Shown: positions 1 through 64,000 of the stretch, piece by piece
How positions within the stretch are numbered: the stretch's first letter is position 1
How the letters are laid out: every line of letters starts with the position of its first letter
Assembly: GCF_036365525.1 (NCBI RefSeq)
Contig: NW_027142325.1
Span: 248,001-312,000 of the forward strand
From: Heterodontus francisci
Taxonomy: Eukaryota
Direction: 5' to 3'
Length of the DNA stretch: 64,000 nucleotides
Translations under genes and position numbers: made by a program
Notes under the pieces: model-generated
The model's database searches: none
What the model saw: only the letters and a program-made list of their open reading frames with translations
Told to the model about the DNA's origin: nothing

Positions 1-3000
1 GTATAAACTACCCAAACCCCTCTGTTATATTCCAGCCTGTAACTCACTGTTATTTATCCATTATTCTATGTATAAACTACCCAAACCCCTCTGTTATATT
101 CCAGCCTGTAACTCACTGTTATTTATCCATTATTCTATGTATAAACTACCCAAACCCCTCTGTTATATTCCAGCCTGTAACTCACTGTTATTTATCCATT
201 ATTCTATGTATAAACTACCCAAACCCCTCTGTTATATTCCAGCCTGTAACTCACTGTTATTTATCCATTATTCTATGTATAAACTACCCAAATCCCTCTG
301 TTATATTCCAGCCTGTAACTCACTGTTATTTATCCATTATTCTATAAACTACCCAAATCCCTCTGTTATATTCCAGCCTGTAACTCACCGTTATTTATCC
401 ATTATTCTATAAATTACCCAAACCCCTCTGTTATATTCCAGCCTGTAACTCACCGTTATTTATCCATTATTCTATAAATTACCCAAATCCCTCTGTTATA
501 TTCCGGCCTGTAACTCACCGTTATTTATCCATTATTCTATAAATTACCCAAATCCCTCTGTTATATTCCAGCCTGTAACTCACCGTTATTTATCCATTAT
601 TCTATAAATTACCCAAATCCCTCTGTTATATTCCGGCCTGTAACTCACTGTTATTTATCCATTATTCTATAAATTACCCAAATCCCTCTGTTATATTCCA
701 GCCTGTAACTCACCGTTATTTATCCATTATTCTATAAATTACCCAAATCCCTCTGTTATATTCCGGCCTGTAACTCTGTTATTTATCCATTATTCTATAA
801 ACTACCCAAATCCCTCTGTTATATTCCAGCCTGTAACTCACTGTTATTTATCCATTATTCTATAAATTACCCAAATCCCTCTGTTATATTCCAGCCTGTA
901 ACTCACCGTTATTTATCCATTATTCTATAAATTACCCAAATCCCTCTGTTATATTCCAGCCTGTAACTCACTGTTATTTATCCATTATTCTATAAATTAC
1001 CCAAATCCCTCTGTTATATTCCAGCCTGTAACTCACTGTTATTTATCCATTATTCTATAAATTACCCAAATCCCTCTGTTATATTCCAGCCTGTAACTCA
1101 CTGTTATTTATCCATTATTCTATAAATTACCCAAATCCCTCTGTTATATTCCGGCCTGTAACTCACCGTTATTTATCCATTATTCTATAAATTACCCAAA
1201 TCCCTCTGTTATATTCCAGCCTGTAACTCACCGTTATTTATCCATTATTCTATAAATTACCCAAATCCCTCTGTTATATTCCAGCCTGTAACTCACCGTT
1301 ATTTATCCATTATTCTATAAACTACCCAAATCCCTCTGTTATATTCCAGCCTGTAACTCACTGTTATTTATCCATTATTCTATAAACTACCCAAATCCCT
1401 CTGTTATATTCCAGCCTGTAACTCACTGTTATTTATCCATTATTCTATAAATTACCCAAATCCCTCTGTTATATTCCAGCCTGTAACTCACTGTTATTTA
1501 TCCATTATTCTATAAACTACCCAAATCCCTCTGTTATATTCCAGCCTGTAACTCACTGTTATTTATCCATTATTCTATAAACTACCCAAATCCCTCTGTT
1601 ATATTCCAGCCTCTAACTCACTGTTATTTATCCATTATTCTATAAACTACCCAAATCCCTCTGTTATATTCCAGCCTGTAACTCACTGTTATTTATCCAT
1701 TATTCTATAAACTACCCAAATCCCTCTGTTATATTACAGCCTGTAACTCACTGTTATTTATCCATTATTCTATAAATTACCCAAATCCCTCTGTTATATT
1801 CCAGCCTGTAACTCACTGTTATTTATCCATTATTCTATAAACTACCCAAATCCCTCTGTTATATTCCAGCCTGTAACTCACTGTTATTTATCCATTATTC
1901 TATAAATTACCCAAATCCCTCTGTTATATTCCAGCCTGTAACTCACTGTTATTTATCCATTATTCTATAAATTACCCAAATCCCTCTGTTATATTCCAGC
2001 CTGTAACTCACTGTTATTTATCCATTATTCTATAAACTACCCAAATCCCTCTGTTATATTCCAGCCTGTAACTCACTGTTATTTATCCATTATTCTATAA
2101 ATTACCCAAATCCCTCTGTTATATTCCAGCCTGTAACTCACCGTTATTTATCCATTATTCTATAAATTACCCAAATCCCTCTGTTATATTACAGCCTGTA
2201 ACTCACTGTTATTTATCCATTATTCTATAAATTACCCAAATCCCTCTGTTATATTCCGGCCTGTAACTCACCGTTATTTATCCATTATTCTATAAATTAC
2301 CCAAATCCCTCTGTTATATTCCGGCCTGTAACTCACCGTTATTTATCCATTATTCTATAAACTACCCAAATCCCTCTGTTATATTACAGCCTGTAACTCA
2401 CTGTTATTTATCCATTATTCTATAAATTACCCAAATCCCTCTGTTATATTCCAGCCTGTAACTCACTGTTATTTATCCATTATTCTATAAACTACCCAAA
2501 TCCCTCTGTTATATTCCAGCCTGTAACTCACTGTTATTTATCCATTATTCTATAAATTACCCAAATCCCTCTGTTATATTCCAGCCTGTAACTCACCGTT
2601 ATTTATCCATTATTCTATAAATTACCCAAATCCCTCTGTTATATTACAGCCTGTAACTCACTGTTATTTATCCATTATTCTATAAATTACCCAAATCCCT
2701 CTGTTATATTCCGGCCTGTAACTCACCGTTATTTATCCATTATTCTATAAATTACCCAAATCCCTCTGTTATATTCCGGCCTGTAACTCACCGTTATTTA
2801 TCCATTATTCTATAAACTACCCAAATCCCTCTGTTATATTCCGGCCTGTAACTCACTGTTATTTATCCATTATTCTATAAATTACCCAAATCCCTCTGTT
2901 ATATTCCGGCCTGTAACTCACCGTTATTTATCCATTATTCTATAAACTACCCAAATCCCTCTGTTATATTCCGGCCTGTAACTCACTGTTATTTATCCAT

Positions 3001-5335
3001 TATTCTATAAACTACCCAAATCCCTCTGTTATATTCCAGCCTGTAACTCACTGTTATTTATCCATTATTCTATAAACTACCCAAATCCCTCTGTTATATT
3101 CCGGCCTGTAACTCACTGTTATTTATCCATTATTCTATAAACTACCCAAATCCCTCTGTTATATTCCGGCCTGTAACTCACTGTTATTTATCCATTATTC
3201 TATAAATTACCCAAATCCCTCTGTTATATTCCGGCCTGTAACTCACCGTTATTTATCCATTATTCTATAAATTACCCAAATCCCTCTGTTATATTCCGGC
3301 CTGTAACTCACCGTTATTTATCCATTATTCTATAAACTACCCAAATCCCTCTGTTATATTCCGGCCTGTAACTCACTGTTATTTATCCATTATTCTATAA
3401 ACTACCCAAATCCCTCTGTTATATTCCGGCCTGTAACTCACTGTTATTTATCCATTATTCTATAAATTACCCAAATCCCTCTGTTATATTCCGGCCTGTA
3501 ACTCACCGTTATTTATCCATTATTCTATAAACTACCCAAATCCCTCTGTTATATTCCAGCCTGTAACTCACTGTTATTTATCCATTATTCTATAAATTAC
3601 CCAAATCCCTCTGTTATATTCCGGCCTGTAACTCACCGTTATTTATCCATTATTCTATAAACTACCCAAATCCCTCTGTTATATTCCAGCCTGTAACTCA
3701 CTGTTATTTATCCATTATTCTATAAACTACCCAAATCCCTCTGTTATATTCCGGCCTGTAACTCACCGTTATTTATCCATTATTCTATAAACTACCCAAA
3801 TCCCTCTGTTATATTACAGCCTGTAACTCACTGTTATTTATCCATTATTCTATAAATTACCCAAATCCCTCTGTTATATTCCGGCCTGTAACTCACCGTT
3901 ATTTATCCATTATTCTATAAACTACCCAAATCCCTCTGTTATATTCCAGCCTGTAACTCACTGTTATTTATCCATTATTCTATAAATTACCCAAATCCCT
4001 CTGTTATATTCCAGCCTGTAACTCACTGTTATTTATCCATTATTCTATAAATTACCCAAATCCCTCTGTTATATTCCAGCCTGTAACTCACCGTTATTTA
4101 TCCATTATTCTATAAACTACCCAAATCCCTCTGTTATATTCCAGCCTGTAACTCACTGTTATTTATCCATTATTCTATGTATAAACTACCCAAATCCCTC
4201 TGTTATATTCCAGCCTGTAACTCACTGTTATTTATCCATTATTCTATAAATTACCCAAATCCCTCTGTTATATTCCAGCCTGTAACTCACTGTTATTTAT
4301 CCATTATTCTATAAACTACCCAAATCCCTCTGTTATATTCCAGCCTGTAACTCACTGTTATTTATCCATTATTCTATAAACTACCCAAATCCCTCTGTTA
4401 TATTCCAGCCTGTAACTCACTGTTATTTATCCATTATTCTATAAACTACCCAAATCCCTCTGTTATATTCCAGCCTGTAACTCACTGTTATTTATCCATT
4501 ATTCTATAAACTACCCAAATCCCTCTGTTATATTACAGCCTGTAACTCACTGTTATTTATCCATTATTCTATAAATTACCCAAATCCCTCTGTTATATTC
4601 CAGCCTGTAACTCACTGTTATTTATCCATTATTCTATAAACTACCCAAATCCCTCTGTTATATTCCAGCCTGTAACTCACTGTTATTTATCCATTATTCT
4701 ATAAATTACCCAAATCCCTCTGTTATATTACAGCCTGTAACTCACTGTTATTTATCCATTATTCTATAAATTACCCAAATCCCTCTGTTATATTCCGGCC
4801 TGTAACTCACCGTTATTTATCCATTATTCTATAAATTACCCAAATCCCTCTGTTATATTCCGGCCTGTAACTCACCGTTATTTATCCATTATTCTATAAA
4901 CTACCCAAATCCCTCTGTTATATTCCGGCCTGTAACTCACTGTTATTTATCCATTATTCTATAAATTACCCAAATCCCTCTGTTATATTCCAGCCTGTAA
5001 CTCACCGTTATTTATCCATTATTCTATAAATTACCCAAATCCCTCTGTTATATTCCAGCCTGTAACTCACCGTTATTTATCCATTATTCTATAAATTACC
5101 CAAATCCCTCTGTTATATTCCGGCCTGTAACTCACCGTTATTTATCCATTATTCTATAAACTACCCAAATCCCTCTGTTATATTCCGGCCTGTAACTCAC
5201 TGTTATTTATCCATTATTCTATAAATTACCCAAATCCCTCTGTTATATTCCAGCCTGTAACTCACTGTTATTTATCCATTATTCTATGTATAAACTACCC
5301 AAACCCCTCTGTTATATTCTAGCCTGTAACTCACT
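1..5335. repeat. Tandem satellite, 65-bp unit (~82 copies), with a 69-bp variant at the array edges; probably intronic and probably continues upstream of the window
   Basis: Unit tataaa(c/t)tacccaaatccctctgttatatt(c/a)c(a/g)gcctgtaactcac(t/c)gttatttatccattattc repeats continuously; the +4 bp (tgta) variant occurs at 1-290, ~4178 and ~5287. Confidence 0.98.
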
Positions 5336-5497
5336 CGTGTCTGATGTCTGTGTATAAACCATCCCAATCTGACCATATGATGTTATATCTGCTGTCACTA
5401 GATCACAATCAGTATATTGTCTCACAGTTTGATTTTGAAACAGTATTCTCTGTCCCTGTGCTGTTTTAATATTCTCGCTCTCTCTCTCTCTCCACAG

Positions 5498-5890
5498 AGG
5501 TTTCTGCTAATGGTTGGACAATGAGCACTGCGGATGATGTGAGTGTTGAGGAAGGAGGGTCCGCTGTCTTGCCGTGTACTTTCACCCACCCACACCCTGA
5601 TCAGACGGTCACCGGCTCTGTGACATGGTACAACCGCGATTCATGGGATTACAATGTTATTTTTAAGTGTACATATTCTGGTCCAGGCCATTCACAGAGT
5701 GAGCTGTGTGAGAATGTGAAACAGCAGGACGGCGGGAATCGATTCAGATTCGTGGGGAACTTCAGTAACAAAGATGTCTCAATAATGATGGAGCGGCTGA
5801 TCCGGGCGGACAGCGGTTATTATCGGTGTCGTGTGGAGCTCAATATTGGAAATATTAATGTACTGAAACTAACGAGTCTGAGAGTGGAAG
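5498..5890 (+). CDS. Exon: Siglec-15-like N-terminal Ig V-set domain (gene partial, leader exon not in window)
   Basis: Pyrimidine tract + cacag acceptor ending 5497; G|gtgagg donor after 5890; phase 1-1, 393 nt, open. Peptide GWTMST..AVLPCTFTHPH..W..IFKC..SELC..RFRFVGN..DVSIMMERL..AD.GYYRCRVE parallels human Siglec-15 as recalled (WSMQVP..AVLPCTFTHPH..VFRC..SELC..RFRLLGN..DLSLRVERL..AD..YFCRVE). Confidence 0.9.
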
Positions 5891-7202
5891 GTGAGGAACA
5901 ATGTTCAGGGGCTGCAGCTGCCCCGATAGCTCAATGGCTAAAGACTCCACCTGGTCTGGTCCTGAACCACATGGGTAAATAAACTCTCAGCAATCCCGGG
6001 CTTTGAAAGGGGAATATTGCCCGGGATTCCTGCTCCTGATCACTCTCCAGACACTCCTGCTGGAAGGTGTCTTATTGGACATTGAATAAGACAATGGGCC
6101 AGCATGTGATGCTCTCCACAGTCAAATAGTCCATTGCCACTCATTGACCAGGCTTGTGCTGTAAGGAAGGCCATCTGGGTGAGATCAGTAATAATATTTT
6201 AGGATAATGAGCTATTTCAGTTTGGACATTGGGTAAGTGCAGCATGTCCATCTCAGTCTCAGTGCTGTAGGCCTGCAGTGTCCAGCTCAAAGCTGATTGG
6301 ACCTGTTCCACCACTTCATATATTCTCAGTGGAGAATTGGCGGGTGGATCACAGGGAGACGATGTCAATTGGGTCATTGCTGCTCAGCTCACACTTCAGG
6401 GCAGTACCGAGGGAGTGCTGCACTGGCTGAGGTGCCATTAGCTGCACTTTAACCTTCCTCCGATGTTGCCCCGCACGTCGATTGAATCTTCTGGGCATTT
6501 CTGGGACCAATGGGAAATGATATTTAACCGAGACAAATGCAGTGTGATGCGGGTAGGTAGGATCAACACGGAATTCACTGAACATTTACAGGGAATAATA
6601 CAGAAAGTGGCTGAGAGAGAAAAGGATCGAGACTGTTAATGTACACACATCACTCAAAATTCACAACCAATGCAGTGAAGCCATTGACAAAACAAACAGG
6701 GCATTGGGTTGTATTAACAAAACCATTCAGTACAAGTCAAACCACTTCCCACTTTCTGCTAGTCTGAGAAACGTCCCTGACCTCTTACCCTCTGTTTCCT
6801 GTTTTGTCACCATCTTTCAATCTGTTCTGCTACCCGGCCCCCTGAGCCCACAATCCCTGGGATCTCCACTGGCTGAGTACTACACTGGGCAATGCCTCTA
6901 CCTACTGGACCACAGGGAGAGCTCAGAACTGAAATAAATTAAAGTTCTCATCAAGACCTGGATTTTGCTGCCTCACTGTGTGGTGGAGGGAGGTTCAATT
7001 GAAACATTTAAAAGGGAATTAGATTGAAATAAAGGAAGAATGTGCAGGGTTTTGGGGAGAAGGCGGGGGGAATAGCAGGAAGTGAATTGCTCTTTCGGTG
7101 AGCCGGTGCAGACATGTTGGGCTGAATGGTCTCCTTCTGCAGTGTAACAATTCTGTGATCTGTGAAGACACTGATCCATTCTAATGTCTGTCCTTTCCTC
7201 AG

Positions 7203-7553
7203 CTGCTAGTGGAAATGTCTCAGTGGTGACTGGGACCGAGGGAGCTTCAGTTACATTGCCCTGTATGTTCACACCCAGGAGTTACCGCACCCTGTCCACT
7301 GTTACATGGATGAAGAAGGAGCCCTACCAACACATAGTCACATTTAGAAACCAATCAAATGGATCTTGGACAACTGCAAATGGTGGAAATCGGTACGAGC
7401 TCATCGGGAATCCAAAGGAGGGAAACGCCTCAACCAGGATAAACCAGCTGAGTGTGAATGACAATCACACTTACCTGTGTCTGGTGGAATACACATCATT
7501 GGACAATTATCAACATCTGATCCAGACTGAGACACAGCTGCAGGTTGTACATG
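7203..7553 (+). CDS. Exon: second Ig V-set domain
   Basis: tcctttcctcag acceptor, G|gtaaga donor, phase 1-1, 351 nt, open; SVTLPC, VTW, RYELIGN..GNAS.RI..L...D...YLC V-set pattern; five N-x-S/T sequons. Confidence 0.88.
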
Positions 7554-7631
7554 GTAAGAAACCATTCCCACATTCTCCAGTGTATAGGGGTTGTACAAGA
7601 GGGTGAGCAGTGTAATATAAAACACTCATCA

Positions 7632-7935
7632 GCTGTGGCTCAGTGGTTATCACTCTCACCTCTGCGTCAGTCGGTTGTGGGTTCAAGACACTCCAATGCA
7701 ATACTGATGGAATGTGACACTGTTTAAGGTACTGTGTATGAGAAGAGATATTAAAGTAAGGCCTTCTCTGGAAGAGTATGGGAGTTGACCTAATGTCCTG
7801 GTCAATATTTATCTCTGAACCAACATCATCAAACCATAGTCTGATAATTATCTCATTGCTGTTTATGGGATCTTGCTGTGTGCAAATTATCTGCTGTGTA
7901 TCCTGCATTAAAACAGTGACTACACTTCAAAAACA
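7632..7935 (+). mobile_element. tRNA-headed Deu-domain SINE (SacSINE1-like), degraded
   Basis: A/B box-like gtggctcagtgg..gggttcaaga head; Deu-like gctgtttatgggatcttgctgtgtgcaaatt..acagtgactacacttcaaaa. Confidence 0.6.
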
Positions 7936-8650
7936 AAGTTCTGTCATTCACTGACTTCCTGGCTGACCTGCATCTTAACTCCATTTAATGAACTTGTTTC
8001 TGGAACCCTTCCTACCCTTGTCGAACAAAATCTATCAATCTCAGTGTTGAAATTTTCAATACATTCCCAGCATCAATAGCTTTTCCAGGGAGAGTTTCAG
8101 ATTTCCATTATCCTTTGTGTGAAGAAGTCCTTCCTGACATCACCCCAAACAGCCTAGCTCTAATTTGAAGGTTATGGCCCCTTGTTCTGGACTCTCCCAC
8201 CAGAGGAAATAGTTTCTCTCTATCTGTCCGGTGCCAGGGATCGGGACATCGGCTCAGGGCTGGAGAGGAACTTGCAGTGGGAGGGGGAGGATCCAGTTGT
8301 CATCATCCCCATGGGTACCAACAACGTATTTATAGAACCAGGAAAAAGGTTCTGCAAAGCGAGTATGAGCAGCTAGAAGCTAAATTAAAAAGCAGGACCA
8401 CAAAGGAAATAACCTCTGGGGTATTACCTGAGCCACGAGCATATTAGCGGAGGGTAAATAAGATTAGATAGTTAAATGCATCGCTCAAAGAGTGATGAGG
8501 GAGAACTGGGTTTTGATTTATGGGGCACTGGCACCTGTACTGGGGAATGTGGGAGCTGTACCGTTGGCACGGTCTTCATCTGAACCATGTTGGGACCAGT
8601 GTTCTGTTGAGTCATATAACTAGGGCAGTAGAGAGGGCTTTTACACTAAA

Positions 8651-11340
8651 AGGAAGGATGAATGAGAATGGACAGAGACTGCTTGAGTTGTGTACCTATC
8701 ATAACCTCTGCATCACCAACTTGTTCTTTCACACTAAACCCTGTCACCAGGTTTCTTGGAGGCACCCAAGATCACGTCGTTGGCACCAGCTGGACCTCAT
8801 CGTCACAAGGCGAGCCTCTCTAAACAGCGTTCAAATCACACGCAGCTTCCACAGTGCGGACTGCGACACCGACCACTCCCTGGTGTGCAGCAAAGTTAGA
8901 CTCAAACCAAAAAAGCTGCATCACTCCAAGCAGTAGGGCCGCCCGCGCATCAACACGAGCAGAATTTCTTATCCACAGCTGTTACATAAGTTTCTAAATT
9001 CACTTGAAAAAGCCCTTCAAAACACTCCCTCAGGGGATGCAGAGACCAAGTGGGCCCACATCAGAGACACCATCTATGACTCAGCAATGACCACCTATGG
9101 CAAACGTGTGAAGCAGAATGCAGACTGGTTTCAATCTCACTTTGAAGAGCTGGAACCTGTCATAGCCGCTAAGTGCATTGCACTGCTGAACGACAAGAAA
9201 GCCCCCAGTGAGTTAACATCCGTAGCACTTAAAGCAGCCAGAAGCACTGCACAAAGAACAGTCAGGCGCTGCACAAATGACTACTGGCAACACCTATGCA
9301 GTCATATTCAGCTGGCCTCTGACACCGGAAACATCAGAGGAATGTTTGATGGCATTAAGAGAGCTTTTGGGCCAACCATCAAGAAGATCGCCCCCCCTCA
9401 AATCTAAATCAGGGGACACAATCACTGACCAAGGCAAGCAAATTGACCGCTGGGTTGAGCACTACCGAGAGCTGTACCTCCAGGGAAAATGTTGTCACTG
9501 AGACCATCCTCAATGCAGCCCAGTCTCTGCCAGTCATGGATGAGCTGGATGTACAGCCATCAAAATCGGAACTCAGTGATGCCATTGATCCTTTAGCCAA
9601 CGGAAAAGCCCCTGGGAAGGACGGCATTACCCCTGAAATAATCAAGAGTGCCAAGACTGCTATACTTTCAGCACTGTACAAACTGCTTTGCCTGTGCTGG
9701 GATGAGGGAGCAGTACCACATGACATGTGCGATGCCAATATCATCAACCTCTGTAAGAACAAAGGTGACCGCGGTGAATGCAACAACTACTGTGAAATCT
9801 CCCTGCTCAGCATAGTGGGTAAAGTCTTCGCTCGAGTTGCTTTAAACAGGCTCCAGAAGCTGGCTGAGCGTGTCTACCCTGAGGCACAGTGTGGTTTTCG
9901 AGCAGAGAGATCCACCACTGACATGCTGTTCTCCCTTCGTCAGATACAGGAGAAATGCCGTGAACAACAGATGCCCCTCTACGTTGCTTTCATTGATCTC
10001 ACCAAAGCCTTTGACCTCATCAGCAGACGTGGTCTCTTCAGACTACTAGAAAAGATCGGATGTCCACCAAAGCTACTAAATATCATCACCTCATTCCATG
10101 ACAATATGAAAGGCACAATTCAGCATAGCGGCGCCTCATCAGACCCCTTTCCTATCCTGAGTGGCGTGAAACAGGGCTGTGTTCTCGCACCCACACTGTT
10201 TGAGATCTTCTTCTCCCTGCTGCTCTCTCATGTGTTCAAGTCTTCAGAAGAAGGAATTTTCCTCCACGCAAGATCAGATGGCAGGTTGTTCAACCTTGCC
10301 CGTCTAAGAGCGAAGACCAAAGTACAGAAAGTCCTCATCAGGGAACTCCTCTTTGCTGACGATGCTGCTTTAACATCTCACACGGAAGAGTGCCTGCAGA
10401 GTTTCATTGACAGGTTTGCGGCTGCCTGCAATGAATTTGGCCTAACCATCAGCCTCAAGAAAACGAACATCATGGGACAGGACGTCAGAAATGCTCCATC
10501 CATCAATATCAGTGACCATGCTCTGGAAGTGGTTCAAGAGTTCACCTAGCTGGGCTCAACTATCACCAGTAACCTGTCTCTGGATGCAGAAATCAACAAG
10601 CGCATGGGAAAGGCTTCCACTGCTATGTCCAGACTGGCCAAGAGAGTGTGGGAAAATGGCGCACTGACACGGAACACAAAAGTCCGAGTGTATCAAGCCT
10701 GTGTCGTCAGTACCTTGCTCTACAGCAGCGAGGCCTGGACAAAGTATGTCAGCCAAGAGCGACGTCTCAATTCATTCCATCTTCACTGCCTCCGGAGAAT
10801 CCTTGGCATCAGGTGGCAGGACCGTATCTCCAACACAGAAGTGTTCGAGGCGGCCAACATCCCCAGCTTGTACACACTACTGAGTCAGCGGTACTTGAGA
10901 TGGCTTGGCCATGTGAGCCGCATGGAAGATGGCAGGATCCCAAAGGACACATTGTACAGCGAGCTCGTCACTGGTATCAGACCCACCAGCCGTCCATGTC
11001 TCCGCTTTAAAGACGTCTGCAAACGCGACATGACGTCCTGTGACATTATTCACAAGTCGTGGGAGTCAGTTGCCAGTGATCGCCAGAGCTGGCGGGCAGC
11101 CATAAAGGCGGGGTAAAGCGTGGCGAGTCGAAGATACTGAGCAGTTGGCCGGAAAAAGAACAGAAGCGCAAGGAGAGAGCCAACTGTGTAACAGCCCCGA
11201 CAACCAATTTTATCTGCAGCGCCTGTGGAAGAGTCTGTCACTCTAGAATTGGCCTTTATAGCCACTCCAGGCGCTGCTCCACAAACCACTGACCACCTCC
11301 AGGCGCTTACCCATTGTCTCTCGAGACAAGTAGGCCAAAG
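8651..11340 (+). mobile_element. RTE-clade (BovB-like) LINE, 5' truncated, disrupted ORF
   Basis: NENGQRLLELC..SWRHPRS..WHQLD (EN end), FIDLTKAFD, GVKQGCVLAP, LFADD (RT), RWLGHVSRM..RIPK; 3' end gacaagtaggccaaag. Confidence 0.93.
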
Positions 11341-12975
11341 AGTGGGGGGAAGAGATCATGTGAGAGGAGATGTGGTAAATCAAATGAAAACGATAAGGTA
11401 ATAGAGCAGAGTGGCGAATTAAGTAATGATAACCAGAGTGTGGCAGGAAGGAACATGGCATACAAGCTTAAGAGTGTACCAGCAGAGAAGACCAGAGATG
11501 GCAGAAATGGTATAAAGAGAGAGTTAAAGGCTCTGTATCTGAATGCACACAGCATTCGTAATGAACAGTTGCTACACTGTATGACAGAGTATACAGGAAG
11601 AAATAAATGGGGCCTGTAAGAAAGGTACTGCAATCACATGGGTGATTTTAATCTATATAGATTGGACGAATCAGATCGGCAAATGTTGCTTGAAAAATGA
11701 GTTCACAGAGTGTATTTCGGACAATTTCACAGAGCAGTACGTTCTGGAACCAACTAGGGAGCATGCTATTCTAGACCTGGTAATGTGCAATCAGACAGGA
11801 TTGGTCATTAACTTCATGGTAAAGGAGCCTCTAGGTGACAGTGATTATAACATGAGAGAATTTCACATTCAGTTTGAAGGGGAGATGTGTGGGCCTAAGA
11901 CTAGTGTTTAAACCTAAATAAAGGTAAATACAAGAGTATGCCAGCAAAAAATATAAAATCAGACTGTAAAAGCTTCTACAGGTACGTAAAAAGGAAAAAG
12001 ACAAATGTGGGTCCATTACAGGCAGAGTCAGGACAATTTATAATGGGGAATAGAGAAATGGCAGAGAAGCTAAATAATTATTTTGTGTCTGTCTTCACTG
12101 AGGAAGATATAAGAAATTTCCCAGAATTAGAGATCCAAGGGGTTAGGGGGAATGAGGAATTGAAGGAAATTAGTATTAGTAAGAAGGTTGTATTGGAGAA
12201 ATTAATGGGGCTGAAGGTTGATAAGTCCCCAGGACCTGATATTCTACATCCCAGAGTGTTTAAAAAGGTAGCTATGGAGATAGTGGATGCATTGGTGATC
12301 ATCTTCCAAAATTCTATAGATTCTGGAGCAATTCCTGCAGATTGGAAGGTTGCAAATGTCATCCCACTATTTAAGAAGGGAGGGAGAGAAAACAGGGAAT
12401 TACAGACCTGTTAGCCTTACATCGGTCATTGGGAAAATGCTAGAATCTATTCTAAAGGATGTGATAAATGGACACTTGGATAATAATGATCTGATTGAGC
12501 ATAGTCAACATGGATTTATGAATGGGAAATCATGTTTGATGAACCTGTTGAAGTTTTTTGAGGATGTTACTAACAGAATTGATAAAGCAGAGTGGTATAC
12601 CTGGATTTTCAGAAGGCTTTTGATAAAGTCCCCCACAGGAGGTTGTTTAGCAAAATTAAAGCACATGGGATAGGAGGTAATCTACTGGCATGGATTAAGG
12701 ATTGGTTAACAGGCAGAAAGCAGACAGTAGGAATAAACGGGTCATTCCCGTATTGGCAGGCTGTGACTAGTGGGGTACCGCAGGGATCAGTGCTTGGGCC
12801 CCAGCTGTTCACAATATATATCAATGATTTGGATGTGGGCACCATATGTAGTATTTCCAAGTTCACGGATGACACAAAACTAGGTGGGAATGTGTGTTGT
12901 GAGGAAGATGCAAAGTGGTTTCAAGGGGATTTGAACAGATTTAGTGAGTGGGCAAGAATGTGGCAGATGGAATTC

Positions 12976-14056
12976 TTTTGGGCCTCCTTATCTCGAGAGA
13001 CAATGGATACGCGCCTGGAGGTGGTCAGTGGTTTGTGAAGCAGCGCCTGGAGTGGCTATAAAGGCCAATTCTGGAGTAACAGGCTCTTCCACAGGTGCTG
13101 CAGAGAAATTTGTTTGTTGGGGCTGTTGCACAGTTGGCTCTCCCCTTGCGCCTCTGTCTTTTTTCCTGCCAACTACTAAGTCTCTTCGACTCGCCACAAT
13201 TTAGCCCTGTCTTTATGGCTGCCCGCCAGCTCTGGCGAATGCTGGCAACTGACTCCCACGACTTGTGATCAATGTCACACGATTTCATGTCGCGTTTGCA
13301 GACGTCTTTATAACGGAGACATGGACGGCCGGTGGGTCTGATACCAGTGGCGAGCTCGCTGTACAATGTGTCTTTGGGGATCCTGCCATCTTCCATGCGG
13401 CTCACATGGCCAAGCCATCTCAAGCGCCGCTGACTCAGTAGTGTGTATAAGCTGGGGATGTTGGCCGCTTCAAGGACTTCTGTGTTGGAGATATAGTCCT
13501 ACCACCTGATGCCAAGTATTCTCCGAAGGCATCGAAGATGGAATGAATTGAGACGTCGCTCTTGGCTGGCATACGTTGTCCAGGCCTCGCTGCCGTAGAG
13601 CAAGGTGCTGAGGACACAGGCCTGATACACTCGGACTTTTGTGTTCCGTGTCAGTGCGCCATTTTCCCACACTCTCTTGGCCAGTCTGAACATAGCAGTG
13701 GAAGCCTTGCCCATGCGCTTGTTGATTTCTGCATCTAGAGACAGGTTACTGGTGATAGTTGAGCCTAGGTAGGTGAACTCTTGAACCACTTCCAGAGCGT
13801 GGTCGCCAATATTGATGGATGGAGCATTTCTGACATCCTGCCCCATGATGTTCGTTTTCTTGAGGCTGATGGTTAGGCCAAATTCATTGCAGGCAGACGC
13901 AAACCTGTCGATGAGACTCTGCAGGCATTCTTCAGTGTGAGATGTTAAAGCAGCATCGTCAGCAAAGAGGAGTTCTCTGATGAGGACTTTCCGTACTTTG
14001 GACTTCGCTCTTAGACGGGCAAGGTTGAACAACCTGCCCCCTGATCTTGTGTGGAG
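12976..14056 (-). mobile_element. RTE-clade LINE 3' fragment, same family as 8651-11340
   Basis: Minus-strand ORFs 13499-14032 and 13025-13423 are near-identical to the + copy; C-terminal CxxC..H motif. Confidence 0.93.
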
Positions 14057-14222
14057 AAAAATGTGAGGTTATCCACTTTGGTAGGAGGAATAGAGGTGCA
14101 GAGTATTTCTTAAATGTTAAGTGATTAGAAAGCAATTAGATGTGCAAAGGGACCTGGGTATCCTTGTCAATAAGTCAATGAAAGCCAACATGCAGGTTCA
14201 GCAAGCAATTAAGAAGGCTAAT

Positions 14223-14441
14223 AAAAACAAGAAATGCTGGAACCACTCAGCAGGTCTGGCAGCATCTGTGGAAAGAGAAGCAGAGTTAACGTTTCAGGTC
14301 AGTGACCCTTCATCGGAACTGGTCACTGACCCGAAACGTTAACTCTGCTTCTCTTTCCACAGATGCTGCCAGACCTGCTGAGTGGTTCCAGCATTTCTTG
14401 TTTTTATTTCAGATTTCCAGCATCCGCAGTATTTTGCTTTT
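14223..14441. mobile_element. Penelope-like element remnant: inverted pseudo-LTR hairpin with 15-bp TSD
   Basis: ~88-bp inverted arms (14220-14307 and 14321-14408); TSD attaagaaggctaat at 14208-14222 and 14442-14456; matches the 3' end of the Penelope element at 54093. Confidence 0.88.
14284..14322 (-). ncRNA. Degenerate minimal type I hammerhead ribozyme in a Penelope pLTR
   Basis: Minus strand ccagtt-CCGATGA-agggtcactgacct-GAAACGTT-aact: helices I and II and palindromic helix III are present; core CUGAUGA carries a U>C change. Confidence 0.65.
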
Positions 14442-14698
14442 ATTAAGAAGGCTAATGGTAGGTTAGCCTTTATTGCAAGAGGATTTGATTACAGGAGTAG
14501 TGAAGTTTTGTATAGAACCTTGGTTAGACCACACTTGGAATACTATGTGCAGTTTTGGTCCCCTTACCTTAGGAAAGATATTATTGCAACGAAGATTTAC
14601 CAGACTAGTTCCTGGGATGGAGGGACTGTCTTATGAAGAGAGATTGGGGAAACTAGGCCTGTATTCTGAAGAGTTTCAAAGAATGAGAGGTGATCTCA

Positions 14699-15455
14699 CA
14701 CAAGTGCCAGGCATTGACCATCTCCAACAAGAAAGAATCTAACCATCTCCCCTCGATATTCAATGGCATTACTGTTGCTGAATCCCTTACTATCAACATT
14801 CTGGGGTTACAATTGATCAGAAACTGAACTGAAGTAGCCATACTGTGGCTACAAGAGCAGGTTAGAGGCTAGGAATCCTGCGGCGAGTAACTCACCTCCT
14901 GACTCCCCAAAGCCTATCCACCATCTATAAGGCACAAGTCAGGACTGTGATGGAATACTCTCCACTTGCCTGGATGGGTGCAGCTCCAACAACACTGAAG
15001 AAGCTCGACACCATCCAGGATAAAGCAGCCCGCTTGATTGGCAGCCCATCTACAAATATTCACTCCCTCCACCACCGATGCACAGTGTCAGCAGTGTGTA
15101 CCATCTACAAGATGCACTGCAGCAATGCACCAAGGCTCCTTAGGCAGCAACTACCAAACCCATGACCTCTACCAACTAGAAGGACGAGGGCAGCAAATGC
15201 ATGGGAACACAACCACCTGCAAGTTCTCCTCCAATTCACACACCATCCTGACTTGGAACTATATCGCCATTCATTCACTGTCACTGGGTCAAGATCCTGG
15301 AACTCCCTAACAGCACTGTGGGTGTACCTACCCCACTTGGACTGCAATGGTTCAAGAAGGCAGCTCACCACCACCTTCTCAAAGGCAATTAGGGATGAGC
15401 AATAAATGCTGGCGTGGCCAGCGACGCCCACATCCCATGAAAGAATAGAAAAAAA
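14699..15455 (+). mobile_element. 3' fragment of a second CR1/L2-group LINE family
   Basis: MEYSPLAWMGAAPTTLKKLDTIQDKAARLI; 3' end aataaatgctggc..cccacatcccatgaaagaat; interrupts CR1 ORF2. Confidence 0.8.
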
Positions 15456-15832
15456 CTAATTGAAACCTACAAAATACTTAAAGGGATAGACAGAGTAGAT
15501 GCAGCCATGATGTTTCCCCTGGGTGGGGAGTCTCGAACCAGGGAACACAATTTCAAAATAAGCGGGAAGCCACTTAGGACAGAAATGAGGAGAGATTTCT
15601 TTACTCAGAGGGTTGTGAATCGTTGGAATTCTCTACCCCAGAGGGCTGTGGAAGCTCAGTCATTGAGTGTGTTTAAAGCAGAGATTGACAGATTTCTAAA
15701 TACCAATGACATAAGGGGATATGGGGATAATGTGGGAAAAATGCATTGAAGTGGATGATCAGCCATGATCATCTTGAATGGCAGGGCAGGCTGGATGGGC
15801 TGAATGGCCTACTCCTGCTCCTATGTTCCTAT

Positions 15833-18197
15833 GAAGGCAGAGTTATCTAAAGTGAACTGGGAAACTAGGTTAAAAGGTAGGACAGTAGAGATGCAGTGGC
15901 AGACTTTTAGGGAGATATTTAATAACTCTCAGCAAAGATTTATTCCAGTGGAAAGAATGATTCTTTGAGAAACATGCATCATCCGTGGTTAAATAAGCAA
16001 GTTGAGGATAGTATCAAATGAAAGAAACACTGTATAAATCTGCAAAGGTTAGTGCTGTGTCAGAAGCTTGGACAGTCTGAGAGAGAACTAGCTGGTGATA
16101 TAAAAACAGATTGTAAGGGTTTCTACATGTATTTAAATAAGAAAAAAGTAACTAAAGCTAGAATTGGTTCTCTAGAGTGTGAGTCTGGGTAATTGATCAT
16201 GGTAAACAAGGAAATAGCGGAGGTGTTGAACAGGTATTTTGTATCTGTTTTCACTGCAGAAGACTGAGAAAACCTGCCAAAGATACTTGAAAATCAGGAG
16301 GTGAAAGGGAGGGAGAAATTTAAAACAATCACCATCACCAGGGAAAAGCTGCTGGGAAAACTATTAGGCCCAAAGGTTGACAACTCCCCAGGATCAGATG
16401 GTCTGCATCCTAGGGTCTTAAAAGAAGTGGCTGCAGACAGAGTAGAGGCTTTGTTTATAATCTTCCAAAATTCATAGATTCTGGAAGGGTCTGAGCGGAT
16501 TGCAAAATAGCAAATGTAAAATCTTCATTCAAGAAAGGAGGGAGACAGGAAGCAGGAAACTATAGGCCAGTTCGTCTAACATATATCATAGGGAAATTGC
16601 TAGAATCCATTATTAAGGAGTTTATAGAAGGATACTTCGAAAATCATAATGGGATCTGACAGACTCAACATGGTTTTGTAAAAGGGAAATCATGTTTAAC
16701 TAATTTATTAAAGTTCTTTGAGGAATTCACAAGCGAGGTGGATAAAGGGGAATCTGTAGTTGTGGTGTATTTGGACTTCCAAAAGGTATTTGATAAGGTG
16801 TCACATAAAAGGTTACTACACAAGATAAGAGCACATGGTGTAGGAAGTAACATATTAGCATGAATAAAAGACTAGTTAGTTAACATGAAGCAGAGAGTAG
16901 GGATAAATGGGTCTTTTTCAGGTTGACAAGATGTAACAAGTGGAGTGCCACAGGGTTCAGTGCGGGTGCCTCAACTATTTTAAATTTATGTCAATGAATT
17001 GGGGCGGCACAGTGGTTAGCACCGCAACTTCACAGCTCCAGGGACCCGGGTTCGATTCTGGGTACTGCCTGTGTGGAGTTTGCAAGTTCTCCCTGTGACC
17101 GCGTGGGTTTTCGCCGGGTGCTCCGGTTTCCTCCCACAGGTGATAGGTAAATTGGCCATTGTAAATTGCTCCTAGTGTAGGCAGGTGGTAGGGAATATGG
17201 GATTACTGTAGGGTTAGTCGGGACAGACTCAGTGGGCCAAAGGGCCTGTTTCAGTGCTGTATCGCTAAATAAAATATAAATAAAAAGAGACCAAATGTAT
17301 GGTTGCTAAATTTGCCCAGGACACCAAGATAGGAAGTAAGCTGTCAAGAGGACATAAAGAGTTTACAAAAGGATATAAATAGATTAAGTGAGTGGGTAAA
17401 AATTTAGCAGATGGAGTATAATGTGGGAAAATGTGAACTTGTCCACTTTGACAGGAAGCTTAGAAAAGCGGTATACTATTTAAATGGAGAGAGATTGCAG
17501 AACCCGGTGGTACAGAGGGATCTGGGTGTCCTGGTACATGAATCACAAAAGGTTAATATGCAGGTACAGCAAGTGATTAGGAAGGTAAATGGAACATTGA
17601 TGTTTATTGCAAGGGAAATTGTGTGTCAAAGTGGGTAAGTTTTACTGCAGCTGGACAGGGCCTTGTGAGACCACATCTGGAGAACTGTGTGCAGTTTTGG
17701 TCTCCTTATTTGAAAAGGATATAATTGTGTTAGAAGCAGTTCAGAGACGGATCACTCGACTAATTCTGGGGATGGAGAGCTTATCTTATGAAGAAAGGTT
17801 GAACAGGTTGGGCCGAGACTTGTTGGAGGTTAGAACAATGAGAGGTGATCTTACTGAAACATATAGGTTCCTGAGGGGACGTGATAGAGTGTATACTGGG
17901 AGGGTGTTTTCTCTTGTGGGGGAGACGAGAACTAGGGGACACAGTTTAAGAATAAGAGCTCTCCCTTTTAAGATGGCGATGAGGAGAATTTCTTTTTCTC
18001 GAACGGTCATTAGTCTGTGGAATTCTGTTCCCCAGAAAGCAGTGGAGGCAGGGTCAATGAGTTTATTCAAAGCTGAGTTAGATGGATTTTTGATAGACAA
18101 GGGAGTCAAGGGTTATGGGGGGGGGCAGACAGGAAAGTGGAGTTAGGATCACAACCAGATCAGGAATAATCTTATCGAAAGGCGGAGCAGGCTCACA
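15833..18197 (+). mobile_element. Degraded CR1 ORF2 and 3' end
   Basis: RT remnants (LDFQKVFDK, GVPQGSV), QRDLGVLVHES, RTRGHSLRI. Confidence 0.88.
17002..17285 (+). mobile_element. HE1-type tRNA-derived SINE
   Basis: gggcggcacagtggttagc..ggttcgattc head; gggcctgtttcagtgctgtat tail plus AT-rich repeats. Confidence 0.85.
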
Positions 18198-18415
18198 AGA
18201 ACAAAAGAAATAGCAGCAGGAATAGACCATGTGACCCGTCAAGCCTGCTCCGCCATTCAATATGATCATGGCTGATCTTGGGCTTCAATTCCACTTTCCC
18301 GCCCAGCCTCAGTCTCAGCCTTAAATATATTCAGTGATGGAGCATCCGCAACCCTCTGGGGTAGAGAATTCCAAAGATTCACAACCCCTTGAGTGAAGTA
18401 ATTTCTCATCTCAGT

Positions 18416-19254
18416 TGTCATACTGGGCCCCCCACCTGCCAAGAATGAGGCACATTAATTTCACCACACGGACATTAAATTTCAAATTGTTGTTGGGAAG
18501 AAGAGAAGGCCTGTGACAATGGGTTACCAGGCCCCTGGCTGGAAAGATATTTTTGGAACAAAGGAGCTATCCCCTGCTCCAATACAATCCACAAACAGAT
18601 GTGGTCAGACCAGTTAGTCACATGACTAACCTGCTTGGTTGGCATCTCGATTTATTTCTGATTTGTACAGTTTTGAACTGAGAATCTGCAGAAAACTGTT
18701 TACTCCCAGACTGAAGAAGACCTCCTGTCTGTCTGTCTGCCTGCTCCCATCGCTTTCTCACCAGCTTCTGAATCCATTGAAGACACATGAACCCCAAGAG
18801 AGAAAAGTCTCCTACAGTGAACAAGGTTTAAGAAGAATACTGGGCCCCAATGAAAAGCAAGATCTGCTTACAAGCAAGGACTCTGCAGTGAGTTCGAAGA
18901 CCTGTAACAAAAACTCTTCAGATATTGCTGTAAGCTTTTACGCTTTATTTCTTCTGCTCTTTTCTGTCCCTATCTGCATGTGTATACCACGTATGCATGC
19001 TAGCATGGGCGCGTCGTGCATCCATAGGCATTAACTGAATTAGAGTTTAAGTTTAATAAAATTTCACTTTTCTTCTTTAAACCTAAGAAAACCTGTTTGT
19101 GCTGGTTTCATTGCCTTATAATTGGAAAGCTGTGAACAAGAGTTCACCAAGGGAGAGCTAAAAACACAGTGTATTTGAAATAAAACCCTGTTACAGTAAT
19201 ACCAGGTGAAGGCCGAAAGGGAATCCTAGACCTCTTTCTCACCTGATCGTAACA
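18416..19254 (+). mobile_element. Solo LTR, same family as the LTR at 30264-31000
   Basis: TGTCA...TAACA termini, 4-bp TSD CAGT on both sides, internal AATAAA. Confidence 0.88.
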
Positions 19255-19283
19255 CAGTCCTTATCCTGAGACTGTGCCCCTGT

Positions 19284-20303
19284 TGTTACGAGGGTTTCCA
19301 TTTTTTGTTATAACTTGAGAATCTATATTTTAAAAACTGAAAAGGATTCCATGGATGCTGGAATCTTCAAGAAGCTGAACTTTGGATGTTTTTTTATGGG
19401 AAGGTCAACAGAAGGTTGACCATTAAACAAATTTTACTGAAAAACATCGGTTTGCAAATAACCCAGCAGGGTGTTTGTGCTGTGACTCTGAAAAGGATGT
19501 TTACAAGGAAATGACAAACCAAGATTTCAGGTTGTCATACAGCCTGCCTCTGGAAAAGTTTTTGTTTCATTTTGAACTCTTAAGAAAGGCCAGTGGTTGT
19601 TTGGCCAAGAACAGAAAGAAATTTGCTTCCTGACCTGCCAGAAGAAAACAGCTCTCTCTTTAAAGAATTCCTGCATCAAGTTGTATTGTTGCCTCCCTGT
19701 ATTTGAAGAAATCCTGAATGTTTTCAGAAACCTTGCATCTTTGAAAGAACTTTGCATAGAATGTGCAAGAATTGAAACCTTTGTTACTGCACATCTGATG
19801 TAAGACTTATGCAATGCCTTCCGTAGCTGCATCTCTTGAAAACCTACCTAGACTGTTCATCAACATTGTTGGAAAGAACTGTTCTAGGACGATTCCCAGT
19901 GGCAGCCACCTATTCGCCTTTGGGACACCTCGCCAACACAGAGGACTTCCATACCTTCTCTTCAGTCTCAGTTTTTTATTCCTTCCAACTGTAACAGTTG
20001 TAAACAAAAATCATTTTTTCTCCCGGTTAACCGGTTGTTTATGTGAGTGTGTGAGGGCGAGGATAAAAATAAAGGGTTTTAATATTTCAATTCGTGCATA
20101 TGTTTACTTCATTATTGGTTAAGACTTAGTTTATAATAAATGGATAATTTTGTTGTTTATTAAAAAATATCTGGTTGGTGTGCTTTATTCTGGAGTAAAA
20201 TAGATTGGCTGTTTCAGTAAGTGGGAAAATTTAAATACATGTTGTGACCTGTGGAGAAGTGGGACTGAATTAACAGTGCACTCCTCCTGCCTCGGTTATA
20301 ACA
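19284..20303 (+). mobile_element. Solo LTR, same family as 58014-59051
   Basis: TGTTA...TAACA termini; CR1 sequence resumes on both sides; TSD not clean. Confidence 0.82.
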
Positions 20304-20799
20304 TCTTGTTTTAGATTCCCCGCATGGCGGAAACAATCTCTCAGTGTCTACCCGATCCAGAACTTTCAGAATCATGTACATTTCAATGAGATGCCTCACA
20401 TTTTTCGAAACTCCAGAGAATGTAGTCCCAATTTACACAGCCTTTCATCATAGGACAACCCCCTCATCCCAGGGACCAATTTAGTGAACCTTCGCTGCAA
20501 CCCCTCCAATGCAAGTATATCCTTTTTTAAATGTGGAGACCAAAAATGCACACAGTATTCCAGATGTGGTCTCACCAAATCCCTGTACAATTATAGCAAG
20601 ACTTCATTATTCCTGTACTCCAATCCCCTTGCAATAAAGGCCAACATGCCATTTGCCTTCCTAACTGCTTGCTGTACCTGCATGCTATCTTTTTATGCTC
20701 GAAGGGTGACAGTATTAAACCTTTTCATTGTAAATACAACAGTATTAACTTGTCACTGTAAATACTACTGTATTAATCCCTGTCACTGTAAGTTTTTTT

Positions 20800-21095
20800 A
20801 TTAGAGTCATAGAAAGATACAGCACCGAAACAGGCCCTTCGGCCCACCGAGTCAGCACCGACCATCAACCACCCATTTATACTTATCCTACATTAACCCC
20901 ATATTCCCTCTCACATCCCTACCTTCCCTCAATTCTCCTACCATCTACCTACACTGGAGGCAATTTTACAATGGCCAATTTACCTATCAACCCTCAAGTC
21001 TTTGGCTGTGGGAGGAAACCGGAGCACCCGGAGGAAGCCCACACGGTCACAGGGAGAACTTGCAAACTCCGCACAGGCAGTACCCAGAATTGAAT
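20800..21095 (-). mobile_element. HE1-type SINE, 5' truncated
   Basis: Reverse complement of the SINE body (ggaaaccggagcacccgg..gcagtacccagaat). Confidence 0.82.
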
Positions 21096-21321
21096 TTCTA
21101 CAGGATTAATCCCTGTCAGTGTAAGGAACTATATTATTCATACACTCCAATTGCCATTTTCATTCACAGTCCATACTCTTCGCTTAATTGAGGTCCATCA
21201 CGATATTTCTGTCCTGCAATCGAGATTCACAATTATCCACAGACTTTGATTAATTGTCTCTGCATTGTTGGTCTCTCACCTTTGCTTGTCTCTAATTTGA
21301 TTTCTTTCTCTTTCTGTTCAG

Positions 21322-21421
21322 CTGCAGAGACTTTCCCCATTGCGATATTGTGCATTCCACTTGGAGTGAAACTCCTCGCCCTTATAGTGATGTGGATTAT
21401 TTTATTGAGGGATAAATCCAG
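21322..21421 (+). CDS. Exon: transmembrane segment with central lysine (AAETFPIAILCIPLGVKLLALIVMWIILLRDKSR)
   Basis: Long pyrimidine tract + ttcag acceptor (phase 1, matching the V2 donor); AG|gtatgt donor (phase 2); hydrophobic stretch followed by basic stop-transfer residues; LGVKLL resembles the Lys-containing TM of Siglec-15. Confidence 0.8.
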
Positions 21422-22179
21422 GTATGTAATATTGCTGGGAGACTCTTGTCTTTAAATGCCTGAAGCTTGATTCATGGGTGAGCTTTGGTGGTGATTCAAA
21501 CACTTGAGCCATTCTGGTCGATGAACAACCACACAGTGCATGTCCAGCAGAGGTCGCTGGATCCCAGCAGGATCAGGAACCCTGGGCAATGTTTCCTTTC
21601 CCTATCCCAGTAGCTCTTGGACCAATTGGAGAGCCCCGACTGCAGCCCAGCTGGGATTGGCTAACTCAGCCCAGACATGGGATGGAAACTGGCCCCTTTC
21701 TGGTCTGTACGATTCAGCTCCTCACAGCAGGAACTTGCTGAGCTATCGGGGACCTGATTAAATCTCCCAGACCACCTGTATTCACTATTGTCTATTTTAA
21801 TCTGCAAGGTTAAGCCCTCAGGGCATATTATGATGCAAAACTGATTGAATTGAATTTGATTGCAGTGCTGGGTTATTGACAGTCAGATTCCTGTTCACTT
21901 TCCAACCTCAGTCTTTCCCCAAGGCTTTCTGGAAAACACCAACCACTCACCTCAAGACCCGGAAAAAGAATAAAACACTCTGGGGATTGGCTGCTGTTCA
22001 GATGATGAGAATGATGGTTATCACAGTGTTGAAAATGATTTGCAGTTCCCTTTGACTCAGTTTTTGGTCACCTGTCCTCATATCTCCTCATGTGACTCGG
22101 TGTTCCATTTTGCCTGATTGTGTTCCTGTGAAGCACATGTTAAAAGTGCTATATAAATGCAAGTTTTTGTTCTTGCTAT

Positions 22180-24581
22180 ATAAACAAAGTGACTCCTGAC
22201 ATCGCAGCGGTCTGCTGACATAATCAGAGCGCTCCAAGCTGTGAACATGTGCAAACGGTCGCCTGCGCTGAGATGCTGCACATACTCAGCCTACGTCTTG
22301 CCAGGACTAACTGGTGCATGCGAAGGAAAACATTCTCCCCCCTCGCCCACTCACTCCCCACTCCTCGCTTCCAGCCACCCTGCTCTCCAGCTGCTCACTC
22401 CCCTCTTCCGCCCACCATCCTGCTCTCCAGCTGCTCACTCCCCTCTTCCGCCCACCATCCTGCTCTCCAGCTGCTCACTCCCCTCTTCCGCCCACCATCC
22501 TGCTCTCCAGCTGCTCACTCCCCTCTTCCGCCCACCATCCTGCTCTCCGGCCGCTCACTCCCCTCTTCCGCCCACCATCCTGCTCTCCAGCTGCTCACTC
22601 CCCTCTTCCGCCCACCATCCTGCTCTCCAGCTGCTCACTCCCCTCTTCCGCCCACCATCCTGCTCTCCAGCTGCTCACTCCCCTCTTCCGCCCACCATCC
22701 TGCTCTCCAGCTGCTCACTCCCCTCTTCCGCCCACCATCCTGCTCTCCAGCTGCTCACTCCCCTCTTCCGCCCACCATCCTGCTCTCCAGCTGCTCACTC
22801 CCCTCTTCCGCCCACCATCCTGCTCTCCAGCTGCTCACTCCCCTCTTCCGCCCACCATCCTGCTCTCCAGCTGCTCACTCCCCTCTTCCGCCCACCATCC
22901 TGCTCTCCAGCTGCTCACTCCCCTCTTCCGCCCACCATCCTGCTCTCCAGCTGCTCACTCCCCTCTTCCGCCCACCATCCTGCTCTCCAGCTGCTCACTC
23001 CCCTCTTCCGCCCACCATCCTGCTCTCCAGCTGCTCACTCCCCTCTTCCGCCCACCATCCTGCTCTCCAGCTGCTCACTCCCCTCTTCCGCCCACCATCC
23101 TGCTCTCCGGCCGCTCACACCTCGCTTTCGTCCTCCCCCATCCTGCTCTCCGGCTTCTCAGTCCCCTCTTCCTCCCACCATCCCACTCTCCGGCCGCTCA
23201 CTCCCCGCTTTCCCCGGCCCATCCCGCTCTCCGCCGCTCATTACCCGCTTTCCCCTCACCATCCCGCTCTCTGGCCACTCACCCCCCCCACTTTCCCCAC
23301 CCCCCCATCCCTCCAGATGCTAGCTCCAAGGCCCGCTGCTTCCTTCCTCTCGGCTACTCGATCCCACATTCGATCGTTCCTCACCGCACTGCCCAGAGAA
23401 GCCAGGTGGGCCTGGAGGGGTGATGGAACGATATAGGAGTGAGTGGCCGAGAGGATGGAAGCGGCGCGGCCTGGAGCTAGTGTCTGGAGGGATGGTGGGG
23501 TAAGCGGGAAGTGAGCAACCGGAGAGTAGGAACCGGGGGAAGCGGGGAGTGAGCAGACGGAGAGTGGGATGGGGGGGGAAGTGGGGAGTGAGCGGCTGGA
23601 AAGTGGGATGGGGGTGGAAGCGGGGAGTGAGCGGCCGGAGAGTGGGATGGGGGGGGAAGCGGGGAGTGAGCGGCCGGAGAGTAAGATGGCGGGGGGGATA
23701 CGGGGAGTGAGCGGCCAGAGAGTGAGATGGGCGGGAAAGCGGGGAGTCAGCGGCCGGAGAGTGGAATGGGGGGGGGAAGGGGGAGTGAGCGGCCGGAGAG
23801 TGGGATGGGGGTAGAAACGGGAAGTGAGCGGCTGGAGAGTGGGATGGGGGGGAAGCGGGGAGTGAGGGGCCGGAGAGTAGGATTTGGGGGAAGCGGGGAG
23901 TGAGCAGCCGGAGAGCTTGATCGGGTGTGGGGGCGAAGCAGGGATTGAGCGGCCGGAGAGCTTGATCCGGTGTGGGGGGGAAGCAGGGAGTGAGCAGCCG
24001 GAGAGCAGGATGGGTGGGGGGGGGGGAAGTGGGGAGTGTGCAGCCGGAGAGTGGGATGGGGGGGGGGAGCGGGGAGTGAGCGGCCGGAGAGCAGGATGGG
24101 GGGTGAAGCGGGAAGTGAGTGAGCGGACAGCGGGATGGCACTGAAACCTCACTGAATTACGGAGGGTGTGCAGCACTGTCAGAGGTGCTGTCCTTCTGAG
24201 AAAGTTTAAACAGTGCAACGTTCTCCGAGTATCAACCAAAACATGTCCATTGTCTGCTGTCATGTTTGCTTATGAAATGACAGTCACTGCTCCTAAAGTA
24301 ATTCACTTTAGGTGAATTAAGATGACTAGCTACTAAATAACTGGCGCATGCGCAGGAGGGAGGGGAGACTGTTGGGGGTGGGATGGCGGTGGCAGCATGA
24401 CAATATTTGAGTGGATCTTTGGGTTGAAGTTGTTTATCTGTGATAAACAGATAAACCATCATTAATCCTGGCAGCTGCCTGAACGTCGCAGACACTGATG
24501 TTACAGTGGAACAGGCTGCATTTTCGCATGTGCTAGTACTGCGCCACCTGATGGTTGCGTTGTCAGCAAACGTCGCCCTTT
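22180..24581. mobile_element. Putative non-autonomous foldback-like element with inverted, tandemly repetitive arms
   Basis: The C-rich left arm and G-rich right arm are diverged reverse complements around ~23400; flanked by a 25-bp direct repeat ataaatgcaagtt(t/g)ttgttcttgct at 22153 and 24582. Confidence 0.55.
22381..23110. repeat. 40-bp C-rich tandem repeat (~18 near-identical copies)
   Basis: Unit tgctctccagctgctcactcccctcttccgcccaccatcc. Confidence 0.97.
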
Positions 24582-24784
24582 ATAAATGCAAGTTGTTGTT
24601 CTTGCTGAAAACAGGAACAACAATCAGACCCATTGTGTCAGTGTTTAACACTGATAATCTAATCTGTTTTTAAATACATGGGGAATCCTATGTAAACAGC
24701 TGCAGGTTGTATATGGCGGTTCTGAAAATGCTCTTATTTTACTGTTAATATGGCTCATTTTATTTAATCTTGTTTTGTCCCCAG

Positions 24785-24800
24785 AAAGGAGCAGGACTGA
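24785..24800 (+). CDS. Putative terminal coding exon (R)KEQD*
   Basis: tcttgttttgtccccag acceptor; joining in phase 2 to the TM exon gives AGA AAG GAG CAG GAC TGA; AATAAA ~280 nt downstream in non-repetitive sequence. Confidence 0.6.
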
Positions 24801-25080
24801 TCCATCGCAGGAGGCTGAGAAACTGAATGTTCAAACCGCAATATAAACCTGTTCCACTCGCCCTGCACTGAATCTCATCCAGCAATTTAAACTGGACTTG
24901 CTTTGGTCATCATTCACTGTGTGATCCTGGGTACTGAGTACAAAATTCGTCCTGTTAATCAGCTATTCAGCAAGGTTCTGCATCACACTGTGATGATCAT
25001 TTAGACTTAGTGGGACAGTGTAACATGGGTGATAGCGAATCAACAGCCCGATTTAAATCCCTGCCATTGGCTGGAATGGA

Positions 25081-25086
25081 AATAAA
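25081..25086 (+). promoter_or_regulatory. Candidate polyadenylation signal of the Siglec-15-like gene
   Basis: AATAAA downstream of the putative stop codon. Confidence 0.4.
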
Positions 25087-25379
25087 AATGGGGAGAGATA
25101 TAAAGCAGGCTGCTGATTGGCCGTTTTACACTATCACACAAAGTCCAGATGACCCCGTTACTCTGAATGGAATCTGAATGTGAACATTCTCAATATCAGT
25201 CTGTCTAAATGGCCAGGCTTTATTTATGGTGTAAACAGTGGGAGAGCTCATGGGGCAGAGGTGACTGTGAGTAGGACAGGTTTGAAACCCCAATTATTCC
25301 AGCTGCTTTGCTCAGGGAACTGGCTGCTGTTTCTAGCTCCTCGGCTGTGACGGGAGATTCTGCTGGAGGTCAGTCAGCT

Positions 25380-25740
25380 GGGCGGCACAGTGGCGCAGTG
25401 GTTAGCACTGCAGCCTCACAGCTCCAGGGATCCGGGTTCGATTCTGGGTACTGCCTGTGTGGAGTTTGCAAGTTCTCTCTGTGTCTGCGTGGGTTTTCTC
25501 CGGGTGCTCCGGTTTCCTCCCACAAGCCAAAAGACTTGCAGTTTGGTAGGTAAATTGGCCGTTATAAATTGTCACTAGTGTAGGTAGGTGGTAGGGAAAT
25601 ATAGGGACAGGTGGGGATGTTTGGTAGGAATATGGGATTAGTGTAGGATTAGTATAAATGGGTGGTTGATGTTCGGCACAGACTCGGTGGGCCGAAGGGC
25701 CTGTTTCAGTGCTGTAGCTCTAATCTAATCTAATCTAATA
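25380..25740 (+). mobile_element. HE1-type SINE, full length
   Basis: A box tggcgcagtgg, B box ggttcgattct, (ctaat)n tail. Confidence 0.9.
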
Positions 25741-26475
25741 ACTGATCTCAGAGTGAATCTGTGCTTTTACTGTCAGTCGATCAAAGTTACATGATGGAGC
25801 TGCAATGATTGTGAACAGTGCAATAAATAATTCTTTGTGTATGTACTTTGGCTCCTCCTTAGCATCGCCTTTTACTACATTTCATAGAATCATACAGCAC
25901 AGAAGGAGGCCATTCGGCCAATTGTGCCTGTACTACCTCCTTGAAAGAGAGTTCCAATTAGTTCGACTCAACTGCTCTTTCCCCATAACCCTGCAAAGTC
26001 TTCCCTTTCAAATATTTATCCAATTCCCTTTTGAAAGTTACTATTGAATCAGGCAGAACATTCCAGATCAGAACTCACTGTGTAAAAAATGTCTCCTCTT
26101 GTCACAGATCAGGCAGCATCTGTGGAGTGAGAAACAGAGTTAACATTAGTATTGAATCCGCTTCCACTGCCCTTTCAGGCAGTGCATTCCAGATCACAAC
26201 AACTCGCTGTGTAAAATAACTGTCTCCTCATCTCACTTCTGCTTCTGGTTCTTTCTTAGCTCTGTGTCCTTTGGTCACTGAACACTTGAGAACCAATTTT
26301 GGGATGTGGTAGCCCTGGTGAGGCCAGCATTTATTGCCCATTCTAATATGAATAGGAAGGGAATAGAGGGATATGGGCCCCGGAAGTGCAGAAGGTGTTA
26401 GTTTTGGCAGGCATCAAGATCGGCGCAGGCTTGGAGGGCCGAATAGCCTGTTCCTGTGCTGTACTGTTCTTTTTT

Positions 26476-26818
26476 TTTAGAGATACAGCACTGAAACAGG
26501 CCCTTCGGCCCACCGAGTCTGTGCCGACCATCAACCACCCATTTTATACTAATGCTACACTAATCCCATATTCCTACCACATCCCCACCTGTCCCTATAT
26601 TTCCCTACCACCTACCTATACTAGGGGCAATTTATAATGGCCAATTTACCTACCAACCTGCAAGTCTTTTGGCTGTGGGAGGAAACCGGAGCACCCGGAG
26701 AAAACCCACGCAGACACAGGGAGAACTTGCAAACTCCACACAGGCAGTACCCAGAATTGAACCCAGGTCGCTGGAGCTGTGAGGCTGCGGTACTAACCAC
26801 TGTGCCACTGTGCCGCCG
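26476..26818 (-). mobile_element. HE1-type SINE, full length
   Basis: Reverse complement of the 25380 copy, with A-tail. Confidence 0.9.
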
Positions 26819-27649
26819 CTCTTTGTACCCTTGAGAAGGTGGTGGTGGGTCATGTGGGTTCTCTTGTTGAATCACTGCAGGCTGTGTGGTGATGGTCCTC
26901 CCACAATGCTGTCAGGGTAGGAGTTTGAGGAGTTTGACCCAGAGACAATGAAGGAACAACGTTTGGATGGAGTGTGACTTAGAGGAGAACGTGGAAGTGA
27001 TGGTGTTTCCATGTACCTCCTGCCCTGGTTCTTCTAGCTCGTGGCTTTGGAAGGTGCTGCTGAAGAAGCTTTGGTGAGTTGTCCATTCGATATTACACGT
27101 TGTAGCTACAATTTGCCAGTGATGGAGGGAGTGAATGTTTAACGAATGTAATTGAGATAAATTTATATCCCATCAGGTCAGTATTTGATAGGACTGTGTA
27201 GAAGGAGCGCTACTCTCTATCGAACCCGTGCAGTACCTGCTGTGATGTTTGATGGGACAGAGTACAGGAAGCTAGCTGTTCCGTGCAGTGCTAGCGACGG
27301 ATGTGGGTTAATCGTCATCCCCACACCCAATCTCCCCATGAATTAATTTAAAGTTTGCTGGACATTCTGATAACAATACTGAAAGCTAATGCAGCATGTT
27401 TCATTCTCACGTGATGCTGTGGTTTGCGCCTCTTGTTTGCCAACAGTTATATCAATGCCACACCTCTGCTGTAAGGCCTATCTGGAACCTCTGTTGCTGC
27501 GTTTCTTGGAAAGCCTACCCAAACTGATCTTCAACATTGTCTAGAAAGAACTGTTCTGGGAAGATCCCAGTGACAGCTGTCTGGATGCATTTGGGACTCC
27601 AAAACAAAGGACATCTTTCCATATCTTCTCTTTTTTTAATTCATTCATT

Positions 27650-29115
27650 GGATGTGGTGTCAAGCTTCCTGAGTGTTGTTGGAGCTGCACTCATCCAGGC
27701 AAATGGAGAGTATTCCATCACACTCCTGACTTGTGCCTTGTAGTTGGTGGACAAGCTTTGGGGAGTCAGGAGGATTCCGAGCCTCTGATCTGCTCTTTTA
27801 GCCATGGTAGTTATATGGCCACTCCTGTTCAGTTTCTGGTCAATGATAACCCCAGATTGTTGATAGTGCGGGATTCAGCAATCGTAATGCCATTGAATGT
27901 CAACGGGAGATGTTGGAGGTCTCTCTTTTTGGAGATTGTAATTGCCTGGCGTTTGTGTGGTGGGAATGTTACTTGCCACTTATCAGCCCAAGCTTGGATA
28001 TTGTCCAGGTTTTGCTGCATTTATACACAGACTGCTTCAGTATCCGAGGAATCGCGAATGGTGCTGAACATTGTGCATTCATCAGCAAGCATCCCAACTT
28101 CTGACCTTATGACTGAAGGAAGGTCATTGATGAAGCTGCTGAAGGTGGTTGGGCCTAGGACATTACCCTGCAGAACACATGCAGTGCTGTCCTGGGACTG
28201 AGATGCTTGACCTCCAACAACCGCAACCATCTTCCTTTGTGCTCGGTAGGACTCCAGCTAGTGGAGAGTTCTCCCTCTGATTCCCATTGACCTCAGTTTT
28301 GCTAGGGCTCCTTGATGCCATACCTGGTCAAATGCTGCCTTGATGTCAAGAGCAATCACTCTCACCTCACCTCTGTAGTTCAGCTCTTTTGCCCATTTTT
28401 GAACCAAAAGGTCAGGAACTGAGTGACTCTGGCAGAACCTAAACTGAGCATCAGTGAGCAGGTTATTGCGAAACAAGTGCCAATTGATAACACTGTCGAC
28501 GACACCTTCCATTACTTTACTGATGATTAAGAGTAGACTGATAGGGTGGTAATTAGCCGGGTTGGATTTGTCCTGATTTTCCTGTACAGGACATATCTGG
28601 GAAATTTTCCACATTGCAGGGTCGATGCCAGTGTTGAAGCTGTACTGGAACAGTTTGGCTCGGGGCACGGCAAGTTCTGGAGCACAGGTCTTCAGTACTT
28701 TTGCCAGAATGTTGTCAGGTCCCGTAGCCTTTGCAGTATCCAGTGCCTTCAGTTGTTACTTGATATCACCTGGAGTGAATCAAATTGGCTGAAGACTGGC
28801 ACCTATGATGCTGGGGACCTCAGGAAAAGGCTGAGATGTCTTTAGACTTATCTTTTGCACTGATGTGTTGGGCTCCCCCATCATTGAGGATGGGATATTT
28901 GTGGAGCTACCTCCTCCACTTAGTTGTTTAATTGTCTGCCACCATTATTCACGACTTGATGTGGCAGGACTGCAGAGCTTAGATCTGTTCTGTTGGTTGT
29001 GGGATTGCCTAGCTCTGTCTATCACATGCTGCTTACACTGTTTGGCACACGTAGTCCTGTAGTCCTGTGTTGTAGCTTCACCAGGTTGACACCTCATTTT
29101 GAGGTATGCCTGGCT
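27650..29115 (-). mobile_element. Second CR1/L2-group LINE family, RT region, degraded
   Basis: NPANYHPISLL, ALDIKAAFDQVWH, QGNVLGPT, LADE motifs on the minus strand. Confidence 0.85.
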
Positions 29116-30263
29116 CTCCACTCTACTTTGAACTTGCTATATGTGCATGCTAACTTTCTGCATTCCTTGTGCAAGTACATCCAAGTCTCTCTGAACATCA
29201 ACATTTCAAAATTTCTCACCTTTAACAAAATATTCTGCATTTCAGTTCTTACTACCAAAGTGAATAACCTCACCCTTCCCCACTTTGTACTCCATCTGCC
29301 ACCTTGTTGCCCACTCACTTTACCTGTCCATATCTCTTTGCGGCCTCATCCTCACAGCTTGCATTGCCAGCTAGCTTTGTACCATCACCAAACTTAGATA
29401 CATTGCTCTCAGTCTCGTAATCTAAGTCATTAATATAAATTGTAAATAGCTGAGGCCCTAGCACTGATCCTTTTGGCACTCCACTAGTTACAGTCTGCCA
29501 ACTTGAAACTGCCCTGTTGATCCCTGCTCTCTGCTTTCTGTCTGTTAACCAATCATCTGCCATGCTAATATTACCCCCAACTCCATGCAGCTTTATCTCA
29601 TGTATTAGCTCTTTGTGTGGCAACTTATTGAATGCCTTTTGGAAATACAAGAATACTACACCTACCATCTAACCCCGATAATCTTCGATTCCCTTGCCTA
29701 ACAAGAATCTATCTACCCCCGCCTTAAACTTATTCAATGACCCTGCCTCTACCACCTTCTGAGGCAGAGAGTTCCAAAGTCGCACAACCCTCAGAGAAAA
29801 TATTTCTCCTCATCTCTGTCCTAAAAGGGTGACTCCTAAATTTAAAACAGTTCCCCCCTAGTTCTGGACACAAGAGGAAACATCCTTTCTACACCCACCT
29901 TGTCAAGATCATTCTGGATCTTATATACTTCAATCACGTCTCCCCTCACTCTTCTAAACTCCATTGAAAACAAGCCCAGTCTGTCCAACCTTTCCTCATA
30001 AGACAACCTACTCATTCCAGATATCTATTTTGTAAATCTCCTCTGAACCACCTCCAACGCATTCACATCCTTCCTTAAATAAGGAGACCAAAACTGCATA
30101 CAGTTTTCTCGATATGGTCTCACCAATGCCCTGTGTAACTGAAGCGTAACATCCTTACTTTTATTTTCAATTTCTCTCGTAATAAAGGATAGCATTTCAT
30201 TAGCCTTCTTTATTACTTGCTGTACCTGTGTACTAACGTTTTGTGATTCATGCACGAGAATAC
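29116..30263 (-). mobile_element. CR1 ORF2 fragments
   Basis: [37 protein letters not shown]. Confidence 0.85.
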
Positions 30264-31139
30264 TGTCAGGCAAACCCCACCTGCCCCTCCACCCTCACCT
30301 GCCAAGACTGAGGCACACATTATTCTGCCACATGAACATTAAAACTTAAAATTGCAAGCTCCTGACTGGAAAGACATTTGCACGATAACAGATAGTGTTG
30401 GAACAAGAGACAAAGGACCATGCCCTGACCCATTCAACCAACAATGGACTTTTGATTACCAGATGTTGATGGTGAGGGGAGCTCGCATTCCAGGTGCTAA
30501 GATAGCAGAATCCACAAATGCAGAAGTGGTCAGACCAGTTTTAGTCACATGATTAGCTGGCTGTTGAAATTTGAACTTCCAACAAAGGATTTGAACTCTG
30601 AAGGCTGTTAGCTCCTGGACTAAAAAGACATGTCTGCCTGTCCATCTCCTTCCCATGGAACTGAATCTTGTGAAAACATGTGAACCACAAACTTTTCTTC
30701 TCTTTTCTGCCCCTATCTGCATGTGTATGTCGCATGTGCATGCTAGCCTGGGCGCATCGTATATCCATAGGCGTGAACTTTATTAGAGATTAAGTAAGTT
30801 TAATAAATTTCACTTTTCTTCTTTAAGCCAAAGAAAGCCTGTTTGTGCTCATTTCTTTGCCTTATAATTGGAAAGCTGTGAACAAGGATTCACAAAAAGG
30901 GAGCTCAAAACAGAGTGTGTTTAAAATTCAACCCTGTTACAATAAGACCAGGTGAAGATAGTAACAGACCTCTAGACATCTTTCTCACCTGGTCGTAACA
31001 GAAATTGGGTGCTAGCATCAGGAATTTTACCCACAGACGAACGAGTGAAATTGGAAGTGAGAAGCCAAATTTTTCCCAATCAAAACGAGCAAAGATCAAT
31101 ACAGGTTTTCTTGTGATTGTGTGCTATTGAATATTAACA

Positions 31140-32760
31140 TGTCTGCAACTGAAGTGAGTAGCTCTCCAAGCCAGGGTAAAGTAATTTGCGATAGGTTAAA
31201 AGCACTGTCTATGAAGGAGTTGAGGAAAATGGCCGAGCAGTGTGGAATCACAGTAGGTGGCAAGGATAGGAAGCCTGAACTCCTAAGGCTAGTGGCCCAC
31301 CATTTTTCTCTCGAATTAGGAGATGCAGAAGCAGTGTTAGAAACAGAATCTGACAGGGTATTGTTTGCAAAGATACAATTGTTTAGTTTAGTTTAGAGAT
31401 ACAGCACTGAAACAGGCCCTTCGGCCCACCGAGTCTGTGCCGACCATCAACGACCCATTTAAACTAATCCTATTCCTACCACATCCTCACCTGTCCCTAT
31501 GCTTCCCTACCACCTACCTATACTGGGTAGCAAACTGGCAAGCAATTTATAATGGCCAATTTACCTATCAACCTGCAAGTCTTTGGCATGTGGGAGGAAA
31601 CCGGAGCACCCGGAGGAAACCCACGCAGACACAGGGAGAACTTGCAAACTCCACACAGGCAGTACCCAGAATTGAACCCGGGTCACTGGAGCTGTGAGGC
31701 TGCGGTGCTAACCACTGCACCACTAACCACTGCGCCACTGTGCCGCCCTTGGACCAGAGGAGACTTGAATTTGAGGAAAGGGAGAGAAAGAAAGAGAGAG
31801 CCTTTCAGAAGGAATGTGAAGAAATAGAGAGAGAGGCAAGAGAGAAAGAAAGACAGGAGAAGAAATGAGGAAGAGAGAGAGAGAGAGCGAGAGAGAAAGA
31901 ATATTCCGGAAAGAATCCGAAGAAAGAGAGTTGAAGCGGCTTGAGTGATGGAGTAACCCCAGTGAAAGAATGGCCAATATGGAGGAGCATATTTCAGGGC
32001 TGGGTACAGGATTGCTAAAACGCATTCAGTTAATTCCACAATTCAATGAGGAAGATGTGGAAGTATTTTTTGTGTCGTTTGAGAAACTGGCAAGTGAACT
32101 AAAATGGCCATCTGAGACCTGGTCTCTCTTATCGCAAAGCAAACTAACTGGAAAAGCCCATGAGGTTTATTCCTTGTTGCCAGATGAGAGTTCATTAAAT
32201 TATGAAGTGACCAAAAATGCTATCCTCTGGTCATATGAATTAGTACCCGAAGCCTTTCGCCAAAAGTTTAGAACCCTCAAAAAGCAAGCCAATCAAACTT
32301 ATCTGGAGTTTGAAAGAAGCAAGCAGCTGGCTTTTGACCAATGGCTGAGTTCTTTAAAAATCCAGCTCAGCTATGAGACTCTCAGAGAAGTAATCCAGTT
32401 AGAGGAATTTAAAAACTCTCTCCCATTCTCAATAAAGACCCATGTAGAGGAGCAGTGGGTTCAGAGAGCCCGGCAAGCGGCCGTTCTGACCGATGAGTTT
32501 GCTTTAATTTATAAGTCGGTTTCCCAGGGAGAACCTTTCTTAATCACCCCCACAAATCCGAAAAGGACAAAGGGTGGGAAGGTGATAGAAGCCCAGACAG
32601 TCCTGGGAGAGAAAGGAAAGCAGGAGACACAGGGGGCCCTCCTCCAGCAAAAAAGGAAGGTGCAGTGAGCAAGAGTGAGACCCGAAGATCTGTGTGCTTC
32701 CATTGTAATAAAGCAGGGCATTTAAACGCTGACTGCTGGAAACTAAAGGGGAAACCGGGA
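31140..32760 (+). pseudogene. Disrupted gag with SCAN-like capsid domain and CCHC zinc knuckle
   Basis: FFVSFEKLA..WP..W..LTGKA..YELVPEAFRQKFR..LEEFKNSLP; CFHCNKAGHLNADC; interrupted by a SINE and frameshifts. Confidence 0.82.
31381..31748 (-). mobile_element. HE1-type SINE inserted in gag
   Basis: SINE body in reverse, (ctaaa)n tail, short duplication in the A-box region. Confidence 0.88.
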
Positions 32761-33569
32761 GGGTTAATCAGGGCACATCCACTCAATGACCTGATGCAAA
32801 GCACAGCAGAACAAGCTGTGGCTTTTACGAAAGACCAACCCCCGCATAAGACAGCAGTTTGACTGGCCAAAACTCCACAAAGAGGTGGTGGAGTACTGCA
32901 AGAATTGCCACATGTTCCAGGTTGAGGGGAAACCCCAAGCTACAGTGAAACCTGCAGCCCTAAATCCTGTACTGGTGTTAGGAGGACCCACCAGCAGAGG
33001 GCTGGTGAACTGTAAGGGACCCCAAATGAGAACAAAAGGAGGCAGGAAGGCACACGGCTGGCAAAAGTTTAGAAAGAGAAAGGGAAAAAGTGACCAACAG
33101 GGCAGGTTAAAGGAAGTCCAGGAAGAATCCTGGATGAAAACCTCTGCTGTCTGGTCAACCAACCCCGATAAATGTGAATGACTAGACCCCACAACCTCCT
33201 ATGTAAATGTAGATTCCAGAAGCACCCCACCAGCACTGCTAACAGCATTTACAGGAACCTGTAGAGACCAAAAGACCTCTAGGGGGCACAGAAACCGTGA
33301 GGGTGATGCCTCATCTCGTCGAAGTGACACAGGCGAGTGCAGTTAAGTCTGCAGAAATACCTGCAGGTAGGAGTGTCCCCAGAGAACAAAGGAGAGAGTA
33401 ACAAAGGCTCCTCCCCCACAGTCAGAGGAAAAGGGAACCACCCATCCCCTGAAGTCAAAAGTCTTTGCAAGACTCAGATAATTCAGGATTGACCCGCCCA
33501 CAACTAACTCTCCTGAGAAAAAAAGGGGGAAATTAAAACAGCCCTGGCATCCAGTAAAGACCATTTTTA

Positions 33570-34985
33570 TTAGTCATAGAGTCTTACAGCATAGAAACAG
33601 GCTCTTAGGCCCACCGCGTCCATGCCGACCATAATGCCTATCTATACTAATCCCACCTGCCTGCATTAATTCCATATCACTCTATGCCTCGCTCATTCAA
33701 GTACCTGTCCAGATGCCTCTTAAATGTCGCTACTGTTCCTGCCTCCACCACCTCCTCAGGCAGCTCATTCCAGATACCCACTATTCTTTGTGTGAAATAT
33801 TTACCCCTTTGATCCCCTTTAAACCTCCTCCCTCTCACCTTAAATCTATGCCCTCCAGTTGTCAGTCACCCCTACCATGGGAAACAGACTCTGGCTATCT
33901 ACCCTATCTATGCCTCTCATAATTTTATATACCTCTATCATGTTCCCTCTCAGCCTCCTTCGCTCCAGGGAAAACAGACACAGCCTGTCCAATCTCTCTT
34001 TATAATTCAAGCCCTCCAAACTTGGCAACATCTTTGTGAATCTTTTCTGCACCCTCTCTAGCTGAATCACATCTTTCCTGTAGTGCGGCGACCAGAACTG
34101 CACACAGTACTCCAAATGCGGCCTAACCAACGTTATGTACAACTGTAACATGACGTCCCAACTCTTGTACTCAATGCCTCGGCCGATGAAGGCAAGCATG
34201 CCATACGCCTTCTTCACCACCCTGTCTACCTGTGTTGCCACTTTCAGGGAACTATGTACTTGCACCCCAAGGTCTCTCTGCTCAACAACACTCCTCAGGG
34301 CCCTGCCATTCACTGTATATGTCCTGCCCTGGTTTAACTTCCCAAAATACATCACTTCACACTTGTCTGCATTAAATTCCATTTGCCACTCCCTTGCCCT
34401 CTTTCCCAGTTGGTCTATATCCTGTTGTAACCTTAGACAACCTTCTTCACTGTCCACTACTCACCAATTTTGGTGTCATCTGCAAACTTACTAATCATGC
34501 CCCCTACATTCACATCCAAATCATTAATATATATGACAAACAACAGAGGGCCCCGCACCGATCCTTGCGGCACACCACTGGTCATCGGCCTCCAATGTGA
34601 AAAACAACCCTCCACTACCACCCTCTGCCTCCTATCACTAAGCCAATTTTGTATCCAATTTGCTAGCTCACCCTGGATCCCATGCGGGACCTTGTCAAAG
34701 GCCTTGCTAAAGTCCATGTGGATAACGTCCATCGCCCTGCCCTCGTCAATCCTCTTGGTCACCTCCTTGAAAAACTCAATCAAATTCGTGAGACATGATT
34801 TCCCACACACAAAGCCATGCTGACTATCCCTAATCAGACCATGCCTTTCCAGATGCATATAAATCCTGTCTCTCAGAATCCCTTCCAATAACTTTCCCAC
34901 CACTGATGTAAGGCTCACCGGCCTGTAGTTCCCTGGTTTATCCCTGCTGCCCTTCTTAAATAAAGGCACAACATTAGCTATCCTA
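33570..34985 (-). mobile_element. CR1 3' portion inserted in the LTR element
   Basis: ORFs 34457-34969 and 33846-34457 encode CR1 RT (FADD) and C-terminus; ctatgact tail. Confidence 0.9.
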
Positions 34986-35284
34986 ATAGCCTAATTAACT
35001 ATCCTAATTGACTATCCTATTAACTATAGGCTTTAAGAAGGGATATGAATGAGAGAAATGCATGGTTTTTCTTTCTGTATCTTATATTTCTCTCAAACCC
35101 TGCCATTTTTGTTCAAATCACACTTCATTCCCCTGGATGTGGAGGTGTCAGGCAAGCCCACCCACCACCTCCCCCACCCCCCCCCCCCCACCCCCACCCC
35201 ATCCTCCCCGCCCACCTGCAAGAATGAGGAAAATTAATTCTGCCACATGAACATTGATTTTAAACTATTGCTGGTGAATCAAGT

Positions 35285-35820
35285 GCAGGGGGCAGCGTAC
35301 CATCCTGGAATCACGTCTGCGACTACAGAAACGCCTGTTTGTTCCCCTAACTATAGAATCCCCAGTTGCTATTGCTTTTCTGATCTTCCTCCCCACCCCT
35401 GTACAGATGAGCCACCCTTTGGGCCATGGTCTTGGTACTGGCTGTACTTCCCCGATGGACCATTGGCCTCACCAGTATTCGGAACTGGACACTGGTTGGA
35501 GATCAAGATGCTCTCAGCAGATTCGTGCAATACCTGCTGCATCCTCCTTGTCCATCTGGCTGTTGCCCAATCGTTGCTACCTTCTCTCTCCTAAGCTGTG
35601 GGGCGACTGCATCCAGAAACGTGCTTTCCTCAAAACTCACAGTCTAGCAAAACAGCACGCTGACGGGAGCTGCTTTTCCAGCTCTGAAATTCAGAGCTCG
35701 AGCTCCTCCAGCTGATGACCCTTGCTGCACATGTGATTGTCCAGGACAGGAGAAGAGTCCTGCAGTTCCCACATGGAACAGGATGAGCATTTCATGGGAC
35801 TGAGGTGCACTACCATGTCT
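35285..35820 (-). mobile_element. CR1 ORF1 fragment
   Basis: Minus-strand CSSCSMWE...HMCSK zinc-finger start, as in ORF1 at 36249. Confidence 0.6.
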
Positions 35821-36248
35821 TTCTTTATTGTACTATTAACTAACTTATCAGAAATAAATATAAGACCAAAAGAAATAGTCACCAGCTACTCACTGATCAG
35901 CTTATTCTCTTATGCTGATGTTGCTTTAGGTTTTTTGTAACTCGCTCCCAGACACTCACTCTCCCCAGAGTGGGAGCATTATATATTTGGGCAGTGGCTG
36001 AACCCGAGACACTACACATGTAGTGTCTCCCACCCGCCCTCCTCCTCTAACCAAAAAAAAAGGACTCTGGTGTGTTGATAAGGTAAGCTTTTTTATTTCT
36101 TCTGTATTGTGTGATTGGTTAAAAATCTACTTTCTTTTTTTGATTTATCTATTAATTGGTTATTTGAAAAAGACCATAGCAGAGAAGTATCAGAAAGTAT
36201 TTAACTCATAAATTTATATAAAGTAATAAAGTAATTAACTAAGTAGAA

Positions 36249-37200
36249 ATGGCTGGGCAGGTGATGTGCTGTAGCTGTATGATGTGGGAGCTGGCTGTCC
36301 CCATTGTGAACGGCAGGGACCACATCTGCAGCAAGTGTTGGTTGCTGGAAGAACTCCGGCTCAGAGTTGATGATCTGGAATCTGAGCTTCAAACACTACG
36401 GCACATCCGGGAGGGGGAGAGTTACCTGGACGTTTTGTTTCAGGAGGCAGTCACACCTGGTAGATTAAGTAATTCAAATTCAGTTAGTGATCAGGGACAA
36501 CAGGGTGTGATTGCAAGTGAGGCAGGTAGGGGGATCCTGAGTTCAGGAGTGGAGGAGCCTCAGCCTTTGACCTTATCCAACAGGTACGAGATACTTGCTC
36601 CCTGTCTGGATGAGGAAAAGGGCTGCGGGGAGGATGAGCCAACTGACCATGGCACCATGGTGCAGAAGGCCATTCAAGAGGGGGGAGCAAAAAGACAAGT
36701 GGTAGTTTTTGGAGATTCTATAATTAGGGGGATAGATAGTATCCTTTGCAAGCCGGATCGGGAGTCCCGCATGGTGTGTTGCCTGCCCGGTGCCAGGGTG
36801 CAGGACATCTCTGACCGGCTTGAAAGGATATTGGAGCGGGAGGGGGAGGATCCAGTTGTTGTGGTCCACATTGGGACTAACAACATAGGCAAGGCTAGGA
36901 TGGAGGACCTGTTTGGGGATTATAAAGCACTAGGAGCGAAATTAAGGAACAGGTCCTCGAGGGTCATAATTTCCGGATTACTGCCCGAGCCACGTGCAAA
37001 TTGGCTTAGGGATAAGAATACTAGGGAAGTAAACAGGTGGCTAAGGGAGTGGTGTGGGAAAGAGGGGTTCCATTTCATGGGGCATTGGCATCAGTTTTGG
37101 AACCGGGGGGATCTGTACCGATGGGACGGTCTCCACTTGAACTGATCTGGAACCAGTGTTCTAGTGAAACGGATAAATAGGGTGGTCTCTAGGACTTTAA
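36249..37200 (+). pseudogene. CR1 ORF1: zinc finger/coiled coil + SGNH esterase; premature stop at 37143
   Basis: CCSCMMWE..HICSKC; FGDSIIRG, HIGTNN, DGLHLN. Confidence 0.9.
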
Positions 37201-37280
37201 ACTAGTGACTCAGGGGGCAGGGAAAGGGAAAACGACAGGGAGTATGATGGTAAATAAAAAGGTAAGCAGCAGGTTAACGT

Positions 37281-40108
37281 GTGCAGGAGGGTTTAAGTTC
37301 AAGGCAGACTATGAAAGAAGCAGAAAGGAAGGATAACTCAGGAGTTATTATTAGAGATGTTGGAAATCATGAGGGTAAGAAAGCTAGCATAAAGGCACTT
37401 TACCTGAATGCTCGTAGCATTCGTAACAAGGTTGATGAGTTAACGGCACAAATCATCACGAATAAATATGATTTGGTAGCCATTACGGAGACATGGTTAC
37501 AGGTTGGTCACGACTGGGAGTTAAATATCCAGGCGTACCAGACTATTCGGAAGGACAGACAGGAAGGTAAGGGAGGTGGTGTAGCTCTGATATTCAAGGA
37601 CGACATCAGGGCAGTGCTGAGAGATGATATAGGTTCTATGGAGAATGAGGTTGAATCAATTTGGGTGGAAATTAGAAACTCTAAGAAGAAAAAGTCATTG
37701 ATAGGCGTAGTCTATAGGCCACCAAATAATATCACATTGGGGCGGGCAATAAACAAAGAAATAACTAATGCCTGTAAAAATGGTACGGCAATTATCATGG
37801 GGGATTTTAATCTACATGTAGATTGGTCGAACCAGCTCAGTCAGGGTAGCCTTGAGGAGGAATTCGTTGAGTGTATCCGTGATAGTTTTCTTGAACAGTA
37901 TGTAATGGAACCGACGAGGGAGCAAGCTATCCTAGATCTAGTCCTGTGTGATGAGACAGGAATAATTAATGACCTCATAGTTAGGGATCCTCTTGGAAGG
38001 AGTGATCACAGTATGGTTGAATTTAGAATACAAATGGAGAGTGTGAAGATAAAATCCAATACCAGGGTCCTGCGCTTGAACAAGGGGGACTACAATAGAA
38101 TGAGGGAGGACTTGGCTAAAGTAGACTGGAAACAAAGATTTTATGGTGGGACAGTTGACGAGCAGTGGAGGACTTTCAAAGCAATTTTTCAAAGTGCTCA
38201 GCTAAAGTATATTCCAGTGAAAAGGAAGGACTGGAAGAAAAGGGGTAATATGCCATGGGTGTCTAAGGAAATAAGGGAGGCTATCAAATTGAAAGAGAAG
38301 GCATACAAAGTGGCCAAAAGCAGCTTGAAACTAGAAGATTGGGAAAACTTTAAAGGTCAACAGAAAGCCACAAAAAGAGCTATAAAGAAAAGTAAGATAG
38401 AACATGAGAAAAAACTAGCACAGAATATAAAGACAGATAGCAAAAGTTTCTATAAATATATAAAACGAAAAAGAGTGGCTAAAGTAAACGTTGGTCCTTT
38501 AGAGGATGAGAAGGGGAATTTAGTTATGGGATATGATGAAATGGCCGAGGCATTGAACAGGTATTTTGTATCGGTCTTCACAGTGGAGGACATTAATAAC
38601 ATGCCAGTAATTGACAAAGAGACGAACGTAGGTGAGGACCTGGAAACAATCATTATTACGGAAGAGGTAGTGTTGGGCCAGCTAATGGAGCTAAGGATTG
38701 ATAAGTCTCCTGGCCCTAATGGAATGTCCCAGCTGATTGGAAAACAGCAGATGTGACGCCACTGTTTAAAAAGGGAGGTAGACAAAAGATGGGGAATTAT
38801 AGACCGGTTAGCTTAACCTCTGCAGTGGGGAAGATGCTTGAGTCTATTATCAAGGAAGAAATAGCAGGGCATCTCGATAGAAATTGTCCCGTTGGGCAGA
38901 CGCAGCATGGGTTCATGAAGGGCAGGTCATGCTTGACAAATCTTTTGGAATTCTATGATGACATTACGAGCAAGGTGGACAATGGGGACCCAGTGGATGT
39001 GGTGTACCTAGATTTCCAAAAGGCCTTAGACAAGGTGCCGCACAAGAGGCTGCTGCATAAGATAATGATGCATGGCGTCAGGGGTAAAGTATTAGCATGG
39101 ATAGAGGATTGGTTGACTAACAGGAAGCAGAGAGTGGGGATAAATGAGTGCTATTCTGGTTGGCAATCAGTCACTAGTGGTGTGCCTCAGGGATCGGTGT
39201 TGGGACCGCAATTATTTACAATTTATATAGATGATTTGGAGTTGGGGACCACGTGTAGGGTGTCAAAGTTTGCAGATGACACTAAGATGAGTGGCAGAGC
39301 AAAGTATGCAGATGACTGTGAAACTTTGCAGAGGAACATAGATACATTGAGTGAGTGGGCAAAGGTCTGGCAGACGGAATACAATGTTAATAAATGTGAA
39401 GTCATTCATTTCGGTAGGAGTAACAGTAAAAACGATTATTACTTGAATGGTAAAAAGTTGCAGCATGCTACTATGCAGAGGGACCTGGGTGTCCTTGTGC
39501 ATGAATCGCAGAAGGTTGGTCTGCAGGTACAGCAAGTAATTAGGAAGGCAAATGGAATTTTGTCCTTCATTGCTAAAGGGATTGAGTTTAAAAGCAGAGA
39601 GGTTATGTTGCAGCTGTATAAGGTACTGGTGAGGCCGCACCTGGAGTACTGTGTGCAGTTTTGGTCTCCTTACTTGAGAAAGGATATACTGGCACTGGAG
39701 AGGGTGCAGAGGAGGTTCACTAGGTTGATTCCAGAGTTGAGGGGGTTGGCTTATGAGGAGAGACTGAGTAGATTGGGATTATATTCATTGGAATTCAGAA
39801 GAATGAGGGGGGATCTTACAGAAACATATAAAATCATGAAGGGAATAGATAAGATACAAGTAGAGAGGATGTTTCCACTGGCAGGTGAAGCTAGGACAAG
39901 AGGGCATAGCCTCAAGATTAGAGGGAGCAGATTTAGGACTGAATTAAGAAGGAACTTCTTCACCCAGAGGGTTGCTAATCTGTGGAATTCCTTGCCCAGT
40001 GAAGTAGTTGACGCTTCTCCAGTAAACGTTTTTAAAGCTAAGGTAAATATCTTTTTGAACAATAAAGGAATTAAGGGATACGGTGGGAGCGCGGGTAAGT
40101 GGATCTGA
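37281..40108 (+). pseudogene. CR1 ORF2: APE endonuclease + reverse transcriptase; frame broken by a deletion near 38727
   Basis: LYLNARSI, AITETW, MGDFN, RSDH; LDFQKALDKVPH, GVPQGSVLGP, FADD. Confidence 0.93.
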
Positions 40109-40228
40109 GTCCACGAAAAGATCAGCCATGATCTTATTGAATCGCGGAGCAGGCTTAAGTGGCCGGACGGCCTACTCCTGCTCCTAGTTCTGATGATCTT
40201 ATGATCTTATTACTCTGTATCTTGCCCG

Positions 40229-43200
40229 TTTTTTTCATCTCTATTTTTATAATATGGCCTTTTTGCCCCAGGACCCTTTTATATATTTTATGTCGAGGTG
40301 GCCTTTATTTTTCTGGCCCCCTTTATATACATTTTATAAAAATAACTTTATTAAAAAAAGATAAATAAAACAAAACTCAAATTAAAATGCCATTCTCGGC
40401 ATCAATTATGCACTCCAGCCCCGACAGTGCTCACCGGTCGTGGAAGGCCTCAAGCGTACCGGCGGACGCCGCATGCTCCTTCTCCGGGGACAACTGGGCA
40501 CGAACGTAACTGCGGAAGAGGGGCAGGCAATCAGGGAGGACGGACCCCCCGATGACCCGCAGCCTGGAAATGTGAATTGCCACCTTGGCCAGGCCCAGGA
40601 GCAGACCAATGAGGAGATCCTCCTCCCGGCCCACGCCCCTCCGCATCGGGTGCCCAAAGATCAGGAGCGTGGGGCTGAAGTGCAACCAAAACCTGAGGAG
40701 CAGCCCCTTCAAATACTCAAACAGGGGCTGCAACCTCGCACACTCCATATACACGTGGAAAACGGACTCATCCGGACCGCAGAATTTACAGGCGGCCTGG
40801 GAGTCCGTGAACCTACTTAAAAGTCTATAGCACGGGACTGCCCTGTGCAACACCCTCCACCCGAGGCCCCCAATGTAAAGGAGGATTCCCGCATAGAGAG
40901 ACCTCCATCGGGGTTTCCCCTTGCTGCCAGATGGCAACACGGACTGCCAGGGCGTGTCTGACCAGCTGATGAGGGCGAGGAAGTGGAGAGTGAGCAGGAG
41001 CAGCCCGCACAGGAAACCCCTCCCCCCCAATTGGAATGACCCGGAGGGCATTTCCGATGAGCAGTTCCGGCCAAGCCCCCTCGTCACCCGCAGTGAGGGG
41101 CGTCCTGGGGGCTTCAGCTACTTATTCGGCCGTCGGTCCATCCCTGGGGCCGGCCCACCAGACAGCCAGTTTTTAAGCAGGCGGAGATCGCCCCTCTTCG
41201 GCAGCAGGACGATGACCACCCTGCGCCACGAGACGGGCATCTCCCCGGTCGCCAGGCTTTCCCCCAGGACCTGCGCGTAATCATCCCTCAGGATGTCCCA
41301 GAATGCCCTGAGGAACTCCACGGTCAGCCCGTCCAGCCCTGGGAATTTGCCCCTCGAGAGCTGGTGGAGGGCGCCAGTCAGCTCCGCCAACGTGAGCGGA
41401 GCCTCCAATCCTTTGGCGCCCTCCGGGCTGACCTGCGGCTGGTCCTCCCACAAAACTCTGCGCGCGTCCTCGCTGGACGGATCCGGAGAGAACAACACAC
41501 TGTAATAAGTACGGACCAGGAGGTCCATTCCCTCTGGATCTGTGACGGAGGATCCGTTGTCAGCCAGCAGCTCAGCGAGCTGCTTACGGACATCCCGCCA
41601 TTTTTCCAGCGAGTAGAAGAAGGGTGAGGCGTTGTCCAAATCTTCCAGGATCTGGATCCTCGACCTCACGTATGCGCCTCGGGACCCTATGTGCTGCAGG
41701 TCCTCAGCGCGCCCTTCTCTTTGTACGCCTACCACAGGGCCAGGTCCGCGACGGCATGACCGAGGCGGGACTCCAAGTCGAGCACCTCCCTCTCTAGGTG
41801 CCTGATCTCGGCTTCCCGCCTCTTGGTCGACCCCTTCGCGTACTCCTGACTGAAGACGCGGATGTGAGTCTTGCCCACATCCCACCATAGCCTCAAGGAG
41901 GGGAAGCCCCCCTGCTTCCTTCTCCAGTCAGCCCAGAATCGACGGAATGAGTCCCGGAATCGCTCATCTTCCAGCAGCCGGTTGTTAAAGTGCCAGTACG
42001 CGGACCCCGTGTGAGGAGCGGAATGAACTCTGCCCACACCAGGTGGTGGTCCAAGCACTGCACCAGCCGCATGGAGGCTGCCGAGACGCGGGAGACGAGC
42101 GCCTGCAAAAAGTAGAGGCAGCCGATTCGGGACCCTCCTCCTCCAGACCTCCAGGTGAAGGCGCTGGAGTTGGGATGGAGATTCCGCCAGACGTCCACCA
42201 AGTTAAGGGAGCTGATCAGTTCCCTCAACTTCTCCACCGACGCTTCGCCGCGCTGGGGACCGCAGCGATCCTCCACCTCGAGGGTGCAGATAAAATCCCC
42301 CCCAAGGATGATGCACTTGCCGCTATCGATGGAGCTCAAGAGAGCGGACACTTCTTCAAAGAAGCGTGTGGGTTTCCTGCAGAAAATTCACCGCATATCT
42401 CCCTTCCCTGAGGACTGAGAGATTGTGAAATCTGCGGTGAGACCCCCTGCTGCCCTTGATGTTGAGGCTGGCTATGGTTATCTTCATGTCAAAGGTACTT
42501 AAAACCCGTCACCAACACCTCACTGTGAGGAGGGAACGGAAGTTCACCTGGCCCTCCACTCCCCCAGCAACCCATCGAGGAATGCATTAAAACGGCACCT
42601 CTCAACCAGTTTCGTGCCCTCACCCTTGCCCGCTTTCTTGAGGGCGGCATGGACAGACTGGATGATCAGCTCCAGACTCGACCAACGGCCGAGGGCCAGC
42701 TGAACTTTATCGCGGCAACCCCTGCAAGCCGCGAGGAAATCCCGGAGTTCCGCCGTGGGGATGAGAGGAGACTCGGTGGGAGGCACGAGGGACTCTACCA
42801 CCTCACTGGCAATGGAATCAAGGTTGTCCTCCATGCCCCAAACCGAGTCCCCATCCTCCTCCTGGTTGTCACTGCCAGCGGTCGACACACCCACCACACA
42901 CTGTGGGCGGACGTCCCGGCCGCGCCAGCTGGTCCCGCCTCCGTCACGATCCCACCCACAGGATCGATGGCGGAGGAGTCCCCTCTGGGTTCTAAGATGG
43001 AACTGGAGCCTGTGGGCACCAGCGGTTCAGGACCCTGCTCCACCTCCGTCCCCAGGCCAATGAGCAGTCCAGGGGAGACGGAAGTTCCCGACTCCGGAAA
43101 TCCAGCCGGTGCTGAGACCGGAGGTGAAGAGAGGAGGCCATCTCCCGCTCCGCCAGCACCCACAGGCCCAGCAGATGGGGCAGCATTTTCAGTTATAACC

Positions 43201-45180
43201 AGGTCTGGTGTCTCCTGGTTGTCAGTGGATTCTGGCTGGGAGGGCCGACCCTTTGGGGACTCGCCCTCCCCTCCACGCAGGCCACCGGACCCAGTGGCAG
43301 AACGGGAGGCTTCTCCAGAAGCGTCCCCAGACTCCCCCACCACAAGTAGGGCTTCAATTGCTCCCACAGGAGGGGCTGCATGTAGCGGGGCCTCCCCCTC
43401 CCCTCCATCCTGAAGAATAGGGAGCTCCTACCCAGACTTTGCAGTCTTGATGTTGGTGGTGGTAGGGGGAACCTGGGGACCCGAAACAGGAGACAGCTCC
43501 CCTCCAACAGATGGGCCCTGCACCTCAGGGCCCTGTGTTACCTCTGTGGAGGGGTGCCTTCTCCTCTTTTTCCCACTGGGGCACAGAGGCTCAGAGACCT
43601 CCATGTCATCAGAGGCCTCCGCCTCCGCACCCTTTTTTTTTTAGTTACTCTGGGCCTGAGCCCAGCCTTGGGACAGGTGGATTCCCTGGGAGCGGGCCTT
43701 GGGCTGAGCCCAGACTCAGATTGTGTCACGGCGTCCAGGGAATGAGCCTCTCAGTGTTTACTTTTCCTCCACGCCTTCCTTCCACTCGGACGGGCACTCC
43801 CCTCCCCGCCGGAGGCTGTGAAAACCACAGCCTCCGGAACCGACTAAGCGGTGTCTGTTGGATGTGTGGGGTGAGTGGGAGGAGGTGCAGTGTCGCCACC
43901 CTGGGCCGCCGAAGTGGAACTGGCGGCCGGGAGGTTGGGGCAGTTCTTATGAACATGCCCCACCCCCTTGCAGACGTGGCACCACACCCCGTCTAAGGTC
44001 CAAAAGACGTGGTAGACCGTCCCTGGAACTCCACACTGAAGTGGTCCTCCAAGACCTCCTCCCACGCCAGCTGCATAAATAGCTGGCGGCGGAAGGAGTA
44101 GACATGTCGGAGGCTGTGCTCCCGAAGACTAAGCCGGACTGGGGTGATCCCCGACCTCACCTCCCCCAGATGGTGCAGGTGGGGAAGGAGGAGCTCACTG
44201 GGAATAAAGGGCGGCACATTTGATAACATTATCCGCTGCGCAGTGGCCCCTAGAGGGTTCACCGGCAGGAAAGTCCAACCCACAGTGAGCCCTTTATTCA
44301 GGGCCAGGGGCACGGCCCGCTCGGTCTTCAGGAAGAACACAGCCTGCCCGTACATTTTTGAGGCTGCCACAATGGCTGAGGGGCCGACAACCTCGGCCAT
44401 TGCCTTTACGCAGGCCTCTATAGACATTGGGGTGGGGATAGCTCTTTACCCCATGGCTCGAAGTAATGAATTTAAAAGGTGACGGGGTCACACGGGCGGC
44501 CACAGAGGCTACAGCCGCATAGGTATGAGAAGGCCCCGCCACCAGTGATGATGGGCTTGCCATGGTTCAAGAGCCAAACCCATCCCCAAATTGCAGGCAA
44601 ACAAGCAAAAACAAAGAAACCAACTAGTAGGTTTGGGGAGAGGCTGAGGGAATACAGGAAAGGGGAAAGACAGGTTGCAAGCGATGACTTTGTTTTTTTT
44701 TTCTCCTTGAAGGGTGGTACTCAGAGCACTGTAAACACTCCTGGTCTTCCGGTTTTCTGGTTGTGGGAGGGGTCTTTTCCTGGGTCAGCCGAAAGCTGCC
44801 CAGGCACTAGTTAGATCCTTCTGTCTCTATAGCCAGGCAGCTTCAGCTGACTCAGGCTGGGCAATTAGGGTGGGGAGGGAGCTTCCTTGTGTATTCAGTG
44901 CAATGGCACAGATCCCTGCAGAATTGTACAGCCCCCACCCCTTGTTGTTCCGGCCTCTTCCACCTCCCACAACAGTCCAAATGAATTAAAGCCTGGTGCT
45001 CGACACCCACCTCGAAATACAGCCTTATTGCCAAAGTCTTTCCTCCTCTGCAGCAAAAGTTGTTCAAAATTTTGCAGTTCAGTCCTCAGCTCTCCCTCTA
45101 CAACAGCACCTCCAGCAACTGACTGCAGCACTATCAGCTGCACCTCGTTGATGCACTCAGCACCTCCAACTGGTTAGCAG
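40229..45180 (-). mobile_element. Tx1-clade LINE copy 1: both termini present, large internal deletions (most of RT lost)
   Basis: ORF1 zinc knuckle CHVCKGVGHVHKNC; EN remnant ILGGDF; C-terminal CKFC..ESVFHVYMEC; collinear with copy 2. Confidence 0.92.
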
Positions 45181-45557
45181 CTAACCCCGTTTTTTTTTTT
45201 CTTTTTTTTTTAGCTGCAAGACGGAGGAGTCGCTGGAGGAGGTGGAGGGTGAGAGACGCTGCCCGGAGGGGTCGGGATGGGTCGGGCGGCCCGGGATCCG
45301 GGGTAGGGAGTCACAGGGGGCGGGGGGAAGGGGATTAATGCCCCCCAACTCTTTCTGCCGCCCTCCTTTTCCCCCATTTTTTTCCCATGCGGATTCCCTA
45401 TGTAAACAGGTCACGCTGCAGTTCCAGCTTACGGCCACTGGCGGCGCTGCAGTTTGAGGCCTGGATTTTTAAAAACCCACAGCCTGGGCTGAGGGGCGGC
45501 TTCAGTCTGGGAAATGCAGACCTGGTGCTGTCCCGGGCTGTATGATAGAGAATCCAG

Positions 45558-45655
45558 GGAGCTTTACTCTGTATCTAACCCCCGTGCTGTACCTGTCCTG
45601 GGGAGTGTTTGATGTGGACAGTGTGGAGGGAGCTTGACTCTGTATCTAACCCCCG
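45558..45655. repeat. ~70-bp repeat unit (gagctttactctgtatctaaccccgtgctgtacctgtcctgggagtgtttgatg.ggacagtgt), 1.5 copies
   Basis: actctgtatctaac at 45566 and 45637; related copies at 52273-52405, 40212-40228 and 27185-27275. Confidence 0.85.
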
Positions 45656-48600
45656 TTTTTTTTTTTTTTCTTTTTTTTTTATATTTTATGTCGAGGGGGC
45701 CTTTATTCCTCAGGCCCCCTTTATATACACACTTATATTTTTAAAATAACTTTATTAAAACCAGATAAATAAACAAAAAAACTCAAATTAAAATGCCATT
45801 CTCGGCGTCGACGATGCACTCCAGTCCCTGCGGTGCCCACCGGTCGCGGAAGGCCTCAAGCGTACCGGCGGACACCGCATGCTCCTTTTCCAGGGACACC
45901 CAGGCGCGAACGTAACCGTGGAAGATGGGCAGGCAAACGGGGAGGACGGACCCCCCGACGGCCCGCAACCTGGACCTGTGAATTGCCACCTTGGCCAGGC
46001 CCAGGAGCAGACCGACGAGGAGATCCTCCTCCCGGCCCAAGCCCCTCCGCACCGGGTGCCCAAAGATCAGGAGCGTGGGACTGAAGTGCAGCCAGAATTT
46101 GAGGAGCAGCCCCTTCAGATACTCAAATAGGGGCTGCAACCTCGCACACTCCATATAAATGTGGAACACGGACTCGTCCAGGCCGCAGAAAGTACAGCTG
46201 GCCTGGGAGTCCGTGAACCTACTTAAAAGCCTATTGCACGGGACTGCTCTGTGCAGCACCCTCCACCCCAGGTCCCCGATGTAAAGGGGGAAGACTCCCG
46301 CGTCGAGAGACCTCCATCGGGGTTTCCCCTCGCCGCCAGATGGCAACGCGGACCGCCAGGGCGTGTCCGGCCGGCTGACGAGGGCGAGGAAGTGGAGAGT
46401 GTGCAGGAGCAGCCCGTACAGGAAACCCCTCCGCGCCGATTGGAATGGCACGGAGGGCATTTCCTAGAGGCGGCTCGGGTTGTGCGGGACCGGCTCCCGA
46501 GGAGGGTTTCGGGGCCTGGGTCCGATGAGCAGTTCCGGCCGAGCGGGGGTCAGCTCGGCCGGGATCGCTCCGCACTCCCGAGCCCCCTCGCCATCCGCAG
46601 TGAGGGGCGTCCCGGGGGTTTCGGCTACTCCTCCGCCCGCCGGACCGTCCCCGGAGTCGGCCGCCCGGACAGCCGAGGCGCTCTCCTCCGCCGGCGGGGG
46701 AGCGCCCTGACTGGAGGCGACCATGTTCCAGACTCGGAAAAGATCCCGGTAAAAGACAGGCAACTCCCTCAGAGAGGCGCGGCTAACGGACTCCACCGGG
46801 AGCTGCGTGTCGTCTTGAAGGCAGTGACACTGGCGGAAAAAATACGTCGCCAGCGCACACCATCTGGGAGGACGCTCGACGTACAGGTATCTCTGCAGGG
46901 TCCGAAGGCGGAGAGTCGCAGCCTGGGTGCGGACGCACACCAGCGACTGACCGCCCTCCTCGATCGGGAGACTCAGGACCGCGGCAGAGACCCAGTGTTT
47001 CCTCTTGCCCCAGAAGAAATCGACGAGTTTCTACTGGATCTTGGTGGCAAATACAGGGGGCGGGGCCAAAGTGACCAACCGGTACCACAGCATGGAGGCC
47101 ATCAGTTGGTTTATGACCAACGCTCGGCCCCTGTAGGAAAGCACTCGGAGCAGTCCTGTCCAGCGCCCCAGCCGAGCAGTGACTTTCGCCTCCAACTCCT
47201 GCCAGTTTGCCGGCCAGGCTTCCTCAGCGGGGCTAAGGTGGACTCCCAGATAGAGGAGGTGCGTGGTGCTCCACGCAAAAGGTGTCATCTCCTCCGGCAG
47301 GGAGTCCACCCGCCACTGACCAACCAGGAGTCCGGAACATTTCTCCCAATTGATCCTCGCGGAGGACGCGGCAGAAAAGGTCTGCTGGCAGTCGCGCATC
47401 CTCCGCAAGTCAACGGGATCTGTGATTGCGAGGAGCACGTCGTCGGCGTAAGCCGAGAGGACGACCCGCATGGCCGGCTCGCGCAGAGCCAATCCCGTCA
47501 ACCTCCTGCGAAGCAGGCACAGGAAGGGCTCCACGCAGATGGTATACAATTGGCCGGACATGGGGCACCCCTGACGCACTCCTCTCCCAAATCGAAGGGG
47601 CGCCGTCAAGGACCCGTTAACTTTGACTGGACACTCTGCGGCGGCGTATAAAAGTCGGACCCGGGCCACGAAATGCGGCCCGAGTCCGAAAGCGCGCAGA
47701 GTCCCGAAAAGGTAATCGTGATCCACCCTGTCGAACGCCTTCTCCTGATCGAGGGAGAGAAAGGCGACCGACTGACCAGTCCTCTGGGAAAGATGGATCA
47801 GGTCCCGGACCAGGTGGATGTTGTCCTGGATGGACCGGCCCGGGACCGTGTAGGACTGGTCGGGGTGTATCATGTGGGCCAGCACGGAGCCCAGGCGGGT
47901 AGACATAGCCCGGGCAAAGATCTTATAATCCGTGCTGAGGAGGGAGACCGGACGCCAGTTTTTAAGCAGGCGGAGATCGCCCCTCTTTGGCAGCAGGACG
48001 ATGACCGCCCTGCGCCACGAGAGGGGCATCTCCCCGGTCGCCAGGCTTTCCCCCAGGACCCGCGCGTAATCGTCCCCCAGGACGTCCCAGAACGCCCTGA
48101 GGAACTTCACGGTCATCCCATCCAGCCCTGGGGATTTGCCCCTCGAGAGCTGGTGGAGGGCGCCGGTCAGCTCCGCCAACGTGAGCGGAGCCTCCAATCC
48201 TTCGGCGGCTCCGGGCTGACCTGCGGCAGGTCCTCCCACAAAACTCTGCGCGCATCCTCGCTGGACGGATCCGGAGAGAACAACGCACTGTAATACGTCC
48301 GGACCAGGAGGCCCATTCCCTCCGGATCCGTGATGGAGGATCCGTCGTCGGCCAGCAGCTCGACGAGCTGCTTACGGACCCCCCGCCATTTTTCCAGCGA
48401 GTAGAAGAAGGGTGAGGCGCGGTCCAAATCTTCCAGGATCTGGATCCGCGACCTCACGTACGTGCCTCGGGACCCTATGAGCTGCAGGTCCCTCAGTGCG
48501 CCCTTCTTCTCTTTGTACGCCTGCCACAGGGCCGGGTCCGCGACGGCATGACCGAGGCGGGATTCTAAGTCGAGCACCTCCCTCTCAAGGCGCCCGATCT

Positions 48601-51600
48601 CGGCTTCCCGCCTCTTGGTCGACCCCCTCGCGTACTCCTGACAGAAGACGCGGATGTGAGTCTTGCCCACATCCCACCATAGCCTCAAGGAGGGGAAGCC
48701 CCCCTGCTTCCTTCTCCAGTCGGCCCAGAATCGACAGAACGAGTCCCGAAATCGCACGTCCTCCAGCAGCCGGTTGTTAAAGTGCCAGTACGCGGACCCC
48801 GCCCGCGTGTGGAGTGGAGTGAACTCCGCCCACACCAGGCGGTGGTCCGAGCACGGCACCAGCCGCATGGAGGCCGCCGAAACGCGGGAGACGTACGCCT
48901 GCGAAATGTAGAGGTGGTCGATTCGCGACCCCCCTCCTCCAGACCTCCACGTGAAGGCGCTGGAGTCAGGATGGAGATTCCGCCAGACGTCCACCAAGTT
49001 AAGGGAGCTGATCAGTCCCCTCAACTTCTCCACCGACGCTTGGCCGCGCTGGGGACCGGAGCGATCCCCCACCTCGAGGGTGCAGTTAAAATCCCCCCCG
49101 AGGATGATGCACTCGCCGCTATCGATGGAGCTCAAGAGAGCGGACACTTCTTCAAAGAAGCGCGCTTGCAACGCGCTGGGCCTGGGCGCGTACACGTTCA
49201 CAAAGTGGAGCGGCACGCTACCCAGGTGAACGGCGAGGTGGAGCAAGTGGCCCGGCACTAGCTCCTTGACCCCCAAGATCTCCGGCTGAAAAGTCGGGGC
49301 CAACAAGATAGCCACCCCACTAGAAATAGGGGTGAGGTGACTCATGTAGACCCCACCCTGCCACTCCAGGAGCCAGGTGGCTTCGTCTCCCGGAACGGTG
49401 TGGGTTTCCTGCAGAAAGCTCACCGCGTATCTCCCTTCCCTAAGGACTGAGAGATTGTGAAATCTGCGGTGAGCCCCTCTGCTGCCGTTGATGTTGAGGC
49501 TGGCTATGGTTATCTTCATGTCAAAGGTACTTAAAACCCGTCACCAACACCTCACTGTGAGGAGGGAGTGGAAGTGCACCTGGCCCTCCACTCCCCCAGC
49601 AACCCATTGAGGAACACATTAAAACGGCGCCTCTCAACCAGTTTCACGTCCGCGCGCTTGCCCGCTATCTTAAGGGCGGCACGGACGGACTGGATGATCA
49701 GCGCCAGATTCGACCAACGGTCGAGGGCCAGCTGAACTTTATTGCGGCAACCTCTGCAAGCCGCGAGGAAATCCCGGAGTTCCGCCGTGGGGATGAGAGG
49801 AGATTCGGTGGGAGGCACGAGGGACTCCACCACCTCACTGGCGATGGAATCAAGATCATCCTCCGTGCCCCGCACCGAATCCCCATCCTCCTCCGGGTCG
49901 TCACCGCCAGCGGCCGACACATCCACCACACACTGTGGGGCAGACGTCCCGGCCGCGCCAGCTGGTCCCGCCTCCGTCACGATCCCACCCCCAGGATCAA
50001 TGGCGGAGGAGTCCTCTCTGGGTTCTATTGTGAAACTGGAGCCTGTAGGCACCAGCGGTTCAGGACCCCCCTCCACCTCCATCACCCAGGCCAATGAGTG
50101 GTCCAGGGGAGACAGAAGTTCCGGACTCCGGGAAACCAGCCGGAGCCAAGACTGGAGGCGGCGAGAGGAGGCCATCTCCCGCTCCGCCAGCACCCACAGG
50201 CCCAGCAGATGGGGCAGCATTCTCAGTTATAACTGGGTCGGGTGTCTCCTGGTTGGTGGTGGACTCCGGCTGGGAGGCCCGACCCTCTGGGGCCTCGCCC
50301 TCCCCTTCATTCAGGGCACCCGACCCAGTAGCAGTGGCGGAATGGGCGGTTTCCCCAGGCTCCCCCACCACAAGCAGGGCCCCACTTACTCCTTCAGGAG
50401 GGGCCTCACGTACCGGGGCCATCCCCTCCCCTCCATCCTGAGGAATAGGGAGCACCTGCCCGGACTTTGCAGCCTTGGTGGTGGCGGTAGGGGGAACCTA
50501 AGGACCAGAAACAGGAGGCAGCTCCCCTCCAACAGATGGGCCCTGCACCTCAGGGCCCTGTGTTATTTCTGTGGAGGGGTGCCTTCTCCTCTTTTTCGCA
50601 TTTGGGCGCGGAGACTCAGAGACCTCCATGTCATCAGAGGCCTCCGCCTCCGCACCCTTTTTTCCCTTTTTAGTCACCCTGGGCCTGAGCCCAGCCCTGG
50701 GACAGGTGGATTCCATGGGAATGGGCTTTGGGCTGAGCTCAGGCTCGGGTTGAGTCAAAGTGGCCAGGGGACGCGCCTCACGATGTTTCTTTTTTTCCCC
50801 GCGTCTTCCTTCCGCTCGGTCGGACGCTCCCCTCCCCGCCAGAGGCTGTGAAAACCACAGCCTCCGGAACCGACTGAGCGGTGTCTGTTGGATGTGTGGG
50901 GGGAGTGGGAGGAGGTGCTGTGGAACCACTCTGGGCCGCCGGGGTGGAGCTGGCGGCCGGGAGGTTGGGGCAGTTCTTACGAACATGCCCCACCCCCTTG
51001 CAGACGTGGCACCGCGCCCCGTCCGAGGTCCAAAAGACGCGGTAGGCTGTCCCCTGGAACTCCACATTAAATTGGCCCTCTGTGTCCTCCTCCCATGCCA
51101 GCTGCATAAATAACTGGCGGCGGAAGGAGTAGACATGTTGGAGGCTGTGCTCCCGAAGACCAAGCCGGACTGGGGTGATCCCCGACCTCACCTCCCCCAG
51201 ATGGTGCAGGTGAGGGAGGAGGAGCTCACTGGGAATGAAGGGTGGGACGTTGGACAACATTATCCGATGCGCAGTGGCCCCCAGAGGGTCCACTGGCAGG
51301 AAGGTCCCCCCCACAGTGAGCCCTTTACTCAGGGCCAGGGACACCGCCCGCTCGGTCTTCAAAAAGAACACAGCCTTCCCATACATCTTTGAGGCCGCAA
51401 CAATGGCCGAGGGGCCGACAACCACGGCCATTGCCTTAACGCAGGCCTCAATAGACATGTTGGGGTGGGGATAGCTCTTCACCCCATGGCTGCATGTCAA
51501 TAATTTAAAGGGTGACGGGGCCACGTGGGCAGCCACAGAAGCTGCAGCTGCGTAGATAGTAGAGGGCCCCGCCACCGGTGATGAAGGGCTTGCCATGGGT

Positions 51601-52272
51601 CTAAGAGCTAAACCCACCCCAAATTGTGGACTTGCACACTAAATAACAGCGACTCACAGAAAAATTTGAAAAGACAAACAAACAAACAACAGGTTAGTGG
51701 AGAGGCTGAGGTAAGAGAGGAGAGGCAAAGGCAGGCTGGAAGGGATGACTTGCTTTCTGGAGGTGGTGCTCACAGTACACTTAAAACAAACAGTCTTTGA
51801 AGTTGGTCTTCCGGTCCTCTGGTTGGGGGAGTCGTCTTCACCTGGGTCAGCTGAAGCTGCCCAGGCACTATCTATCCCCTTCCGTCTGTTTAGCTGGGCA
51901 GCTTCAGCTGACCCAGGCTTGGCAATTGGGGTGGGGAGGGAGCTTTCCTGTGTGCTTTTGCAGCAGCACAGATTCCTGCTGAATTGGCAGCCCCACCCCT
52001 TGTTGTTCCAGCCACTTGTTCCTCCCCCAACAGTCCAAAGTAAATTACTGGTGTTCAGCACCCACCTCCAGACAAAGCCTTGTTTCCAAAAAATGTCCCT
52101 TTCTTCTCTTTAATGGAGACTGTTGTTGGAGTTTTCCTCTGCTTGTTGGTAGCTGCTCTCCCTTGCTCAGTGCAGCTCCTCTCTCCACCTCTGCAACCTC
52201 CAACTGCCACCAGCACTCTCAGCTGCACCTCGTTGAGGCTCTCAACACTCAGGATCCCAAATCAGAGAGCAG
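45656..52272 (-). mobile_element. Tx1-clade LINE copy 2: full length, few frameshifts/stops
   Basis: ORF1 ~51596-49552; ORF2 49519-45783: MKITIASLNING..LQETH..GGDFN..RID..SDH, LDQEKAFDRVDH, GVRQGCPMSG, YADD, CCHC finger; poly(A) at 45656-45680. Confidence 0.95.
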
Positions 52273-52405
52273 CCAATCCCAGTGCTGTCCCTGTCCTGGA
52301 AGTGTTTGATGGGACAGTGTAGTGGGGGCTCTACTCTGTATCTAATGCGTGCTGTACCTGTGATGGGAGTGCTTAATGGGATAGAGTAGAGGAGATTTAT
52401 TCTAT
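52273..52405. repeat. Continuation of the same ~67-bp repeat beyond the Tx1 5' end
   Basis: gtgctgtccctgtcctggaagtgtttgatgggacagtgtag..actctgtatcta..gtgctgtacctg. Confidence 0.8.
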
Positions 52406-52730
52406 TTTTTGATGAGGTAAGAGAGACAGTTGATGAGGTTTGTGCGATTGATGCGGTGCACGTGGATTTCCAAAAGGCATTTGCTAAAGTGCCGCATAAC
52501 AAGCTTGTCAGCAATGTCAGAACCTACGGAATAAAAGGGACAGGAGCAGCATGGATACAAAATTGGCGGAGTGAGAGGAAACAGAGAGTAGTGATGAACG
52601 GTTGTTTTTTCAGACTGGAGGAAGACATTCTCAAGGGGTCAGTGTTGGAACCCCATCTTTTCCTGATATATATTAATGACATCGATGTGGGGGCACAATT
52701 TCAATATTTGTGGATGACACAAAACTTGCA
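52406..52730 (+). mobile_element. CR1 RT fragment
   Basis: VDFQKAFAKVPH..KQRVV..YIND. Confidence 0.75.
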
Positions 52731-53450
52731 ATTTCTGTGCTGCAGTAATTAGAAGATGTAGTCAGCAGGGCAGCTGCTTAACTGGAACATTCTCACAGCT
52801 GTTAAGCTGGAAAAACCCTTCTCTGGCTGTTCTGCCCCTCTCACTCTCTCACCCCTTTTAAGGTAGAAACTTGTCAGGTTGGGGTGTCAGTCAGGTGACT
52901 AAGGCCTCTCTCCTCTGGGATGATTCATACTATGTTCCAGGATATGGGAAGCGTTGTTCTATGAAGGTATATAAATGTTGTCTATTCTGATGAAAAGATG
53001 TGACTTCATACCTATGGCTGCAGAGTCAGTCTGTCTACAATAATCTTTGTTACCTCCATTCCTGAAGATTGGAGGGGGTGCATGGAATGGGGTGTTTTTC
53101 AATTCAAATTCCCTAACGTTAATTCAGATGTGGATAATGGGTTTCATCTTGAACAGACAGAAATGTTTATTGACAGCGCAGGAGGGGGTCACCTGACTTC
53201 TTCAATTTTGTCTGTGGCATAAATGTGCCCATTTGTAGTTCAGATCAGCAGTTTGCTTTTATGTCATAATTCCTCCCGTTCATTTCATATTTCATCACCG
53301 TTCCCTTTGTGAGCAACACTAATGTATTCTGTGTAATTTACCATCATCTTTGCACTGGAAATGAAGAAACACTTTGATCAACTTCTGTATTTTGGAGTTA
53401 AGAGACACGAAGCAGCGAGTGAGAAGGACGAAACACCGGAGAGTTTGGTG

Positions 53451-53511
53451 ATGAGGTTTCTCTACGTTTGGCTTTCTGCAGTCCTGCTCTCGGTCTCGGT
53501 GCGGGGTTACA
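53451..53511 (+). CDS. Candidate signal-peptide (leader) exon of a downstream gene
   Basis: gtgATG context; MRFLYVWLSAVLLSVSVRGY has n/h/c signal-peptide structure; A|gtaggt phase-1 donor; lies in a non-repetitive island. Confidence 0.45.
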
Positions 53512-54092
53512 GTAGGTGCTTTCCAACAACTGTTCAAATTCATTTTGTTAGCCAATTGCCATTTTTATCATTTCACTACAGGGTCGCGATTGGGAGAAAG
53601 TCCAGGGGAGCGACAGTCAGAGTCAGAGAAACGGGGAGGGGTGGAGTGAGTATCAAGTTTCCAGCTGGACACAGGGATATCATAATTAACCACTGTATGG
53701 CTCAGGGAATTAGGTGTTTTTAGAAATGATAAATGATGCCAAGGAGAAACTGCAGAAAAGACTTCCTAGAATGGGGCAAAGGATGAGGAATCAGTTAAGT
53801 GGAGTGTTACAGACAGGTGGTAAGTGGTGTGGTGGCTTCCACTTTTCACCTCTCAACTAACCGCAGTCATGTTTTGTTAAAAATGGTGCCTTAGTCCCTG
53901 AGGTTTTATTGCAGGTTAAAAATGAAGATAACGTAAAAGTTATCTCTCTGGAGAGAGAGGGGCAGAGCAGCCTGAGAAAGTCTTTTTCAGCAGAACAGCT
54001 GTGAGAATCCTTGGAATACTATACAAAACTTCACTACTCCTGTAATCAAATCCTCTTGCAATAAAGGCTAACCTACCATTAGCCTTCTTAAT

Positions 54093-55855
54093 AAAAGCAA
54101 AATACTGCGGATGCTGGAAATCTGAAATAAAAACTAGAAATGCTGGAAATATTCAGCAGGTCTGGCAGCATCTGTGGAAAGAGAAGCAGAATTAAGGTTT
54201 CAGGTCAGTGACCCTTCATCAGAACTGGCAGATATTAGAAATGTAAACCGTTACAAGCAAGTAAAGCGGGGGTGGGGCAAGAGACAACAAAGGAGAAGGT
54301 GTAGATAGGACAAGGTCACCAAATAGCTGACCAAAAGGTCACGGAGCAAAGATTTGTTAATGGTGCATTGAAAGACAAAGCTTTAGTACAGAAAGGGTGT
54401 TAACGGACTGAAAATTGAACAGCCACAAGTACAAACATGAAAAAAAAAGTGGGTATGCAAACTGAGAAAACTAAGATGAAATAAAATAAAATAAACACAA
54501 AAGAATATATATTAAAAAAAATAAAAAATAAAAAAATAACTAAAAATAAAAGTAAAATGGAGGGCCCGTCATGCTCTGAAATTATTGAACTCAATGTTCA
54601 GTCCGGCAGCCTGTAGTGTGCCTATTCGGTAGATGAGATGCTGTTCCTCGAGCTTGCGTTGATGTTCACTGGAACACTGCAGCAATCCCAGGACAGAGAT
54701 GCGAGCATGAAAGCAGGGGTATGTGTTGAAATGGCAAGCAACCAGAAGCTTGGGGTCCTGCTTGTAGACTGAGCGGAGGTGTTCTGCAAAGCGGTCACCC
54801 AGTCTGCATTTGGTCTCCACAATGTAGAGGAGACCACATTGTGAGCAGCGAATACAGTATACTACGTTGAAAGAAGTACAAGTAAATCGCTGCTTCAACT
54901 GAAAGGAGAGTTTGGGGCGTGGGATAGTGAGGAGAGAGGAGGTAAATGGGCAGGTATTACACCTCCTGCGATTGCAGGGGAAGGTGCCGTGGAAAGAGGA
55001 TGAGGGGGTGAGGGTAATGGAGGAGTGGACCAGGGTGTCACGGAGGGAACGATCCCTTCGGAATGCTGATGGGGAAGGGAGGGGAAATGCGGTTGGTAGT
55101 GGCATCACGCTGAAAGTGGCGGAAATGGGGGAGGGTGATCCTTTGGATATGGAGGCTGATGGGGTGGAAAGTGAAGACAAGGGGAACCCTGTCACGGTTC
55201 TGGGAGGGAGGGGAAGGGGTGAGGGTAGAGGTGCAGGAAATGGGCCGGACACGGTTGAGGGCCCTGTTAACCACAGTGGGGGGGATTCCTCGGTTGAGGA
55301 AAAAGGTCATATCAGTAGCACCGTCATGGAAGGTAGCATCATTAGAGCAGATGCGTCGGAGACGGAGAAACTGGGAGAATAGAATGGAGTCTTTACAGGA
55401 GGCAGGGTGTGAAGAAGTGTAGTCGAGGTAGCTGTGGGAGCTGTGGGAGCCCAGCCTCCACAAGAAGCCAAGTTTGCAGTCCAATAATGTTTTAGAAATA
55501 GTTTGTGTGTCACTTCAAAATAGTCTGGAGAAAATGTCATTAAATGGAGAGTTTTAAGCATGGGTTTATAATGGATATTAGTAGACAGCCTATCCCCAGT
55601 GATGGAGACAGAGAAGTCGAGGAAGGGAAGGGAAGTGTTGGAGATGGACCATGTAAAGGTGAGAGAAGGGTGGAAATTAGAAGCAAAGTTGATAAAGTTT
55701 TCCAGTTCGGGGCGGGAGCAGGAAACGGCACCGATACAGTCATCAATGTACTGGAAAAAGATTTGGGGAAGGAGGCCTAAATAGGACTGGAAGAAGGAAT
55801 ATTCGACATATCCCATAAAAAGACAGGCATAACTAGGACCCATGCGGGTACCCAT
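54093..55855 (-). mobile_element. Penelope-like element (RT C-half + GIY-YIG endonuclease + pLTR), 5' truncated
   Basis: MGTRMGPSYA..YIDD..FLD..HYKP; CNRRRCNTC..VVYCIRCSQCGLLYIVET..RFAEH..GLN. Confidence 0.93.
54190..54228 (-). ncRNA. Degenerate minimal hammerhead ribozyme in a Penelope pLTR
   Basis: ccagtt-CTGATGA-agggtcactgacct-GAAA-ccttaatt: intact core, helix III mutated. Confidence 0.6.
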
Positions 55856-56039
55856 AATGGTGCCCTGCTGACGACATCTTCCAACAACTTCAGAAGAGAA
55901 ATTTCAAGGTGATTTTGGGATTCCCCATCAGTGAAACTAAACCAGGAATTTCCCAATTGACTTTGGATAGAGGCTTAACCAAAAGGAGCCTGCAACACTT
56001 CATCCTGTTGTTTTAAAACAGTTCCTGAAATGGTTGCAA

Positions 56040-59000
56040 CCTTTAAACCTTTAACCGGTAAAACCCACACATTCCCAGGAAATGCATTATTTCCCTCTGA
56101 GTTTTGGGAATGGGGAAATCTACCAGGCCTTGCACTTTTCCTGCCCTTGACAACACCTGACCTTGGCCTAGAATGTGACCTAAATAGCTTACTTTAGCCT
56201 TAGTGAACTTGCTCCTTGCTAAATTGGCCTCCAGGTGAGCTGTCAGTAAACCCTTCAAGAGTTCCCTTAAATGGTTCAGGTAGTCTTCCCAAGTATCACT
56301 GTAAACTAATAGGTCATCCAATTAGATGACACAGTTGTTTAAACCAGCTACCGCCTGGTTCATGAGTCTTTGGAAAGTTGCTGGGGTGTTCTTTGTATAA
56401 GGCATCTTTGTACATTGGTATAAGGCATCGGGGTGAGAAATTCTGAAATTTCTCTTGCTTGGGTGGTCCTGGGGACTTGCCAATATCCTTTCAATAAGTC
56501 AATTTTACTAATGTAGGTGAAGCTTCCTACTCAGTTAATGCAGTCCTCAATACGGGGGATTGGATAGGAATCTGTTCTTGTTACTGATTGACTTTGCTGT
56601 AGTCATTGCAAAGTCTGGTTGATCCATCTGGTTTGGTTGCCAATACAATAGGGGAGCTCCAGCTGCTTTGGCTGAGTTCAATTAAATCCAGCATTTATTT
56701 GATTTCTGTGATGACCTGAGCCAGTTTGTCAGGGGTCAGTCTGCATGGGTTCTGTTTTATTGGTGGTGTCTCTCCTCCATCTACATCGTGTATTGTTAAA
56801 GATGTGCAACCCGGTTTGTCCCTGCAAATTTCCTCGAACTCCCTTAGCAGTGTTGCTAGGTCCTGTCTCTGCTGGTCAGAGAGATAGTTGAATATGGTGC
56901 CTAGTCTGCTTAATATTTCTGTATTTTCCAATTTTATTGTGGGGGCTTCGATTTGAGAATTTTCTGGATTTTCTTCCTCACCTAGTTTGTCTTCACTAGT
57001 GCTGTCTTTCTCTATTGCTCTTACTGTTTGGCATACACTTACTGGCCTATCTGGTTCCTGGCTGTGGTATTATTTTAGCATATTGACGTAGCAGAGTCTT
57101 TTCTTTTTTCTCTGGTCTGGGGTATTAATTAAGTAATTCATGTCACTGACCTTGTTCCTAGACTGTATGGGCCACTGAATCTGGATTTTAGAGGTTCGCC
57201 TTGCAATGGTAACAGTACCAGAAGCTGATCCCCTGGTTTAAATTCACGGGCTGCGTTTTTTTTTTGCCTGCCTGCCTTTTCATGGTCTGAGATTCTTTCA
57301 GGTGTTATTTTCTTACAGCACCGACTTTAAAAAGTCTCTCTCGAAAAGTGGACACGAAATGTAGTAGTGAGGTTTCCTCCCTATGATTCAGGAATTTTTC
57401 TTGAACCAGTTTCAGCGGGCCTCAAAACCCAATTCAAATGGGCTGAAGTCTGTGGATTCATTTGGTGGATCTTTGGTAACAATCGGCAAAAAGAAAATTT
57501 CTTTATCCCAGTCATGGGGGCAATCACAGCACAATGCCCTGATCATGGTTTTCAGGGATTGATAGTATCGTTCCAGAACCCCTGGAGACTGTGGGCGGTA
57601 TGCTGAAGATTTCAACTGTTCGATACCAAGGTTGTGCACTTGGAATGTTGGGGAAATTAGTTCCTTGGCTGGACTGAATTTCTTTGGGCAAGCTGTATCA
57701 TGTGAAAAATGGTGTCAGACCCTCAACTCGAGCTCTGGAAGTAATTTTTCTTAAGGGTATGTCTTCTGGGTGGCCATATCCATGATGCTTTGAAGGTATT
57801 GGTAACCTGTCCAAGTTTTAGTCAGTGGTCCCACACATTCAACCAGAAGTCTGCTGAAGGGTTCCTCAAAAGCAGGGGTAGGGATTATTAGAGTAGGTTT
57901 GATTGTGGGTTTGGTTTCCCAGCAAGTATGGCAGGTCTTGCAAAATTTAACCACCTCCTTGTGGATTTGAGGCCAGTAAAAATGTTGGGTCTTTCTGATA
58001 GCCACGTGCCCAGTGTTATGACTGAAGCGGGAGGAGTGCACTGTTAATTCAGTCCCACTTCTCCATAGGTCACAACATATATGTAAATTTTCCCACTTAC
58101 CGAAGCCATCAATCAGATACTCGATGTTTCCCCTAGAATAAAGCACACCAACCAGGTTTCTTTAATAAACAACTAAATTATCTTTTTATTCTAAACCAAG
58201 TCTTAATCAATAATGAAGTAAAATGTACGCACAAATGGAAATATTAAAGCCCCTTATTTCATCCTAGCCCTCACGCACACACATACATACACAACTGGTT
58301 AACCGGCAAAAAAAAGGATTTTTGTTTACAGCTGTTACAAAGAAATAAGAGGAATAAAAAAAAACTTTGACTGAAAAGAAGGTATGGATGTCCTTTGTTT
58401 TGGCGAGGTGTCCCAAAGGGGAATAGGCAGCTGTCAATGGAATCTTCCTGGAACAGTTTTTTCCAGGTGATATTCATGATTAGTCTGGGTAGGCATTCAA
58501 AGAGATGCAGCTACAGAAGGCTTCACATAGGTCTTGCATCAGGTGTGCAGCAACAAAGGTTTCAATTCTCACACGTTTGATGCAAAGTTCCTTTAAAGAT
58601 GCAAGGTTTCTGCAAACATGCCGGATTTCTTCAAATACAGGAGGCAACACTTGACACAGGGTTTGCTTTTCAAGAGAAAGATGGGCTGCTTGATCTTCTG
58701 CTCTCCTGGCAGGTCAATAAGCAAACTCCAACTGACTGTTTTTAACAGATCAAAATGAAACTAAAACCTTTTCACAAACAAGCCTTGTGACAACCATAAA
58801 TATTGAATTGTCATTTCCTTGTAAATAGCTCTTCAGGTCAAAACACAAGCCCTGCTATGTTTACTTGAAATCACATGTTTTCCAGTACTTGTTTACTCGC
58901 TGAAACCAAGAACCTTCTTTTGATCTTCCTTTTTTTTAAAACAACCACAAAGTTCAGCCTCTTCAGGATTCCAGATGAATCAGTGTCCACAATCCAACTA

Positions 59001-59360
59001 TAATTTCTTAAAATATATTGTACAAAGAAAAATAGAAGCACTCACGTAACACCAGCCATAGCGATTTCATGGACAATCCTCAGAATCTCCCTACAATGTT
59101 TAGGCGGAGTACAATTTGGTGAACCACTGTCAACCCCTCCTCTGTAGGTCACTGCGGAGGTCTCCATTTTCTTATTATTAATCCATTTTTGAAGTAATAA
59201 CATTCAGGCATCTTCTCAGCCTCTGCATCAGAACAGGCTGTCTGCTCTATTCTTTTTTAACTCAGGGTCTGCCTGCTGGGCTTTAATTGAAGATTTACTG
59301 TATACTTCCTTCTCTTTCCCCAAGTCTCCAAAAATTTTCAGCCAGTCAGGCCTCAGGCCT
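56040..59360 (-). mobile_element. Degraded Gmr1-like pol with integrase upstream of RT
   Basis: Reading the minus strand: H..GHVAIRKT..FYWP..CKTCHTC, IMDMAT, SAYRPQS.G.LERY (integrase), then PIKQNP and DDLLVYS..YLGH..FLGMCGFY (RT). Confidence 0.85.
58014..59051 (-). mobile_element. Solo LTR inserted in the integrase zinc finger
   Basis: TGTTA..TAACA termini, 4-bp TSD CCAG; reverse-complement homolog of 19284-20303. Confidence 0.9.
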
Positions 59361-59419
59361 GACTTTGTGGTTCAGCTTGCTCTGTTGGATCTTTTTTAGC
59401 CATGTACCTAGTTCCCATA

Positions 59420-62400
59420 CAGTCAGGGAATATTCCATAGATTGGAGTAAGGGGCGCACGGAAAGAAGACTTTGCCGCGTGAGACGTAGTCAGAGTGTGA
59501 AGCTGGGAATTTGACTCGTGGGAATTCGGTGCAGAGGGGAAAAGAGGTGCTTCTTTTTCACCCTCCAGTAGCTGTCGAAGAAGCAAGTTGCTTCCCAGAA
59601 ATAGAGGGGAACCTTGAGATAGCAGCGAGGGTTTGAAAAGTTACGATGGTGAGTCTGTGGGTTCAGAGCTTTCCAAAGAAAATTGGTGTATGACATTACA
59701 GCAAAGAAGGAAAGTGATTGGTTGGTGAACATTTTCTTTTTTTTTCTTATATGAACTAAGGAATTTTAATTGGGTTTAGTCTAACATTATCTTCTGAGAC
59801 TCAGGTAATTTATTAGTGAGGTTTCATTAGTAGTAAGCTTTACTGGCAGTAGTAAAGCTTATCAGTAGTGGTGGGGCTTAGTAGTAGTGGGGTTTATTAA
59901 TTCTAAACTAAGAAAAATAAATTACTTAACACATAATAAAGCTGGCAGGGCAAGTGATGTTCCGGCTGCAGTATGTGGGAACTGGTGGACGCTGGCGTGA
60001 TCCACGGTAAACGTGTCTTCAGTAAGTATATGCAGTGTGAGGAGTTTCGGCTCAGAGTCAATGAGCTGGAGGCCGAAGGCCGTCACACACCGCTGAGGAT
60101 AGCGTCTTCTGATGTCAGTGGTCAGGGACAGGAGGGACTGTGAGTGAGGCAAGTAAGGGGATCGAGAAGGCAGAAGTGGAGGAGCCTCAGCCCTTGCAAT
60201 TGTCCAACAGGTTTGAGGTTCTTTCAGCTTGTATGGATGAAAGCGAGGACTGCAGATGAGCAAACTGACTATGGCACCATGGTACAGAAAGAAATTCAAG
60301 TGGAGGGAGTAAGGAGAAATGTGGCGGGAGTAGGAGATAGTGTAGTAAGGGGGATAGACAAAGTTCTCAGCGGCCAAGAGCGAGAGTCCAGAAGGCTGTG
60401 TTGCCTGCCCGGTGCCAGGGTTCGGGACATCTGCTCGGGTCTGAAGAGAAACTTGCAGTGGGAGGGGGAGGATCCAGTTGTCGTAGTCCATGGGTAACAA
60501 CGACATAGATAGGACTATGAAAGAGGTTCTACCTAAGGAGTATGAGCAGCTGGGGGCTAAATTATAAAGTAGACCCTCAAAGGCAATAATCTCTGGATCA
60601 TTAACTGAGCTATGAGCAAATTGTTAGAGGGTAAATTAGATTAGAGGGTTAAATGTATGATTCAGAGTCCGGTGTGGTAGATATTCGTTTTGATTCATTG
60701 GGCACTGGCACCAGTACTGGGGAAAGTGAGAGCTCTTATCATTGGGACGTTCTTCACCTGAACCATGCTGGGACCAGTTTTGTGGCGAGTCGTATAACTA
60801 GGGTGGTAGAGAGGATTTTAAACTAAATAGTGGGGGTGATGGGATCAACTGAGAGAAGATTAGATAATTTAAAGAGAGAGGAGAAGGCAAGAGAGCAAGT
60901 TAGTAATAAAGGAATTGATCATCTAAGTGTGGCAGAAAGGGACAGAGCGTAAGAGTGCACCAACAGATAAGGCCAGAGGTTGTGAATATAATAAAAAGAC
61001 AGAACTAAAGGCACTCTATCTGAATGCACACAGCATTCACAACAAAGTAGATGAATTGACAGCACAAATAGAAGTAAATAGATATGATCTGATTGCCATT
61101 ATGGAGACATGGCTGCAGGGTGATCAAGGCTGGGAATTGAATGTTCAAGGGTATTAGACACTTCAGAAGGATAGGCAAAAAGGAAAAGGAGGTGGGGTAG
61201 CACTGTTAATAAAGGATGAGATCAGTACGTTAATGAGAGAGGATCTTAGAGTGAAAGATCAAGATGTAGAATCAGTTTGGTGAGAGCTAACTAACAGAAG
61301 GGACAGCAAACATTGGTAGGAGCATATAATAAGAGTAATGCAGTAATCATGGGGAATTTATTCTACATACTGTTGGGGTAAACCTAATTAGCATTAATGT
61401 TATGAAGGACAAAATCCTGGAATGTATATGAGATGGTTTTTTAGAACAGTATGTTGAGGAACGAACTAGAAGACGGGCTATTTTGGATCTCAATGTGCAA
61501 TGAGAAAGCGTTGATTAATAATCTCATTATAAATGAATTCTAGGAAAGAGTGACCATAATATCGTAGAATTTTACTTTAAGTTTGAAAGTGATGTCGTTC
61601 AACTGAAATTAGGGTTAAATCTAAACAAAGGAAACTACAAAGGTATGAGGGGCATGTTGGTTGGGAAGATACATTAAAAGGTATGATGGTAGACAGACAA
61701 TGGGCAGCATTTAAAGAATTAATACATGGTTTACAACAAATTTACATTCCTTTGAGACAAAAAAAGCCCAACAGGAAAGGTGATCCAACAATGCATAAAT
61801 AGAGGAGTTAAATATTATGTTAGATCAAAGGAAGAGGCTTACAAAGTTGCCAAAAAAGTAGTAAGCCTGAGGATTGGGAGCAGTTTAGAATTCAGCAATG
61901 GAGGAGCAAGAAACTGATAAAGAAGTAGAAAATAAAATATGAAAGTAAACTAGTGAGAAATATAAAAACGGACTGTAAAAGCTTCTATAGGTATGTAAAA
62001 AGGAAAAGATTAGCAAAGACAAACGTGGGCCCATTACAGGCAAAGATAGGGGAATTTATAATGGGGAATAGGAAATGGCAGAGAAACTAAACAAATACTT
62101 TGTGTCTGTCTTAACAGAGAAAGATACAAAAAAATTGCCAAAAAACTAAAGAACCAAGGGACGAGCAGGAATGAGGTACTGAACAAAATTAGTATTAGTT
62201 AAAAAAAAGTAGTACCGAATAAATTAATGGGAGTGAAAATTTATAAATCCCCTAGACTTGATGATCTATATCCCAAAGTGTTGAAAGAGGTGGTTGTAGA
62301 GATAATGCGTGGTGATCATCTTCCAAAATTCTATAGATTTTCGAATGGTTTCTGGAGATTGAAAGGTAGCAAATGTAACCCCACTATTTAAGAAAGGAGG

Positions 62401-62875
62401 GAGAGAAAACTGGGGAACTACAGACCTGTAAGTCTGACATCAGTAGTAGGGGAAATGCTAAAATCTACTTTAAAGGATGTTACAACTGGACACTTAGAAA
62501 ATGATGGTAGGATTGAGCAGAGTCAACATGGATTTATGAAAGGGAAATCATGTTTGACAAACCTGTTAGAGTTTTTTGAGGATATAACTTGCAGAATAGA
62601 TAAGGGGAAACCAGTGGATGTGATATATTTGGATTTTCAGAAGGCATTCAATAAGGTCCCACATAGGAGATTCGTAAGCAAAATTAGAACACATGGGATT
62701 AGGGGTAATATACTGGCATAGATTGAAAATTGATTAATGGACAGAAAATGGAGAGTAGGAATAAACAGGCCATGACTAGCTGGGTACTGCAAGAATCATC
62801 ACAATATATATCAATGATTTGGACATGGGCACCAAATATAATATTTTCAAGTTTGCTGATGGCACAAAACTAGTT
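59420..62875 (+). mobile_element. Degraded CR1 LINE (5' UTR, ORF1, ORF2 as far as RT), cut by an LTR element
   Basis: VGDSVVRG..CLPGARV..GEDPVVVVH; ALYLNAHSI; LDFQKAFNKVPH. Confidence 0.88.
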
Positions 62876-64000
62876 GCTCTTATGATCCTGTTGTTTTTTG
62901 GGGGGAAAATATGTGGTGTGCCTTTGAGATGCCAAAAGATCTGAACTGCTTTAAGAACAAGCAAGCCTCAGGAGTTACCAAGAAGGTGCATTTTGGTTGC
63001 CCGTGGATACAACCATGTGGAGAGAGAGCCAACCAGGTTCCAAGGGTGCATCCTGGTTGCCTTGGATATAACCACTCGGAGATTGAGGGTCGGTATACAA
63101 TGCTACGATTGACTTTTAAAGTGGCTTTTTATTTGAGACAGATTGTTCTAACCGACAGACAGCTGGGCCAGCATGAACTGACCAGAGATCTCTGTTAATT
63201 TAAACTGAAGAAAGTAAATTTAGACTATTTTACCCCCCCCCCACCCCCTCAAAATTCTAAAAGTTAAGCCACATTGATTTCTTTGAAAGTGGTAGCAAAC
63301 TGTTGCTGTGTTCATCGCTGGACAAGAAGAACAACACTTCAACTGCTGAACTAGACTAGTGATTGTCCTACTGTTGGAGAACCTTCCCCCCCACCATCCC
63401 CCATCAGACAACTGCGAAGACTTCGAGCAACATTGGATAGTTTCTACATTGGGAAGATTCCATTTCGACAGGAGTGTAAATCTGCAAGGACTTTGTTACT
63501 TCTATTTTTAACTGTTGTTTTATCTTAATAGTGTTTAAGAATTTAGTTTTTCTAATAAACAGTTAATTTGTTGATCTAAAGACACCTGGTTTAGTTCATA
63601 CCATTCAGGGGTTAATAGATGGTTCAATTCGCCTGTGATTTTCTTTAGTTTGGAAAGTTTAAAGTTAGGCAATCTGTGGAGTGACAGGTCTCAATTGACA
63701 GTGCATTGCTCCCACCGCAATTAGAATTGTATATTTTTATTAGGGGCTTTGTCTTGAGCGGTCATGTCGTAACATATTAATTGGGGGCTCGCTCATGATT
63801 GAATCTTATTTTAATTAAATGGCTCACATCTGGGGTCAGAATGAGACTAATTTGGAGGGTTTGCAATTGGAATCATATTAATTACTCATTTCTGGGATAA
63901 CATATTTAAATTGGGGTCAATTGGAAACTCAATTGTTGGGATCTAATGTAACGCCAATTACAAAGAAATAAAGAACCAGATCTCTTGTATAATAAGGTAA
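62875..64000 (+). mobile_element. 5' LTR (to 63774) + tRNA-Pro PBS of an LTR retrotransposon extending beyond the window
   Basis: ..gtcgtaaca LTR end followed by TGGGGGCTCG (63782-63791), complementary to the tRNA-Pro 3' end; left boundary approximate. Confidence 0.75.

Follow-up and report, generated by a model that had tools for sequence, protein, structure and literature searches.

A horn shark Siglec-15-like gene with two V domains and no C2 domain, a putatively activating member of a shark-and-ray family of paired receptors

Four exons in a 64,000-nucleotide stretch of horn shark (Heterodontus francisci) DNA (contig NW_027142325.1, positions 248,001 to 312,000; hereafter the window) encode a receptor in which two V domains are followed by a lysine-bearing membrane span and a short tail, an observation that our analysis confirms. 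These are the last four coding exons of the gene (V1, V2, transmembrane, and tail), and they occupy positions 5498-24800. The product is probably a type I activating V-V receptor with a Siglec-15-type V1 and no C2 domain, belonging to a paired family of sharks and rays; its ligand binding and its signaling are properties that we infer. The first-pass annotation had interpreted the same exons as a lineage-specific activating sialic-acid or pathogen-glycan receptor derived from Siglec-15 and possibly part of an uncharacterized chondrichthyan family, an interpretation that is supported with three corrections. RefSeq already carries this horn shark gene under the name "Siglec-15," and the gene model is therefore not new.

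The four exons, all on the plus strand, have canonical splice sites with phases 1, 1, 1, and 2 (borders were read directly from the sequence), and their translations contain no stop or frameshift. One of the 266 proteins compared, XP_067884628.1 (P0252), contains the four translations exactly and contiguously, as residues 52-181, 183-298, 300-331, and 333-336, with the split codons at the three joints supplying its residues A, A, and R. This bears out the in-frame joining of 393+351+100+16 nt, and the phases, that had been proposed at the outset. Searches, folds, and trees were run on single exons, while the joined form was scanned against Pfam as the public protein P0252. The leader exon of the gene is upstream, off the window. 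Because of this, a 65-bp satellite at 2-5335 (no strand assigned; 81.7 copies, TRF score 9682, 97% matches, GC 0.34, GC skew -0.6), which ends 162 nt before the V1 acceptor, lies within the first intron of the gene. The sole ATG-started frame within 5336-5497 was considered as a leader and rejected by eye, being short, non-hydrophobic, and in the wrong phase. A leader exon that is present in the window, at 53361-53511 on the plus strand (donor A/gtaggt, phase 1), belongs to the next downstream paralogue rather than this gene. This leader exon encodes 50 residues that match residues 1-50 of P0252, P0256, P0189, and P0257 without a difference, and apart from it no further family copy was found within the window.

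The intron between V2 and the transmembrane exon (7554-21321) is 13.8 kb long and rich in retroelement fragments. In the RefSeq model of one paralogue, P0028, the coding sequence continues past V2 into a reading frame that belongs to a transposon. The length and content of the intron, and the course of the P0028 model, would both suit an exon model that is mis-joined, with a C2 or stalk exon hidden in the intron or with transmembrane and tail exons that belong to another gene. We nevertheless hold this to be extremely improbable, as P0252 joins the four exons without an extra residue and 32 family proteins from many species have V-V followed directly by a membrane span with Lys. Moreover, tblastn of 157 and then 249 proteins, C2-bearing ones included, found no C2 or stalk exon in the window. 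Apart from the four exons and the downstream leader exon, the only matches were of parts of P0028 and P0012 that derive from transposons; between V2 and the transmembrane exon, the 249 proteins matched only the transposon part of P0028.

The V1 exon (5498-5890, 393 nt, phase 1 to 1; acceptor ...ctccacag/AG, donor AAG/gtgagg) encodes a Pfam V-set domain (E 1.4e-13, 51.4 bits against a cut-off of 26) whose best solved sequence relative is human Siglec-15 (7zoz_A, E 1.8e-16), with 63.3 bits versus 29 for CD33; the next-best solved relatives, CD33, TIM, and JAML, score 25-29 bits. The predicted fold (pLDDT 84.0) has the same structure as its top match (TM 0.81/0.84, rmsd 2.5). The exon contains the motifs NGW, LPCTFTHPH, FKC...SELC, and CRVE, and in the numbering of its translation (5500-5889) the residues of interest are Trp6, Cys26-Cys110, the extra pair Cys57-Cys70, and Arg111 in CRVE. 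The Siglec-15 hallmarks noticed at first sight (N-terminal Trp, LPCTFTHPH, FKC..SELC pair, and CRVE) thus hold up, with human Siglec-15 as the top match in both sequence and fold. W6, C26, C57, C70, C110, and R111 align opposite human W44, C64, C95, C104, C142, and R143, the roles of which are given in PMC10264397. The strand-F sialic-acid Arg of Siglec-15 (human R143) accordingly has its counterpart in a CRVE opposite the human CRVE, and the canonical (C64-C142) and extra (C95-C104) disulfides have theirs in C26/C110 and C57/C70. Across the family these four cysteines hardly vary, being kept in 74, 77, 79, and 78 of 80 distinct V1 domains.

The predicted ligand of this V1 is an acidic glycan, sialylated or of another kind, which would be bound by way of the Arg. 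A different possibility is that the receptor is activating but its V1 no longer binds sialic acid, recognizing instead a protein or pathogen ligand, with the Arg kept for other reasons. Several features count against the first reading or for the second. Compared with bony-vertebrate Siglec-15, the F-G loop lacks about four residues, and D(K/R)YES is missing from it; in the human protein this stretch includes R153, Y154, and E155, for which PMC10264397 gives contacts to sialic acid. The position opposite human Y87 sits in a variable, indel-rich loop. Among horn shark copies, 34/130 positions vary in V1 versus 16/116 in V2, and V1 variation is concentrated in the C-C' region (45-51) and the F-G loop (115-122). 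The Arg itself is lost in 18/80 distinct family V1 domains. However, it is retained in the other 62 and found in 0/83 V2 domains, Trp6 and both disulfide pairs are retained, and the domain nearest to V1 in sequence and fold has been proven to bind sialic acid. We therefore regard a change of ligand class as rather unlikely, though a serious contender, and keep an acidic glycan as the putative ligand.

The V2 exon (7203-7553, 351 nt, phase 1 to 1; acceptor ...ttcctcag/CT, donor ATG/gtaaga) also encodes a Pfam V-set domain (E 3.7e-16, 59.7 bits), in which Leu replaces the sialic-acid Arg (YLCLVE) and the extra Cys pair is absent. Its predicted fold (pLDDT 90.6) has only V-type domains among the matches listed, with the highest TMq (0.82) for 7zoz_A. 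In the Pfam scan of whole P0252 there are two V-set stretches, the second ending at residue 298, and the membrane span starts at 300 with no domain between, so that the single C2 that Siglec-15 has between V and membrane is missing here. That the second domain is a V-set and that there is no C2 had been correctly recognized, but the further idea that this domain stands in the place of C2 does not survive the domain tree. There, V2 domains of the family group with the second V of chondrichthyan (chimaera, shark, and ray) V-V-C2 genes (support 100/99), and V1 domains of the family with the first V of the same genes (93/87). The V2 grouping makes the V-V pair an ancient feature of cartilaginous fish and the missing C2 a loss, V2 being no replacement of C2. 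The trees show both V domains to descend, as judged from sequence, from an older chondrichthyan V-V-C2 arrangement.

The transmembrane exon (21322-21421, 100 nt, phase 1 to 2; acceptor ...ctgttcag/CT, donor CAG/gtatgt) translates as AETFPIAILCIPLGVKLLALIVMWIILLRDKS, with a Lys in the motif IPLGVK followed by LLRDKS, and thus shares the PLGxK lysine motif of Siglec-15. This Lys is in register with that of bird, lungfish, and teleost Siglec-15 in alignments whose scores are reached by 0, 0, and 1 of 500 shuffles, respectively, compared with 13 to 95 of 500 for four Lys-free control spans. The last coding exon (24785-24800, 16 nt including TGA; acceptor ...gtccccag/AA) gives the tail reading R-KEQD and then a stop, in agreement with the earlier claim that the tail has no tyrosine motif. 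The proposed V-V-TM(Lys)-short tail layout is likewise recovered, as two Pfam V-sets, a membrane Lys, and a 5-residue tail. A second AG acceptor 4 nt downstream would start the exon at 24789 and yield the tail R-SRTDPSQEAEKLNVQTAI, with a frame open to 24846; tandem-acceptor tails of this exon were compared between P0186/P0250 and P0253/P0252. The first AATAAA 3' of the stop codon (25081-25086, plus strand) is a candidate poly(A) signal by pattern only. The membrane Lys would pair with an ITAM adaptor of DAP12/DAP10 type, leading to activation of myeloid cells. For shark DAP12/TYROBP, there was nothing among the literature matches listed.

Transcripts support part of the model. The V1-V2 splice (GT..AG, 5890 to 7203) is present in RNA-like contigs of 4/4 runs (one sample from one study), and several contigs have 0 differences over V2 and the V1-V2 joint. 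The expectation that spliced transcripts link the exons was thus realized for V1-V2 but not beyond, since beyond 7553 the only continuation listed runs into a stalk of inhibitory type that the window does not contain. Read by eye as E-KQTAPSTNI, it is similar to the inhibitory stalk of P0003, and a search of the window allowing up to 3 mismatches did not find it. At position 5720 every contig of all four runs has T (Ile), while the window has A (Lys), and because no contig carries the window copy's own Lys codon (5719-5721), its expression is unproven. The gene, for all its intact look, could be a recent duplicate that is silent or decaying, within a cluster evolving by birth and death, with the transcripts stemming from paralogues. 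Besides the unmatched A at 5720 and the post-V2 continuation into an absent exon, this would fit a 593-nt contig that spans V1-V2 with 17 differences from the window, and the 5.3-kb satellite just upstream of V1. Yet the open exons with their canonical splice sites, and the contigs identical over V2 and the V1-V2 joint, speak against this, the lone 5720 difference could be allelic, and contigs lose rare variants, so that transcripts of the window copy may have escaped them. Overall, we find a silent copy improbable and favor an activating receptor gene.

This gene has many relatives. The family comprises 113/266 compared proteins, of which 32 have a membrane span with Lys and a short tail, 5 a span with Lys and a long tail, 37 a Lys-free span with an ITIM/ITSM-like motif, 10 a Lys-free span without such a motif, and 29 no span. 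In the domain tree, family V1 and V2 domains form clades with support 100/100 and 100/99; the window V1 falls inside the former (18 rows) and the window V2 inside the latter (13 rows). Chondrichthyan and bony-vertebrate rows are split with support 93/80 in a tree without outgroup. The phylogeny suggested earlier thus places both window domains in family clades, with V1 closest to the Siglec-15 V by sequence. Membership in a cartilaginous-fish family stands as well, with the amendment that the C2-less family as sampled is elasmobranch (chimaera matches are all V-V-C2) and also includes ITIM-tailed and soluble members. We found no paper describing an elasmobranch Siglec-15-like family in a literature search to which subscription journals and supplementary files were outside.

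In the horn shark alone, 24 protein models of this multicopy family were compared. P0252, P0253, P0189, and others have a membrane span with Lys, while in P0003, P0187, and P0188 the span is Lys-free and the tail carries motifs like SCTYAEI and VIYAAV. The V1 domains of the latter three are 87-92% identical to the window V1 (92% for P0003, which has an ITIM-type tail). Similar ectodomains are therefore carried by charged-span, short-tail forms and by ITIM-tailed forms in one species, the hallmark of paired receptors. Judged from these sequences, the gene is one putatively activating member of a shark-and-ray paired-receptor family with ITIM-tailed and soluble forms, and the inhibitory sister receptors would oppose the activating form, as in other paired receptors. 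More tentatively, and with somewhat less than even confidence, we propose that in sharks and rays the Siglec-15 lineage became a fast-diversifying paired system with the role that CD33-related Siglecs have in mammals. Three products may then arise from each activating gene: a membrane form whose tail has 5 residues, a form with a 19-residue tail via the acceptor 4 nt on, and a soluble decoy produced by skipping of the membrane exon, in the same long frame.

Siglec-15 is regarded as a solitary, conserved activating Siglec and serves as a drug target for bone disease and cancer. A multiplied C2-less lineage of Siglec-15 with an old second V and with inhibitory and soluble partners supplies a series of natural V domains that differ around the site for sialic acid. 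The shark-and-ray lineage also allows one to ask whether paired receptors evolve again and again from any Siglec at hand. The single copy in the window, whose model is already in RefSeq, adds little alone.

The horn shark protein resembles bony-vertebrate Siglec-15 (human 7ZOZ), a V-C2-TM(Lys) receptor coupled to DAP12/DAP10, in V1 sequence and fold, Trp, both disulfide pairs, CRVE Arg, PLGxK membrane lysine, and the tyrosine-free start of the tail. Unlike Siglec-15, it has two V domains rather than one and no C2, a V1 F-G loop shorter by about four residues and devoid of D(K/R)YES, four extra residues between the extra Cys pair, a tail of 5 or 19 residues versus about 50 in birds and mammals, and a multigene family with inhibitory members. 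PMC7226832 describes Siglec-15 as a conserved activating Siglec and reports, for cloned zebrafish Siglec-15, no strong binding to the glycans tested there. V1 and V2 types are common to the horn shark gene and to the chondrichthyan V-V-C2-TM(Lys) genes of Callorhinchus milii (LOC103174418, P0029) and Mobula hypostoma (P0049), both of which have a membrane Lys and short tail and are or were named Siglec-15 in RefSeq, as well as to an ITIM-tailed V-V-C2 gene of Heptranchias (P0024); the Ig_3/I-set-type third domain of these genes is absent from the window's family. In the paired CD33-related Siglecs of mammals (e.g., Siglec-5/14 and Siglec-11/16), near-identical ectodomains are carried on an ITIM tail or on a charged membrane span. 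The horn shark has the same pairing of near-identical ectodomains with one or the other, but in a separate Siglec lineage and on V-V ectodomains, whereas those of CD33-related Siglecs consist of V plus C2 domains. Finally, the DAP12-coupled V-set receptors TREM, CD300, PILR, and NKp44, none of which is a close sequence relative, combine a short V-type-only ectodomain with a charged residue in the membrane and a minimal tail, and the horn shark receptor is like them in its V-only ectodomain, charged span, and minimal tail.

The gene at 5498-24800 on the forward strand has four exons in the window, each preceded by a pyrimidine-rich AG acceptor: V1 (5498-5890; 393 nt, donor gtgagg, phase 1), V2 (7203-7553; 351 nt, donor gtaaga, phase 1), a membrane exon (21322-21421; 100 nt, donor gtatgt, phase 1) and a tail exon (24785-24800; 16 nt including the terminal TGA, phase 2). 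The first-pass annotation had joined these exons in frame with phases 1, 1, 1 and 2, and its borders are as described. All four translations are open, and the window contains no N. String comparison found exact, adjoining copies of the four translations in one of 266 collected proteins, the horn shark RefSeq "Siglec-15" model P0252 (XP_067884628.1), where they occupy residues 52-181, 183-298, 300-331 and 333-336; the residues between blocks (A, A and R) correspond to the split codons of the window exons. The window is therefore horn shark DNA, and the spliced model is an automatic RefSeq model that is already public. Residues 1-50 of P0252 are a leader, whose exon must lie further upstream, outside the window, because a strongly C-over-G-skewed 65-bp satellite (81.7 copies, 97% matches) fills 2-5335, ending 162 nt upstream of the V1 acceptor. 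A leader exon of the next paralogue downstream is found at 53361-53511 (forward strand, donor A|gtaggt, phase 1), and all 50 of its residues are the same as the N-termini of P0252 and three other collected proteins (P0256, P0189 and P0257). It has an internal Met at 53451 at which models of other paralogues start, so the automatic models may be overextended by the first 30 residues.

Repeats also populate the introns. The intron at 7554-21321 has reverse-transcriptase-like ORFs on both strands, and the model P0028 (XP_067884631.1) joins a paralogue V2 to a frame 98.8% identical to a retroelement fragment of the window gene's second intron (8717-9104 and 11663-11908); P0028 is probably a chimeric automatic model. 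Between the membrane and tail exons, two arrays (22350-23271 and 23489-24138, about 220 bp apart), the first C-rich and the second G-rich, consist of one ~40-bp unit in opposite orientation, as judged by comparing consensus units by eye. At the 3' end, two AG acceptors 4 nt apart precede the last exon (24785-24846). The upstream one yields the tail R-KEQD seen in P0252 and in the collected protein P0253, bearing out the earlier reading of a tail with no tyrosine motif, and the downstream one yields R-SRTDPSQEAEKLNVQTAI, the tail of P0186 and P0250. If the membrane exon were skipped, V2 would run into the long frame of the downstream acceptor (E-RSRTDPSQ...), as in the models P0266, P0185 and P0004, which have no membrane span; this frame is open to 24846.

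The first domain is of Siglec-15 type. Exon 1 matches the Pfam V-set (E 1.4e-13), and its top solved relative is human Siglec-15 (7zoz_A; E 1.8e-16, 63.3 bits), followed by CD33 at 29 bits. An alignment of 30 sequences gave an AlphaFold2 model (pLDDT 84.0, pTM 0.79) that also has 7zoz_A as its top match (E 2.3e-10, TM 0.81/0.84, rmsd 2.5 A, 35% identity). The hallmarks that the first reading had listed, namely the Trp, the extra Cys pair and the CRVE Arg, stand opposite their human counterparts, with W6, C26, C57, C70, C110 and R111 aligning to W44, C64, C95, C104, C142 and R143. According to PMC10264397, the human disulfides are C64-C142 and C95-C104, and R143 forms a salt bridge with sialic acid, whose N-acetyl group is stacked against W44. 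There are also differences. The extra Cys pair is spaced four residues wider than in bony-vertebrate Siglec-15, and the D(K/R)YES stretch of the bony-vertebrate F-G loop, which in human Siglec-15 contains the sugar-contacting R153, Y154 and E155 (PMC10264397), is missing from V1, whose loop is about four residues shorter. The position corresponding to human Y87 sits in a loop of variable length across the family.

The second domain had been read as another V-set rather than a C2, and its V-set type is upheld. Exon 2 matches the Pfam V-set (E 3.7e-16, profile positions 5-108 of 109), and its top solved relative by sequence is the Siglec-15 V domain, with a narrow lead over TIM-2 (39.3 vs 36.4 bits). 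Fold matches to its model (pLDDT 90.6) are all V-type (CRIg, nectin D1, TIM); 7zoz_A ranks only 22nd by E-value, yet has the highest TMq (0.82) among the matches listed. Leu occupies the position of the V1 Arg. P0252 has no space for a third domain, and Pfam identifies just two V-set stretches in it; tblastn of the window with all collected proteins, C2-bearing ones included, turned up no additional Ig exon. The Lys of the membrane exon is in register with Siglec-15 spans (IPLGVK vs VPLGIK in bird, ALGIK in lungfish and LPLGAK in teleost); the alignment scores with these spans were reached by 0, 0 and 1 of 500 shuffles, respectively, and those with four Lys-free control spans by 13 to 95 of 500.

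Transcript evidence bears on part of this structure. Of the six runs found, all of unrecorded library type, four were aligned to 5336-7700; these come from one sample of one study. In all four, a contig with a 1312-nt gap and GT..AG ends joins 5890 to 7203, which shows that the material is RNA-like and that the V1-V2 splice is real, in the window copy or a near-identical one. Contig depth is limited to the V1 and V2 exons, except for a peak at 6995-7152, in the intron just 5' of V2. The contigs piled up there (summed depth up to 2328 in X1) diverge from the window at many positions and probably represent an expressed repeat. Contigs with zero differences (records 6, 13, 15 and 16) span the V1-V2 joint and most of V2. 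Against expression of the window copy, every contig of the four runs has T (Ile) at 5720, where the window and P0252 have A (Lys); the single long V1-V2 contig has 17 differences from the window; and the continuation listed past 7553, translated by eye as E-KQTAPSTNI, is a stalk of inhibitory type absent from the window. Ile at codon 5719-5721 is also found in P0003 (an ITIM-tailed horn shark paralogue), P0189 and others, and the 5720 difference is either allelic or due to the contigs representing paralogues only. The transcripts seen may be those of paralogues.

The gene belongs to a large shark-and-ray family; the first reading had supposed a chondrichthyan one. Exon 1 alone, searched against 1.84 billion representative proteins, gave 222 matches at E <=0.001 (14 at E <=1e-30), and a word-index search with P0004 gave 77 proteins at E <=1e-10 among 466 candidates. 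HMMER scoring against the two exons assigns 113 of the 266 collected proteins to it, isoforms and fragments included, from 13 species of shark and 8 of ray; the chimaera proteins seen are all V-V-C2. Of the members, 32 have a membrane Lys and a tail under 45 residues and 5 a membrane Lys and a longer tail; 37 have a Lys-free span and at least one ITIM/ITSM-like tail motif, 10 a Lys-free span and no motif, and 29 no membrane span. We compared 24 horn shark models with the window, to whose V1 the inhibitory P0003 shows 92% identity. Of 80 distinct V1 domains, 62 retain the sialic-acid Arg; none of 83 distinct V2 domains has it. In horn shark, 34 of 130 positions vary across 13 distinct V1 sequences, with clusters at 45-51, 115-122 and the N-terminal border, and 16 of 116 vary across 13 distinct V2 sequences.

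The product is a type I protein whose V1 is of Siglec-15 type and whose V2 lacks the Arg; its membrane span, also of Siglec-15 type, carries a Lys, its tail contains no tyrosine, and it has ITIM-tailed sisters. In Siglec-15, according to PMC10264397 and PMC7226832, sialic-acid binding depends on the Arg, and association with DAP12/DAP10 on the Lys. V1 would bind a sialylated glycan, the variable C-C' and F-G loops shaping its specificity, V2 might serve as a spacer or second contact, the membrane Lys would recruit an ITAM adaptor, and the inhibitory sisters would deliver an opposing signal. We regard the description of the structure and the assignment to the family as almost certainly right, coupling to a DAP12-type adaptor as a fairly probable prediction, and sialic-acid binding by V1 as an evenly balanced one. 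Our literature search, which covered sources other than subscription journals and supplements, found no paper on the family. New for this locus are its exact match to a RefSeq model, the placing of the leader outside the window and of the satellite in intron 1, the leader exon of the neighbor, the counts of residues and of receptor classes, the frames opened by the tandem acceptor and by skipping of the membrane exon, and the caveat concerning transcripts.

The origin of the V-V architecture is illuminated by V-V-C2 relatives, which have a membrane Lys in Callorhinchus milii (P0029) and Mobula hypostoma (P0049) and an ITIM tail in Heptranchias (P0024). In a maximum-likelihood tree built from 134 aligned columns of 67 V domains (no outgroup; rows hand-picked from matches, domains under 95 residues left out, and P0001 reduced to 3 of 7 domains), family V1 (18 rows, support 100/100) and V2 (13 rows, 100/99) each group together, V1 joins the V1 of C2-bearing genes (93/87), and V2 their V2 (100/99). 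The 48 chondrichthyan rows separate from 19 bony-vertebrate rows (93/80). The simplest reading is a V duplication in the chondrichthyan stem and later loss of C2 in the C2-less family. Among the lungfish and gar proteins P0021, P0023 and P0001, "Siglec-15" models of both species also have a double V, and one lungfish protein has seven V domains and an Ig_3-type domain. On this tree their V domains pair within species, which indicates separate duplications.
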